From the NCBI GenBank assembly GCA_038065255.1, contig JBBTRI010000010.1:1-57761 (forward strand): a stretch of 57,761 bases of DNA, given 5' to 3'. Below, piece after piece: positions 1 to 57,761 of the stretch (position 1 is its first letter; each line of letters starts with the position of its first letter). The position numbers were made by a program, and so were the translations under genes. The notes under the pieces are model-generated. The model was not told the origin of the DNA. It was given only the letters and a program-made list of their open reading frames with translations, and searched no databases. The stretch comes from Patescibacteria group bacterium (GTDB lineage: Bacteria > Patescibacteriota > Patescibacteriia > JACQRZ01).

Positions 1-175
1 ATTTGGCAACAATGATCAAAACAGGATTTGATGAAGTGGATACTTGTTTCGATGGCATTGATACACGCCTTAGTAAAATATAATACCTTATTCTTAATGA
101 ACATACGCATCGCATCGAGTATCTAGAACTAGAACTTCAACGTATGAAAGATATGTTCGCGTTTAAATAAGTAGT

Positions 176-403
176 ATGAAAAAAGAAACTCGAAAATATA
201 ATGCTGTTTACCAAAAAAGAGGCAGATGGTTTATTGGTTGGGTGGAAGAAGTCCCCGGAGTGAATGTGCAGGAGAAAACACTCAAGGATGCCCGTGTTTC
301 ATTGCAGGAAGCTTTAGCAATGATACTTGAAGCAAATCATTCATACGTCGTTGAGAGTAAAGAAGTTATTCGAGAACCTGTTCTCTATACTCTTTCAAGA
401 TGA
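176..403 (+). CDS. hicB: HicB-family (UPF0150-like) antitoxin, short form
   Basis: 75-aa ORF with an ATG start. The core YNAVYQKRGRWFIGWVEEVPGVNVQEKTLKDARVSLQEAL fits the HicB N-terminal pattern. Its stop overlaps the next ORF start (ATGA at 400-403), which is typical toxin-antitoxin coupling. Confidence 0.7.
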   Translation: MKKETRKYNAVYQKRGRWFIGWVEEVPGVNVQEKTLKDARVSLQEALAMILEANHSYVVESKEVIREPVLYTLSR

Positions 404-594
404 AAAGAAAAGATTTTTTAAAATATTTAGCACTTCATCGCTGTGAACTTATGCGAGAAGGTGCGCGACACACACTTTTTTGTAATATTTCACTGCAGCG
501 TTTTTCCACTGTACCTCGCCATAATGAAATAAACTCATTTTTGGCTAAAAAAATTTGCTGTGATTTGGGAATTGAACCCATATCAAAAAGATAA
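400..594 (+). CDS. hicA: HicA-family mRNA-interferase toxin
   Basis: 64-aa ORF. KDFLKYL...REGARHTLF...STVPRHNEINSFLAKKICCDLGI follows the HicA/YcfA pattern (G-x-x-H, then vPrH.ei, then a C-terminal LgI). Confidence 0.75.
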   Translation: MKRKDFLKYLALHRCELMREGARHTLFCNISLQRFSTVPRHNEINSFLAKKICCDLGIEPISKR

Positions 595-596
595 CT

Positions 597-1832
597 CTAT
601 CTGTTTGCGCGGGCTTGCTGGCGATACGCCTGATTTCTTTCTTCTTTTTGTGCTCTTCGCCACTCGCGAATGCGGTCAGCTTTAGCTGCTAACACTTCAG
701 CAATAATATCTTCCAGACGCTTTGCAGAGATATGCGTTGCTTGGACACCAGGAGCCGTATCCCCGCCATTCATAAGAAATCCATAGGTATAGTACCATTC
801 CGGAGCGCACTCTACTGTGCCTTTCTGCGATAATGTAGCCCTATTAGTGGGAAGGGGGCGGCCCTGGATGCGCGCTTCCTCTGTGCGGATGGCAGCTGCA
901 ATTTCATTAATAACTTCCATGGGCACTTTCTTCTTATCCGGAAGGATGACAGGGTGCCCATCAGAAATCTGCATATTCATACATGTGCCAAATTTTTCCT
1001 GTATGTAACCAATCATTTTTGGAATAGATGATCTAATGCGTCCAATGAGAATATCTCCTCTGCCATCTATATCTAGCACAAACCCCTTGTTTTTGAATTC
1101 CTGAATAACCCTGATCTCCCGCTCAACAAATGTATTAAGCCACAAAAGTTTTTTTCGTAAGACAATCAACTGGTTTGCTTTATCTTCAGGACCACCTTTG
1201 GGTTTTCCCTGCCAATCAGTGACTTCATATTCCTCACGGATTTTTGTTAGTTCGTTTATGAGTGCAGATTGTATAGCCTGCGTATCATTGAGACGTACGG
1301 CATTTAAGATGCGGGCGAGCTCGTCTTTATCTACAACTCCAAGAATGCGCGCCATAAGTGTTGCGCCTGATTCCTTCTCTACTTCAGAATCGCTTGCTGT
1401 AGGATGTTCATCGAGTACGCTTCCACCTGTGCCAAGGAGGCGAATGCCGTTGCGCCAGTTGGTAAGCCAATCCGTACCCCTATAAGAAGGACCCGTATCG
1501 GTTCGCAAGACTATGCCTTGACCAAACGGACGTTCTTCGTCTTCAAGGTGTTCAAGGTTGATGATATGGCGAATATCCCCAAATAATGGGGAAGAGTATT
1601 TTGCTCCAAGAAAAAACTCAAGCACCTCATCGGCATGGGGGCGGTTATGGGTTGTGATTTCTCTCACAGGACCAGATACTGCCGAGAGTTGAGCCACTTT
1701 TGTATGCCAAGCTGCAAGGCGTATAAGCCGCTTGTCTACATCGGCTTCGTCCCATGCTGCAAGTTGAGATTTGATTCTACGAAGATGTTCCGGCTCTCTG
1801 AGTGTATCTGCTTGTTGTGTCATATTGTCCAT
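597..1832 (-). CDS. hypothetical protein (loosely MYG1/UPF0160-like DHH-type motifs)
   Basis: Long uninterrupted ORF. The track version (597..1862) starts at TTG, and the first ATG codons are at 1832 and 1823. THNRPHADEVL, RTDTGPSY and VLDEHP only loosely recall MYG1 motifs I-III. GC is visibly higher than in the neighbours. Confidence 0.6.
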   Translation of the reverse strand: MDNMTQQADTLREPEHLRRIKSQLAAWDEADVDKRLIRLAAWHTKVAQLSAVSGPVREITTHNRPHADEVLEFFLGAKYSSPLFGDIRHIINLEHLEDEERPFGQGIVLRTDTGPSYRGTDWLTNWRNGIRLLGTGGSVLDEHPTASDSEVEKESGATLMARILGVVDKDELARILNAVRLNDTQAIQSALINELTKIREEYEVTDWQGKPKGGPEDKANQLIVLRKKLLWLNTFVEREIRVIQEFKNKGFVLDIDGRGDILIGRIRSSIPKMIGYIQEKFGTCMNMQISDGHPVILPDKKKVPMEVINEIAAAIRTEEARIQGRPLPTNRATLSQKGTVECAPEWYYTYGFLMNGGDTAPGVQATHISAKRLEDIIAEVLAAKADRIREWRRAQKEERNQAYRQQARANR

Positions 1833-1887
1833 GAATATAGCACAAAAGTGAACTTTTGTCAATAAAAAGCTGTTTCTGCGTGATCAT

Positions 1888-1916
1888 TTGATTTTTTCTT
1901 TTGGTTACGTTATAAT
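1888..1916 (+). promoter_or_regulatory. sigma70-like promoter upstream of lepB
   Basis: TTGATT (1888-1893), a 17-nt spacer, then TATAAT (1911-1916), lying 31 nt upstream of the lepB ATG. Confidence 0.5.
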
Positions 1917-1946
1917 GCCTTTGGTTGTGTATAACATTATCTTTGC

Positions 1947-2612
1947 ATGGCTTCTAAAGTCCTCAGTGGCTTTGATTTTGTATTTATGCCGATAATAAAA
2001 AGTGAAAACGAATTCAATGAAGAACTCCAGCAGGGCGGGGGAGGGAAGCGAAAGCTTTCATTTGCTTCTACTGCGCTTGAGTACTTTGCAGAATTCACAA
2101 AAATATTTATTATTGCAGCGGCGATCATTTTACCCGTACGGTTGTTTCTAGTGCAGCCATTCTACGTGAGGGGGCAATCGATGGAGCCGAATTTCCATGA
2201 TAGCGAATACCTTATTATCGACAAACTCAGCCCTCGATTCAAGCCCTACCAGCGAGGCGAGGTGATCGTGTTCCGCTATGATTCAGCCGATCAGCGTTAT
2301 TTAATAAAACGCATCATAGGATTGCCCGGCGAGCATGTGAGTATTGCAAACAGGCATGTGACCATTACCAACAAAGAACATCCCGACGGCCTGACGCTTG
2401 ATGAAAATACCTATAAACCTCAGGAGCTTGGCCTTGAAACACTTGAGTTTGATGTGGCACCTGATGAGTATTTTGTACTTGGAGATAATCGTGAGAACAG
2501 CTATGATTCATCGAAATTCGGCCCCATTAAGATACGGCAAGTAATCGGCAGGGTGTATCTACGGGGTTTGCCTATTACAAAGTTTGAAATATTCAGTGCT
2601 CCAACCTATTGA
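1947..2612 (+). CDS. lepB: signal peptidase I
   Basis: Contains GQSMEPNF (catalytic Ser box), VIVF, LIKRIIGLPGE (Lys box) and YFVLGDNRENSYDS motifs, plus an N-terminal TM segment. Confidence 0.93.
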   Translation: MASKVLSGFDFVFMPIIKSENEFNEELQQGGGGKRKLSFASTALEYFAEFTKIFIIAAAIILPVRLFLVQPFYVRGQSMEPNFHDSEYLIIDKLSPRFKPYQRGEVIVFRYDSADQRYLIKRIIGLPGEHVSIANRHVTITNKEHPDGLTLDENTYKPQELGLETLEFDVAPDEYFVLGDNRENSYDSSKFGPIKIRQVIGRVYLRGLPITKFEIFSAPTY

Positions 2613-2613
2613 T

Positions 2614-4017
2614 ATGAAAAAGAAACAAGATAAACAACCTGAAGCAGCGCCTGCTGTGCAACCTGTACAATCTGCAAAACCAGGCATTGAAACCGTGAAG
2701 CAGGTAAGAGCTCCGCAGCTTGTGAAGGGTATGAAAGATATTCTTCCTGTTGACCAGCCGTATTGGATGCATATTAAAGCATTGATTGGTCGCATGATGG
2801 ATGACTATAGCTTTGGCCGGATCGATATGCCGATTGTTGAAGATACGTCGCTGTTTTTGCATGGGCTTGGCAAGCAAACAGATATCGTGGAAAAAGAAAT
2901 GTATACATTTGTGGATCAGGGAGGGAACAACTTGTCTCTCCGTCCGGAATTGACTGCAAGTTTTGTGCGTTCCTATCTGGAGCATGGCATGCTCACATGG
3001 CCGCAGCCGGTGAAGCTCTATGCGGTTGGACCTGCTTATAGGCACGACAAGCCCCAAGAAGGGCGCTATCGGCAATTCTATCAGTGGAGCTGTGAAGTCA
3101 TCGGCGAGGCAAAGGCTGCCGCAGATGCACAGCTCATTCTTATAGCGTATAAATTCTATACATCACTGGGTCTTTCACCGATCATGCATATTAACAGTAT
3201 CGGTTGCCAGGTATGCCGGCCAGCGTATCGCGAGGCGCTGACAGAATATTACAAAAACAAACGCAGCCAGATTTGCGAAGATTGCAAGAGAAGGCTTACC
3301 AGGAATGTTATGCGACTCCTTGATTGCAAGGAGCAAACCTGCCAGGAGATCAAAGCAAAAAGTCCTCACATGGATGAATACCGCTGCGATGATTGCAAAA
3401 ACCATTTCATGTCGGTGCTTGAATATGTGGATGACTTTGATATACCCTATGAATATAACCACTATTTGGTGCGCGGACTAGATTATTATTCTCGAACAGT
3501 CTTTGAGTTTTATATTCCGCGGGGAGACGATGAGGAAATGAATATGCTTGCCATTGGCGGCGGCGGGAGATATGATCAGCTTGTTGAATTGTTCGGCGGG
3601 ATGCCTACGCCGGCGGTTGGGTTTGCGGTTGGTATAGAGCGAGTGATCTTAAAACTGAAAGAAATGCAGACGGCGGGAGAAGAGATCCCCATTGTCCAAC
3701 AGCGAAAAATTGATATATTTATTGCACAGCTTGGCGAGCGTGCAAAGCGCAGAATGATGGTATTATATGAAGAGTTGCTCAAAGAAGGCTTTGCTATGGC
3801 GGAAGCATTTACCAAGGATAGTTTGAGGGCGCAGCTTGATTTGGCAAATAAACTTGGTGTGAAATTTACGGTTATTTTGGGTGAAAAAGAATTGATCGAC
3901 GGAACGATTATTATCAGAAATATGGAAGGTGGCGAACAGGAAGTGATAGATAGTACCAAGCTTATACCGACCTTGCGCAAAAAGCTCGATGCATGGTCGC
4001 AGAAAACAACATCGTGA
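2614..4017 (+). CDS. hisS: histidine--tRNA ligase
   Basis: Contains KGMKDILP, LRPELTA, YRHDKPQEGRYRQFYQ (motif 2), GGGGRYD (motif 3) and a C-terminal anticodon-binding domain. The track ORF starts at TTG 2584, and the first ATG at 2614 lies 2 nt after the lepB stop. Confidence 0.93.
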   Translation: MKKKQDKQPEAAPAVQPVQSAKPGIETVKQVRAPQLVKGMKDILPVDQPYWMHIKALIGRMMDDYSFGRIDMPIVEDTSLFLHGLGKQTDIVEKEMYTFVDQGGNNLSLRPELTASFVRSYLEHGMLTWPQPVKLYAVGPAYRHDKPQEGRYRQFYQWSCEVIGEAKAAADAQLILIAYKFYTSLGLSPIMHINSIGCQVCRPAYREALTEYYKNKRSQICEDCKRRLTRNVMRLLDCKEQTCQEIKAKSPHMDEYRCDDCKNHFMSVLEYVDDFDIPYEYNHYLVRGLDYYSRTVFEFYIPRGDDEEMNMLAIGGGGRYDQLVELFGGMPTPAVGFAVGIERVILKLKEMQTAGEEIPIVQQRKIDIFIAQLGERAKRRMMVLYEELLKEGFAMAEAFTKDSLRAQLDLANKLGVKFTVILGEKELIDGTIIIRNMEGGEQEVIDSTKLIPTLRKKLDAWSQKTTS

Positions 4018-4057
4018 TTATATTAATTCATAACGGTTGAAAAGGGGTGAACACACC

Positions 4058-4312
4058 ATGCCAGAAATAAAACGAAAAACAAAAGAGTCGTTTGAGTCGG
4101 CATTGCGAAGATTCAACAAGCAGGTTCAGCAGAGCGGAAAATTGCTATCTGTTCGAAAATTGCGGTTCTTTACGCGTTCCAAGAACAGGCGAGCAAAGAA
4201 AGAAACTGCGCTGCGTAGAATGAAGATCGAGCAGAAGAAAAACTATCTCCGCAAAGTAGGCAAGCTCAAAGACGTCTTTCCGGGTGTCAAGGCTGTCATG
4301 AGATTGCAATAG
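4058..4312 (+). CDS. rpsU: 30S ribosomal protein S21
   Basis: ESFESALRRFNKQVQQSGKLLSVRKLRFFTRSKNRRAKK is S21-like. ATG 4058 is preceded by the SD-like AAAGGGGTGA. The track ORF begins at the upstream TTG 4037. Confidence 0.9.
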   Translation: MPEIKRKTKESFESALRRFNKQVQQSGKLLSVRKLRFFTRSKNRRAKKETALRRMKIEQKKNYLRKVGKLKDVFPGVKAVMRLQ

Positions 4313-4337
4313 CATTCGTTAATAACATTTCAGCGCC

Positions 4338-5939
4338 ATGATTTGGAGGAGGAACAGTTTCATAGGGGCAGCTGTAGGTGTGGCACTCATAGTGCCAAGT
4401 GTTGTGTTTGCCGCAAACGGATTCGGAGCTTTTATAGGTGTACAGGGAGATGATGTACGCCTTATTGTGCTACGCGTGTTTCAGATATTTTGGATACTCG
4501 TCGGTATTGCATGCGCAGCGCTGGGCGGATACGGCATTTATTTGTACAGGTCAGCATCAGGAGATGAAGAAGAGCTGCATCAGGGCAAACGCTTCATGTT
4601 GATAGGCGCCATTGGTGTTGTAGTCGTGATTGCACTTTCTATTATATTGGCGCAGATCTATGGAAGCATGGCTAAAAAAACCGCCAGTCAGGTCGTGGGT
4701 ACCGAAGTTGAATTCCCTTCGCAATTTTTTAGCGAAATGCTTGGCGCAGGAGGAAGGGTTGCAGAGCATTTTCCTACGCGAGATGCCAAAAATATTCCTC
4801 GGAATGCCCGTATTATTATTACATTTAAGGAATCCATTCGTATTGAGAGCGTTAGAGATGACGCAAAGAAACTAAAAACAGATGTTATTCGCATTCAACA
4901 AGTGTTTCCGCAAGTGACTGGCGTCATGGTGAATGCGGCGGGAGCTGTAGAAACAAATAGCGATCATACTGTTCTTACTATTGCTCCTGAAGCGCTATTC
5001 GGCGAGAAGAACAAAAAGTCTACCTATGCCGTTACGCTAACGAATGCACTACAGAATGAAAAAGGAGAAAAAATATTTTCTACAAACAGCGGCTACTCAT
5101 GGCAATTTGAAGTCAGCGGACTTGTGGATAATACCCCTCCTCAGTTGGAATCTGCGCAGCCCCTGCCCCAAGCCTCTGGTATGCAGCAGCAGATTCGCTA
5201 TCCCTACAATCACCTCATTCAGATGACATTTACCAAACCTATTGACCCATTAAGCATTACCGGCGACAAAATAGAAGTGATCAATGATGATTTGAGTACG
5301 AAAGTGCTCGGTAGTGTCACTGTTGGCAATGGATTTCGTACTGTGACATTTTTGCCGAAAACATCATGCGGGAAAAACGCATGCAGTGAGACAATCTTCT
5401 GCTTGCCACAAAAAAATAGGCTTCATGTAACGGCAAAAGCTGCCTCTCTGCCAAAGACAAGAAGTTCCGAGAGTCCGAATCGCGCAGTTTTTCCGTATGA
5501 TGGCATCGTTGATGTGATGGGTAACTCTCTTGATGGTGGCGGAGTTAATGCAGCACAGAAGAATGGGAAATCAGACGGTCCTCCGACAGATTCAGTGACC
5601 TACTCGTTTGCTACATCAGACCAATTTGCAAGTACCCCACCTCAAGTGACCTACATCATGCCGAAGCGGGATGGCACCAAGGTAGACCTCACTCAACCTA
5701 TTCAGGCTGATTTCTCATCGTTTATGGATCTTACGTCACTTCACAGCAGTACCTTTATGTTGAGTAAGGAATTAAACTATTGGATTGTAAGCACTAATGA
5801 TAGTGCAAACAAAAAAACCACTTCACAGATTTTGCATGACACACTGAAGCCAAATACAATCTATAAACCGGAAATTCAATCAGCAGTAAAAGATATTACT
5901 CAGCAATGTTTTAATCCATGTATTGGCCCGACGCCATAA
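4338..5939 (+). CDS. membrane-anchored surface protein: N-terminal TrbC/VirB2-like (T4SS-pilin-like) two-helix module fused to about three Big_5/SbsA-type Ig-like domains
   Basis: The signal-like N-terminus (AAVGVALIVPSVVFA) is followed by two hydrophobic helices flanking GGYGIYLYRSASGDEEELHQGKRF, which matches pilin-like topology. Three segments then follow the Big_5 style (IIITFKESIRIESV...VLTIAPE...YAVTL; IQMTFTKPIDPLSI...TVTFLP; IQADFSSFMDLTSL). It ends 10 nt before the giant ORF. Confidence 0.6.
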   Translation: MIWRRNSFIGAAVGVALIVPSVVFAANGFGAFIGVQGDDVRLIVLRVFQIFWILVGIACAALGGYGIYLYRSASGDEEELHQGKRFMLIGAIGVVVVIALSIILAQIYGSMAKKTASQVVGTEVEFPSQFFSEMLGAGGRVAEHFPTRDAKNIPRNARIIITFKESIRIESVRDDAKKLKTDVIRIQQVFPQVTGVMVNAAGAVETNSDHTVLTIAPEALFGEKNKKSTYAVTLTNALQNEKGEKIFSTNSGYSWQFEVSGLVDNTPPQLESAQPLPQASGMQQQIRYPYNHLIQMTFTKPIDPLSITGDKIEVINDDLSTKVLGSVTVGNGFRTVTFLPKTSCGKNACSETIFCLPQKNRLHVTAKAASLPKTRSSESPNRAVFPYDGIVDVMGNSLDGGGVNAAQKNGKSDGPPTDSVTYSFATSDQFASTPPQVTYIMPKRDGTKVDLTQPIQADFSSFMDLTSLHSSTFMLSKELNYWIVSTNDSANKKTTSQILHDTLKPNTIYKPEIQSAVKDITQQCFNPCIGPTP

Positions 5940-5949
5940 TACTATTGCC

Positions 5950-8900
5950 ATGCGCACTTTCCATCCACATTTGAAACCGTTTTTTATAGGGCTCTGCATG
6001 AGTGCCTGTGTTGCGTTGGGCGGGATATCATTTGTGTTGGCGCAAGCGACATTGCCAATCATTCCTGATAAGCCGGATCGGCAGCTGGCACCAAAACAAG
6101 CGGAACAGCCTCTTAGCACAGCACAGGGTGAAGCAATGAAAATTGACCGTGTCTTTCCACAGAGCGGTCCGCCCAACCAATTTGTCAGCATTGAGGGCAG
6201 CGGATTTGGCCCAGTGGCCGGTACGGTAGTTTTTGATCAGAACGGCCGTGCAGTGCAGGCTGAGACAAAAAGTTTTCCGCTCGAGTGCCAAGGCCTTTGG
6301 TGGAGGAATACGACTATTATTGTCAAAGTGCCACAGCTCGAAGCAGGCACGTACATGATAAAACTCAAGCGACAGGATGGATCTATTAGCAACCAAATCC
6401 GTTTTGTAGTCAATCAAGGAACTCCGACGCCGGGTATCTGCGGATTATTGCCCGATAACGGCCCCGCCGGTGTTCCGGTCAGAATATTTGGATCTGGTTT
6501 TGGCAGAGATGCAGGAAAAGTGGTTCTTGGCAGTGTGGATTTGCAAATCGAAGATCAGGGGTGGAATGATTCAATTATTAGGGCGCAGACATCTTTGACC
6601 GATTCTCTATCGGGAAAAATCCGCGTTATTACTGCAGACAAAACGTTGAGCAATCCGATTTCATTCTCTTTTGCTCGATGTTCTCCAGGATCCTGTGGCA
6701 CGGGAAATGCATGCTGTGCAGACGGTTCATGTCGTCCGGATGGGCGCTGCGAAGATAGGCCGCCTCTCTGTACGTATTCGTGGGCGTTTTATACAGGTGA
6801 TCTTGCCGGTACCGGCGAACCGTGTTCATCTAATGAACAATGTTTGTCAGGAATTTGTACGAATGGCATATGCGCACAGGGAATAAAGGGAGAAGGCGCG
6901 CGATGCACATTTGATGCCGAATGCCAGAAGGGATTGAAATGCGAGAATGGCATGTGCAAATCTATTTTGAAAAAAAATGGCGACAAATGCACCAGCAGTT
7001 CAGAATGTTTCAGTGGGAAATGCGAAAATGGAATATGTAAAAATGGTGACAAAAAAGTTGGTGAGCAATGCAAGTACGATCAAGAGTGTGCTAGCGGTAA
7101 TTGCTATAACGGAAAATGTGCTCAGGCGCGCATATGCCCCAAAGTGTTGAAATCAGAACCTACCGGCAAACTGGCATATAAAAATTCAGTTTTCAGTTTG
7201 TTATTCAATCAGTTAATGGATGAAGCCTCGGTACGTGCTGCACTTTTGTTTAGACCCGAAACAAAGGGCTCAATTCTAGTTAAAGTTATTGGAACGGGAT
7301 TGGAAGCAAAAACACAGGCGGAATATAGGCCGGATGCATCATTAAAATCAAATGAAGCTTACACATTTGTTGCTGGGCCGGATGCACGTTCTGCATCCAG
7401 TCCGGATACGATTGCAAAATGTGCTGCAACAGGTGGGAATGCATGCAGTGGCACGGGTTCGATTTGTGACAAAAAAGGTTCGCTCTGCGAAGGTGGTGCG
7501 TCATGTTCCGGTAATTCATCCACATGTCGCGGCGTTGGTACGGTATGTAGCGGCAAAGGATCAAAATGTCTGGAAGGAGCCACATGCACTGGCACCGGTT
7601 CCACATGTTTAGATAAAGGAAGCTCGTGTACCAATGAAGGCTCGGTATGTCGTAAGCAGGCTGGCTGTTCCGGTCTCAATGCCCAATGCGGCGGATCAGG
7701 GGTGCTGTGTACCGGGAATGGTTCGATATGTAAGGATGGAGCAGTGTGTAAAGGTACGCCACCTATTGTAAAGGAAGAAAAGTGTGAAACTTCAGGACAG
7801 AAATGCAGTGCTCAGGGAGCTCAGTGCACTAATGGATCAACATGTAGCGGTGTTATCTCTCGCTGTACCGGAATAGGAGCAGCATGTGAAGGAAATAGTT
7901 CAACGTGCCTCAATGGAGCGGTTTGTGATGGCAGTAATTCTACCTGCAGCGGAGTTGGAACCCTGTGTACTGGAAGCGAAAGCAAATGCGTGAATGGCGC
8001 TCGTTGTACCGGAGTTGATCCTGTATGTCAGGGAGCAGCAAGTGAATGTACCGGCGATGGAAGCGTATGCAGTGCCGGCGCTACGTGCAATGTGTTGCCG
8101 CCAGATATTGCATGCGGTGCAAATGGTACATGTCCGGGTGGACTGGTGTGTAATCCTGCTACGCAAAAATGTATCGATCCACCGACGTGCGGACTAGGCG
8201 GCAAATGTCCCGAAGGGTTGAAATGTAATTCCGATAATAAATGCTACCCTGCATGCGGCGCAAACGGCGCATGCCCGGGTGGACTGGTGTGTAATCCAAA
8301 AACGCTAGCATGCACTCCGCCTCCATCATGTGAAAATGGCAAATGTCCAAATGGATTGCAGTGTAACAAGGAGGATAATAAATGCTACCCTGCATGCGCA
8401 GCAAAGGGTGCTTGTCCTGCTGGGTTATCATGTAATGGATCAAATCTCTGTGGGTTGCCCCCGACGTGTGGGCCAAACGGAACCTGTCCGAATGGAGGCG
8501 TTTGTAGTAAAACAGATAATCGTTGTTATCCCGAATGCGGAGCAAACGGCACATGTCCGGGAGGGTTAGTATGTAATCCCAATACAAAAGGCTGTGAGCC
8601 AATCATTCAATGCGGTATTGGCGGTTCCTGTCCGGCAGGATATGAGTGTGAAAAAAGCTCAAATCAATGCAAGCCTATTATTCCTTGCGGTCCCGGCGGC
8701 TCCTGCCCAGGAGGAAAAGTATGCGTACCCGGCACAAATACCTGTATTGAACCTCCTGTATGCGGTGAGGGTGGAAAATGTCCCGATGGCTTAGAATGTA
8801 ATCCCGCAACACAGCATTGTTACCCTCCATGCGGCCCTGGAGGAAGCTGTCCAAGCGGTCTTGCATGTAAGCCTGGAGGCACTACTTGCGAAGTAGTAAC

Positions 8901-11900
8901 ACCAATTATCCCCCCCGGTCCCATTGCCTGCAATCCCGATGGATCCTGCCCTCTCGGAACAAAGAAAGATCCTCTGGCTTCATCATGTAAGTGTTTACCG
9001 GATTGCAGCGCCGGACAGAAATGCCCTGCCGGCAGCGCATGCGATAGCGTCAGTGGCGTATGTCGCGTGTCCTGTCCTCCGGATTCCAACTGCCGTTCCG
9101 ACGAACGCTGTGTTGAAAATATGTGTAGACCCATTCCCACCGGCCCCCATTGCGGTGATGGAACCATCCAGCTTGAACGTGGCGAGGAGTGTGATAACGG
9201 TTCATCGAACAATTCATCAGGAAACATCTGTACAGGTTCCTGCAAGCTCATTGCCTGTGGTCCCAAGGGTGAATGTCCCGGAGGATCCAAATGCAGTGCT
9301 GACGGCAAATGCCACCCTGTTTGCGAAAATGATAGCGATTGCAAATCTCCGCTTATATGCGATCCCACAGAAAAGGTGTGTAAACCACCCATCATAACCG
9401 TCTGTTCTCAAAAGAAATCCTGTGAACCCTCTGACGACTGCAAACTCTGCGAACCTCTCTGTACATCCGCCAACAGATGTAAGATTGTGAATCCTCCGGA
9501 CTGTGCATCGCGTAATTTATTCTCATGCCAAAAAACCGATGGTACCATTGAATGTGCTAAGCCATGCCCATCAAACGACGTAGGTGTTTGCAGTGCCGGT
9601 ACCGGCTGTTCACTCACCGATGACTGTAAACTCTGTCCTAAGTGCGCAACAGCTTCACGATGCAGCACCCCACCACCTGATTGCAAAGCTTTGGGCAAAT
9701 ACGAATGCCAGAAAAAAGATGGTAGCAAATTCTGTAGTGATGCTACCTGCGAAGAAATCCCCCCCGGTCCCATTGCCTGCAATCCCGATGGATCCTGTCC
9801 TCTCGGAACCAAGAAAGATCCTCTTGCTTCAGCATGCACCTGTCTTCCGGTCTGTGCTTCCAATACCGATTGCCCTGCCAACCAGAAATGCGATCTTGCT
9901 GCCGGCGTATGTCGCGTGTCCTGTCCTCCGGATTCCAACTGTCGTTCAGATGAACGCTGTGTTGAAAATATGTGTAAGCCCATTCCCACCGGCCCACGCT
10001 GTGGTGATGGAACCATCCAGCTTGAACGTGGCGAGGAGTGTGATAACGGTTCATCGAACAATTCATCAGGAAACATCTGTACAGGTTCCTGCAAGCTCAT
10101 TGCCTGTGGTCCCAAGGGTGAATGTCCCGGAGGATCCAAATGCAGTGCTGACGGCAAATGCCACCCTGTTTGCGAAAATGATAGCGATTGCAAATCTCCG
10201 CTTATATGCGATCCCACAGAAAAGGTGTGTAAACCACCCATCATAACCGTCTGTTCTCAAAAGAAATCCTGTGAACCCTCTGACGACTGCAAACTCTGCG
10301 AACCTCTCTGTACATCCGCCAACAGATGTAAGATTGTGAATCCTCCGGACTGTGCATCGCGTAATTTATTCTCATGCCAAAAAACCGATGGTACCATTGA
10401 ATGTGCTAAGCCATGCCCATCAAACGACGTAGGTGTTTGCAGTGCCGGTACCGGCTGTTCACTCACCGATGACTGTAAACTCTGTCCTAAGTGCGCAACA
10501 GCTTCACGATGCAGCACCCCACCACCTGATTGCAAAGCTTTGGGCAAATACGAATGCCAGAAAAAAGATGGTAGCAAATTCTGTAGTGATGCTACCTGCG
10601 AAGAGTTGCCACCGGATGATGAGGAGCAATCATGTGGTCCCAATGGACAATGTCCGGCTGGAACAACCTGTAATCCAGGTACAAATACATGCCAAGCGCC
10701 GGGTGGGCCTCAAGCACCATCCAGCCTCATACTTGCAGTCCGCTCATCTTCACAAATTGATCTTACATGGAGTGATAATTCTTCTAACGAGCGTGCATTC
10801 TTAATCTATCGCTCACTTGATAAGGGCGCTTCCTATTCACTCAGAGCAGCAGTAGCTGCACAATCAGAACAGTTGGCCGCCTATGCAGACACGGGTCTTG
10901 ATGCTCGAACAGAATATACCTATAAAATTATTGCCATAAATGCATATGGTGATTCTGATCCATCGAATGTGCAGTCGGAAACAACATCATGGCTTCCCTG
11001 CCTCATATTTTGTCCAACACCCGCTATTCCTACGGGACTTGATATGCGAGCGCTTAATGCTTCGACAATTAAAATTATTTGGAACCATGATGATAAAAAT
11101 GTTACTGCATTCAAAGTGGAGCGCACTATAAATCCCAATGATCCCGATTCATATATCACGGCATGCTCGGTAACCAATACCCAGAAGTGGTGTAATGACG
11201 GTGAGCTTAGTCCGAATACTACCTACTGGTATCGAGTCCAAGCATTGAATGGTTCGAAATTTTCTGCTCCATCCGAAGCTAAGTCCATAAAGACGCTTGG
11301 CGGCAGTGGCGGGCTTCCACCACTTGCACCCACGCAACTCACAGCGGTGGGGGATACACCATCTCAAATAACTCTTCAATGGCAGCATACAGGCGCTGAT
11401 GAGCTTGGATTTAATGTGTATAGAACAAAGAATCTCACCCAACCTTTTGAGTTTGTGAAGCGCGCCGGCAGAGATGAGCTTATATTTATCGACACAGAAA
11501 AAGAAACAAATGTGCAATCCAATTCTGATTATTGGTATCGTGTTGCCGCATTCAATGATTATGGAGAAACATTTGCCGCTGGGGATCCTGCAAAGGCCCA
11601 CACACCACTTTTTGGATGTATATTCTTTTGTAAAACACCAGTTGCTCCAACGGAAGTGAAAGCAACAAAGATTGATTCTCAAACGATCTCTTTGAGTTGG
11701 CAGCATACCGGCGCAGATCTTACCGCATTCCGTATTGAAAAAACATCAGATAGCGGCGCAACAAAAATATATCATTTTGTCACGACCGTTGGCAAAAACG
11801 AGCGCACTCATCGTGATGCAGGCTTATTGCCAGCGACGTATTCATATCGAATTACAGCATTAAATGATACACGAGAATCATCATCTGTTCTTTCAGGAGA

Positions 11901-14900
11901 TACAAGCATTACTACGGTAACTCCTCCGCAGCCAGGACAATGCGTGCCCACACAAATTGCCGGTGCGGGATTGCGCGGTATTTACTATGCTGCTGAGCAT
12001 AAGGATCCTCCATCCCAGGTGCCTGCAGGCAGCCCGCTTATCGACCGCATTGATAGCAAAATAAATTTTGACTGGAGAAATGTTCCCAATGACCCGACTG
12101 TTCCGCCGGGTTGGTACCTGGTTCGCTGGACCGGTGGCATTCGCGTGCCACAGAACGGCGAATATACATTTCATACGCGAAGTGATGACGGCATTATTGT
12201 TTCCATAGATAATAAACTTATTATAAATAATTGGACGGGACACGGCATTACAAGCGATAAAGGAAAAGTTACTCTTGAAAAAGAAGTGCTCTATCCGATA
12301 TCAATGACCTATTATGAAAATGGAGGATATGGATGGATGCAACTTTTCTGGTCAGGACCGGGTGTTGCTGTGGAAGAAATTGTGCCCACAGAGTATCTCT
12401 ATACCGATCAAGGAGCGCCAATCACTACCTGTGTGAGTCCGGACTCCGTACGTCCCTATCTTGATTCGGTATCTGTTTTGATTGATGATGCAGACAAATC
12501 CACTTCATTAAATGATCAGTTTAATTGTACTGCCGGAAAGACATGTCCAATCGGCTCAAAATCACTCCACACGTATTCACTGAAGGTATTTGGACGTGAT
12601 GCACGAAGTGGTGGATTAAGCGAAATTGTGCCATCCGGAGGAATACAATGGGGATATCCTACCGGTTCAAGCGCCATAGTCTCACTATCTCAAACTACCC
12701 CAGCTAAACCCACAAGTCGACAGATTTCTGCACTTGCCAATGGTACAGAAACTATTAGCATTCGTGTCTCTGATGTTGATGAAAATGGATACGCGAAAGT
12801 AGTTGAAAAGCAAGTTGCTGTAACGGTGTCCGCATCCACAGATTCAGGCGGAGGCGGTGGAGGAGGAGGAGGCGGCGGTACGGTGAGTGGAACATGCGCA
12901 CAGCCCCTGCGAATGGCGCTTATCGGATTTCATAGCAATACCCATCCGACCTATGATTGGATTAGACAGGCCTATCCTTCCGTTGTGGGTGTAATTGATA
13001 CGTTGAGCGATGCATCCATGCTCGCAGAAGATAATTATGATATCTATATAGTAGATAGAGCTTGGTGGAGCGCAGATTCGTATAATTCAAAACTATATAG
13101 CCTTTGGAATGATCGTGGTAAAAACGTTATTTCAATAGGAAATGATTCAACAAGCGCGTTGGATCCTATCGGTACCTATGTTGGGACTGGCGGCGCGCAG
13201 TATAATTTGGCATCAAAGCCACGCGAAGCCCATGAAGTAATGAACTCATCATTTCAGGCCTACGATCAAATTGGTGCTGTTACGGACGGGTATGCAACTG
13301 CTATTCTGACAGCAAAAAATGGCTTCACTTCTCTCTATGAGCGTGTGAGCAAGCCTGCCGGTCAAACCCATCACATGGGTCTTATTGGAAAAAATGCCAT
13401 TGGGGGTATTTGGTTCCACGATAATACAGGGGGATTATTTAATAATGATCAAGGGAAAAATGTTCTCACATCAGTTCTTGATTATATGACGAAGGATAGG
13501 CCAAGTAGAAGTGCACAGACGGCAGCCTTCAAGGAGACCTATAGCAAGCAGGTTGATCCTGCCTGTGCTCTTGGTGGCAATCTCCCTCTGGAATCAATAA
13601 CTGTGTCCGTTGATGGCGCGGCACTAGATGATCTACACCTGAGTGATCAGTTTAATTGTTCCGAAAGCTATCCATGCCCTGCAGGGGCTACGCCTTCTCA
13701 TACCTATTCAGTAACAGCATTTGGTATCGATGCGGCAGGCACAAAACAAGAGATTATACCTGATCAGGTTACCTGGTCGCTTGGCACGCCAGCATCCACA
13801 TCTATTGTGCTTAGCGGAGTTTCTGAAAACACTTCAAATAGTCAGGCAGTTGTTACGGCAAAGGCTCTCCAGGGTGGAAATTCAATTGCTGTAACAGTAC
13901 AGGGCAAAGACACTGCCGGAAATGCAACCACACTTACGAAAACCGTTACCATGAGTGTCTGTCCCCATCCATGGAGCTATGTAAATGCCGACTATGATTT
14001 TTCAATGTACTACTGTAGGGATATTGACAACACGAGCATGCTGCCCCTTCTCTCAAACCCTCCCCGTATTCGTACGGCAGTCCAGGGATTTATAGGCACA
14101 GCATTCAGTAGAGAATACATTTTCCCCTTTGTTCTTGATGCACAGAATAATCCTGATCCCAATCAAACAGATGTTATTATTATGCGCGTTGGAGATAATC
14201 CCAAGCGTCAACTTCTCAATGATTGGTACAAGGAGCGCGTGCCATTTGGATCTCCTTCTCCCATTGCACAAATTGATGGGTTTGACACCCTTCAGGATGA
14301 ATCCGGCATCTATGTTATGGCGCCAAGCACAAATGGAACTACTCCCGAACTGCGCATCTATTTCTTTGCGGTGAATAAGGGCGCAGACCCTTCTACAACA
14401 CAGCTGTTTACCAGAATGCTTTCGTGGACGAAATTCGCTTCTTCGATACCATCAGATGAAGATGGCAAAAAACTCCGCATGGATATGACTCGGTATGCGC
14501 GGTTACGATCTATTCAGAAACAGCTTGAACAGTATCGGAGGGTATCAAGCTATCCGTGCAAGTCAAACCCATCGACAACATGCTACTATCCAAATCTTGA
14601 TTCAGGAAGTTATATTTCGCATGAGAGCATTTCAATTTGGCCATCATGGAAGCAAACACTCAGTAATAATCTTGGTACAGCATTGCCGGTAGATCCTCTT
14701 CAGGAACAGGATCCGCAACCACTTGAATATCAATGCTCATTGCCGTTTAACAAGAACACCTGTTGGTATACTGAAGAAAAATGCGGTGAAAAGGGGAAGT
14801 GTTCAGAATCAGACCTCCATTGTGAAACAGCAACAAATTCATGCTTTCCGTATTTTAACGGCTCATGTGAGCATAATGCAAAAAATGAAAATGGATATTG

Positions 14901-15168
14901 CAAACCTCAATCTACGCCGTTTCAGTTGGGAACGACGGTATATAATGCCATAGAAAAAGAGAAGCATGTATTCACATACAAATCACTGAATGGTGGGCAG
15001 AACTATCAACTCTGCGGACTCTTCGATAAACCGCGCCTCATCAGAACATTTTACGGATTGGCAATTAATGATGCAAAGCCAATTTGTTTCGAGCAAGAAC
15101 CAAATCTTTCCCTTCTTGACCGTGGCATGCTACTCTTAAGAAAGATATCATCTCTTTTTCCACAATAA
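5950..15168 (+). CDS. giant (about 3,070 aa) secreted Cys-rich mosaic surface protein, putative adhesin
   Basis: A single 9.2-kb ORF. The track start at 5923 is TTG, and ATG 5950 gives a signal-like MRTFHPHLKPFFIGLCMSACVALGGISFVLAQA. Approximate domain positions are 2x IPT/TIG (6135-6672), four C-x6-C-x4-C-x4-C knots (6823-7119) and Big_5 (about 7140-7400). They continue with a Cys-heptad array (7420-8091), 4-Cys repeats (8113-8907) and units containing CGDGxxxxxEECDNG, the Myxococcus-type Cys-rich repeat (8908-10605). The C-terminal half has 4x FN3 (10718-11915), PA14 (11962-12405, with GLRGIYY...WTGGIRVPQNGEYTF...YENGG), Ig-like modules, a Gly11 tract and unassigned C-terminal domains. Confidence 0.85.
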   Translation: MRTFHPHLKPFFIGLCMSACVALGGISFVLAQATLPIIPDKPDRQLAPKQAEQPLSTAQGEAMKIDRVFPQSGPPNQFVSIEGSGFGPVAGTVVFDQNGRAVQAETKSFPLECQGLWWRNTTIIVKVPQLEAGTYMIKLKRQDGSISNQIRFVVNQGTPTPGICGLLPDNGPAGVPVRIFGSGFGRDAGKVVLGSVDLQIEDQGWNDSIIRAQTSLTDSLSGKIRVITADKTLSNPISFSFARCSPGSCGTGNACCADGSCRPDGRCEDRPPLCTYSWAFYTGDLAGTGEPCSSNEQCLSGICTNGICAQGIKGEGARCTFDAECQKGLKCENGMCKSILKKNGDKCTSSSECFSGKCENGICKNGDKKVGEQCKYDQECASGNCYNGKCAQARICPKVLKSEPTGKLAYKNSVFSLLFNQLMDEASVRAALLFRPETKGSILVKVIGTGLEAKTQAEYRPDASLKSNEAYTFVAGPDARSASSPDTIAKCAATGGNACSGTGSICDKKGSLCEGGASCSGNSSTCRGVGTVCSGKGSKCLEGATCTGTGSTCLDKGSSCTNEGSVCRKQAGCSGLNAQCGGSGVLCTGNGSICKDGAVCKGTPPIVKEEKCETSGQKCSAQGAQCTNGSTCSGVISRCTGIGAACEGNSSTCLNGAVCDGSNSTCSGVGTLCTGSESKCVNGARCTGVDPVCQGAASECTGDGSVCSAGATCNVLPPDIACGANGTCPGGLVCNPATQKCIDPPTCGLGGKCPEGLKCNSDNKCYPACGANGACPGGLVCNPKTLACTPPPSCENGKCPNGLQCNKEDNKCYPACAAKGACPAGLSCNGSNLCGLPPTCGPNGTCPNGGVCSKTDNRCYPECGANGTCPGGLVCNPNTKGCEPIIQCGIGGSCPAGYECEKSSNQCKPIIPCGPGGSCPGGKVCVPGTNTCIEPPVCGEGGKCPDGLECNPATQHCYPPCGPGGSCPSGLACKPGGTTCEVVTPIIPPGPIACNPDGSCPLGTKKDPLASSCKCLPDCSAGQKCPAGSACDSVSGVCRVSCPPDSNCRSDERCVENMCRPIPTGPHCGDGTIQLERGEECDNGSSNNSSGNICTGSCKLIACGPKGECPGGSKCSADGKCHPVCENDSDCKSPLICDPTEKVCKPPIITVCSQKKSCEPSDDCKLCEPLCTSANRCKIVNPPDCASRNLFSCQKTDGTIECAKPCPSNDVGVCSAGTGCSLTDDCKLCPKCATASRCSTPPPDCKALGKYECQKKDGSKFCSDATCEEIPPGPIACNPDGSCPLGTKKDPLASACTCLPVCASNTDCPANQKCDLAAGVCRVSCPPDSNCRSDERCVENMCKPIPTGPRCGDGTIQLERGEECDNGSSNNSSGNICTGSCKLIACGPKGECPGGSKCSADGKCHPVCENDSDCKSPLICDPTEKVCKPPIITVCSQKKSCEPSDDCKLCEPLCTSANRCKIVNPPDCASRNLFSCQKTDGTIECAKPCPSNDVGVCSAGTGCSLTDDCKLCPKCATASRCSTPPPDCKALGKYECQKKDGSKFCSDATCEELPPDDEEQSCGPNGQCPAGTTCNPGTNTCQAPGGPQAPSSLILAVRSSSQIDLTWSDNSSNERAFLIYRSLDKGASYSLRAAVAAQSEQLAAYADTGLDARTEYTYKIIAINAYGDSDPSNVQSETTSWLPCLIFCPTPAIPTGLDMRALNASTIKIIWNHDDKNVTAFKVERTINPNDPDSYITACSVTNTQKWCNDGELSPNTTYWYRVQALNGSKFSAPSEAKSIKTLGGSGGLPPLAPTQLTAVGDTPSQITLQWQHTGADELGFNVYRTKNLTQPFEFVKRAGRDELIFIDTEKETNVQSNSDYWYRVAAFNDYGETFAAGDPAKAHTPLFGCIFFCKTPVAPTEVKATKIDSQTISLSWQHTGADLTAFRIEKTSDSGATKIYHFVTTVGKNERTHRDAGLLPATYSYRITALNDTRESSSVLSGDTSITTVTPPQPGQCVPTQIAGAGLRGIYYAAEHKDPPSQVPAGSPLIDRIDSKINFDWRNVPNDPTVPPGWYLVRWTGGIRVPQNGEYTFHTRSDDGIIVSIDNKLIINNWTGHGITSDKGKVTLEKEVLYPISMTYYENGGYGWMQLFWSGPGVAVEEIVPTEYLYTDQGAPITTCVSPDSVRPYLDSVSVLIDDADKSTSLNDQFNCTAGKTCPIGSKSLHTYSLKVFGRDARSGGLSEIVPSGGIQWGYPTGSSAIVSLSQTTPAKPTSRQISALANGTETISIRVSDVDENGYAKVVEKQVAVTVSASTDSGGGGGGGGGGGTVSGTCAQPLRMALIGFHSNTHPTYDWIRQAYPSVVGVIDTLSDASMLAEDNYDIYIVDRAWWSADSYNSKLYSLWNDRGKNVISIGNDSTSALDPIGTYVGTGGAQYNLASKPREAHEVMNSSFQAYDQIGAVTDGYATAILTAKNGFTSLYERVSKPAGQTHHMGLIGKNAIGGIWFHDNTGGLFNNDQGKNVLTSVLDYMTKDRPSRSAQTAAFKETYSKQVDPACALGGNLPLESITVSVDGAALDDLHLSDQFNCSESYPCPAGATPSHTYSVTAFGIDAAGTKQEIIPDQVTWSLGTPASTSIVLSGVSENTSNSQAVVTAKALQGGNSIAVTVQGKDTAGNATTLTKTVTMSVCPHPWSYVNADYDFSMYYCRDIDNTSMLPLLSNPPRIRTAVQGFIGTAFSREYIFPFVLDAQNNPDPNQTDVIIMRVGDNPKRQLLNDWYKERVPFGSPSPIAQIDGFDTLQDESGIYVMAPSTNGTTPELRIYFFAVNKGADPSTTQLFTRMLSWTKFASSIPSDEDGKKLRMDMTRYARLRSIQKQLEQYRRVSSYPCKSNPSTTCYYPNLDSGSYISHESISIWPSWKQTLSNNLGTALPVDPLQEQDPQPLEYQCSLPFNKNTCWYTEEKCGEKGKCSESDLHCETATNSCFPYFNGSCEHNAKNENGYCKPQSTPFQLGTTVYNAIEKEKHVFTYKSLNGGQNYQLCGLFDKPRLIRTFYGLAINDAKPICFEQEPNLSLLDRGMLLLRKISSLFPQ
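7420..8091 (+). repeat. coding Cys-heptad array (C-x-G-x-G-S-x) with a 27-residue super-period
   Basis: About 33 Cys residues are spaced 7,7,7,6 repeatedly (for example CSGNSST CRGVGTV CSGKGSK CLEGAT). The array forms two blocks split by the linker CKGTPPIVKEEKC. Confidence 0.85.
8113..8907 (+). repeat. coding array of 11 units of 22-25 aa, CG-x-x-G-x-CP-x-G-L-x-CN-x5-C
   Basis: Units include CGANGTCPGGLVCNPATQKCIDPPT, CGLGGKCPEGLKCNSDNKCYPA and CGANGACPGGLVCNPKTLACTPPPS. Some units are also similar at nucleotide level (8113-8156 versus 8253-8296). Confidence 0.85.
8908..10605 (+). repeat. 2 x 849-bp in-frame tandem duplication inside the giant ORF
   Basis: Unit 1 is 8908-9756 and unit 2 is 9757-10605. 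Aligned by eye, 9154-9755 is identical to 10003-10604 (602 nt), while the first ~245 nt of each unit are diverged. The identical antisense track ORFs 9217..9411 and 10066..10260 confirm the 849-nt offset. Confidence 0.95.
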
Positions 15169-15198
15169 GATCATTTATCAAATTCATAATTTTTAGAT

Positions 15199-15978
15199 AT
15201 GTTCGACGAACAAACACAACCGCAAGCGACACCGCCGATACCACAATCTTCAAAGCAAGAGCCACAGGATATTTTTAGCGAGGTACCGGGATTACAAGCA
15301 TCTTCCAGTCAGCCACAGATTCCAGGACAGGTTGCCGGCATGCAGCAATCCTATCCTCAAGAACCACATTCGGGATTTAATCCAAAACTTATTCTTATTG
15401 TCGTTGCGATACTTGCCGTATTGGTCGTTGCCGCATTTGGCGTTCAGTTTGCATTGCGAAGTAAGCAAACATCTCAGCAGCAGCCAGTTGCCGTGCAGCA
15501 GGCACCGGTTCAACCTCCAGTACAAGAGGTCTCCGAGCCCCAAACTCCACCACCAGGGCTTATTCAGGATAATCAACAACCTATACCTCCCACACCTCCG
15601 GATCAGCTAGCAGTACCATCTGCCCTACCAACCACGCCTACTCCGGGTGAGGCACTAGTACCACTCACGCAATCCGCCACCGATACTGACGGTGATGGAT
15701 TGCTCGATGACGAGGAGCTGCAGCTTGGTACAGATCCTGCAAAGTCAGATAGCGATAGTGATGGCTTAGCAGACGGGCAAGAAGTAAAAACATATAAAAC
15801 AAATCCAGTGGTTGCCGATAGTGATTCTGATGGTCTCGATGATTCAAAGGAATTAACAGTGTATAAATCTGATCCGCTTAATCCAGATACGGATGGAGAT
15901 GGTTATCTTGATGGTTCAGAAGTTAGCAATGGATATAGTCCGCTTGGTCCAGGTGCCTTGACAGCACCAATGCAGTAA
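15199..15978 (+). CDS. single-pass membrane protein with four thrombospondin type-3-like Ca-binding repeats
   Basis: P/Q-rich N-terminus, then a TM segment (LILIVVAILAVLVVAAFGVQFAL) and a P/Q-rich linker. These are followed by DTDGDGLLDDEE, DSDSDGLADGQE, DSDSDGLDDSKE and DTDGDGYLDGSE. Confidence 0.8.
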   Translation: MFDEQTQPQATPPIPQSSKQEPQDIFSEVPGLQASSSQPQIPGQVAGMQQSYPQEPHSGFNPKLILIVVAILAVLVVAAFGVQFALRSKQTSQQQPVAVQQAPVQPPVQEVSEPQTPPPGLIQDNQQPIPPTPPDQLAVPSALPTTPTPGEALVPLTQSATDTDGDGLLDDEELQLGTDPAKSDSDSDGLADGQEVKTYKTNPVVADSDSDGLDDSKELTVYKSDPLNPDTDGDGYLDGSEVSNGYSPLGPGALTAPMQ

Positions 15979-16021
15979 CTCCCACTATTTTGAAATGTAA
16001 GAATACGTTCCTATTCCCTGT

Positions 16022-17086
16022 ATGTTTGAATTTATTGAAGAAGACTTATCTCTTCAACAACAAGATCAATCTGAAAAAAAAGATGCCGGCATTCAGCCGC
16101 CTCCTTCTGGCGAGCTTGCAGTTACGGTGATGCCGGAGCGTTTTCGTCCTGTTATAAAAAAGAAACAGAAAGGCAGTTTTCTGATGATCATTGTTGTTGT
16201 ATTGTTTGTTGTTATTGCACTTTCCTCTATTGTTGTACTATATCTCTTGAGTCAACCTCAGAAAGTGCAGCCACCGCAGCCAATTCAGGAACAATCTAAA
16301 CAAGAGGAATCAAAAACCGCTGAGGAGCTACCAAGCGAGCAGCCAGCAGAGCAGTCGGCTACGAGTACTCCATCTACAACTGAACAGCCAATCCAAGCAC
16401 AATCTGGCTCGCCAATTACCTCAGAAGGACAGCAGCAAGCACAGCAACAGCAAAAACCCGTAGCGTCCATATCGCCAACTACCGCACTTACACAGGGCAC
16501 AGACACCGATGGCGATGGTCTCACCGATGCCGAAGAACGTCTCTATGGTACGTCTATTGATACGCCAGACACCGATGGGGATGGTTTTTTTGACGGTGAA
16601 GAATTAAAAAAGCTTTTTGACCCTACAAAACCCTCAGCTCGACTAGATTCATCTTCATTGGCCTATACCTACACCAATCAGACGTTTAAATATAGGGTAC
16701 TCTACCCATCATCTTGGGCAGCAAAAGCAATTAATACAACAGAACGAGAAGCAATTTTTACCTCAGCAACCGGCGAATTTATGTCATTAAAAGTTGAGGA
16801 CAATCCTCAAGCACTTTCCCCGCTTGATTGGTATGTCACTGTGAAGGATCAGGGAATTAATCCTGCCCAACTCCAAACAATTACCGGTGACACGTGGATG
16901 GGCGTAACAAGTAGTGATAGTCGCAGTATTTACTTTGTTCGGCGTTCGGAAAAATCAGCGGTTAGCGCGCCACTCATGTATGCACTTACCTATAACCTTA
17001 ATGCAAAAAATGAAGTGAATTTTCTTGCTACGTTCCAGATGATGATTCAAAGCTTCACATTTACCGACCTTACGTTTGTAAAATAG
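16022..17086 (+). CDS. single-pass membrane protein with two TSP3-like repeats and an unassigned C-terminal globular domain
   Basis: TM segment (FLMIIVVVLFVVIALSSIVVLYLL), a Q/P/E/S-rich linker, then DTDGDGLTDAEE and DTDGDGFFDGEE. A C-terminal domain of about 150 aa has no family I recognise. Confidence 0.8.
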   Translation: MFEFIEEDLSLQQQDQSEKKDAGIQPPPSGELAVTVMPERFRPVIKKKQKGSFLMIIVVVLFVVIALSSIVVLYLLSQPQKVQPPQPIQEQSKQEESKTAEELPSEQPAEQSATSTPSTTEQPIQAQSGSPITSEGQQQAQQQQKPVASISPTTALTQGTDTDGDGLTDAEERLYGTSIDTPDTDGDGFFDGEELKKLFDPTKPSARLDSSSLAYTYTNQTFKYRVLYPSSWAAKAINTTEREAIFTSATGEFMSLKVEDNPQALSPLDWYVTVKDQGINPAQLQTITGDTWMGVTSSDSRSIYFVRRSEKSAVSAPLMYALTYNLNAKNEVNFLATFQMMIQSFTFTDLTFVK

Positions 17087-17090
17087 GAAT

Positions 17091-17516
17091 ATGGTAAGTC
17101 TTACAGTAGCTCTTGAAAAAAAAGGAATACCTCCTCTTGCGCTCAAGTCTAGTTGGTATCAGCGACTTGCAAACTTGACAAGAAAAGCAGGGTATACACT
17201 TCCTATAGTATTAAGCATTGCTCTTGTTGATGATCCTACAATACGGCGAATTAATAAACAGACACGACGAGTAGATAGAGTAACAGACGTGCTTTCATTT
17301 TCGTATGGCTTGGATGAGGGAGAGTTGATTATTGCCCCAAATCAGGCGCGACGGCAATATGCATCATTTAAAAGCAAATCATTAAAAGATGAACTTAAAA
17401 GACTTGTAATTCACGGATATTTGCATTTGGCCGGTCTTGACCATAAAAAGTTGGCAGAGCGAAGAATAATGGAACAGGTGACGCGCACTCTCCTTTTGGC
17501 AGCAAAAAAGATATGA
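17091..17516 (+). CDS. ybeY: rRNA maturation endoribonuclease YbeY
   Basis: Contains the HGYLHLAGLDH metal-binding motif (H-x3-H-x5-H) and is a typical 141 aa long. Confidence 0.9.
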   Translation: MVSLTVALEKKGIPPLALKSSWYQRLANLTRKAGYTLPIVLSIALVDDPTIRRINKQTRRVDRVTDVLSFSYGLDEGELIIAPNQARRQYASFKSKSLKDELKRLVIHGYLHLAGLDHKKLAERRIMEQVTRTLLLAAKKI

Positions 17517-17875
17517 AAAAATGGCTTAGAAGCGCACGATATGCCTTGAGCGGTATCGTATTAGCATTGCGTGAGGAACGGAATATGCGCATTCAATGCA
17601 TTGCTGCACTTATGGCTGTTGTATTATCAATAATTCTTAAGGTTTCACTGACTGAACTCTCGATTGTGCTTATTGCCTCAGCTCTCGTTATTTGTATCGA
17701 GTCTCTAAATAGTGCAGTTGAACGCTTATGTGATATGGTTAAACCACGAATTGCATTACAGCTACAAGCTATAAAAGACTTGCTCTCGGGAGCAGTACTA
17801 TTAGCATCATGTGCGGCACTGGGGGTTGGAATCCTAATGTTTGTTCCAAAAATTGTATCATTGATTGTTCAATGA
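17513..17875 (+). CDS. dgkA: diacylglycerol/undecaprenol kinase family protein
   Basis: 120 aa with three TM segments. Contains REERNMRIQ and ESLNSAVERLCD motifs. It overlaps ybeY by 4 nt (ATGA), the usual ybeY-dgkA linkage. Confidence 0.85.
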   Translation: MKKWLRSARYALSGIVLALREERNMRIQCIAALMAVVLSIILKVSLTELSIVLIASALVICIESLNSAVERLCDMVKPRIALQLQAIKDLLSGAVLLASCAALGVGILMFVPKIVSLIVQ

Positions 17876-17911
17876 TTGCATATCAGAGTACTTTTTTGAT
17901 ACACTAGTAGT

Positions 17912-19162
17912 ATGAAAGACACAATATTAACAGGATTAGACATTGGATCAACAACAATACGTATTGTTGTTGGTCAGATGTATTCTGAAGGCGGCGAGCG
18001 AAGGATTCAGCTTATTGGAGCAGCAGAAAGTGAAACAGAGGGTATTACTCGCGGTTCAATCACAGACATTGATGATGCTGCACAGTCGATTATTACCTGT
18101 CTGGAAAAAGCAGAACGAATGACGGGTGTGCCTATAGATTCTGCGTGGGTTGGCATGAGTAGCGCTCATATCGTATCTCAAATTAGCCGTGGGATAGTCG
18201 CTGTTGGAAAGGTAAATGGTGAAATCGGAAAACAAGATGTAGAACGTGCAATAGAAGCTGCCCGAGCCATTGCAACTCCCGCTAACTATGAGATTTTGCA
18301 TGTTATACCCCGTAAATCAACTATTGATGGCCAAATGACCATTAAAGACCCAATCGGTATGACCGGTACGAGGCTTGAAGTTGATACTATGATTATTCAG
18401 GCATTTGCGTCTGAAGTAAGAAATATTACAAAGTGTATTTATAAAACAGGTTTAGAAATTGAAGACCTCGTTTTTTCTATACTTGCTACAGCTGAAAGTA
18501 CATTGACCAATAAGCAGAAGGAACTCGGCGTTGTACTTATGAATATTGGCGGTTCAACAACATCCCTCGTTGTGTACGAGGAGGGAGAGATCTTACATAC
18601 TGCTGTTTTGCCTGTTGGTTCAAATCATATTACTGCAGATATTGCGATCGGCCTTCGCATTTCACCCGATATTGCAGAGAAAATTAAAATCGAATATGGT
18701 AGTGTTGCGCAAAAAGATCAGCAAAAGCGCCCCGATATTCAATTGTCTGATATTCATCCTGAGGAGCAGGGGACAATTCCCATGAAGTACGTTTCTCATA
18801 TTATTGAAGCGCGTGTTGAAGAAATATTCGAAAAAGTTGAAGAAGAACTAAAAAAGATTGGAAGAGACGGGGTATTGCCTGCAGGTGTTGTATTAACAGG
18901 TGGAGGAGCAAAACTTCCGGGAATTGCGGATCTGGCAAAGCGCCGCCTCAAAATTGCGGCATCACTTGCAACATTAAAAAACGTAAACAATCCAATCGAA
19001 AAAATATACGACCAAAGTTTTACTACTGCAGTTGGGTTGGTGCTCTGGGGGTTCACATTGGCGCAACAACGATCAAAACATGCGCATTTTCCTTTTCAAA
19101 TGGATCAATCAATCGACATTTCAAACCGAGTAAAAAAATGGTTCAAGTCACTCTTGCCATAA
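17912..19162 (+). CDS. ftsA: cell division protein FtsA
   Basis: Actin-fold motifs GLDIGSTTIRIVVG, MNIGGSTTSLVV and VLTGGGAKLPG. It lies immediately upstream of ftsZ. Confidence 0.93.
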   Translation: MKDTILTGLDIGSTTIRIVVGQMYSEGGERRIQLIGAAESETEGITRGSITDIDDAAQSIITCLEKAERMTGVPIDSAWVGMSSAHIVSQISRGIVAVGKVNGEIGKQDVERAIEAARAIATPANYEILHVIPRKSTIDGQMTIKDPIGMTGTRLEVDTMIIQAFASEVRNITKCIYKTGLEIEDLVFSILATAESTLTNKQKELGVVLMNIGGSTTSLVVYEEGEILHTAVLPVGSNHITADIAIGLRISPDIAEKIKIEYGSVAQKDQQKRPDIQLSDIHPEEQGTIPMKYVSHIIEARVEEIFEKVEEELKKIGRDGVLPAGVVLTGGGAKLPGIADLAKRRLKIAASLATLKNVNNPIEKIYDQSFTTAVGLVLWGFTLAQQRSKHAHFPFQMDQSIDISNRVKKWFKSLLP

Positions 19163-19264
19163 ATCAGTATCGCATGGTAAGCTCTGGGTGATGAATCAAT
19201 TATCGATTCATTACCTTATTCATCGTTACCCCTCTGAGTAATCAAAGGGTTCAAGTACAATTTT

Positions 19265-20443
19265 ATGGAAGTTAAGCCAGACATTGAGACTATTGTGAAG
19301 ATTAAAGTTGTCGGCGTAGGCGGCGGTGGCGGATCCGCTGTTAACCGTATGATTGCGGCAAAGATACGCGGAGTTGAATTTCTGTCTATTAATACTGATT
19401 TACAGATCCTAAGCAGATCCCATGCACCTATAAAAATTGCGATAGGACAGACGGTTACAAAGGGACAGGGAGCCGGCGGAGATCCTGCAGTAGGCAGAAA
19501 ATCTGCAGAAGAAAGCCAAAATGATATCCGCGATGCTCTTGCAGGTTCGGATATGGTATTTATAACATGTGGCCTTGGCGGTGGCACCGGCACGGGTGCT
19601 GCCCCTGTTGTTGCACAGCTTGCGAAGGATATCGGTGCATTAACGGTAGCTGTTGTTACAAAGCCTTTTTCATTTGAATTGACTCCGCGCAAGACCATCG
19701 CAGATAAGGGCTGGGAAGAGCTCGCGTCAAAAGTTGATGCAATTATTACAATACCAAATGATAAGATACTCCAAATTGTAGACAAGAAGACATCTGCTCT
19801 TGAAGCCTTTCAAATTGCTGATGATGTTTTGCAGCAGGGAGTGCGAGGAATTTCAGAATTGATCACTGTTCCGGGACTTATTAATGTTGATTTTGCCGAT
19901 GTGAAAGCAATTATGAAAGAGACTGGCTCTGCATTGATGGGAATTGGCAGGGGAGTAGGCGAGAACCGCGCTGTAGAGGCTGCTAAAGATGCTATTTCAA
20001 GCCCGCTTCTAGATCTTTCCATCGAGGGAGCTAAGGGAATTTTATTTACTATTACCGGTGGCTCGGATATCGGCATATTAGAAATCAATGAAGCGGCCAA
20101 AGTTGTCACAAGCTCAGCAGATCCAGATGCCCGAGTTATTTTTGGAACAACAATTGACGAGAGCCTCGGGGATGAGATTATTGTCACAGTCGTTGCAACC
20201 GGTTTTTCTGAGAGAGATAAAGTGGTATCTAAAGCTCCTGTGTATGAAAAATCCTATTTGGAGCGAAGTACACCCTCTACAAGCCAGCTAATGTTTACAC
20301 CACCAACCCCTCGCACCGTTTCTCCCGCGCAACACGTGCAAAAAGATGATCGCAAAATGCGTAGCGAAGAGACACCAACAGCGGCAGATGAAGATGACAG
20401 TGAAATTGATATCCCTGCATTTATCCGAAAAAAAATGATGTAG
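19265..20443 (+). CDS. ftsZ: cell division GTPase FtsZ
   Basis: Contains GVGGGGGSAVNRM, the tubulin signature GLGGGTGTGAAPVVA, NTDLQ, and the C-terminal peptide IDIPAFIRKK. Confidence 0.97.
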   Translation: MEVKPDIETIVKIKVVGVGGGGGSAVNRMIAAKIRGVEFLSINTDLQILSRSHAPIKIAIGQTVTKGQGAGGDPAVGRKSAEESQNDIRDALAGSDMVFITCGLGGGTGTGAAPVVAQLAKDIGALTVAVVTKPFSFELTPRKTIADKGWEELASKVDAIITIPNDKILQIVDKKTSALEAFQIADDVLQQGVRGISELITVPGLINVDFADVKAIMKETGSALMGIGRGVGENRAVEAAKDAISSPLLDLSIEGAKGILFTITGGSDIGILEINEAAKVVTSSADPDARVIFGTTIDESLGDEIIVTVVATGFSERDKVVSKAPVYEKSYLERSTPSTSQLMFTPPTPRTVSPAQHVQKDDRKMRSEETPTAADEDDSEIDIPAFIRKKMM

Positions 20444-20505
20444 GCAGAACTGCATCCATTCGTTGCACATCCGAAAGGTTATTGCTATACTGGCAGTAAC
20501 CTTTT

Positions 20506-21048
20506 ATGACTCAATCAAAGCAACAGTATGTTCTAGAGAGCCTGCTCTTTGTTTCTCCTAGGCCTCTGAGTGCAAAAAAACTTGCACTTGAACTTGGCAT
20601 TTCACTCGCTGAAGTCCATAGTTCATTTACTCAGATAGCACAGCGTTATTCCGGCGATACTGGCATACTTCTTGTGCTCCACAATGATTCTGCGCAATTT
20701 GTTACCAATCCACTCTATAGCGAAATTATCGCCTCACACGTAAAAGCCGAAAACACCGGTGAATTGACTCGTTCAGCAAGTGAAACACTTTCACTAATTG
20801 CGTATCGTGGACCCCTGACACGAGAAGAAATTGAGCATATTCGAGGCGTTAATTGTTCAATTGCATTGCGTAACCTGCTTGTTCGAGGACTCATTGATGT
20901 GAAGGAAGAAAAAGTCACTCAGAAAACAACCTATTCAGTGACATTTGATTTTCTTGGGCATCTTGGATTGCGATCCCTCGATGACTTACCCGAATATGAA
21001 CATTTTCATAATCAGCAATTTCAACAGCAACTAGCTGAAGTTCAGTAA
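20506..21048 (+). CDS. scpB: segregation and condensation protein B
   Basis: Contains LESLLFVSPRPLS and ETLSLIAYRGPLTREEIEHIRGVNCSIALRNLLVRGLI, which are winged-helix ScpB motifs. Confidence 0.9.
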   Translation: MTQSKQQYVLESLLFVSPRPLSAKKLALELGISLAEVHSSFTQIAQRYSGDTGILLVLHNDSAQFVTNPLYSEIIASHVKAENTGELTRSASETLSLIAYRGPLTREEIEHIRGVNCSIALRNLLVRGLIDVKEEKVTQKTTYSVTFDFLGHLGLRSLDDLPEYEHFHNQQFQQQLAEVQ

Positions 21049-21051
21049 TTT

Positions 21052-21816
21052 ATGAAAAAGCGTTACTTAATCGCAAATTGGAAGATGAACTTGGATCACA
21101 AAGCATCCTGCGCTCTTTCTCGTACATATGCTCAGAAGGTAGAACAAACCAAGACTCTCTTAACGATTCTGTGTCCATCGTACTCCTCACTTCGAGACGT
21201 GGCAGGAGTTGTAAGCAAGCATAGACATATATATGTTGGAGCTCAAAATTGTTTCTGGCAAGATTCTGGTTCTTATACAGGTGAAGAATCTCCGACATTT
21301 CTCCATGCTCTGGGTGTACGGTATGTGCTTATTGGTCATTCTGAGCGGAGAATGCATCTCCGCGAAACTGACACAACGATTGGGTGTAAAATGAATATGA
21401 TTATAGAATACTCAAAACTCATCCCGATTCTCTGTGTTGGTGAAAATAGTGCGGAACGAAAATCAGGAAAAACAGTTAAGGTTTTGGAGCGTCAGCTTGC
21501 TACGGCTTTAAATGGAATTATAACGCCCAAGCCATTTCTTATTGCCTATGAACCGGTATGGGCAATAGGTACCGGCAATCCTATTACGGTACAGGATTGC
21601 AAAAAAGTATCAGGATGGATACGAACGTACATACAGAGGCGTTTTGGAGCGTTTGCAGCTCAGCAAATGTCAATAGTGTATGGTGGCAGTGTTGATAGCA
21701 CTAATGCCTATTCTATTATGACAGAGGGTGGCGTTGAAGGCCTTCTTGTCGGTTCGGCTAGCCTCAATGCAAAGACACTTGTGCAACTCCATACTATTTT
21801 GCGAGCAATACCATAA
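21052..21816 (+). CDS. tpiA: triosephosphate isomerase
   Basis: Contains IANWKMN, LIGHSERR, AYEPVWAIGTG and YGGSV. Confidence 0.95.
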   Translation: MKKRYLIANWKMNLDHKASCALSRTYAQKVEQTKTLLTILCPSYSSLRDVAGVVSKHRHIYVGAQNCFWQDSGSYTGEESPTFLHALGVRYVLIGHSERRMHLRETDTTIGCKMNMIIEYSKLIPILCVGENSAERKSGKTVKVLERQLATALNGIITPKPFLIAYEPVWAIGTGNPITVQDCKKVSGWIRTYIQRRFGAFAAQQMSIVYGGSVDSTNAYSIMTEGGVEGLLVGSASLNAKTLVQLHTILRAIP

Positions 21817-21820
21817 TGAT

Positions 21821-22672
21821 ATGACGCTACTCGTGATCATTTCTGTTGTCCTAATGGTTGGTTCGCTCATCGGTCTTATATGGCTTCTGGCCCCGAAGCT
21901 CAGTACATTATCTCGTATCGATGTAGAAGCAATACCACATGAACGCAATGTAAAAGCGAAAGATAAGATTCTGTATGATCGGCTTCGCCGCCGCATACAG
22001 GATTGGGAGCATTTTTTTTCATTTGTGATAAAGCCTTTATCGGATTTTTTTAAACAATTTTCTCAGGCACTTGCCCATACGTATAAACGCTTGAGTGATG
22101 CGCGCGAATTTCAGAAGAAACAGTGGACAAAATTCAGCTCTGCACCTTCGGTAGAGTCGGTCGATAGTGCAGATTATCAGCAATGTATGAGTGAAGCAGA
22201 ACGGCTTTTTGAAGATGAAAAATTTTCCGAAGCAGAGATGAAATATATCGATCTTATTTCAAAAAATAAGGATGGGTTAACGCCCTACCATGGGCTTATC
22301 TCGGTATATACAGCTCAGAAAGAATGGGAAAAAGCCCGCGATGTGGCAGAGTATCTTGTGAAAGTATATAGTGCAAAGCTTAAAAAAGGAGACGTTGAAT
22401 CGACGCTCATATTTGATGCGGCGCAGAACTCAGCAGAATTAGCTGATGTCTACTGTAAGCTGGAAAACTACGAAAAGGCATCGCAGAGTATACGGCGGTC
22501 TCTGAATTGGCAACCTCTCAACCCCAAGTATCTTGACGCAGGGATAGAAATTGCTATTCTTACCCAACAGCGATTGAAGGCGGAGAAGTATTTGGAGCAG
22601 CTCCGTGATGCGAACCCGGAAAATCAGAAAATACAAGATTTTGAAGAGAGGATTAAGCAACTACAGTACTAA
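21821..22672 (+). CDS. membrane-anchored TPR-like repeat protein
   Basis: ATG 21821 gives an N-terminal TM segment (MTLLVIISVVLMVGSLIGLIWLLA). The track ORF start at 21728 overlaps tpiA. The C-terminal half has TPR-like A/Y/L-spaced helices. Confidence 0.7.
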   Translation: MTLLVIISVVLMVGSLIGLIWLLAPKLSTLSRIDVEAIPHERNVKAKDKILYDRLRRRIQDWEHFFSFVIKPLSDFFKQFSQALAHTYKRLSDAREFQKKQWTKFSSAPSVESVDSADYQQCMSEAERLFEDEKFSEAEMKYIDLISKNKDGLTPYHGLISVYTAQKEWEKARDVAEYLVKVYSAKLKKGDVESTLIFDAAQNSAELADVYCKLENYEKASQSIRRSLNWQPLNPKYLDAGIEIAILTQQRLKAEKYLEQLRDANPENQKIQDFEERIKQLQY

Positions 22673-22681
22673 CAATAATAT

Positions 22682-22754
22682 GCCGTTGTAGCTCAGCTGG
22701 TAGAGCAACTCCATGGTAAGGAGTAGGTCTGCGGTTCGAATCCGCACAACGGCT
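22682..22754 (+). tRNA. tRNA-Thr (anticodon GGT)
   Basis: Folded by hand. Acceptor stem GCCGTTG/CAACGGC, D arm GCTC..GAGC, anticodon stem ACTCC/GGAGT with loop ATGGTAA, and T arm TGCGG-TTCGAAT-CCGCA. No CCA is encoded. Confidence 0.9.
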
Positions 22755-22846
22755 TTGTGAAATAAAAAAAAGACTCCTAGTTGGAGTCGTTTAAGAGTTG
22801 AATTATGATGCGAATATAGCACTTTTTTGCTATTTTGTCAATAGGC

Positions 22847-22875
22847 TTGATCTAATCGAAATAATTGTGTATTCT
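22847..22875 (+). promoter_or_regulatory. possible sigma70-like promoter for the tRNA-Tyr/Thr/rpmG unit
   Basis: TTGATC (22847-22852), a 17-nt spacer ending in TG, then TATTCT (22870-22875), 21 nt upstream of tRNA-Tyr. Confidence 0.35.
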
Positions 22876-22896
22876 AGTACCTATTCAGTACTATTC

Positions 22897-22979
22897 GGGC
22901 GGTTACCGAAGTAGTCAAACGGGGCAGACTGTAAATCTGCTGGCATCAGCCTTCAGAGGTGCAAATCCTCTACCGCCCA
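22897..22979 (+). tRNA. tRNA-Tyr (anticodon GTA), long variable arm
   Basis: Acceptor stem GGGCGGT/ACCGCCC. The anticodon arm GCAGACTGTAAATCTGC matches that of E. coli tRNA-Tyr as I recall it. It has a long variable arm and the T arm AGAGG-TGCAAAT-CCTCT. Confidence 0.9.
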
Positions 22980-23004
22980 AGGCTAAGTACTATCCAAAAA
23001 AACT

Positions 23005-23076
23005 GCCGCCTTAGCTCAGTGGTAGAGCAATGCTTTTGTAAAGCAAAGGTCCTCGGTTCGAATCCGAGAGGCGGCT
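23005..23076 (+). tRNA. tRNA-Thr (anticodon TGT)
   Basis: Acceptor stem GCCGCCT/AGGCGGC, anticodon loop TTTGTAA, and T arm CTCGG-TTCGAAT-CCGAG. No CCA is encoded. Confidence 0.88.
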
Positions 23077-23141
23077 AGGTCAGCTTGACGTTTTTATAAT
23101 TCTTTACTATCATCTCTGTATTCGGATTAATCAATACCAAT

Positions 23142-23300
23142 ATGTCACAAGATAGGATTATCGGGCTGGAATGCACCAAGTGCCGCAGAATGAATTATCA
23201 TTCGGAAAAAAACAAAAAAAAGCTCAAGAATAGGCTTGAACTGAAGAAATACTGCAGGCATTGTAAGGCGCATGTAGCTCACAAAGAGACAAAAATATAG
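23142..23300 (+). CDS. rpmG: 50S ribosomal protein L33
   Basis: My own translation gives 52 aa, so it is below the track cutoff. The product is [52 protein letters not shown], with the CxxC...CxxC zinc ribbon and the L33 pattern. The antisense track ORF 23145..23342 is spurious. Confidence 0.88.
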
Positions 23301-23327
23301 AGAACAGATAATGTATTCAATACCATA

Positions 23328-23360
23328 AATCACCTCGGTCAATGAGGTGATTTTGGTTTA
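23328..23360 (+). terminator. rho-independent terminator after rpmG
   Basis: The hairpin AAATCACCTC-ggtcaat-GAGGTGATTT is followed by TGGTTT. Confidence 0.7.
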
Positions 23361-23422
23361 TGTGCTATTGTCACCACTATAGACAAAGCCGTTAACGTGC
23401 TGTATAGTTGTTCACAGATTAA

Positions 23423-23496
23423 CGGGCTGGAGTATGCCGGTAGTACACACGATTCGGGTTCGTGGAGACCGGGTTCGATTCCCGGCAGCCCGACCA
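23423..23496 (+). tRNA. tRNA-Pro (anticodon CGG), CCA encoded
   Basis: Acceptor stem CGGGCTG/CAGCCCG (the C1-G72 pair is typical of bacterial tRNA-Pro). Anticodon stem CACGA/TCGTG with loop TTCGGGT, and T arm CCGGG-TTCGATT-CCCGG, followed by ACCA. It lies under the false N-terminal extension of track ORF 23397..24200. Confidence 0.88.
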
Positions 23497-23516
23497 ATCA
23501 AGACATTTTTTATAGT

Positions 23517-24200
23517 ATGACTGATGTTAAGCATCTCGGTATCATCATGGATGGCAATCGAAGGTGGGCGCGCTCCAGGGGTATGCCAGCACTTTTTGGC
23601 CATCAGGAGGGGTATGCGAATCTTAAGAAAATTATTAGGCATGTATTTGACAGGGGAGTAGAAGTACTTACTTTGTTTGCATTCTCAACGGAAAACTGGA
23701 ATCGGCCTCAAACTGAAGTAAACCATCTTCTTTCGCTTTTTACATTAGCCTTTTCAAAGGATATTGATGCTCTGGCACAGCAGGGATTGCAAATCCGATT
23801 TATTGGTGATCTTAGCGCTTTTCCAAAACCACTCAGAGACGCAATGGATGCTTCTATAGAATCTACAAAGAACAATGCGCGAGGTATCCTTAATATAGCG
23901 GTAAATTATGGTGGACGCGATGAGATTGTGCGTTCCATTCAGCGCATAGTAAAAAGCGGCATAGCATCCGAAGATATTACTGAAGACGTTGTTTCTCGTT
24001 TCACCTATACGGCAGACCTACCAAGTCCCGATTTGATTATCCGTACATCAGGCGAATATAGGCTTTCAGGCTTTCTTACGTGGCAATCCGTATATAGTGA
24101 ATTATATTTTACCCCCAAGTCATGGCCGGAATTTAGCGAGCACGATTTGGATGCTGCATTGGAGGAGTACCAGAACCGCCAAAGGCGATTTGGTTCATAG
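23517..24200 (+). CDS. uppS: undecaprenyl-diphosphate synthase (cis-prenyltransferase)
   Basis: Starts at MTDVKHLGIIMDGNRRWA. Also contains FSTENWNRP and RTSGEYRLSGFLTWQSVYSELYF. Confidence 0.93.
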   Translation: MTDVKHLGIIMDGNRRWARSRGMPALFGHQEGYANLKKIIRHVFDRGVEVLTLFAFSTENWNRPQTEVNHLLSLFTLAFSKDIDALAQQGLQIRFIGDLSAFPKPLRDAMDASIESTKNNARGILNIAVNYGGRDEIVRSIQRIVKSGIASEDITEDVVSRFTYTADLPSPDLIIRTSGEYRLSGFLTWQSVYSELYFTPKSWPEFSEHDLDAALEEYQNRQRRFGS

Positions 24201-24270
24201 GTATTTTTTTGGTAGAATTATAGTACTGTCTTTGGAAAAAGGCATGATTTGTAATTGATGATACACATTG

Positions 24271-26556
24271 ATGAATCATACCCATCATACAAAAGTAAAG
24301 GATACATTCTTTGATGTTCCTGCCGAGGGCATTGAATCTCTATCTCTTGTTACTGTTATTCTTTTTGTTGTCAATGTTTTTGTAACATTTTACAATCTTA
24401 TTGCCACCATTGCTCAACCGCTCATTTCAGGTAGCAGGCATGGATTAAAAGCTTCATCTCAAATATTTCGTTTTTTTGCAATTCTAGGCAGGGTTCTTTC
24501 TGATGAATTTTCAGAATTACTTCATACGCTTCGCAATCGTCAAGCCATACGATCAGAACCAAGACAACGAGTGGAGGAGTATCAATACTGGAAGCATTTT
24601 TTTATTTTCTCTTTTTCAATCTTTTTGCTATTTTTTGTTTTTACTGCTTTTCAATATTCGTATACGGCATATGCATTTAAACATTCGATTGAAGATGCGG
24701 GAAAGCAGGGAGTATTGCACATGAGCGAGGGAATGCATTATGCAAAACAACAGGATTATGCGCGGGCAGCTATCGAATTTCAAATTTCACAAAATTCTTT
24801 TTTATATTCTCAAGAATTAATCAATTCCATCAATCCATACCTTCTTAGTGTTGCACGTTCACTTCCATTCATGGGTAAAAAAATACGCGATGCCCAATCA
24901 ATACTCCTTGCAGGAAGTAATCTGAGTAAAGTTGGAATAAGGGTGCTTGAGGCAGTGCCACTAGTAGAACAGATAATTTCCGGCGGACAGGGTGGATTGT
25001 TTCCAGCCATCCAGAATATTCAAAGCGTGCTCTCAGACATTTCACCGCTCATCACAGAAGCCGACCTGGCATTAAAAGATGTCGATATGCAGTCATTTCC
25101 TATCGATGAGAGGCAGACCGCTGTATCTGCATTACGGGCCGTGCATGACGTGCGAAATGCTGTAGAAAAAGCATCAGAAGCTACCAATGCACTGGCGGAT
25201 AGTATTGGCTCGGCCACGCTTCGGAGGTATCTTGTTCTTTTCCAAAATAATGCTGAATTGCGCCCGACAGGTGGATTTATAGGAAGCTATGCGCTTATTG
25301 ATGTGGTTCATGGACAAATAAGAAAAGTTGAAATTCCTCCAGGAGGCCCCTATGATTTACGTGCAGGTTTCCATGAACGTCTTAATCCGCCGGAGCCTTT
25401 ACGTCTTATTACATCCCAATGGGAGTTTCAAGATGCTAATTGGTGGGCTGATTTTCCAACATCTGCTCGCAAGCTCATGTGGTTTTACGAAAAAGCTGGC
25501 GGTCCCACAGTGGATGGCATTATTGCAATTAATGCATCATTCTTACCTCGCCTTTTGAGTCTATCAGGTTCGATATCTTTGAATGAATATAATAAAACAC
25601 TGACCACCGATAATGCAATTATTGAATTGCAAAGAGCGGTTGAGCAAGAATATGATAGGGCGGATAATAAGCCTAAACAAATTATTGCTGATGCTTTTCC
25701 TGTCGTATTGCAATCGCTTTCGCAGTTGAATGCGGATGCAACCTTGCAGCTGGTATCAATACTTACCGATGCTATCTCGAAAAAAGAGATACAATTCTTT
25801 TTTACAAATGAAGAATACCAATCTCTTGCAAGAGACTTTGAGCTAACGGGAGAAATGAAGCCCTTTTCTCCGGACTACAGCATGCTCGTTTCCACTAATA
25901 TTGGGGGCGGCAAATCAGATGCTGTGTTGAGTACGGAAGTTCATAGGGATATGCATGTTGATGAAAAAGGCAGCATCACCATTTCGCTTGCACTTACTAG
26001 AACGCATAATGGTGTTAAAGGTGAAGCATTTGTCGGAGTACAGCATAATGACTATCTTCGATTATATGTTCCTGCGGGTTCGAAATTAATTTCTGCCTCG
26101 GGTTTTCAAGCACCGCCTCCATCAGAGCAAAATCCAACTCTTCAAAATTACACGAATGACGATAGTTTGATGAATAGTGAGAAAGATAAAATTCACATAG
26201 TAGATAGTAGTATTGATGTTTGGAATGAACAGGGGAGGGGAGTATTTGGCGGTTGGCTGCTTACCAAGCCTTCTTCATTGTCGCATGCCAGTATTGTCTA
26301 TCAACTACCTTATCGATTCGAAGAATTATTCCCATCTGGCAAACAAGGAATGTATGCGGTTTTGCTGCAGCGACAGTCTGGATCTACACTTTCTTCATAC
26401 GATGCCACATTTGAGATACCGGCAGGTTATGATGTAGAATTGAACTATGGTTCTCCATGTACCAAAGAGAGTGGCAGTCAGAAACTTGTCTGTATGATTG
26501 ATAGTTTTGAAAGGGACGAGTTTATAGGTTTTCTCATGACTCGTAAGAACTACTAG
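24271..26556 (+). CDS. DUF4012 domain-containing membrane protein
   Basis: N-terminal TM segments and the diagnostic block FQNNAELRPTGGFIGSYALIDVVHGQI. The track start 24268 is TTG, and an ATG follows at 24271. Confidence 0.8.
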   Translation: MNHTHHTKVKDTFFDVPAEGIESLSLVTVILFVVNVFVTFYNLIATIAQPLISGSRHGLKASSQIFRFFAILGRVLSDEFSELLHTLRNRQAIRSEPRQRVEEYQYWKHFFIFSFSIFLLFFVFTAFQYSYTAYAFKHSIEDAGKQGVLHMSEGMHYAKQQDYARAAIEFQISQNSFLYSQELINSINPYLLSVARSLPFMGKKIRDAQSILLAGSNLSKVGIRVLEAVPLVEQIISGGQGGLFPAIQNIQSVLSDISPLITEADLALKDVDMQSFPIDERQTAVSALRAVHDVRNAVEKASEATNALADSIGSATLRRYLVLFQNNAELRPTGGFIGSYALIDVVHGQIRKVEIPPGGPYDLRAGFHERLNPPEPLRLITSQWEFQDANWWADFPTSARKLMWFYEKAGGPTVDGIIAINASFLPRLLSLSGSISLNEYNKTLTTDNAIIELQRAVEQEYDRADNKPKQIIADAFPVVLQSLSQLNADATLQLVSILTDAISKKEIQFFFTNEEYQSLARDFELTGEMKPFSPDYSMLVSTNIGGGKSDAVLSTEVHRDMHVDEKGSITISLALTRTHNGVKGEAFVGVQHNDYLRLYVPAGSKLISASGFQAPPPSEQNPTLQNYTNDDSLMNSEKDKIHIVDSSIDVWNEQGRGVFGGWLLTKPSSLSHASIVYQLPYRFEELFPSGKQGMYAVLLQRQSGSTLSSYDATFEIPAGYDVELNYGSPCTKESGSQKLVCMIDSFERDEFIGFLMTRKNY

Positions 26557-26568
26557 CCAGTAGTATAT

Positions 26569-28332
26569 ATGACTTCACCGAAATCAACTGAATTTTTCAA
26601 AAAATACCGCGAGGAAAATGAAACGTTTATCAAAGATTACGATAAGCGTATGGAGAAAATGAAAAAAAATTCCCTTTCTAAAACACAGAAACTTACTATT
26701 CGTTTTTTTGTCATTCTTTTTTTCTTCGGACTTGGCGCTGCTACCATTGGCACTGTCTATTTCAGTAATTTCAGTAAACAACCCGACCCTGTTCTTCTTA
26801 CTATCAAAGCTTCCGATGCGGTGAAATCAGGAGATGTGTTGTCCTATGATATTGTTATTGCAAATCGCGGCACTACGCCTCTCACGGACCTCTCGCTCAT
26901 TATCGAGCATCCTTCAGGTTTCAATTTTGAATCGTCAACAATTGCTTCTAATAATGCAGATCATACGTATTGGACGTTGCAAAACATTCCACGCGGTTCA
27001 AGTAAGACACTTACCATACGTGGCGTGGCAACAGGCAAGGCATCTGATGAAAAAATTATTCACGTATCACTGCATTATCGTGTAGGAGACACCGGTGCAG
27101 AGTTTATTTCGAAGCAAAACGTAACAGTTCGAATCTCAGAGCCGCTCATATCGGTATCACTCGACGGTCCGCAGCTGAGTGAGGTTGAAAAGGAAGTTTC
27201 CTATAGTATTGTGTATGGCGATGTTCTTGTTGCTGGTCAGCAAGAATCAGTGGCAATAAAGGTAACCATACCCAAAATATTTGCCGCCACTGCAGTTCCC
27301 GCCATGGACATAGCCAATGGTTGGTCCGATGGGCTTGTGCGAAAAGGGTTTGACAGTGCAAAGAGAAGCGGTGAAATGAAACTCAAAGGAATGTTTTCAA
27401 AAGATGCGAACGGGGATTATCCGATTGTTGTTCAGATTGGGATACAGAAAAATAACCAATTTATTATTGCTGATGAAAAATCAATAACTGTTCACATAGC
27501 TAAAAATCCGCTAACAGTAAAGCTTCTAATAAATAATTCAGAAACACTGGCGCCACTACCCCTCCATGAGGCAGTAAACGCATCAGTACTGTATGAAAAT
27601 AGCGGTACTGATGAATTGCATAATGTTCAAATAGTATTGGAGGGAGACCAGAAACTTATTGATTGGTCAAAAACAGATAATCCTTCGTATGGCGCTCTGA
27701 AGGATTCCCGTATTTCATGGTCAAAAAAAGAAGTGAGTAGTCTTGATCTTGTACGTCCTGGTCAAAAAGGTGAAATTAAACTCTCGCTCGGCATGAAGGA
27801 TGCAGAAGTGTTAACAAAGTATTTTGAAGACCAAAAACTCTATGGCCAGCCGCTATCCCTTGAGCTCAAACTAAGCGCCAGTATGCTCCTTAACTATAAT
27901 GATCAAGAGCAAGAACTTTCTCAGGAACCGATCGTTTTAAGTATCCCTCTTCAAAGTGATACGCGAGTACTCAGCTCGCTAAAACAGGGTGATGCAGGGC
28001 GCACTATCGTTACCTGGGAGATCCAGAATAAACTTCATGAAATAGAAAAAATCCGCCTCACAACCTCACTTGGAAAAAATACCGTTTGGGTAGGTGATAC
28101 AACAAGAAGTGCGGGCGATATTTCTTATGATCCTGAAAAAAGAACTGTTGTGTGGACCCTGAATAGGATGCCGCTTTCTGTTGGCTCAATCCGTGCATCT
28201 TTTGAGGTGTCGCTTGATCAAATCCACGAAGATAGGACGCTTACGGATAGTGGCATACTTGAAGCTGCTGACATGCAAACAAAAAGTACTATTTCACTTC
28301 CGGTGCCAAGTATGGTTGCATCAAGCGAATAG
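26569..28332 (+). CDS. membrane-anchored protein with DUF11/CARDB-like beta-sandwich repeats
   Basis: N-terminal TM segment (FFVILFFFGLGAATIGTVYF). VKSGDVLSYDIVIANRGTTPLTDLSLIIEHPSGFNF matches the conserved-repeat-domain (DUF11) pattern, and several further Ig-like modules follow. Confidence 0.7.
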   Translation: MTSPKSTEFFKKYREENETFIKDYDKRMEKMKKNSLSKTQKLTIRFFVILFFFGLGAATIGTVYFSNFSKQPDPVLLTIKASDAVKSGDVLSYDIVIANRGTTPLTDLSLIIEHPSGFNFESSTIASNNADHTYWTLQNIPRGSSKTLTIRGVATGKASDEKIIHVSLHYRVGDTGAEFISKQNVTVRISEPLISVSLDGPQLSEVEKEVSYSIVYGDVLVAGQQESVAIKVTIPKIFAATAVPAMDIANGWSDGLVRKGFDSAKRSGEMKLKGMFSKDANGDYPIVVQIGIQKNNQFIIADEKSITVHIAKNPLTVKLLINNSETLAPLPLHEAVNASVLYENSGTDELHNVQIVLEGDQKLIDWSKTDNPSYGALKDSRISWSKKEVSSLDLVRPGQKGEIKLSLGMKDAEVLTKYFEDQKLYGQPLSLELKLSASMLLNYNDQEQELSQEPIVLSIPLQSDTRVLSSLKQGDAGRTIVTWEIQNKLHEIEKIRLTTSLGKNTVWVGDTTRSAGDISYDPEKRTVVWTLNRMPLSVGSIRASFEVSLDQIHEDRTLTDSGILEAADMQTKSTISLPVPSMVASSE

Positions 28333-28352
28333 CGGTGTTAGTGTGAAGATAT

Positions 28353-29768
28353 ATGAGTATTATTGTCTACAATTCACTAAGCCGCAAAAAGGAGGAATTC
28401 AATCCAATTCAGCCAAAAAAGGTTGGCATGTATTCATGCGGTCCGACAGTCTATAATGTTCCCCATATAGGAAATTATCGAGCATACCTATGTGATGATA
28501 CTATTGCGCGCATACTCCAATATAATGGATTTGATGTTAACCATGTCATGAATATTACGGATGTTGATGATAAGACAATTAAAAATGCGAATGCAGCAGG
28601 ACTCAGTCTTACTGAATTCACGTCACACTACACACAGCAGTTTCTTGAAGACCTTGCTGATCTCAACATATCAACCATTACCTATCATCCAAAAGCAACA
28701 CTGCATATTTCTGAAATGATCGATCTAATTTCATTATTGCTCAACAATGGCAGTGCGTATAAAGGCGATGACGGAAGTATTTATTTTTCTATCAAATCTT
28801 TCCCGTCCTATGGGAATCTAGCTCGACTTGATCGCCAGGAACTTCAAGCTGATGCTTCCGGAAGGATGAAAAATGATGAGTACTCAAAAGAGTCTGTGCG
28901 TGATTTTGCGCTATGGAAAGCGTGGAGCGAGGAAGATGGAGATGTTTTTTGGGATGCGGCATTTGGAAAAGGTAGGCCTGGCTGGCATATTGAATGTTCG
29001 GCAATGAGTATGAAATACCTTGGCAGTCACTTTGATATTCATGCAGGTGGAGTTGACTTGCTCTTTCCCCACCATGAGAATGAAATTGCACAAAGTGAAT
29101 CTGCGACAGGCATACCATTTGTGAATTACTGGCTTCATAATGAATGGCTTCTCGTGAATGGTTCTAAGATGGCAAAAAGCGCAGGTAATTTCATCACCTA
29201 TCGCGATATCATTGGCAAGGGCTACGATCCGCTTGCCTATCGTTTTCTTTGCTTACAGACTCATTATCGGCAACAGTTGAATTTTAGCTATGACGTACTT
29301 GATGCAGCTCAACAGGGTTACCGCAACCTACAAAACGATATACAGAATATTGCGAATAGCGCGGCAGAACACAGCGGTGTTCTTTCTACTCATCAAGTTG
29401 GATCACTCATTGAGCATACTCAATATAAATTTAAGGAAGCAGTAAATGATGATTTTAATACGCCAAAGGGGCTAGCGGTTGTTTTTGAATTCCTGAAACA
29501 TATTCATCAGCATGAAATGAATTTTACATCGCCTGACTTTCAACTATGTCTCAATGCTATCTATGACTTTGATATGGTTCTTGGGCTTGGGCTTGATACT
29601 ATAAAACACATAGAGTTACCTGAAAATGTTTCTGCGCTTGTCCGAGAGCGGGATTCTGCGCGTGCATCACGCAATTTTATCCGATCAGATGAGCTGCGTA
29701 CAACGATCGAATCGCAAGGGTACTCTATTGAAGATACTTCTGATGGCAGCAGAATTTCTAAAATATGA
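28353..29768 (+). CDS. cysS: cysteine--tRNA ligase
   Basis: Contains CGPTVYNVPHIGNYR (HIGH), GWHIECS, HHENEIAQS and KMAKSAGN (KMSKS). Confidence 0.95.
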   Translation: MSIIVYNSLSRKKEEFNPIQPKKVGMYSCGPTVYNVPHIGNYRAYLCDDTIARILQYNGFDVNHVMNITDVDDKTIKNANAAGLSLTEFTSHYTQQFLEDLADLNISTITYHPKATLHISEMIDLISLLLNNGSAYKGDDGSIYFSIKSFPSYGNLARLDRQELQADASGRMKNDEYSKESVRDFALWKAWSEEDGDVFWDAAFGKGRPGWHIECSAMSMKYLGSHFDIHAGGVDLLFPHHENEIAQSESATGIPFVNYWLHNEWLLVNGSKMAKSAGNFITYRDIIGKGYDPLAYRFLCLQTHYRQQLNFSYDVLDAAQQGYRNLQNDIQNIANSAAEHSGVLSTHQVGSLIEHTQYKFKEAVNDDFNTPKGLAVVFEFLKHIHQHEMNFTSPDFQLCLNAIYDFDMVLGLGLDTIKHIELPENVSALVRERDSARASRNFIRSDELRTTIESQGYSIEDTSDGSRISKI

Positions 29769-30865
29769 TATATGCCGGTTTGTTTGCCGTGAGTTTTTTT
29801 GTTACCGTGGGAGCAACTGCTCTCGTGCGAAAATGTGCCCTCCATTTTGATATAACTGATAAACCGACAGAGGCACGCAAAATTCACACACGGCCAATAC
29901 CTCTCCTTGGAGGCATAGCAGTTTTTGCCACACTTGCTATTGTCGTTGTTGTTGCGCTTTTTATTCCGACAAGCTCACACTATCTCATTGATACTCACGT
30001 AACACTTAAGCATATTATTGGGTTGCTATTGGGAGGCTTGGTTCTTGTTGTTGGCGGCTTCCTTGACGATGTATATAATCTTAAGCCCTATCATCAAATA
30101 TTCTTTCCAATACTGGCAGCATTGGTGGTAATTGGATCAGGCATAGGAGTTGTGACACTGACTAACCCGTTAGGAGGGACGATTGATCTGACACAGATTC
30201 GGTATCATCTCTTCACTATTAACGGAGTTCCATATTATTTTACCGTATGGTCGGATCTTCTTACGTTTTTTTGGCTTCTTTCAACGATCTACACGACAAA
30301 ATTTCTTGATGGACTCGACGGGCTTGTGGCAGGGATGGCGGTTATTGGGTGTTCGGTGCTGCTTTTTATTAGCCTATTCCTATTTATTAATATTCCGACC
30401 GCATCACTTGCGTCAATTATTGGCGGTGCATTTGCCGGTTTTCTAATATGGAATTTTAATCCGGCAAAAATATTTCTTGGTGAGGCTGGAAGTACGCTTA
30501 CGGGTTACCTACTTGGCATCTTAGCAATCATTAGCGGAGCAAAATTTGCTACTGCGCTTCTGATACTTGGCATTCCGCTGCTTGATGCGGCACATGTTAT
30601 TTTTCAAAGGCTTATCATCGAACGGCGCTCTCCATTTCGTGGAGATAGAAAACATATTCATTTTCAACTTCTTGATTCTGGTCTTACTCAGCGTCAAGCG
30701 GTAGGTATTTTATATCTTCTGGCAATTTTTTTCGGGTATTCAGCATTACTGCTTCAAAGCAGGCAAAAAGTTACTATGCTTTTGGCACTCCTGTTATTTA
30801 TGGTGATATTAGTGGTAACAGTACTCAGAATTAAGCATATTCGGCAAAAAAAAGAGCACGGTTGA
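29765..30865 (+). CDS. polyprenyl-phosphate N-acetylhexosamine-1-phosphate transferase (MraY/WecA family, GT4)
   Basis: About 10 TM segments, with DDVYNLKP and KFLDGLDGL motifs. It has a 4-nt overlap with the cysS stop. Confidence 0.85.
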   Translation: MIYAGLFAVSFFVTVGATALVRKCALHFDITDKPTEARKIHTRPIPLLGGIAVFATLAIVVVVALFIPTSSHYLIDTHVTLKHIIGLLLGGLVLVVGGFLDDVYNLKPYHQIFFPILAALVVIGSGIGVVTLTNPLGGTIDLTQIRYHLFTINGVPYYFTVWSDLLTFFWLLSTIYTTKFLDGLDGLVAGMAVIGCSVLLFISLFLFINIPTASLASIIGGAFAGFLIWNFNPAKIFLGEAGSTLTGYLLGILAIISGAKFATALLILGIPLLDAAHVIFQRLIIERRSPFRGDRKHIHFQLLDSGLTQRQAVGILYLLAIFFGYSALLLQSRQKVTMLLALLLFMVILVVTVLRIKHIRQKKEHG

Positions 30866-30910
30866 TGCATTCATCCTTTCTTGATGAAGCCACTCCGTGC
30901 TTTGTACTAG

Positions 30911-32158
30911 CTACTTACCGAACGCTGCGTCATCGAAGTTGCGCCAGTTGCGCGCTACCTCGATCATGCGGCGGACTGTGAAGGTACTTGAATCGAGCTT
31001 CTCTGCTAGGTACTTGTCGAAGGGCAGAGGCCTGTCTTTGGACTCCCCGCGAAGATAGCTGTGTCGTTTGTTAACCAGGTCAAGGGCTGCGTGTGCCACA
31101 TCTATCAGTGGCTGGTTGTAGCCGATCTCGAGTGAGGAGTCGCTGCCGTCAACCCTTTTGGCGGAGAGGATGGTCTTGCGACGGCTGCTGTCGATCTTCG
31201 TGCAGATGCCGCTGTACCAATCCGACACGCCAGCAACGCCCATGAGTCGGTGTTCGTATTCGTTGTATGCCCAGGTATTGATGTTCTGCGCCGCGTACTT
31301 CAGTTGGACAACGTGCTTGGTCCACTTGGTTCCGAGAATGCGCTTGGGTGCCGGCGCTTCAATCGCCAACCCCTCTGCTTCCTGGATGACCTCTTCGATG
31401 GGAAGGAAGTACTGATCGAGATCGTGCTTGCGAAGAGCATCGAGGTAGCGAGGCCAGACCTCGAGAGGTTCTGCCGAGCCCACGAAGCAGCTCTCGAGAT
31501 CGATCGGGAAGGATGTGATCCCCTCCGTCGTATCGAGCTTGCGCTTGAGCAGATCCATGTGCGCCTCGAGCTTGCCGAGATCTCGCTGGTAAGCGAAGAA
31601 CCCTGCGTCCTTGTTGTTGAGAATGCTTTCGAAGTCGTACATCACGATCCCGAGTTTGCCATTCCCTCTGGTGCGGATTGCCTTGACTCCCATGAGGTCG
31701 GGGCCAAGCTGTGGGTCTAGGAGAGCCGCAGCCTGCTCTTCGCGCTCGTACCCCGTGGAGTAACTGAATGAGTGAGGAGCGAGGACGAAGAAGACATCGG
31801 GGATGAGGTCAGCGTTTGGAGACGCATACTCCGAGAAGAACGTGACGCGGGAGTCTGACACCCGCTGGCGAACTTCCCAGAGTGCTTGTTGCGATGAGAT
31901 CATGTCAAGGATCGAGTGCGACCACGTCGCGTTTAACATGTCGATCGAGGGATACTGCGCGATGGCTTCGCGCAACCAGGGTGCCCATTCGAAGTCGATC
32001 CCCTGGAACGACATCGAGACGAGCAATCCGGACGAACCGATGACATCGATATTGGCTCGCGCCCTCTCGATGTCTGCCCGAGCTTCCTCTGAGACATTGG
32101 AATGTCCCATGAGGTTACCCGGGAGGGTTAGGTGGAAACCTCGTTTTGCAGCACTCAA
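30911..32158 (-). CDS. hypothetical protein on a GC-rich single-gene island (motif order loosely GH57-like; unverified)
   Basis: 415-aa ORF. TTG start at 32158 lies 7 nt after the canonical SD GTAAGGAGG. Hand counts on three 60-nt lines gave 52-63% GC, against 37-40% in the flanking genes. The long antisense ORFs in the track are typical of GC-rich coding DNA. Confidence 0.75.
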   Translation of the reverse strand: MSAAKRGFHLTLPGNLMGHSNVSEEARADIERARANIDVIGSSGLLVSMSFQGIDFEWAPWLREAIAQYPSIDMLNATWSHSILDMISSQQALWEVRQRVSDSRVTFFSEYASPNADLIPDVFFVLAPHSFSYSTGYEREEQAAALLDPQLGPDLMGVKAIRTRGNGKLGIVMYDFESILNNKDAGFFAYQRDLGKLEAHMDLLKRKLDTTEGITSFPIDLESCFVGSAEPLEVWPRYLDALRKHDLDQYFLPIEEVIQEAEGLAIEAPAPKRILGTKWTKHVVQLKYAAQNINTWAYNEYEHRLMGVAGVSDWYSGICTKIDSSRRKTILSAKRVDGSDSSLEIGYNQPLIDVAHAALDLVNKRHSYLRGESKDRPLPFDKYLAEKLDSSTFTVRRMIEVARNWRNFDDAAFGK

Positions 32159-32288
32159 TGTGCAGCCTCCTTACATACCTAGACAGCCTAGGCAGCAGGT
32201 ATAGTTAAGCGCAAAGTGTCTTGCATGTCAAGAGTCCTAAATTGACAATTACTCCCAAAAGAGTATCCTCAGACTCACGTACACTACA

Positions 32289-33191
32289 ATGAGTTGGATA
32301 CTTCTTGCATTTTGCAGTGGAATATTCGGTATTGCAGTTGATGGTTTGCGTAAGCAAATTCTTATTACAAGCTCTTCTGATGGGTGGTCTATTTTGTTCC
32401 GCACATTCATATATGTCTTGCCATGTGCTGTGCTATGGTGGCTGACGACTGATGCAAAAATTGCTGTGTCAAATGTGCCGCTATTCACTCTTGGCCTTGT
32501 TGTAGGAGTTATTTGTGAGCTGATTGCGCAGTGGCATTTCCAGCTTGCAATCAAGGAATTACCTCTATCCTTTTGTAGGCCGCTCATGGAGATGACGGTG
32601 ATTGTCATGATCCCGCTCTCGTTCATATTTCTTCACATGCCACTACGCCTTGATGTTACAGGAGGAATTATTGTTTTTATTCTGGGAGTATGCGTTATGA
32701 GTACTGAAGGTACTGAAGAATGGATGAGTAATATTCAGCAATCGTTCAGAATACCAGAAATCAAATCAATTGGTTTTGTGGTGATTTTTTGGAGCCTGAC
32801 AACGGTACTTCAAAAGTTCTGTATGCAGTATGCCAGCCCTCAAGTTTTTACACTCTTTCTTGCTTTAGGTCTGGTTGTCGGTACCTACGCAATACTTCAC
32901 AGAAATCATGTATCTCTCAAGAACGCTATTGGAACATTCGACTGGAGATATTTTTTTTCAGGAGTATTCACTACCATAATGGCAGGCATGCAATTTTCTG
33001 CGCTTTCCTCACCATCCGCTCACCCCAGTATTGTTATTGTGCTTAAGCGCATCGCACAATTCTTCTACCTCCTGGTCGATAAGAAAGCGTTCAATCTTGC
33101 AATCACGCCACAGAGGGTAATTGGAAACGTGCTGATATTCGCGGGAATTGCCATTATTGGCTTTATCACCCTACAACCTCCACATGGTTAA
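32289..33191 (+). CDS. DMT/EamA-like multi-pass membrane transporter
   Basis: 300 aa with about 10 hydrophobic helices in two similar halves. No catalytic motifs were seen. Confidence 0.6.
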   Translation: MSWILLAFCSGIFGIAVDGLRKQILITSSSDGWSILFRTFIYVLPCAVLWWLTTDAKIAVSNVPLFTLGLVVGVICELIAQWHFQLAIKELPLSFCRPLMEMTVIVMIPLSFIFLHMPLRLDVTGGIIVFILGVCVMSTEGTEEWMSNIQQSFRIPEIKSIGFVVIFWSLTTVLQKFCMQYASPQVFTLFLALGLVVGTYAILHRNHVSLKNAIGTFDWRYFFSGVFTTIMAGMQFSALSSPSAHPSIVIVLKRIAQFFYLLVDKKAFNLAITPQRVIGNVLIFAGIAIIGFITLQPPHG

Positions 33192-33204
33192 TTGGAGGTT
33201 TTTT
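33175..33204 (+). terminator. hairpin plus T-run at the 3' end of the DMT gene
   Basis: The hairpin AACCTCC-acatggttaatt-GGAGGTT is followed by TTTT. Confidence 0.55.
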
Positions 33205-33212
33205 AATACCAT

Positions 33213-33241
33213 TTGACGCCTTTTATATGCTGTGATATCAT
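33213..33241 (+). promoter_or_regulatory. sigma70-like promoter (extended -10) for rplU
   Basis: TTGACG (33213-33218), a 17-nt spacer, then TGATATCAT, which carries TATCAT at 33236-33241. It lies 22 nt upstream of the rplU ATG. Confidence 0.5.
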
Positions 33242-33263
33242 GATGATACTTTTATACACATCT

Positions 33264-33581
33264 ATGATAGCAGTCATTAAAACAGGCGGAAAACAATATA
33301 AAATAAAAGAAGGCGACCTCGTGAAAGTGGAGCGTCTTGATGGTGATGTCGGAACAGAAATCACATTCGGTCACGTACTGCTTTTAACTGAAGATGATGG
33401 CAGTTCGCTTTCGATTGGCACGCCAAGTATTGAGGGTAAAGAAATTAAAGCAGAAATTATTGAGCAGGGGAGGGGTAAAAAAATTCGAGTGGTAAAGTTT
33501 AAACGAAAAGTACGCTACCGCAGAAAGAAGGGGCATCGTCAGGCATTTACGAAAGTTAAAATTTCCAAAATCAAAGCATAA
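33264..33581 (+). CDS. rplU: 50S ribosomal protein L21
   Basis: MIAVIKTGGKQYKIKEGDLVKVERL is the canonical L21 N-terminus. The track ORF start at 33213 adds an implausible extension. Confidence 0.93.
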   Translation: MIAVIKTGGKQYKIKEGDLVKVERLDGDVGTEITFGHVLLLTEDDGSSLSIGTPSIEGKEIKAEIIEQGRGKKIRVVKFKRKVRYRRKKGHRQAFTKVKISKIKA

Positions 33582-33603
33582 CCTCCGAATTGGAGGTTTT
33601 GTT
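33580..33603. terminator. shared hairpin terminator between convergent rplU and recR
   Basis: The hairpin AACCTCC-gaatt-GGAGGTT is followed by TTGTT on the plus strand, and there is T-rich sequence on the other strand as well. Confidence 0.6.
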
Positions 33604-34204
33604 ATAGTTCTCTACGCGATTTTACGGCGTCGCCAAGCGTGACTTCATCGGCATATTCAATGTCTGCTCCTCGAGGAAGTCCGCGTGCAAGACGCGTGAT
33701 TCGGAGGGGGTACTGTTTTAATAGCTTTGATAAGTACAGAGTCGTGCTCTCGCCCTCAAGATCAGGATTAAACGCTAGGATGATTTCCTGGATTTTTTTC
33801 TTTGAATCACGAATGCGCTCTACAAGCTCTTTAATTTTGAGCTTATCAGGCGTTACGCCATCTAAAATATTAATATTCCCCCCAAGGACATGGTAGACGC
33901 CTCGATATTCACCCGTTCTCTCAAGAGCATTAACCTCATGGCTATAGGCTACGATACAGAGTATCGTATGGTCGCGTGAAGGATTTGCACAGAGTGCACA
34001 GGGTGTTCTGTCGGTATAATTATAACATGAGCTGCAGACCACAATACTGTCGCGGAGGTTCATGATCGATTTTGCAATCTTAATAAGCTCTTGAGGTGGT
34101 TGGCGCAATAAATAGAAGACAAATCGTTGGGCTGATTTTTCTCCAATTCCTGGAAATTTTGAAAAAGCTTCAATAAGAGATTGCATGATGCTTGGGTAGG
34201 GCAT
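33602..34204 (-). CDS. recR: recombination protein RecR
   Basis: Contains the HhH motif FPGIGEKSAQRF, the C4 zinc finger CSSCYNYTDRTPCALCAN, and a Toprim domain. Confidence 0.95.
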   Translation of the reverse strand: MPYPSIMQSLIEAFSKFPGIGEKSAQRFVFYLLRQPPQELIKIAKSIMNLRDSIVVCSSCYNYTDRTPCALCANPSRDHTILCIVAYSHEVNALERTGEYRGVYHVLGGNINILDGVTPDKLKIKELVERIRDSKKKIQEIILAFNPDLEGESTTLYLSKLLKQYPLRITRLARGLPRGADIEYADEVTLGDAVKSRREL

Positions 34205-34212
34205 ATGAATTC

Positions 34213-35607
34213 TTAAAATGGCGTATTAAATATGGATGCACCTTCGCGCCTCTGCTCAAGGTTTTTATAACTCACTCTTTTTTCATCCCAGAAGAGTTTG
34301 ATGGTGCCTTGCGGGCCGTTTCTGTGTTTTGCAATAATAATTTCAGCGGTGTTTTTTTCATCTTCAGTTAAATCCTCAATACGGTAATTTCTGTCCGCAG
34401 CTTTTCTGTAAATAAACAACACAACATCAGCATCTTGTTCTATACTTCCACTTTCACGAAGGTGTGCCAATTTTGGGATTGCAGGTTTTGACAGTTCTAC
34501 TGCACGCGCTAGCTGGGAGAGTGCAAGAACGGGAACGTGGAGTTCGCGGGCAATCGCTTTGAGGCCCCTGGTAATTTCTGCAATTTCCTGTACACGACCA
34601 TCCTGTTTGGATAGTCCCTCCATCAATTGGAGATAGTCAACAATAATTGCGTCAATACCATGTTCGCTTTTCAGGCGGCGTGCTTTGGTGCGTATTTCCA
34701 TGACATTCGCACTTGGCGTATCATCGATGAAAATCTGTGCTTCTGAAAGGGTATCAATCGCATGGCCGATACGAACGAAATCATCCTGCTCCGGTTTGTC
34801 GGATAACTTGCCAGTGCGCATTTTCCACAAATCAACGCCGGCTTCTGCACAGAGGAGGCGATCAACGAGCTGTTCTTTTGACATTTCAAGACTAAATATT
34901 GCGACACGAGCTTGATTTTTGACAGCCATATTTCGTGCCATATCAAGCGCAAGGCTTGTTTTACCCACAGATGGGCGTGCCGCAAGAATAATAAGATCAG
35001 ATGGCTGCAGGCCCGCAAGGAGTGAATCAAGCTCTGTAAAACCAGTGGGAACGCCACGCAATTTTCCTCGCTCCTTATGAAGCTCATCAATGCGCTCAAA
35101 TGCGTCTTGAAGTGCGTCTTTCAGGGCAGTAAACGGTCTGCGGAGTAGTTTCTGCGATACGGCAAATACTTTCTGCTCCGCTTTATCAAGGATAAGTTGT
35201 ACATCATCCTCTGTTTGTCCTGTAAGTTCCGTGATTTCTATTGCAGCAGACTGCAATCGGCGCAGTGTCGCTTTTTTCTGGATGATATTCGCGTAATGGG
35301 TGATGTTACTTGCTGTTGGGACTATATTTGACAGACCAATGAGATAGGATCTGCCCCCAATATCTTCAATTTGTGATTTCTCCTCAAGCCTATTGGTAAG
35401 GCTTAATGCATCAATAGGTTCATGATGCTCATACAGGTCAAGTGCTGCTTGGAAAATAATCCTATGCCCCTCCTTGTAGAAATCATCAGGAGTGATCATA
35501 TCAGCAATTTTTGTCAGTGCTTCTTTATCAATTAGAAGAGCCCCGAGCAATGATTGCTCTGCTTCCATGTTTTGCGGAGGTACTCTCAAAATCTGATCAA
35601 ACGCCAT
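34213..35607 (-). CDS. dnaB: replicative DNA helicase DnaB
   Basis: Contains PPQNMEAEQSLLGALL, Walker A ARPSVGKTS, and IIVDYLQLM. The start is uncertain, with ATG candidates at 35607 and 35634 and the track TTG at 35661. Confidence 0.93.
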   Translation of the reverse strand: MAFDQILRVPPQNMEAEQSLLGALLIDKEALTKIADMITPDDFYKEGHRIIFQAALDLYEHHEPIDALSLTNRLEEKSQIEDIGGRSYLIGLSNIVPTASNITHYANIIQKKATLRRLQSAAIEITELTGQTEDDVQLILDKAEQKVFAVSQKLLRRPFTALKDALQDAFERIDELHKERGKLRGVPTGFTELDSLLAGLQPSDLIILAARPSVGKTSLALDMARNMAVKNQARVAIFSLEMSKEQLVDRLLCAEAGVDLWKMRTGKLSDKPEQDDFVRIGHAIDTLSEAQIFIDDTPSANVMEIRTKARRLKSEHGIDAIIVDYLQLMEGLSKQDGRVQEIAEITRGLKAIARELHVPVLALSQLARAVELSKPAIPKLAHLRESGSIEQDADVVLFIYRKAADRNYRIEDLTEDEKNTAEIIIAKHRNGPQGTIKLFWDEKRVSYKNLEQRREGASIFNTPF

Positions 35608-35739
35608 ATATGCTGTTATATCAAGTCTCACCATTGTAGAGACGCGGATTGAATTCGGCAAGGGGACAACCTGAGGATAGTTTTAGCCTGCCAGGTGTTG
35701 CAATAATATGAGCTTTTTTATATACTCAATGTCATGTAT

Positions 35740-35814
35740 GCGCCCATAGCTCAATGGTAGAGCAACAGCCTTTTAAGCTGATGGTTCTGGGTTCGAGTCC
35801 CGGTGGGCGCACCA
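35740..35814 (+). tRNA. tRNA-Lys (anticodon TTT), CCA encoded
   Basis: Acceptor stem GCGCCCA/TGGGCGC, anticodon loop CTTTTAA, and T arm CTGGG-TTCGAGT-CCCGG, followed by ACCA. Confidence 0.88.
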
Positions 35815-36013
35815 ATATCAAACTTTCCAGAATTTTGACTAATTGATTCGACTTTTCAAAAAGCGACTTTACAACAACCCTTAGATTTCTTCGTATGAGA
35901 AAACTACTAATAGCAGCATCAAATTCAATATATGGCGCTAATAATTATTAGGTGGCAGGAGTTGTGGAGCTTTTGATGCACTACGAATATCGTCAGAAGT
36001 CAAAATAGCAGTT

Positions 36014-37156
36014 ATGAGCACGAAAGTGCTCTTTTTTATTATATATGCTATACTAGTCTCATATCTTATTAATTATCAACATGCTATGGATCAGCTGCCA
36101 AATGGTTCAGTTAAGCTTGTAAATCTCCCTAGTTCACTATCGCTTTTTGCTCGAAGTTGGGGTATTTATAAGATTTTATTCTCGAAACTCGCCTATTTGA
36201 GTTTTTTGTTTATCCTAGGCCTTCTTATTAATTCAAGTCTTACCTCCTTTTTAACTGTTACGGTTGGCGCAAGTTCGGATATTATGAAATCTGCCGTTGC
36301 AGTTCTTAATACTGCAATTGGCATAGCACTCACAATATATGGCGCTTTTATCATTGCTGCTATCGTCTTCTTGGTAAAATCCTACCTTACTGGCAAGGAG
36401 GCAAGCATAGCACAGTCAATGAAATTTGCCCAAGAACATTTTCTTTCCCTATTCTGGGTTGGTCTGGTATATCTATTTGTATTGTATGGTGGAATTTTTG
36501 GCATTATACTATCAACACTTTTTTCAGTCTGGTATTATTTTTGCATTTATATTGTCCTCGTAGACGAGGAGAGGGGATTTGCCGCTCTTGCAAAGAGCCA
36601 TTACTTGGTGCGAGGTCTCTTTTTAAGGACAATTGGCAGATATACAGCAATGTTTGTGGTTATTTTGGCCATTGCAACTCTTTGCTATCTTACGTTAGCT
36701 ATCCCTGTTATCGGCTGGCTGCTATTCGTACTTCTGATTGCAGCACTTTTTTTGTTCGCATTCCCGTATTACATGGTTTATGACTATCTAAGATATGAGG
36801 ATCTTGTTGCTGTTGAGCGTAATGTTGAGTTTATCCAGTTTAAAGGGGAAAAAGCATTCCTTATTGCATTTGCTATCGCAGGATTTTTACTTGTAGGGAC
36901 TAGCTGGTTGATGAATGTTCTGCCTACAGAGACCCAAAAGTCACTACAGAATTCGGTACGCTATGGATTTGCAACTATTGCATTGCCAATAGCTACGGAA
37001 ATGCAAAAGAATCAAGAAGTAATTTCAGCCTTCTTTCTTAAGCTTGGTGTAAGTCCGCTTCCAACAAGTAAGCCTCTTCCACCAATCTTTGATAATCAAC
37101 CGTCATCACAGGGAGAGCAATTCAACTACGATCAGTATTACAACTCGAACTACTAG
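36014..37156 (+). CDS. multi-pass integral membrane protein, unknown function
   Basis: 380 aa with about 7-8 long hydrophobic helices. I recognise no motif. Confidence 0.65.
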   Translation: MSTKVLFFIIYAILVSYLINYQHAMDQLPNGSVKLVNLPSSLSLFARSWGIYKILFSKLAYLSFLFILGLLINSSLTSFLTVTVGASSDIMKSAVAVLNTAIGIALTIYGAFIIAAIVFLVKSYLTGKEASIAQSMKFAQEHFLSLFWVGLVYLFVLYGGIFGIILSTLFSVWYYFCIYIVLVDEERGFAALAKSHYLVRGLFLRTIGRYTAMFVVILAIATLCYLTLAIPVIGWLLFVLLIAALFLFAFPYYMVYDYLRYEDLVAVERNVEFIQFKGEKAFLIAFAIAGFLLVGTSWLMNVLPTETQKSLQNSVRYGFATIALPIATEMQKNQEVISAFFLKLGVSPLPTSKPLPPIFDNQPSSQGEQFNYDQYYNSNY

Positions 37157-37160
37157 CTTC

Positions 37161-37928
37161 ATGGCAGTCCCTCGGTTGTATAAGTTGTTATGTTGCATTG
37201 TTATAGTTGCTTTCGTATTGAGTGCGACTATAGCTCATGCAGAAATACCCGAATCTGATGATGATAGCGACGGTATACCCACAGCGCAGGAGGTGTTGGT
37301 ATATGGCAGCAACCCATCACTGAATGATACTGATGGTGATGGTTTTTTAGATGGGCAGGAGGTGAGGAGTGGATATTCTCCATTGAAAAAAGGCAAACGA
37401 TTAGTAGATGTCGATACTGACGCGGATGGCCTGAATGACTATCTTGAGATAGCATTTGGTACGAATACCCTTAAAAAAGACTCTGATAGTGATGGATACA
37501 GTGATGGTGACGAAGTAGCACAAGGGTATGATCCGGCAAGTTCAAGCAATGTTAAGCTTGAAAAACATATTGAAGTTAACTTGACAAAACAGCGTTTGTC
37601 GTATTATCTAGGATCTGTACAGCTTGGTGATATGATGATATCAAGCGGCAAATGGGATTGGCCAACACCGACAGGTACTTTTCGTATTATCAATAAATCC
37701 CCAAAGGCATGGTCAAAACTTGCTGGATTGTGGATGCCCTATTGGATGGGGTTTGCCGGTGGCAGGTTTGGTATTCATGATTTACCGGTCTGGCCAAATG
37801 GTGTAAAGGAAGGGGAGAATCACATAGGTAAGCCTGTTTCACACGGCTGTATACGCGTTTCAACAGTATATGCAAAAAAGCTCTATAGCTGGACACCGAT
37901 CGGTTCTAGGCTTGTTATAAAAAAATAA
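37161..37928 (+). CDS. L,D-transpeptidase (YkuD domain) with four N-terminal TSP3-like Ca-binding repeats
   Basis: The ATG at 37161 gives a signal/TM segment, LYKLLCCIVIVAFVLSATIAHA. The TSP3-like repeats are DDDSDGIPTAQE, DTDGDGFLDGQE, DTDADGLNDYLE and DSDSDGYSDGDE. The catalytic block is FGIHDLP...GKPVSHGCIRV. Confidence 0.85.
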   Translation: MAVPRLYKLLCCIVIVAFVLSATIAHAEIPESDDDSDGIPTAQEVLVYGSNPSLNDTDGDGFLDGQEVRSGYSPLKKGKRLVDVDTDADGLNDYLEIAFGTNTLKKDSDSDGYSDGDEVAQGYDPASSSNVKLEKHIEVNLTKQRLSYYLGSVQLGDMMISSGKWDWPTPTGTFRIINKSPKAWSKLAGLWMPYWMGFAGGRFGIHDLPVWPNGVKEGENHIGKPVSHGCIRVSTVYAKKLYSWTPIGSRLVIKK

Positions 37929-37932
37929 AAAT

Positions 37933-39426
37933 ATGATTCGTACACGCATAGCACCTTCTCCAACCGGGCATGCTCATATAGGACTTGCCCGTACCGCGCT
38001 CACAAACTATCTCTTTGCCAGGAAACAAAAGGGTTCGTTTGTATTACGCATTGAAGATACTGACAAAGAGCGATCAAAACATTTTTATGAAGAGAGTATT
38101 ATACAGAGCCTTAAGTGGCTCGCTCTCAGCTGGGATGAAGGGCCTGATATTGGCGGTCAGTATGGTCCCTATCGCCAAAGTGAGCGAGGACATATTTATG
38201 CAGACTATTTGAGAAAACTTTCTGACCAAGGACGTCTCTATAAATGCTACTGCACCAAGGAAGATCTTGAGCATGAGAAACAAGAACAGGCGCTCGCAAA
38301 AATGCCACCCCGTTATAGTGGGAAATGCAGAAAGCTCTCTGATGCAAAAAGGAGCGAGTATGAACGGAGCGGAAAAGAGTATACATTGCGATTTCTTCTT
38401 GAACCCCAAACGATTATAGTGAAGGATCTTATCCGCGGCGCCGTAACGTTTGATACTGCGCTTATGGATGATTTCATTATTGCAAAGGATTTTGATGCCC
38501 CACTTTATAATTTTGCAGTGGTAATCGATGATGCTCTTATGGAGATAACCCATGTTTTCAGGGGAGAGGAGCACATTTCAAATACCCCAAAGCAGATACA
38601 GCTTTCTCAAGCCCTTAGGCTTCCTACACCTGAGTTCGGACATATACCCCTTATTCTGGATTCAAACAGAAAAAAAATGAGCAAGCGAGAGCATAAGACT
38701 GCCGTTGATGAGTACCGACAGGACGGGTACTTGCCTGAAGCTCTTATTAATTTTATCGCGCTTCTTGGGTGGAATCCCGGGGGTGATAGGGAGCTCTATA
38801 CACTCGCGGAACTTGAAAGTATATTTGATCTTTCACACGTAAATAAGTCAGGCTCAATTTTTGATCTCCAAAAGCTTGATTGGTTTAACGGGCACTACAT
38901 CAGACACGCGGATATTTCACATATTACACAATTGGCAATTCCTCAATTTATTACTGTAGGTTATATTTTAGAATCTGATACTGGGGAATATACCTCGAAA
39001 ACAGGACTAAAAATAACCCTACAACTTCTTAAGCAGATTGTTGAGATTGAACGTACACGTATAAAAAAAATATCTGAAATAGCAACAAATGCGGCATTTT
39101 ATTTTGAAGACCAATTGAACTATGATACAGCTCTGCTACAATGGAAGCAGATGACGATGGAGGATCTTCGAGATAGTCTAAGGTTTGCAAAGGAATGCCT
39201 TGTGTCTCTATCGGAACACGAATGGACAAACGCAAGTATAGAAAGCTCTCTCAAAGAGCGGATCCAGGCTGCCGGCAAGCAAAATGGATATATTCTTTGG
39301 CCGCTACGAGTTTCACTTTCCGGCCTTAAGGCAAGTCCTAGTCCATTTGAAATAGCTACAATTATTGGAAAGGCAAGGGTTCTCCAAAGAATCGAATGCG
39401 CTCTTTCCAAATTGACACAATCATAA
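37933..39426 (+). CDS. gltX: glutamate--tRNA ligase
   Basis: Contains RIAPSPTGHAHIGLART (HIGH) and KMSKRE (KMSKS). Confidence 0.95.
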   Translation: MIRTRIAPSPTGHAHIGLARTALTNYLFARKQKGSFVLRIEDTDKERSKHFYEESIIQSLKWLALSWDEGPDIGGQYGPYRQSERGHIYADYLRKLSDQGRLYKCYCTKEDLEHEKQEQALAKMPPRYSGKCRKLSDAKRSEYERSGKEYTLRFLLEPQTIIVKDLIRGAVTFDTALMDDFIIAKDFDAPLYNFAVVIDDALMEITHVFRGEEHISNTPKQIQLSQALRLPTPEFGHIPLILDSNRKKMSKREHKTAVDEYRQDGYLPEALINFIALLGWNPGGDRELYTLAELESIFDLSHVNKSGSIFDLQKLDWFNGHYIRHADISHITQLAIPQFITVGYILESDTGEYTSKTGLKITLQLLKQIVEIERTRIKKISEIATNAAFYFEDQLNYDTALLQWKQMTMEDLRDSLRFAKECLVSLSEHEWTNASIESSLKERIQAAGKQNGYILWPLRVSLSGLKASPSPFEIATIIGKARVLQRIECALSKLTQS

Positions 39427-39447
39427 CACATTCATCCATACTATCCC

Positions 39448-40659
39448 ATGCGAACATCGCTTACCGTACTAGGCCTTGTCATTATTGTAAGTTGTTGCAC
39501 TTTTTTTGTAAGTAGCGGGTATTCCCATGCTCTCAATACTGACGTCACAGTATTGGATTTGAATCAGCGAATACAGGACAAAAAGGCACAGGTACAAAGC
39601 ATCAAAAATCAGATTACTATTTATCAGCAATCGATTAAACAGCGTGAGCGAGAAGCTGCAACATTGGAAAATGAAACAGCACTTCTTGAAGACCAAATAG
39701 CAAAGCTTTCACTTGATATACAGGCGAGCGAAGAAGAACAGCTCCAGCTTAATCTCGAAATACAGCAGGCTTCACTTGAGATATCTCTGAAGGAATCTGA
39801 AATCGCCAAACTCAAGGAGAAAATTGCAGTATTTGTACGCCAACTCTACATTGATAGTGAACGTGATTATCTCGAAATTCTTATTGTCAATAATAGTTTC
39901 TCAGAATTCTTTGATAATGTTTACTATTTGGAACAAACCCAAGCTGATTTAAAAAATTCTCTACAGAGAATAACGACACTTCGAGACGAACTCAGTGTGC
40001 AGCGTTCACAACTTGAACAAACGCATAGCAGACAGCAGCTACTTGGTGAAGAGCTTCAGAATCAAAAAGGAGAGATCGATGAGCGAAGGGAAGCAAAGCA
40101 GCAACTTATTGTACAGTCACTTCTTTCAAAAGAAAAATTCCAGCAATTACTCAACGAGGCTCGACTTGAACAACAAGAAATCAGCAATGCCATTACTGAT
40201 TTACAGGAATCAGTGCGACTAAAACTTGAGATTATGGGAAGTGGTGTTGTTAATTTTTCTTGGCCGGTTAATCCCTCTCGAGGCATTTCTGCATATTTTC
40301 ATGACAAGTCCTATCCCTTTCGTTCAATTTTTGAACATAGTGCAGTGGATATACGAGCCTACCAAGGTACGTATGTGATGGCTGCAGAGGATGGATATGT
40401 AGGGCGAGCCAAAGATGGCGGTAAAAAGGGTTATAGTTATGTCATGATCCTCCATGATAAGGGTTTTGCAACAGTGTATGGTCATCTTAGCCATAGTATG
40501 GTGAAAGATGATATGTATGTTAAAAAAGGGCAGGTGATTGGACTCTCAGGTGGAACTCCAGGCACCAATGGAGCTGGACCGTTTACCACAGGACCTCATC
40601 TCCATTTTGAAGTTCGTGTAAATGGCATACCGGATGATCCATTAAAATACTTACCCTGA
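39448..40659 (+). CDS. M23-family metallopeptidase with N-terminal coiled coil (EnvC-like)
   Basis: Signal/TM segment, then about 230 aa of heptad-rich coiled coil. The M23 motifs HSAVDIRA and GPHLHFEVRVNG follow. Confidence 0.88.
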   Translation: MRTSLTVLGLVIIVSCCTFFVSSGYSHALNTDVTVLDLNQRIQDKKAQVQSIKNQITIYQQSIKQREREAATLENETALLEDQIAKLSLDIQASEEEQLQLNLEIQQASLEISLKESEIAKLKEKIAVFVRQLYIDSERDYLEILIVNNSFSEFFDNVYYLEQTQADLKNSLQRITTLRDELSVQRSQLEQTHSRQQLLGEELQNQKGEIDERREAKQQLIVQSLLSKEKFQQLLNEARLEQQEISNAITDLQESVRLKLEIMGSGVVNFSWPVNPSRGISAYFHDKSYPFRSIFEHSAVDIRAYQGTYVMAAEDGYVGRAKDGGKKGYSYVMILHDKGFATVYGHLSHSMVKDDMYVKKGQVIGLSGGTPGTNGAGPFTTGPHLHFEVRVNGIPDDPLKYLP

Positions 40660-41139
40660 TTATTTACACCATTTCCAAAGGCCTTTTTTAGTACGTTGAG
40701 CTTCTTGCTGCAGAGTAAGAAGCTTTTGTGTATTTGAAGCAGGGGATCGGGTGTACACTTTAGCAAAACCGTTTCTTACCAGATGCTCACTTAGCGACAT
40801 ACTGCCATGATTAACATGCCTAAGATGCCTGCCATAGGCATCTCTATTTTTTGCTAAAGAATCCTTTTCAATATCAAGCTGTTTATTACCTTTAACTATT
40901 TTTCTTACTTCAGCCAGAGATTCACGAGCATAGCATTGTGCGACACCTGTTTTTGATGTATATAGTTCAGGAGTGTCAATACCAAGAATTCGTATGTGTT
41001 CAATTTTTTTTCCGGTTTTTATGATAAGCGTATCACCATCAATGACATGAAGGACTTCAGTTTTCATGGCAAGTGCATTAAAGGGAGTATAGAAGACTAG
41101 GAGTAAAGATACTACAGTTATAATTGTTTTTTGGGACAT
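40660..41139 (-). CDS. secreted thermonuclease (staphylococcal nuclease/SNase homologue)
   Basis: ATG at 41139 (MSQKTIITVVSLLLVFYTPFNALA signal); the track start at 41220 is GTG. SNase motifs are VIDGDTLII, IRILGIDTPE, GRHLRHV and NGFAKVY. Confidence 0.85.
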   Translation of the reverse strand: MSQKTIITVVSLLLVFYTPFNALAMKTEVLHVIDGDTLIIKTGKKIEHIRILGIDTPELYTSKTGVAQCYARESLAEVRKIVKGNKQLDIEKDSLAKNRDAYGRHLRHVNHGSMSLSEHLVRNGFAKVYTRSPASNTQKLLTLQQEAQRTKKGLWKWCK

Positions 41140-41199
41140 AGTGTGAATGCTATTGCATAAGGTTAAGTATATGCTAACCTTGAGGCAACGTACATTACA

Positions 41200-42105
41200 A
41201 TGAGAAAGGGTAAACGACACTCAATTGAACAGCGTAAAGCTGAGCTTATTAGAATTGCAACGGAATCAACAGCATACTCACACACATCCCATAGAATCGA
41301 CTATAATGGCATGCTCATGTTCTCTCAAGCAGAGGTGAGGCTCGCCATGATACTTGACGCAATGGATGCGCAGTATGACACTCAAGTTCCTTTTGAGAAT
41401 TGCAGGGATGATGACGGTACCTTCACGTATGTTCCTGATTTTGTTACTCGTAAACCAATAAAGGTTGTGGGCTGCAGCCATGAGATTACGATTCTTGAAA
41501 CGCATGGGGGAGAATACCTCACCCATAAAGATATTAGACAGATGCAGGCAGTCCGAAATCTTACCGGCAAGCGCGGGCATATTTTTATGAGGGATCATCT
41601 GAATATGTTGGAAGCAGAGGGACATCAATGGTACTCGGAAGATTTTGAAGATTTCATAGCACCTGCACGAGATGAAAATGTGGATCATGCAATGGTGGAG
41701 TTACTTGCAGAGGTATTTAGACGTGAGGGCAAAACATTTCATCTTAATCCATTCTTTAGGAGATGTGTTGAACCTACTACAGGAAAAACATTTACAGCGA
41801 ATGGTCAATTCTTTTTCCCTCAGCCTCAGAAGCTACTGGGTATTGAGGAGCCTGTTCAATTCTTACGCATAGTGAAGAAGCTGACCAAATCCACTATTAT
41901 TGCGCTTGAATCGCTTAGAGCGAGGAATATCAATGCTTATGCGCTTCTGAAGCCTCAGAGTCTCATGTACTATCGCGAAGGTACTCAGAAGAAGCGCCCG
42001 CAAGAACCTGATGGATGGACTCATTTTTACACTCCAAACGGTGAACATAGTAACCTTAAAGGTAAGCAGGTGTACGTCAACAAACCAAATGGCGTAAAAC
42101 ATTAA
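41200..42105 (+). CDS. hypothetical protein with a possible PD-(D/E)xK (DUF559/Vsr-like) nuclease core
   Basis: 301-aa ORF. SQAEVRLAMILDAM...TQVPF...YVPDFVTRKPIKVVGCSHEITILETHGGEY resembles the REase-like pattern xDF...iE.xG. A degenerate second copy may lie in the C-terminal half. Confidence 0.6.
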   Translation: MRKGKRHSIEQRKAELIRIATESTAYSHTSHRIDYNGMLMFSQAEVRLAMILDAMDAQYDTQVPFENCRDDDGTFTYVPDFVTRKPIKVVGCSHEITILETHGGEYLTHKDIRQMQAVRNLTGKRGHIFMRDHLNMLEAEGHQWYSEDFEDFIAPARDENVDHAMVELLAEVFRREGKTFHLNPFFRRCVEPTTGKTFTANGQFFFPQPQKLLGIEEPVQFLRIVKKLTKSTIIALESLRARNINAYALLKPQSLMYYREGTQKKRPQEPDGWTHFYTPNGEHSNLKGKQVYVNKPNGVKH

Positions 42106-42121
42106 ATACAATTTTCACTAC

Positions 42122-42150
42122 AGGTCGACATGCGTTCGGCCTTTTTTATT
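42122..42150 (+). terminator. rho-independent terminator
   Basis: The hairpin AGGTCGA-catgcgt-TCGGCCT (7 bp including one G-U) is followed by TTTTTATT. Confidence 0.7.
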
Positions 42151-42245
42151 TAAAAGGGGATGAGGTATTTCTCAGTATAACTCATTCGATAATGTGTCGC
42201 ACAATATACCTTTAACGACCCATAGGGTATAGGTACTCGTGTTTT

Positions 42246-43337
42246 CTAGAGTTTGCGATACTTACTGTCTACGTAGGTTCGTAATGATTGCTTAAACACC
42301 GATGTATCAAACTGCATTGCATGCTTATGAATTTCATCTGACCGATAGTATTCTGGCTTAAAATGTAAAATAACATCAATAAGTGCCGCGTAATCCTGAT
42401 CGGTAAAAAAATGCCCGGTAACACCCGGTAGTACTGTTTCTAGCGCGCCTCCAGCAGCATATGCAATAACCGGTCTACCAGCAGCCATTGCTTCCACTGG
42501 CGTTATGCCAAAATCTTCCTCTTGCGGGTGAATAAAGGCAGTACACTCCATATACTGTTGCTGTAATTGTGAATCTGAAAGTGCTCCTAAAAAAGTAATA
42601 TTCTTCTTTGCATTTGAACGAAGTTGATCCAGTGATGGTCCACTACCAAATATATGCAGGGGTATGCCAAGTCTATTAAATGCATCAATTATGATATCAT
42701 ACCGCTTATAGGAAACGAGACGACCACCGGCAAGATAATAGCCGCCATCCCCTCTTCCAATGTTGTAGGAAGAGACATCTATAGGTGGATAGATGATGGC
42801 GCTTGATCGATTATAGTATTTTTTAATACGCTCGCTAACATTAAGGGAATTTGCAATAAAATAATCCACACGATCTGCAGCTAAACGATCCCATATCCTC
42901 ATTCGGGACAGCATCGGAGGAACTAAAGCTTTTACAAATCGCGGATGCTTCATATCTTGTACATAGCTAAGCGTATCTGTCCACAGGTAGCGTGTAGGAG
43001 TATGGCAGTAGCAAATATGAACAGATCCGGGCTTGGTAAGAACACCTTTTGAAAATGCCGAGCTGCTCGATATGATTACGTCGTAATCAGAAAGATTATA
43101 CATTTCAGTAGCGAGGGGCATGAGTGGTAGTAACCACTGATATGAATGCTTTGCAAATGGAATATGCTGTAAAAATGAAGGACGCACGCGATCATGTGCA
43201 AACGTTCTATTCAATTTTTTAGCATCATACAGCAACGTAAAAATTGGCGCATCCGGATAGACCTCGCTAATAGCCTTGAGTACGCGCTCAGCGCCCCCCT
43301 CCTGCATCAGATGATCGTGAATAAGAGCAACATTCAT
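42246..43337 (-). CDS. glycosyltransferase, GT4 family (group 1)
   Basis: Contains the C-terminal EX7E-type block QEEDFGITPVEAMAAGRPVIAYAAGGALE. Confidence 0.88.
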   Translation of the reverse strand: MNVALIHDHLMQEGGAERVLKAISEVYPDAPIFTLLYDAKKLNRTFAHDRVRPSFLQHIPFAKHSYQWLLPLMPLATEMYNLSDYDVIISSSSAFSKGVLTKPGSVHICYCHTPTRYLWTDTLSYVQDMKHPRFVKALVPPMLSRMRIWDRLAADRVDYFIANSLNVSERIKKYYNRSSAIIYPPIDVSSYNIGRGDGGYYLAGGRLVSYKRYDIIIDAFNRLGIPLHIFGSGPSLDQLRSNAKKNITFLGALSDSQLQQQYMECTAFIHPQEEDFGITPVEAMAAGRPVIAYAAGGALETVLPGVTGHFFTDQDYAALIDVILHFKPEYYRSDEIHKHAMQFDTSVFKQSLRTYVDSKYRKL

Positions 43338-44743
43338 ACGCGTGATTTACGAGAAAGTACTGCCCATGGCGTTTTAAAGAGAATGGCACAGTCGAGGTAT
43401 AGTGACCAATTTTCGATGTAGAAAGTATCAAGTTTAACCTCCTCACTAAAATCTAAGTCGCTTCTGCCACTGATCTGAGCAAGGCCGGTAATACCTGGCT
43501 TTACGCTAAATAATCTATGGTGACTAATATCATAGCCGGCAACCTCCTTTGGACGATGAGGGCGAGGACCTACTAAACTCATGTTTCCAAGAAATACATT
43601 AAAAAACTGCGGTAGTTCATCAAGGCTTGTCCTCTCGAGAATGCGTCCTACGGGCGTCCGTCGAGGATCATTGAGTACTTTTGGTACAGGACCCTGCCGT
43701 TCATTTTTTTCTGAAATAAGCTTTTCTTCAAGCTTTTCTGCTGAGCCTGTATTATCATATCCCGGGCCTGTACAGAACTGGATATACATTGTTCTGAATT
43801 TATACGTATGAAACAGTCCACGCTGTCCTACCCGCACATCCTTATATATAATCGGCCCCTTACTTGAATATCTAATCCATGCGGAAATAAGCACCATTAA
43901 TGGCAAGAAGAGAAGAATACAGATACATGATCCAATTACATCAAGCATGCGCTTAACGATTCTCCACCATCCTTGAAGTCGCGTTCTGCGTACTTCCACA
44001 AATGGCAGTCCTGCAATCATTGTGGATTGGAGTCTACCGACACTGATCATATCCGAAGAATATTCAAAATCAATGTGAAGATAGGTTGCTAGTTCCGCCA
44101 ACAACTCAAGCTGCTGATGTGCTTGACTACTGACAACAATTAATTCATCGAGTTTGCCTTGTGATTTCAGACGCATGCATAGCTCTTTGAAATCATCAGT
44201 CAACCTTTCCGATGTGGCAACGATGCGATAACCAAGAGAGAGATGAGTTTCAATAAATGATTGCAATTGCGCAATGCGCTCTTGCTGTCCCACTAGTGCA
44301 ACCGAATGGAGGCCAATTCCTCTATAAAAACATGCTATGCGCATAACTCGTAGCACTCCCCTACCACTTAGTACAAGCACTATCATTAAAAGCCATACTG
44401 CGAGAACAATAAATCGAGAGCTAAAAAATTCCTGTCTGAAAAAAATAGTTACAATAAGAAGCATGACCGATGCAGACGACGCTACAAAAATTCTCTGAAA
44501 TTCATTATGTATTTTCCAGCGCCGAATAGCATAGAGACCTGCACAAGCAAATACAGCAGTGCTATACAATGCAAAAATTCCAATAAAAAAGAGGTATTGC
44601 GAAAAGGGTATTTGAAAGAGAACAGGCCAAAGATCAGTGAGTGTTTGAAAACGTAAAAAATATGCAGCACAACCTGCCGCAACAATCATACTTGCATCAA
44701 GAGGTACAGTAATTGCAGAAAAAACAAGTTCAGCTTTCTTCAT
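43334..44743 (-). CDS. polyprenyl glycosylphosphotransferase (WbaP/bacterial sugar transferase family)
   Basis: N-terminal TM segments, then [19 protein letters not shown] and [21 protein letters not shown]. It overlaps the downstream GT4 gene by 4 nt. Confidence 0.9.
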
Positions 44744-44785
44744 ACATAATTATGTGGCGATTCTGCTCTGTCGATACAATGATAG

Positions 44786-45389
44786 CACGCAACAATCCTA
44801 TAAGCCGAATTCTGTCCTCCGATTTTGACATCGGAGTGATGGTCATCTCTCTAGCCATATCATTGCTGATATAGTCATGCAGGTGTCTTTACCCTTGCAT
44901 CTGGTAGGTGTTTGCCAAGCTTTCCGCATCACTGCGAAAACTGGTGCGCTCTTACCTCGCAATGCAGTGTTACTCTAAAGAACGTCTTTTTCGGGAGAGA
45001 CGATGCTACATTGCGCGTCAATCGTTAAACCGATATCCACACCTTTTCACCCTTACCCCAATAGATCTCGGGGCGGTAGATTACTTGGGCATTTCTGCTC
45101 AAGCCCTCGCCTAAAGCGAAGCTTTTCTGTTGCTCCGGTCAAAATACATTGACCGAAATCTGATATCCCGTGGAACACACCGGATATAGACACTATCCCG
45201 TAAGGTTCTTCCCCAGGAGTCTTTAAATAGGCAGAACATGGCTCTCCCCACTTTCCGCCACGTATACTTCGGAGAATAACTCAGGTCGGCGTTACCGACT
45301 ACCGTTGTTCTTGCCTGGCAATGCCAAACAAGAGATGTTCGGACTTTCCTCTCCGATAAATCGGAGCGACCATCCGGATTGCTGCGTGT
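44786..45389 (-). ncRNA. rnpB: RNase P RNA (bacterial type A-like), unusually long at about 600 nt
   Basis: On the reverse complement I read GGAGAGGAAAGUCCGAAC (CR-I), GGUAACGCC, GCAACAGAAA, GGGGUAAGGGUGAAAAGGUG and GGUAAGAGCGCACC. Further on are CUAGAGAGAUGACC and ACAGAAUUCGGCUUAU (CR-V). The terminal pairing is CACGCAGCAAUCC with GGAUUGUUGCGUG (P1/P2). The ends are approximate. Confidence 0.85.
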
Positions 45390-45451
45390 TATCAATGATC
45401 GAGATTGAGTACTAAAAACTATACCTTTATTGAAGGTAAATGTCAAGATAC

Positions 45452-45865
45452 TTAGCTGTGAGTGCCATATTCATCAAGTGCCTTATTTACAAGAGAATCA
45501 GCCTTTTTGTTCATTGCACGGGGAATGTGATTAAATGTAATAGACGTAAATTTGAGTGTAAGGTTCCAAATTTTTAAATAGAGCGGGGAGAGATTTTTAT
45601 CGCGTACGCGATACTCCCCCCTCATCTGTTTTACAACAAGTTCGCTATCAAGATAACACTCTACATGCGTTGCCATAAGCACCTGTGCTTTTTCCAGTGC
45701 TGCTAGCAATGCTCTGTATTCAGCCTGATTATTTGTTGTCGAGCCTATGTAGTTGCTGATATAATATTCCTCTTTTATATCGGGGTCAAAAAGGACGCAC
45801 CCAATTGCAGCAGGCCCGGGATTGCCACGCGCACCACCGTCTGTATGTATAATTAATTTTTTCAT
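45452..45865 (-). CDS. rnhA: ribonuclease HI
   Basis: ATG at 45865 (MKKLIIHTDGGARGNPGPAAIG). DEDD residues lie in HTDGG, NQAEYRAL, LDSELVV and KKADSL. The start overlaps the recJ stop. Confidence 0.88.
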   Translation of the reverse strand: MKKLIIHTDGGARGNPGPAAIGCVLFDPDIKEEYYISNYIGSTTNNQAEYRALLAALEKAQVLMATHVECYLDSELVVKQMRGEYRVRDKNLSPLYLKIWNLTLKFTSITFNHIPRAMNKKADSLVNKALDEYGTHS

Positions 45866-47637
45866 ACAGAGGCTGTAAGCACTGATCGTCTCATACCTAT
45901 AATAGAAATTTGTATGCTCTTTGAGCCATTCCACTCATTTTCATCCAATTCACAGGCAATATCAACGTAGTCACCGACATCAAGATCCTTCACGGTATCG
46001 CTTAAGGAAAAACCAATACATTGCTTGCGAATGGAATCTTGTTGAATGGTGAAACGCACATGTTTTCCCGTCTTACCAACACACTGTTTGTTTTCAATTT
46101 TCACACCTTTTAATACAATTTTTGGTTTACTATTCTCCTGTCCGTAGGGTTCAAATTTTTTGAGTTGACTAAGCATATCCCATGAAATATCCGAAAGCCT
46201 CGCCTCAGCATCTAAGTGAAGCGGGATAGAAGAATCATGCTCACCCTGTATCCGCTTATTACCGATAGACTCAAGCGATTGGCGCACATCCTCTACGGAA
46301 GATTCCTTTTTTAACGCAAATCCACCAGCTGCCTGATGACCTCCATATCTGTCAAAATAATGGCTTATCTCTGAAAAGGCATGAGCAATATGAAAACCGC
46401 CAATACTTCGAGCAGCACCCGAAACACTTCCGTTACCGCTTGTCATTAATACAACTGGTTTTCTATAGTAATCACACAATCTACCGGCAACAAGTCCAAG
46501 AATGCCGAGTGGCCATTCGTCACCATTTCCCACAAGAATCTTTTTTTCTTCTGCGTGGTATATATCAAGCTGTTCTCGAACATCAGAAACAAGTTGCTCA
46601 GTTTTCTTTTGACGTTCGGTATTTTTCTTTTCTAAAATTTCAGCAAGTTGCTCGGCGCGTTCAACTGAAGACGTAGTAAGTAAATCAAATGCCAATTGAG
46701 CGTGTTCCATTCTACTTGCTGCGTTAATCCTTGGTGCAAGAAAGAAACTAACAGCCCTACTGGTAAGCTTCATATTGCGGTCTCTCATTCGCTTAAGTAA
46801 TGCTTGTAGGCCGGGGCGCTGCGTTTTGTGAAGTACGCGAAGACCATAACGTACAAACATTCTATTCTCGCCTTGAAGAGGAACGCAATCCCCAATTGTT
46901 GAAAGGCATACTAAGTCTAATAGCCATTTTTCATATGCCGACCAATCAACGGAAGTCCCCTTTTCGCTTTTTGCCATTGATCTTCGAAGCTCAATATCAC
47001 TGTTTGACGAACGAATAAGCGCTTGGGCTAATTTATATGCCGTACCTCCACCTGCTAAATTTTTACATGGATATGCTTGTGCCCGCACTAATGGATGGAT
47101 GATAGCGCACGCTGCTGGCATATCATCTGTTGAGGATGGCACCGTATGGTGATCTGTAATAATAACATCCGCTCCATACTGTTTAGCAAAAGCAATTTCT
47201 GCTGCATTTGAGATTCCGCAATCAGTTGTGATAAAAAGTGTCGTGCCATCGTTGATGCATTTTTGTATGGCACTTTTCTGAAGTCCATAGCCATCGTGCT
47301 CACGATGATTCATATATGCACCGACATTACCGCCTAACTGTCTAATCGTCAGATAGAGCAGTGCACCCGAAGACAGTCCATCTACATCATAATCGCAATA
47401 AATCGTCATCTGCTCACCCCGTGCAAGGGCAGATGCTATACGATCCACTGCTATCGTCATATCTTCAAATAAAAACGGATCGTTACAATCACGATAATAA
47501 TCAGGATTCAAAAAAATCTCTGCATCTTCTTTTGTGTGTATACCGCGTTGAGCCAGAATCGATGCAATAGTCGGATGATATGCTTCAATGAGTTCTGTAC
47601 TAGGTATGGCTGAAGGGAAAATCCATGTATAACCCAT
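45862..47637 (-). CDS. recJ: single-stranded-DNA-specific exonuclease RecJ
   Basis: DHH-family motifs CDYDVDGLSSG, TTDCG and ITDHH, followed by a DHHA1 domain and a C-terminal OB-like region. Confidence 0.92.
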   Translation of the reverse strand: MGYTWIFPSAIPSTELIEAYHPTIASILAQRGIHTKEDAEIFLNPDYYRDCNDPFLFEDMTIAVDRIASALARGEQMTIYCDYDVDGLSSGALLYLTIRQLGGNVGAYMNHREHDGYGLQKSAIQKCINDGTTLFITTDCGISNAAEIAFAKQYGADVIITDHHTVPSSTDDMPAACAIIHPLVRAQAYPCKNLAGGGTAYKLAQALIRSSNSDIELRRSMAKSEKGTSVDWSAYEKWLLDLVCLSTIGDCVPLQGENRMFVRYGLRVLHKTQRPGLQALLKRMRDRNMKLTSRAVSFFLAPRINAASRMEHAQLAFDLLTTSSVERAEQLAEILEKKNTERQKKTEQLVSDVREQLDIYHAEEKKILVGNGDEWPLGILGLVAGRLCDYYRKPVVLMTSGNGSVSGAARSIGGFHIAHAFSEISHYFDRYGGHQAAGGFALKKESSVEDVRQSLESIGNKRIQGEHDSSIPLHLDAEARLSDISWDMLSQLKKFEPYGQENSKPKIVLKGVKIENKQCVGKTGKHVRFTIQQDSIRKQCIGFSLSDTVKDLDVGDYVDIACELDENEWNGSKSIQISIIGMRRSVLTASV

Positions 47638-47639
47638 AC

Positions 47640-47954
47640 CTATACCGGGTACTTCTTTTTCCTTGATCCAAATAGAAGATACATGGCAGTTCCTCCGGTT
47701 AAGGCAAGAAGACCCACAGAACCTATGGTAATTTTTTGATAGGCGGTAAGAGAATCAAGGAGTGATGGCTTCCTAACCCGAGTATTATAGGGGGTTGCCT
47801 CAACACGTGCGCTTACCGTTGCCGCCTGTTGCTGTGCCCGCATTTCTCGTGAAACAAACAGTAATGATGTTACAAGCATTATAAACACAGCCGCAATCAT
47901 AAGTTTTTGTTCATAATGCATACCCGAAGCACTAGGCGCTATTGATTTCTTCAT
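47640..47954 (-). CDS. small two-TM membrane protein, unknown function
   Basis: 104-aa ORF packed 2 nt downstream of... upstream of recJ. It has two hydrophobic helices and a basic C-terminal tail (RKKKYPV). Confidence 0.5.
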   Translation of the reverse strand: MKKSIAPSASGMHYEQKLMIAAVFIMLVTSLLFVSREMRAQQQAATVSARVEATPYNTRVRKPSLLDSLTAYQKITIGSVGLLALTGGTAMYLLFGSRKKKYPV

Positions 47955-48094
47955 ATATTAATAGTATGACATGTTAAATTGCAGTACGAGTGAAAGGACC
48001 ATACTTAAAACAATAATTGTTGAAAAAATAATCCATAGAACTCGTTGTTTCTTTTTTGATAGCATATATATAGATAAGTATATCAAAAGGTGGG

Positions 48095-49882
48095 TTATTT
48101 ACGCAATACACTCAGATATGCTTCCGGCGGTAACTCAACATGACCACCCTGCTTCATTCTCTTTTTTCCCTTTTTTTGTTTTTCTAGCAATTTTTGCTTT
48201 CGCGTTACATCTCCCCCATAAAGTTTTGCAGTCACATCCTTTCTATAGGGCGCTATTCTTTCGGACGCAATTACTTTGCTGCCGATTGCAGCTTGAATTT
48301 TTACTTCAAATTGCTGGCGTTCAATGACTTTTTTAAGAGACTCAACAATTTTCCTTCCAACATGATATGCCTGATTTCTATAGACTAACGAAGTTAATTC
48401 CTCTACAATTTCATCGCTCACACGAATATCAAGCTTTACAACATCTGCTTCGCGATATCCGCAGAGTTCATAATTCATAGATGCGTAGCCTGATGAAATA
48501 CTTTTGATACTGTCATAAAAATCCACAAGTATTGCTGAAAGTGGCAGTTCAAAATGCAGAATGACCCTCCTATCTCCTGATTTCATTTCAGTTAGCAGGT
48601 ATTCAGTATTTTTATACACCCCTTGCTTTTCCATAACGAGAGATATCAGTGGCCCTATAGTAGACTCTTGCGATAAAATATCCACAAGCGTCCAGGGTTC
48701 TTCAATTCGTTCAATAGCACTCTCATCTTCAAGTTCAAGAGGACTGTGTATGATGATTTCTTGATTGTTTTTTGAAAAAACCCGATACGCAACCGATGGA
48801 ACGGTGATGATGATATCAAGCTGGTATTCTCTTCGCAATCTCTCTTGGACTATCTCCAAATGCAGCATGCCAAGAAATCCACATCGAAATCCAAAACCAA
48901 GCGCAGGTGAATGTTCCGGCTCAAAGGTAAATGCAGCATCGTTGAGCCTTAGTTTCTCAACCGCATCGCGTAAACGTTTAAATTCATCACCAATTTTACA
49001 AAAGATACCGGCAAACACCATTGGCTTTACTTCCTTATAACCAGGCAGAGGGAGTGATGCAGTATTATTACTCTGAACAATAGTATCGCCCACTCGGCAT
49101 TGCCGCACATCTTTCAATCCCGTTACAATATACCCAATTTCACCGACAAGAAGTGAATCCGAAGAAACATACTGTGGCCTAAAATACCCGCATTCAAGGA
49201 CCTTTCCACTACTACCACTAGCCATAAACCGTATATTTTGTTCACGAGGAATCACTCCATCAACAACACGAACATACGCCACGACCCCCCGAAACTCATC
49301 ATAAACGGAATCAAAGATAAGTGCACGAGTAGGAGATGTGTCGCTTTGAGTAGGAGGAGGAATCCTATTAATGATCGCATTGATTAGCTCAGGCACTCCT
49401 TCACCGGTCTTTGCAGAAACGCTAAGGATGTCATCCCGTGAGCATCCGATGAGACTCTGTACTTCTGCAGCTGCATCTTCAATTCTAGCGCTTGCTAAAT
49501 CAATTTTATTCAACACAGGGATGATGGTAAGATTTTGTTCAAGTGCCAAATATACATTTGCAATCGTCTGTGCTTGTACGCCCTGGGTTGCGTCAACAAG
49601 AAGGATTGCTCCCTCCACAGCTGTAAGTGAACGTGAAACTTCATAGCTAAAGTCTACATGACCCGGAGTATCAATGAGATTGAGTATAGTGTTGTTATAT
49701 TCCATGCGCACTGGCTGAAGCTTAATGGTAATCCCTCGCTCTCGTTCAAGATCCATTTGATCAAGAAGTTGATCTTTCATTTCACGCTTCGATACTGTTG
49801 CAGTGTGTTCTATAAGACGGTCTGCCAATGTTGATTTGCCATGATCGATGTGAGCAATAATGCAAAAATTGCGGATATTCAT
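48095..49882 (-). CDS. lepA: elongation factor 4 (LepA)
   Basis: MNIRNFCIIAHIDHGKSTLADRL (G1), DTPGHVDF, NKID, and the LepA-specific C-terminal domain. The track start at 49906 is GTG, and the ATG is at 49882. Confidence 0.96.
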   Translation of the reverse strand: MNIRNFCIIAHIDHGKSTLADRLIEHTATVSKREMKDQLLDQMDLERERGITIKLQPVRMEYNNTILNLIDTPGHVDFSYEVSRSLTAVEGAILLVDATQGVQAQTIANVYLALEQNLTIIPVLNKIDLASARIEDAAAEVQSLIGCSRDDILSVSAKTGEGVPELINAIINRIPPPTQSDTSPTRALIFDSVYDEFRGVVAYVRVVDGVIPREQNIRFMASGSSGKVLECGYFRPQYVSSDSLLVGEIGYIVTGLKDVRQCRVGDTIVQSNNTASLPLPGYKEVKPMVFAGIFCKIGDEFKRLRDAVEKLRLNDAAFTFEPEHSPALGFGFRCGFLGMLHLEIVQERLRREYQLDIIITVPSVAYRVFSKNNQEIIIHSPLELEDESAIERIEEPWTLVDILSQESTIGPLISLVMEKQGVYKNTEYLLTEMKSGDRRVILHFELPLSAILVDFYDSIKSISSGYASMNYELCGYREADVVKLDIRVSDEIVEELTSLVYRNQAYHVGRKIVESLKKVIERQQFEVKIQAAIGSKVIASERIAPYRKDVTAKLYGGDVTRKQKLLEKQKKGKKRMKQGGHVELPPEAYLSVLRK

Positions 49883-49886
49883 ATAG

Positions 49887-50681
49887 TTAACGTGGTGCAA
49901 TAACACCTACAGTGCGCACTGTATCAAGGGGTTGAGCAGGGATAATTGTTGTCTGCTGAAAAAGATCATTCGGTGTACTTGTAATATCATTCACTGTACC
50001 AATAAAAAGCCCTGGAGGTATGGTGCTATTTAAGGCAGATGTCATGACACTATCTCCCTGCATAAGTTGCTTTTTTTGTTCAACACGATCAAGTACAATG
50101 CCGGTTTGAAAACTTCCATGTACAATGCCAGAAAGCTCAACGCCATCCTTTATTATTGAAACAATGATATTACTCTTATCGTTGTTTGGCAATCTCACAT
50201 AGCTCGACAGATTTCGTGTCTTTACAATTTGTCCAACATACATTCCATTCCCTGTTGTCACCGCAGACTGTTCTTTGATCCCATCATCACTCCCCTTGTC
50301 AATAATCATGAGATTTGTTCCAGTCTCCGAACTCATACCAATGACATGAGCATAGATAATAGTGTGAGTATCTCTTTTTTTAAAATCAAGTTGCTTGCGC
50401 AATGCAATATTTTCAATTTCAAAATGCCTATACTGTTCATTCTCAATACGCAACTGAGTTATAGTTTGCTCCATGGTCTTAATAGTAGACGGTAAGACTG
50501 TAGATACTCGTATTGAATCAGTAATTGAGCGAAACACACCTGATAATCCTGAAAGTGGTTTTTCGAGAATCGGTTGTACCGGCCTTATGATTGCATCTAG
50601 AATACCTAGACTATTAAAAACAATAAGAATAAGGCTTATGCTAGTAATGATACCGGTCCATTGTAATAAGCGTTGCCTCAT
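49887..50681 (-). CDS. mreC: rod shape-determining protein MreC
   Basis: N-terminal TM segment, a coiled coil, then beta-barrel motifs (GMYVGQIV, PPGLFIGTV). The ATG at 50681 overlaps the mreB stop (ATGA). Confidence 0.85.
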   Translation of the reverse strand: MRQRLLQWTGIITSISLILIVFNSLGILDAIIRPVQPILEKPLSGLSGVFRSITDSIRVSTVLPSTIKTMEQTITQLRIENEQYRHFEIENIALRKQLDFKKRDTHTIIYAHVIGMSSETGTNLMIIDKGSDDGIKEQSAVTTGNGMYVGQIVKTRNLSSYVRLPNNDKSNIIVSIIKDGVELSGIVHGSFQTGIVLDRVEQKKQLMQGDSVMTSALNSTIPPGLFIGTVNDITSTPNDLFQQTTIIPAQPLDTVRTVGVIAPR

Positions 50682-51748
50682 CTTCGTTTTGCCGACCACC
50701 CTTGAGTAGTCGTAGGTACCATAACAGTTCGCAAGAAATCAAGGTCTGCCAAAAGTACTGCCGTACCGCGCACAACACAGGTAAGCGGATCATCAGCAAT
50801 AATGACCGGTATGCCCGTTGCTTCAGCAATCAAACGATCTAAGTTTCGCAACAGGGCTCCGCCGCCGGTAAGGAGCAATCCATTTTCATATATATCTGAG
50901 ACTAGCTCTGGTGGCGTATTTTCGATAGTAGCTTTTATAGTATTAATTACGAGCTGGACGGAGCGCGACATAGCATCTCTGACTTGAGTATCATCCATAA
51001 TTATTTCTTTTGGCAATCCAGTTGCAAGGTCCCGTCCCCTCACCTTCATAGCTAATGTATCGTCAAGATGCATGGCTGAACCAATCTTAATTTTGACATA
51101 TTCAGCTGTTCGCTCGCCAAGAAGAATGCTAAAAAAATCACGAGCGTATTTGATAATATCATCATTCAGCTCATTACCTGCGGTTTTAAGTGAACGTGAA
51201 GAAACGATTCCACCTAATGAAATTACTGCAATATCCGTAGTACCGCCGCCTATATCAACAGCTATATGTCCGCTTGATTCTTGAACAGGAATTCGAGCGC
51301 CAATTGCTGCTGCCATAGGCTGCTCAATAAGATACACTTCGCGTGCTCCGGCTGAGAGAGCCGCATCTTCAACGGCCTTACGCTCCACTTCGGTAATATC
51401 AAGCGGAATGCCTATAACAACGCGTGGCCGAGGAGAAAAGCCAAATGCTTCTTTATGTACTTTCTTAATAAAATATTTCAGCATTTTTTCTGTTACTTCA
51501 AAATCAGAAATCACCCCATCCACAAGTGGTTTTGTTGCAACAATATGCGCGGGCGTACGGCCAACCATTTTATATGCCTCATGCCCCACTGCAAGTATTT
51601 GATCAGTCCTCATATTCACGGCCACAACCGACGGTTCATTAATGACAATTCCTCTTTCTCGCACATATACAAGAGTATTTGCCGTACCGAGATCGATACC
51701 AAGATCTACAGAGAATCTGCCAAATATTTTATTAACGATACTTGTCAT
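50678..51748 (-). CDS. mreB: rod shape-determining actin homologue MreB
   Basis: Contains DLGIDLGTANTLVY, VDIGGGTTDIAV and LTGGGALLRNLD. Confidence 0.97.
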   Translation of the reverse strand: MTSIVNKIFGRFSVDLGIDLGTANTLVYVRERGIVINEPSVVAVNMRTDQILAVGHEAYKMVGRTPAHIVATKPLVDGVISDFEVTEKMLKYFIKKVHKEAFGFSPRPRVVIGIPLDITEVERKAVEDAALSAGAREVYLIEQPMAAAIGARIPVQESSGHIAVDIGGGTTDIAVISLGGIVSSRSLKTAGNELNDDIIKYARDFFSILLGERTAEYVKIKIGSAMHLDDTLAMKVRGRDLATGLPKEIIMDDTQVRDAMSRSVQLVINTIKATIENTPPELVSDIYENGLLLTGGGALLRNLDRLIAEATGIPVIIADDPLTCVVRGTAVLLADLDFLRTVMVPTTTQGWSAKRR

Positions 51749-51756
51749 ATCTTATG

Positions 51757-53025
51757 CTATAGTTGCGATCTGACATGCTGTTCTTTTGCTGAATCCATAA
51801 TACGTTCAGCTGGCAACACGACCGCGTCTGCACTTGACCTTTTTTTCAATTCATACCCACCGGCAGCAATCGTCTTTTCGCTTATCACAACGCGCAAAGG
51901 TATTCCAATAAGGTCTGCATCAGCAAATTTTTGTCCTGCACTCACTCCCCTACGGTCATCGAGAAGTACCTCAATTCCTAATTCTTGCAATGCTCCCAAT
52001 AGTTTTTGAGAGCGGTCCATTATAAGCTTCTGCGTGTCTTCATCAGATGAAAAAAGCGGCACAATGTGGACCAAAAAAGGTGCAATACTTGCAGGCCAGA
52101 TGATTCCTTTTTGATCATGTGAATATTCAACAACAGTACCAAGTACGCGTGATGTGCCAATCCCGTAGCAACCCATGAGTACGGTGGGGTGCTGCCCGCT
52201 ATCATCAGTAAATGTGAGGTCAAACGGCTGTGAATATTTTGTATTTAATTTGAAGATATTACCCACCTCGCTTGCCTTGAGCTGTTCACCGATGCCCTCA
52301 CATTTGGGACATGCACCCTTTTCTGATATTTCTGAATTTACTGCGTAATCACATTTCTTGCAGTAGTAAATAGTATCCTCCCCTGTTTCAATCGGCACTT
52401 GAAATTCATGCGAATATTTTGAAAAGGTACCGCCCGATGCTTCAGTGTAATGGGCAGGTAACCCAATGCGCTGAAATATCCTTCTATACGCTTCACTCAC
52501 AATTGTATAGTATCGGTCAAGGTCTTTCTCATCAGTATGAAAAGAGTACATGTCCTTCATGCGAAACTCTCTCCCACGAAGAACGCCTGATTTTGCACGA
52601 GGCTCATCACGAAACTTTGTCTGAATTTGATACACTGCAAAGGGCAAATCCTTGTATGATTGGATAAATGATTTCATCACAGGAACAATCACCTCTTCAT
52701 GGGTTGCGCCAAGCGCATATTCACTGTCATACCGTGATTGGATTTTGAACAGTGCATCAAAATTATCCCAACGTCCTGTCTGCATCCATAATTCTTTGGG
52801 ATGAAGTGCCGGCAAGAATAATTCTTGACCGCCTATACGGTTCATTTCTTCTCTGACTATCCGCTCAATATGAGCCAATACACGATAGCCAAGAGGCAAA
52901 AATGCATATACCCCTGCCATTAGTTTACTTACAAACCCACCACGCTCTAAAAGCTGGGCATTTACTGCAAGTTCATCTTTTGGGTTTTCTCGCAGTGTCT
53001 TGGTTGACAGTTCAGATTGAAGCAT
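51757..53025 (-). CDS. proS: proline--tRNA ligase, short bacterial-type form lacking the INS editing domain
   Basis: The N-terminus is TLRENPKDELAVNAQLLERGGFV, with class II motifs FRDEPRAKSGVLRGREF and GCYGIGTSR. It is only 422 aa long. The short CxxC...CxxC segment YYCKKCDYAVNSEISEKGACPKCEG occupies the position where INS normally sits. Confidence 0.9.
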   Translation of the reverse strand: MLQSELSTKTLRENPKDELAVNAQLLERGGFVSKLMAGVYAFLPLGYRVLAHIERIVREEMNRIGGQELFLPALHPKELWMQTGRWDNFDALFKIQSRYDSEYALGATHEEVIVPVMKSFIQSYKDLPFAVYQIQTKFRDEPRAKSGVLRGREFRMKDMYSFHTDEKDLDRYYTIVSEAYRRIFQRIGLPAHYTEASGGTFSKYSHEFQVPIETGEDTIYYCKKCDYAVNSEISEKGACPKCEGIGEQLKASEVGNIFKLNTKYSQPFDLTFTDDSGQHPTVLMGCYGIGTSRVLGTVVEYSHDQKGIIWPASIAPFLVHIVPLFSSDEDTQKLIMDRSQKLLGALQELGIEVLLDDRRGVSAGQKFADADLIGIPLRVVISEKTIAAGGYELKKRSSADAVVLPAERIMDSAKEQHVRSQL

Positions 53026-53052
53026 AGAGATCTGCGCAAAGCTTAAATAAAA

Positions 53053-54639
53053 TTAATTAGAGAGAAGAGAATTGCCTGTCATCTCTGATGGTTTTTCCAT
53101 GCCCATGAGACTGAGTACTGTGGGAGCAACATCGGATAGTAGACCGCTCGGTTCTAACGCACTTAAATCCTTGCCGATTGCACGGTCAGTGAATCCGCTT
53201 GTTTTTCCCTCAAGTTCCTTTGTAATAATAATACATGGCACCGGATTATTTGTATGCTCTTTATCGATTCTGCCTGTTGCAAGATCAAGCATTGTTTCTG
53301 CATTTCCATGATCAGCCGTAATAAGTACACTTCCATTTCGGGCAAGTACTTCAGGAATAATCTGAGATAGACAATCATCAATCGTCTCCACTGCTTTGAT
53401 AGTTGCTTTTAAATTCCCTGTATGCCCTACCATATCAGAATTAGCAAAATTTAAGGCAATAAAATCATATTCATTACTCTCAATTGCCTTTACTGCTTCT
53501 TTTGCTATCTCGCGCGCGCTCATCTCGGGTTTTTTATCATAGGAATCAACCGGAGGCGAGGGTAGCATGATACGTTTTTCATTGAGAAACGGTTCTTCGC
53601 GACCATCATTCAGAAAGTAGGTGATGTGGGCATATTTTTCTGTTTCTGCTATATGGATTTGTTTTAGTCCATGCGTACTTATCCATTCTGCAATACAATT
53701 TTTTACTACTTGAGGACCAAAGGCTACAGAAACCGGGAGATCTTTTTCATACTCCGTCATGGTCACAAAAAAAAGATTATCAATTCTTTTTCGTTCGAAT
53801 TTATCAAATGTATCATCCATAAAAGCGTGGGTCATCTGACGTGCACGATCAGCCCGAATATTGGTGAAGATAACCGCATCGCCGGCAACGATAGGAGCTA
53901 GCGGCTTTCCATCTTTGGTAATAACTGCCGGAACAAACTCCTCATCGTACACAGATGCAGCGTAGGATTTTTCTACCGCATCCACTGCACTCTCATACTG
54001 ATGATCCGAAATACCTTCTGCAATCGCTCGATATGCCTTTTCTTCTCGATCCCAGTGATGATCCCTATCCAACGCATAAAATCTGCCAGATAGCGATGCA
54101 ATCTGCGCACCAACAGCATCACACTTTTCGGCTACCGCATTTACAAATTGAATGCCTTGAGCGTAGGGTGTATCTCTGCCGTCAAGAATGATATGTAGTG
54201 CAATTTTTTGAACATTCTGTTGTTTACACAATTCAAGAAGTGCAAACAAATGTTCAATATGACTATGAACGCCACCGGAACTTACAAGTCCAAGCAGATG
54301 AAGTGTACCTCCGGATTTTTTGCAATGTTCTAGCGCTTGAAGGAATACTGAATTACTAAAAAACGAACCCTGAGAAATTGCGTTATTAATGCGGGAAAGC
54401 TCTTGAAAAATAATCCGTCCCGCGCCAATACTCATATGTCCCACTTCGGAATTTCCAACCTCACTCCATGGCAGCCCTGTTGCCTCGCCGGAGGCCTGTA
54501 GTGTTAACGTTGGGTAATTCTGAATAGCGCTCTCGTATGCGGGAGTTTTTGCTTGGGCAATCGCATTTGCCTGGGACGGCACCGCAACTCCCCAACCATC
54601 AAGAACAATTAAAACTGTCGGCTTATGCTGTTGAGCCAT
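53053..54639 (-). CDS. gpmI: 2,3-bisphosphoglycerate-independent phosphoglycerate mutase
   Basis: Contains VLIVLDGWG, NSEVGHMSIGAGR, GGVHSH and TADHGNAE. Confidence 0.96.
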   Translation of the reverse strand: MAQQHKPTVLIVLDGWGVAVPSQANAIAQAKTPAYESAIQNYPTLTLQASGEATGLPWSEVGNSEVGHMSIGAGRIIFQELSRINNAISQGSFFSNSVFLQALEHCKKSGGTLHLLGLVSSGGVHSHIEHLFALLELCKQQNVQKIALHIILDGRDTPYAQGIQFVNAVAEKCDAVGAQIASLSGRFYALDRDHHWDREEKAYRAIAEGISDHQYESAVDAVEKSYAASVYDEEFVPAVITKDGKPLAPIVAGDAVIFTNIRADRARQMTHAFMDDTFDKFERKRIDNLFFVTMTEYEKDLPVSVAFGPQVVKNCIAEWISTHGLKQIHIAETEKYAHITYFLNDGREEPFLNEKRIMLPSPPVDSYDKKPEMSAREIAKEAVKAIESNEYDFIALNFANSDMVGHTGNLKATIKAVETIDDCLSQIIPEVLARNGSVLITADHGNAETMLDLATGRIDKEHTNNPVPCIIITKELEGKTSGFTDRAIGKDLSALEPSGLLSDVAPTVLSLMGMEKPSEMTGNSLLSN

Positions 54640-54682
54640 ACATATAATCTATCACTACCTTTATCATTAGGGAGACAGGTAC

Positions 54683-55945
54683 TTACTGATGAGCAGTTAA
54701 TTCATACTCTATCTCCATGAGTCTGTTATATTTCTCTACACGGTCAGATCGAGAAAGGCTGCCAGTCTTTATGAACTCAGCATTTACTGCAACTGCCAGA
54801 TCAGCAATGGTCGTATCACCTGTTTCACCCGATCGATGAGAAATAATTACCTTATAACCATGATCTTTTGCAGTCATGATGCAATCGATAGTTTCAGTAA
54901 GCGTTCCTATCTGATTGAGTTTAATCAAGATAGCATTTGCAACCTTTTTGTCAACGCCCATAGCAAGCCGTTTTAGGTTTGTTACAAATAAGTCATCACC
55001 AACAACAATAAGTTTTTTTCCGAGCTTGCGCGTCAATGTCTGCCATCCATCCCAATCATCTTCACTAAGAGGATCTTCAGCAAGAATGATGGGATATTTT
55101 TTGCGCCACATTTCCAGCAACTCTATCATTTGATCAGATCGCAAACCCTTACTTGGAGTAAGGTAGTAAAGATTGCTTTTTTGATCGTAAAATTCAGATG
55201 CAGCCAAGTCCATTCCCAGATAAGCGTCCTTGCCTGGTATATACCCCGCTAGTTCAATCGCCTTAACGATATACGAGAGTGCTTTTTCATTTGCACTGAG
55301 TGTTGGTGCAAAACCACCCTCATCGCCAACAAGAGTTAAAAGCCCCTTCTTTTTTAGCAGGTCGTGAAGTGCATGAAATATTTCAGCGCCCTTTCTTACT
55401 TGTTCCGTGAGTGTTTTTGCCATCGGTATGACCATAAACTCCTGGATATTCAAACCACTATCGGCATGTTTGCCGCCATTTAAGATATTCATGGTCGGCT
55501 GCGGCATGGTATAGCCATTAAGCTTGAGTTTGAATGTGGAGCGTATCGAGCGATAGAGCGGTTGACTTATTGATTGTGATGCGGCATGCGCAACAGCAAG
55601 CGACACTCCAAGCAGTGCATTTGCTCCAAGGCGGGATTTATTCTCGGTTCCATCGAGTTTGCACATTTTATCGTCAATCAATCGTTGCTCTGAAGCATCC
55701 ATTCCCTTAATTGCGCGTGCTAGTTCATTGTTTATATTTGCAACAGCCTTCAGGACTCCCTTGCCGTTATAGCGCTTTTTATCACCATCACGGAGTTCAA
55801 GTGCTTCATGGCTGCCAGTGGATGCGCCTGATGGCACTGATGCAGTACCAACACTTCCATCTTGTAATTCTACAACTGCTCGAACCGTTGGATTTCCGCG
55901 AGAATCAAGAATTTCATATCCTCGCACATAGGTAATTTTTGCCAT
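54683..55945 (-). CDS. eno: enolase
   Basis: Contains YEILDSRGNPTV, SGASTG, IKLNQIGTLTET and SHRSGETGDT. Confidence 0.97.
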   Translation of the reverse strand: MAKITYVRGYEILDSRGNPTVRAVVELQDGSVGTASVPSGASTGSHEALELRDGDKKRYNGKGVLKAVANINNELARAIKGMDASEQRLIDDKMCKLDGTENKSRLGANALLGVSLAVAHAASQSISQPLYRSIRSTFKLKLNGYTMPQPTMNILNGGKHADSGLNIQEFMVIPMAKTLTEQVRKGAEIFHALHDLLKKKGLLTLVGDEGGFAPTLSANEKALSYIVKAIELAGYIPGKDAYLGMDLAASEFYDQKSNLYYLTPSKGLRSDQMIELLEMWRKKYPIILAEDPLSEDDWDGWQTLTRKLGKKLIVVGDDLFVTNLKRLAMGVDKKVANAILIKLNQIGTLTETIDCIMTAKDHGYKVIISHRSGETGDTTIADLAVAVNAEFIKTGSLSRSDRVEKYNRLMEIEYELTAHQ

Positions 55946-55963
55946 ATGGTTAATTATTAAGAA

Positions 55964-57223
55964 TTATGATTTTTTAAGATAAGGTAAAACAGGCAACTCC
56001 TTTCCCGCCAACACATAAAGAGAAGCTCCACCGCCAGTGGAAACAAAGGAATATTTTTTGTGCAACCCAAGTGATTTTATGACTATCTCCGTATCTCCCC
56101 CTCCGATAATCGTTGTACCCTTATTTGCAGCTATACTTTCTGCAATTGCTTTCGTTCCGGTAGAAAATTGTTGGAGCTCTGAATATCCCATGGGCCCATT
56201 CCAGAAGATTGTCTTGGCTTTTTTGATAATTGACGAATAATAGTTGGCAGTATTGGGGCCAATATCCAAATACATCCAATTCCATGGCAGAGGATGATCT
56301 CCGGTAAGGTCGACAATTTCTGTTTGAGCGAGATCTTGAGCTTTTGAAGCTGCGACCAGGTCAATCGGAAGCACAAGTTTTGGGATTGACTGATTATGGC
56401 CAAGATTAACAAAAATACCCTTTGCTTTTGCCAAAATATGCTCAGCGACAGAGTACATATGTTGCTGGCGCTTTTTACTGTCGATCGGTGGATCTTCAAT
56501 AAGTGATGCTGAAATCTTTACTCCTTCTGCTTTCAAAAAATTATGCGCCATCGCTCCGCCAATCAAAATAATATCAGCTATGCCAAGCAAGTGTTCAAGC
56601 GCTTCTACTTTGTCTGAAATCTTTGCTCCCCCCATCACAACAACAAAAGGATACTTTGGCTTCGCAAGTAAACTGGTGAGCGTTTTGTATTCCTGCAGCA
56701 TGCTCAAACCACACACACTCGGCAGCAGTGAAAGAATTCCGGTGATAGAGGGGCATTCCCGATGGCTTTGAGCAAATGCATCAAAAACAACACAATCGGC
56801 ATACGAAGCGAGCGTTGCAGCAAATGCAGCATCGTTTGTCTCTTCTCCTTGAGAAAAACGAACATTTTCCAGCATAACGATATCACTGGGCTTCATGGCA
56901 TCCAATGCCTTTTGCACATCAGGACCGGTACAAGTATCGAGTTTTTTGACGGGGCGATTAATGATTGTGGAAAGTGATTTTGCGACAGGGTTGAGCTTAT
57001 CTTTTTCTACCACCTTTCCTCCGGGCCGGTTCAAGTATGTAACAATAACTATCCGACACTTCTTTTTGATAAGATGTCGGAGTGTTGGTATAGTAGCACG
57101 AATCCTGCTGTCATCCGCAACGATCCAACCGATGCCTTTCCGGCGCAGGGGAACATCATAGGCAACGCGAAACAGTACGCGCTTACCTTTGAGATCAATA
57201 TCATCAAGTGTCTTAAGAATCAT
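55964..57223 (-). CDS. pgk: phosphoglycerate kinase
   Basis: ATG at 57223 gives MILKTLDDIDLKGKRVLFRVAYDVP. Also contains NGPMG and STGGGASL. The track ORF is extended upstream to 57346. Confidence 0.95.
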   Translation of the reverse strand: MILKTLDDIDLKGKRVLFRVAYDVPLRRKGIGWIVADDSRIRATIPTLRHLIKKKCRIVIVTYLNRPGGKVVEKDKLNPVAKSLSTIINRPVKKLDTCTGPDVQKALDAMKPSDIVMLENVRFSQGEETNDAAFAATLASYADCVVFDAFAQSHRECPSITGILSLLPSVCGLSMLQEYKTLTSLLAKPKYPFVVVMGGAKISDKVEALEHLLGIADIILIGGAMAHNFLKAEGVKISASLIEDPPIDSKKRQQHMYSVAEHILAKAKGIFVNLGHNQSIPKLVLPIDLVAASKAQDLAQTEIVDLTGDHPLPWNWMYLDIGPNTANYYSSIIKKAKTIFWNGPMGYSELQQFSTGTKAIAESIAANKGTTIIGGGDTEIVIKSLGLHKKYSFVSTGGGASLYVLAGKELPVLPYLKKS

Positions 57224-57246
57224 AGAATAATCTATATAACCACAAG

Positions 57247-57597
57247 CTAAAGGAATACCTCCTTTAAGCAATAGCTTATTATGCATGGCACTCTTTTTGA
57301 TCCGGTTGGTATTCCTTGCGGAGATTCCGTTGAAACAAGTTGCCATTTTTCAAATGAAGGAAAATATACTGCAAGGATTGCAAGTTTTTTCAATTCCTCA
57401 TTATTGAGATCGCCTGCTATTGTTATATTCACGCCGTTTTCTGATATTTTTGGATTATATCCAGATGTTTGATGAATAAAATGTATTACACCTTCCGGAA
57501 TTCCAGCTTTGGTGAGAAAGAGTTGTGCATTTTCTTTGCTAAACGGTTCTGTCGCTCTTGTCTTAAACAAGTTGAATATGTTCATACAGTGCCTCAT
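57247..57597 (-). CDS. hypothetical 116-aa protein embedded between gap and pgk
   Basis: The ORF start overlaps the gap stop (ATGA at 57594-57597). It ends 23 nt before the pgk ATG. I recognise no family. Confidence 0.5.
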
Positions 57598-57761
57598 TTT
57601 CCAATATGAAGTGCCATCTCAACCAAACGGCAAGAATAGCCCCACTCATTGTCGTACCATGCGATCACTTTTACAAAATCTCCGTCTACCACCTTGGTCA
57701 TAGAAAGATCCACAACTGCCGAGTAGCTGCTCTTGATAAAATCAGATGATACTACAGGCTC
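57594..57761 (-). CDS. gap: glyceraldehyde-3-phosphate dehydrogenase, C-terminal fragment (truncated by the window edge)
   Basis: My own translation of the reverse strand gives [55 protein letters not shown]. It contains the GAPDH C-terminal WYDNEWGYS signature. Confidence 0.9.

Follow-up and report, generated by a model that had tools for sequence, protein, structure and literature searches.

A conserved four-gene locus for predicted surface proteins, one of them giant, at a fixed chromosomal position in Uhrbacteria-type Patescibacteria

What could four adjacent genes for predicted envelope proteins, one of them more than 9 kb long, be doing between rpsU and ybeY in a patescibacterial chromosome? 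A substantial fraction of bacterial diversity belongs to the Patescibacteria, for which a life in attachment to other cells is assumed, and to our knowledge the contact molecules of groundwater lineages outside Saccharibacteria are essentially unknown. The genome analysed here comes from Hainich groundwater. The four genes, here designated P1 to P4, occupy 12,749 of the 57,761 nt of the DNA stretch analysed (hereafter the window). This corresponds to the 22% that the first-pass annotation had given in proposing a cell-surface attachment locus.

Layout and conservation of the locus

The four consecutive plus-strand genes of that proposal were all recovered as open reading frames, with both flanking genes identified by Pfam (Table 1). 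The gaps within the cluster are 10, 30 and 43 nt for P1/P2, P2/P3 and P3/P4 respectively. Because of the short gaps (4-43 nt, ybeY included) and the common strand, P1 to P4 would fit a single transcription unit. A promoter and terminator scan was uninformative, with counts equal to those in shuffled sequence. All four products are predicted to be envelope proteins, as had been proposed, and all of the domains named beforehand, including TIG, FN3, PA14, Big_5 and TSP3, are present.

Table 1. Coordinates of the genes, domains and flanking genes in the window
Feature	Position (nt)	Residues (aa)	Strand	Basis or remark
Upstream neighbours: signal peptidase I (S26; lepB), histidyl-tRNA synthetase (hisS), S21 (rpsU)	1947-4312		+	Pfam
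Ribosomal protein S21 (rpsU), flank 5' of P1	4037-4312		+	Pfam
P1	4338-5939	533	+	ORF
P1 signal peptide		1-25	+	Sequence
P1 VirB2-like two-helix hairpin	4455-4676	40-113	+	Pfam, AF2
P1 three Big_5 Ig-like domains		~140-533	+	Pfam
P2	5950-15168	3,072	+	Counted from ATG; alternative starts TTG 5923, ATG 5998
P2 signal peptide		1-33	+	N-terminal Sec type, predicted
P2 conserved TIG/IPT pair	6136-6700	~63-250	+	Pfam TIG aa 64-152
P2 lineage-specific disulfide-rich repeats	6676-10704	243-1585	+	Repeat families D2, D4; weak Dickkopf_N/EB matches
P2 Big_5-like domain within Cys-rich repeat region		398-482	+	Weak Big_5 match
P2 tandem duplication, 849 nt (283 aa)	8908-10605		+	Spanned by independent assembly
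P2 lineage-specific FN3 x4 and one PA14	10717-12396	1590-2149	+	Pfam fn3 x4, PA14/GLEYA
P2 conserved C-terminal module	13957-15039	2670-3030	+	tblastn conservation in ~55 loci
P2 module, PsbP/Mog1-like alpha/beta domain	~14101-14445		+	AF2, Foldseek
P2 module, long helix (pseudopilin-like motif) and WPSW...LPxDP segment	~14431-14775		+
P3	15199-15978	259	+	ORF; cytoplasmic N-terminus (MFDE...QDIF), TM aa ~62-85, P/Q-rich stalk, TSP3_bac x4, C-terminal GYSPLGPG
P4	16022-17086	354	+	ORF; cytoplasmic N-terminus with VMPERF, TM aa ~53-76, stalk, TSP3_bac x2
P4 C-terminal domain	16616-17083	~199-354	+	Homologous to P2 module core
ybeY (YbeY), flank 3' of P4	17091-17516		+	Pfam; 4 nt past P4
Downstream neighbours: ybeY, dgkA, ftsA, ftsZ	17091-20443		+	Pfam

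An assembly chimera had been named as one possible explanation of the giant P2 reading frame. For positions 1466-11237 this was ruled out by an independent ENA assembly, which is colinear with the window at 99.9% and includes the 849-nt tandem duplication. A chimera at the P2 C-terminus is made unlikely by a relative (P0072, 57% identical) that covers the C-terminal 620 aa, and by even longer genes in relatives, where orthologous P2 proteins exceed 3,300 aa. A Logan contig was found to stop at position 8937, where the P2 duplication starts.

The gene order lepB-hisS-rpsU-P1-P2-P3-P4-ybeY-dgkA-ftsA-ftsZ is shared by about 80 species genomes that were fetched for Uhrbacteria-type Patescibacteria, drawn from 156 with a relative of P1; the first-pass proposal would have failed had the genes never been syntenic in relatives. 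The related loci were scanned with an 18-sequence alignment as query. Housekeeping genes lie upstream of the cluster in the tblastn map of 80 loci, and nearly all of these share the upstream order lepB-hisS-rpsU. Downstream, the genes ybeY-dgkA-ftsA-ftsZ are ordered as in the window in three loci (L010, L025 and L034) and ybeY follows P4 in L005, L017 and L028; past the TSP3 genes, ybeY and dgkA were found in L087, and ftsA and ftsZ in L088. A P3-like gene was detected 3' of the giant gene in 16 loci, followed by P4 and ybeY where these are visible. Two proteins that were chosen solely for carrying the C-terminal module of P2 also sit in the same type of locus. A mobile element or horizontally acquired island was ruled out, as the position among housekeeping genes is fixed in all relatives.

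Architecture of the four products

The three Big_5 domains of P1 were matched with an E-value of 1.2e-23 (84.3 bits against a cut-off of 23.6). The PF18895 T4SS_pilin family matched aa 43-103 with an E-value of 5.9e-5 and 23.5 bits, just below the cut-off of 26.6 bits, and NCBIfam gave a weak match of aa 38-110 to the Mbov_0395 pilin-like conjugal transfer protein. In the AF2 model (pLDDT 86), helices at aa 40-72 and 77-113 (pLDDT ~80-90) are joined by the loop GGYGIYLYRSASGDEE and followed by beta domains, so that P1 has the layout of a signal peptide and two hydrophobic helices with a short polar loop. The top Foldseek matches of this model were the S-layer proteins SbsC and Sap and the Ig domains of L,D-transpeptidases. 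Most of the 71 P1 homologues carry precomputed PF18895 and PF13205 assignments, with PF04956 also occurring in two, which argues against an ordinary signal anchor. At the family level, the N-terminal module of P1 is, judging from sequence, a genuine VirB2/TrbC-type hairpin. The pilin-like module of the first-pass annotation therefore stands as a hairpin of this type across the 71 homologues but not as a canonical T4SS pilin, since P1 is too large for a small pilin (533 aa, including an Ig-like ectodomain of ~400 aa) and no T4SS gene lies near it in the window.

The hairpin is not exclusive to P1, as 70 of the 82 loci have it at the N-terminus of P2 as well; in L028, L031 and L032 the P2 hairpin scores above the PF18895 cut-off. 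Two or three hairpin genes occur in tandem in some loci. The clade of the window has lost the P2 hairpin.

P2 contains 225 cysteines (7.3%). Pfam domains found in this protein are TIG (31.4 bits against a cut-off of 20.9), four fn3 (E 8e-24; 84.1 against 25), PA14 (E 6e-23; 81.6 against 24) and one weak Big_5. Several types of disulfide-rich repeat had been described for it, and the families D2 and D4 were indeed observed; tblastn showed these repeats to be conserved in only a few close relatives. The two copies of the 849-nt duplication share 94% nucleotide identity overall, with the 3' ~600 nt being identical, and no short-period tandem arrays were found by TRF. The fn3 and PA14 domains were absent (Pfam, E<=0.001) from the seven P2 orthologues scanned (L005, second gene only, L009, L010, L025, L028, L031 and L032), FN3-like matches being found in L011 by tblastn and faint fn3 matches in L087/L088. 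The FN3/PA14 block is a lineage-specific decoration and not part of the core of the system. Only the TIG pair, within a stretch (aa 60-285) conserved in ~74 related loci by tblastn, and the C-terminal module of ~360 aa are kept, whereas the 2,300-aa middle with its Cys-rich repeats, four FN3 domains and PA14 is lineage-specific. Searches of PDB and Pfam with aa 2150-2545 and with the duplicated unit of 283 aa yielded no significant match, and the best one, an amidase (E 0.0046), was judged spurious.

The first-pass annotation had recognised no motif in about 700 C-terminal residues of P2, and the last ~750 aa likewise gave no match in Pfam or NCBIfam. The conserved module within this region, which finishes in a Cys-rich end, has no Pfam or PDB sequence match. 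An exhaustive HMMER search found it in 1,052 representative proteins, 752 of them at E<=1e-10, or at least 752 protein clusters at that threshold; word-index searches with the P2 C-terminus, alone or as a 31-sequence profile, returned one protein each. The AF2 model of the module has a pLDDT of 78, with a core above 90. Foldseek matched it to 3hlz (3.5e-3), PsbP 2xb3 (5.1e-3) and Mog1 1eq6 (7.7e-3) with probabilities of 0.87-0.97 but TM-scores of 0.2-0.4. Given E-values as weak as 3-8e-3 and a model of moderate confidence, the core may be described as PsbP/Mog1-like. The C-terminal domain of P4 was aligned to the same core by hhalign with 98% probability (E 2.6e-13, 105 columns), and at the level of sequence profiles the homology of the two is solid. 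The best match of the P4 C-terminal profile in the PDB was PsbP 2xb3, at a non-significant E-value of 0.4.

P3 and P4 each have one predicted transmembrane segment, and their TSP3_bac repeats score 66.1 bits (four in P3) and 29.9 bits (two in P4) against a cut-off of 25, which bears out the earlier description of the last two genes as encoding single-pass proteins with calcium-binding TSP3 repeats on stalks. The orthologue alignment showed P3 and P4 to be paralogous, with conserved cytoplasmic N-terminal motifs; in the eight aligned P3 orthologues, the motifs MFDD..EDIF and GYNPxGxG are conserved. Membership of CglD or MtsD was rejected, the partial NCBIfam matches being repeat-driven and far under the cut-offs (44.8 against 400 bits). 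The identity of P4 as FtsN or RodZ was rejected as well (NCBIfam ftsN 2.8e-4, RodZ 5e-4), these matches lying far below the cut-offs and being probably compositional. An L,D-transpeptidase elsewhere in the window also bears TSP3 repeats.

Possible roles of the locus

We propose with moderate confidence that in Uhrbacteria-type (ABY1-like) Patescibacteria P1 to P4 are subunits of one conserved, chromosomally fixed surface assembly, for which a fibre or an adhesin complex is the likeliest form. P1 and P2 would be exported via Sec, with cleavage by signal peptidase I, the gene for which lies two genes upstream. P1 would be held in the membrane by its VirB2-like hairpin (N-out, cytoplasmic loop, C-out) and would show its three Big_5 domains. 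P2 would be the long exposed element, in which the conserved TIG pair and the PsbP-like/helix module dock to conserved partners and the 2,300-aa middle, swapped between lineages, gives binding specificity, here through Cys-rich repeats, four FN3 domains and PA14. In most relatives P2 would be anchored by its own hairpin, and in the clade of the window, because that hairpin is lost, it would have to be held non-covalently. P3 and P4 would be paralogous N-in/C-out single-pass proteins with calcium-binding TSP3 stalks that span the wall, and the PsbP-like domain that the P4 C-terminus has in common with the P2 module suggests that the two may pair or have a common ligand. Folds such as Ig, FN3, PA14, TIG and TSP3 are used in characterised adhesins and S-layer proteins, in part backed here by Foldseek. 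We infer the attachment function only from these types of domain and from the variability of the P2 middle; the assembly of the subunits and their interactions are hypothetical and build on an anatomy that is in part observed and in part predicted.

A structural or housekeeping role in the envelope would agree equally well with the embedding among housekeeping genes (lepB, hisS, rpsU, ybeY and ftsAZ) and with a retention that is near-universal. The products might form an S-layer-like coat, a wall spacer or a division-associated structure, with P1 and P2 as the coat and P3 and P4 as FtsN/RodZ-like linkers to the cytoplasm or divisome. The location in a housekeeping block directly 5' of ybeY-dgkA-ftsA-ftsZ in all relatives seen is consistent with such a scaffold, as are the best structural matches of P1 (SbsC, Sap and L,D-transpeptidase Ig domains), the conserved cytoplasmic motifs of P3 and P4, the FtsN/RodZ-type layout of P4 and the TSP3 repeats on an L,D-transpeptidase of the same window. 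We nevertheless consider it unlikely, as close lineages exchange domains over 2,300 aa, which is unexpected in a coat protein, P2 is far bigger and more Cys-rich than typical S-layer proteins, PA14 is generally known as a ligand-binding fold, and the ftsN and RodZ matches carry too low a score.

The homology of the hairpin to T4SS pilins raises the possibility of a true VirB2-type pilus, where the hairpins of P1 (and mostly also of P2) would polymerise and be extruded by a T4SS encoded elsewhere, with the Ig domains on the shaft and P2 as a tip or side adhesin. In F-pilus structures, both ends of the pilin are at the surface of the pilus, which would leave steric room for a C-terminal ectodomain. 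The rows of two or three hairpin genes at some loci resemble the VirB2 arrays reported in Patescibacteria, in which T4SS genes are reported to be widespread, ABY1 included (PMC12102498). The T4SS loci described in ABY1, however, lie beside comF, recG and radA (PMC12102498). A canonical T4SS locus was ruled out here because T4SS genes are missing nearby: no VirB4, VirB6, VirB3 or other T4SS genes were found in the 57.8-kb window or within 10 kb of the cluster in the 80 loci, for which the called genes of the flanks were listed in L004-L006 and L087-L089 and the tblastn map has housekeeping genes upstream. An ectodomain of 400 or 3,000 aa per subunit would also be unprecedented among VirB2 filaments, and in the window P1 scores under the Pfam cut-off and P2 is without a hairpin. 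Such a pilus is therefore regarded as improbable. We would likewise give a low probability to an unrecognised class of filament, either T4SS-free or served by a T4SS elsewhere. Its core would be a co-polymer of the VirB2-like hairpins of P1 and P2, in some cases with that of a third small pilin, and would show the Ig-like ectodomains and the giant variable adhesin, while P3 and P4 would form a calcium-stiffened transmembrane base with cytoplasmic coupling through their MFDD..EDIF and MPEKF tails.

Two further systems were considered for P2. A giant adhesin of the RTX/T1SS type was rejected, as no HemolysinCabind (RTX) match was found in P2 by Pfam, no ABC, MFP or TolC (T1SS) genes lie near the locus in the window, and the signal peptide of P2 is N-terminal and of the Sec type. 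The pseudopilin-like helix of the P2 module, together with LPxDP, might alternatively be inserted into a type IV pilus or sit on it as a cap and thereby make P2 a giant pilus-associated adhesin. The weak Pfam T2SSG matches in six of the 24 sequences of the module (E 0.0031 at best), the hhalign match of the helix to the alpha1-C motif of CPR type IV pilins (75%, over 24 helix columns only) and the three N_methyl pilin genes lying ~3 kb downstream in L087 point in this direction. We hold it to be very improbable, since the helix (aa 2836-2865) is preceded by no hydrophobic alpha1-N and by no prepilin leader with the G/FTLIE cleavage motif, a motif that the real pilins of related loci do have; moreover, pilins are absent from the top 50 Foldseek matches of the module and from the PDB profile search, and no T4P genes lie near the locus in the window.

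The proposed surface assembly offers a directly testable candidate for contact machinery: its four genes keep one chromosomal position in at least ~80 genomes at species level. A module outside Pfam, occurring in more than 750 protein clusters, is now defined, and the constant (proposed docking) and variable (proposed specificity) parts of the giant P2 are mapped. The 'T4SS pilin' domain, abundant in Patescibacteria of fresh water, does not always belong to a T4SS but also anchors very large surface proteins at their N-terminus, and because of this anchor role PF18895 counts in metagenomic surveys need another reading.

Comparison with known systems

VirB2/TrbC pilins and the PF18895 arrays (PMC12102498) resemble the hairpin proteins in having a signal peptide, two hydrophobic helices and a short charged loop, with homology at the family level, and at times in the tandem arrangement of two or three genes. 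Those pilins are small (mature ~70-120 aa) and consist of the hairpin alone, whereas here the hairpin takes up the first ~110 aa in proteins that carry large ectodomains and are 500 to more than 3,300 aa long, and the genes occupy a fixed rpsU-ybeY housekeeping site with no adjoining virB4, virB6 or virB3. The core of the P2 module has its best structural match in the PsbP/Mog1/DUF1795 fold (SciW, BT_1490, MTC28), at E-values of ~3e-3 to 8e-3 and with no functional tie to photosystem II or T6SS chaperones. P3 and P4 share the DxDxDGxxDxxE calcium-binding repeats with TSP3 proteins of the envelope such as CglD and MtsD of Myxococcus, where they occur on surface or adhesion proteins, but P3 and P4 are small and bitopic and lack the VWA and other domains of CglD.

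Giant adhesins, both of the RTX type (MpIBP, SiiE and FrhA) and of the Gram-positive Ig-repeat type, are like P2 very large and secreted, with Ig-like or FN3 spacers and ligand-binding modules such as PA14; calcium dependence and a lineage-variable ligand-binding region between conserved ends are further points of likeness. P2 differs from them in having no T1SS, RTX repeats, LPXTG or sortase signal, in its extreme cysteine content, in a conserved C-terminal module outside Pfam, and in being anchored apparently by a VirB2-like hairpin or by its partners. Undescribed in the literature that we searched, the locus is a variant of known giant-adhesin loci.

Organization and conservation of the locus

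The four genes P1 to P4 were found on the same strand between rpsU and ybeY, with intergenic gaps of 10, 30 and 43 nt. P1 starts 25 nt past the end of rpsU and only 4 nt separate the end of P4 from ybeY. In Pfam searches, P1 contains three Big_5 domains and a sub-threshold T4SS_pilin match (aa 43-103), P2 contains TIG, four fn3 and PA14 domains, and P3 and P4 contain four and two TSP3_bac repeats respectively. Neither Pfam nor NCBIfam has a match to the C-terminal ~750 aa of P2. The gene layout, all the domain names and the motif-free C-terminus of P2 had been described in the first-pass annotation; the feature is real and the description accurate.

Features of the locus, of the remaining window and of one related locus
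Feature	Position	Strand	Description
P1	4338-5939	+	ORF, 533 aa
P2	5950-15168	+	ORF, 3,072 aa counted from ATG
Tandem duplication in P2	8908-10605	+	849-nt repeat
P3	15199-15978	+	ORF, 259 aa
P3 cytoplasmic N-terminus	15199-15290	+	motif-bearing; orthologue alignment
P4	16022-17086	+	ORF, 354 aa
P4 cytoplasmic N-terminus	16022-16150	+	motif-bearing; orthologue alignment
uppS	23397		GTG start, mechanically listed
tRNA-Pro	23423-23496		overlaps the listed uppS start
Adjacent genes between uppS and cysS	24268-28332	+	762-aa DUF4012 membrane protein; 587-aa DUF11/NPCBM-associated protein
GC-rich region	30000-32200		GC 0.50, background ~0.42
ORF in GC-rich region	30911-32158	-	415 aa, no Pfam match
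Third TSP3_bac-repeat protein	37089-37928	+	fused to YkuD L,D-transpeptidase domain
RNase P RNA	44785-45385	-	RF00010
mreB-mreC-like region	49887-51748	-	MreB-like gene at 50678-51748, then probable mreC-like ORF
Pilin genes in related locus L087	18241-20050 of L087		three type IV pilin genes (N_methyl)

A P1 relative was found in 156 genomes (scan with one genome per species), from which 80 loci were drawn for comparison. Almost all of the 71 detectable P1 homologues are annotated with PF18895 (T4SS_pilin) and PF13205 (Big_5), two of them additionally with PF04956 (TrbC/VirB2), so at family level the proposed pilin-like module is not an ordinary signal anchor; where named, the sources are Uhrbacteria, Falkowbacteria or Parcubacteria MAGs. 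In nearly all 80 loci, tblastn with the window proteins gave the order S26 signal peptidase, HisRS, S21, P1, P2, with YqeY sometimes following S21. A P3-like gene lies 3' of the giant gene in all sixteen loci where one was detected, followed by a P4-like gene and ybeY-dgkA-ftsA-ftsZ in those loci whose sequence extends far enough, so that the four genes are syntenic in relatives. A few loci, L039 and L044 among them, showed no P3-like gene in the 2-3 kb visible past the ORF bearing the conserved C-terminal module of P2; two proteins picked solely for carrying this module also belong to this locus type. The position falls inside the rpsU-yqeY...ybeY-dgkA block, an ancient element of Firmicutes-like gene order. 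Such a fixed housekeeping position, with near-universal retention, points to a core role in these organisms and away from an accessory role subject to horizontal transfer.

Other features were also observed. The third TSP3_bac-repeat protein of the window carries a YkuD domain, and in the source organism such repeats seem to serve generally as envelope spacers. The DUF4012 and DUF11/NPCBM-associated genes are probably another envelope pair, and the GC-rich region may be foreign DNA. The tRNA-Pro overlap places the true uppS start further downstream; the Pfam match of this ORF starts at aa 50. RNase P RNA matches model positions 1-367 over 601 nt, so the gene has ~230 nt of inserted sequence that the class A consensus of bacteria lacks. 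The MreB-like gene and the probable mreC-like ORF, as assigned from N-terminal sequence only, point to an elongation cytoskeleton kept beside FtsA/FtsZ in this ultra-small bacterium. In one relative (L087), the type IV pilin genes lie ~3 kb past dgkA, near the conserved locus, a linkage seen in this single case.

The giant protein P2

The giant ORF is unlikely to be an artefact. The window corresponds to the opening 57.8 kb of a 330-kb contig of MAG GCA_964365725.1, and its sequence was also assembled independently from Hainich groundwater. The sole suspicious feature, the tandem duplication, is spanned by an independent ENA contig colinear with positions 1466-11237 at 99.9% identity, which rules out an assembly chimera over that span. 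A third assembly ends precisely where the repeat begins; short-read assemblers typically break at repeats. The two copies are 94% identical overall; the 3' ~600 nt are the same in both and all codon changes (16 non-synonymous, 12 synonymous) fall in the 5' ~250 nt, which suggests that the duplication is recent or that gene conversion has acted, with divergence limited to one sub-module. A relative with 57% identity (P0072) runs uninterrupted across the C-terminal 620 aa, and the orthologues exceed 3,300 codons in most relatives, which makes a chimera unlikely at this end of the protein.

Conservation across the loci is limited to aa ~60-285, where the two TIG domains lie, and aa ~2580-3030, and the intervening 2,300 aa differ even in the nearest clade. 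The L009 orthologue has five DUF4215 and two N_BRCA1_IG domains without FN3 or PA14, while others carry Big_7, Big_5, DUF4215 or TSP_3. P2 is a conserved frame enclosing a variable insert. In some lineages it is split into two genes, the second opening with the C-terminal module.

An exhaustive HMMER search found this module in 1,052 representative proteins (752 at E<=1e-10), either deep within proteins of 1,500-3,800 aa or right after the signal peptide; it matched no Pfam family and no PDB sequence. In an AF2 model of it (pLDDT 78, rising above 90 in the core), the closest structural matches are BT_1490, PsbP from cyanobacteria, Mog1 and SciW, all weak (E 3-8e-3), hinting at a PsbP/Mog1-like alpha/beta fold for the core. 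Past the core lie a 30-residue helix and the strongly conserved RDxxRLxDLxxIxxxLExY...G.YP.L.SGSY...WPSW...LG..LP.DP.N. This segment is reminiscent of type IV pilins and GspG (alpha1-C and head motifs), with support that is only suggestive: T2SSG was matched in six of 24 members (Pfam, best E 0.0031) and real pilins from related loci gave an hhalign value of 75% over 24 columns, the hydrophobic alpha1-N segment is absent, and no pilin occurs among the structural or PDB profile matches.

Paralogous pairs and the proposed assembly

In the AF2 model of P1 (pLDDT 86), the signal peptide is followed by two helices (aa 40-72 and 77-113) and three beta-sandwich domains, with the S-layer proteins SbsC and Sap and L,D-transpeptidase Ig domains as best structural matches. 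In 70 of 82 loci, an HMM of the family's two-helix hairpin also matched the start of the giant P2 gene, and some loci have an extra small hairpin gene; Pfam independently called T4SS_pilin on P2 of L028, L031 and L032. Only the clade of the window (P1 identity at least ~36%) has a plain signal peptide in place of the hairpin on P2. In L005, the second gene also matches P1 over its N-terminal ~250 aa (tblastn), which suggests that P1 and P2 are paralogous at their N-termini.

P3 and P4 are paralogues; each has a single TM helix between a short cytoplasmic N-terminus and a P/Q-rich stalk, together with TSP3 repeats. Their N-terminal motifs, MFDD..EDIF in P3 and (V/Y)xMPEKF in P4, are kept in distant orthologues (L005, L010, L013, L017, L023, L025, L028 and L034); no further MPEKF-type motif was found in the window. 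The C-terminal ~150 aa of P4 share homology with the PsbP-like core of the module in P2 (hhalign probability 98%, E 2.6e-13, 105 columns). Two paralogous pairs and one domain common to both suggest that the four products form a hetero-oligomeric assembly.

Gene order and its conservation, domain identities and topology, the contrast between the conserved ends and the variable middle of P2, and the domain that P2 and P4 share were observed or predicted from sequence. The evidence best supports a surface fibre or adhesin of several subunits, in which the giant protein is exposed and variable and its conserved partners provide the membrane anchoring. The four genes would be co-transcribed and their products physically associated, calcium might stiffen the P3 and P4 stalks, and the assembly would be adhesive. 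A structural or division-linked envelope role is a serious rival, since the housekeeping position and retention of the locus favour it as well. The host or partner attachment proposed in the first-pass annotation is plausible; what is proven of it goes no further than a conserved set of envelope-protein genes, a putative operon.

Comparison with known systems

Patescibacteria are known to encode VirB2-like pilins and arrays of them, usually near virB4, and ABY1 T4SS loci adjoin comF, recG and radA (PMC12102498). Among Pfam domains, PF18895 has been reported to dominate the structure clusters specific to freshwater (bioRxiv 10.1101/2025.04.23.650224). No description of hairpin-anchored giant proteins or of the rpsU-ybeY locus was found in open-access papers and preprints. 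The locus offers CPR biology a concrete, broadly conserved candidate for a cell-surface apparatus in non-Saccharibacteria lineages, and cautions against equating PF18895 matches with T4SS components. P1 agrees with the VirB2 family in fold and, at family level, in homology but differs in size and genomic context, and should therefore be named 'VirB2-like hairpin-anchored' rather than 'a T4SS pilin'. P2 would work like the giant modular adhesins, although it has neither of their secretion and anchoring hallmarks, T1SS with RTX repeats or LPXTG. The locus belongs with the known giant surface-protein loci; its VirB2-like anchor is unusual, its putative docking module is widespread but unnamed, and its place in the chromosome is fixed.
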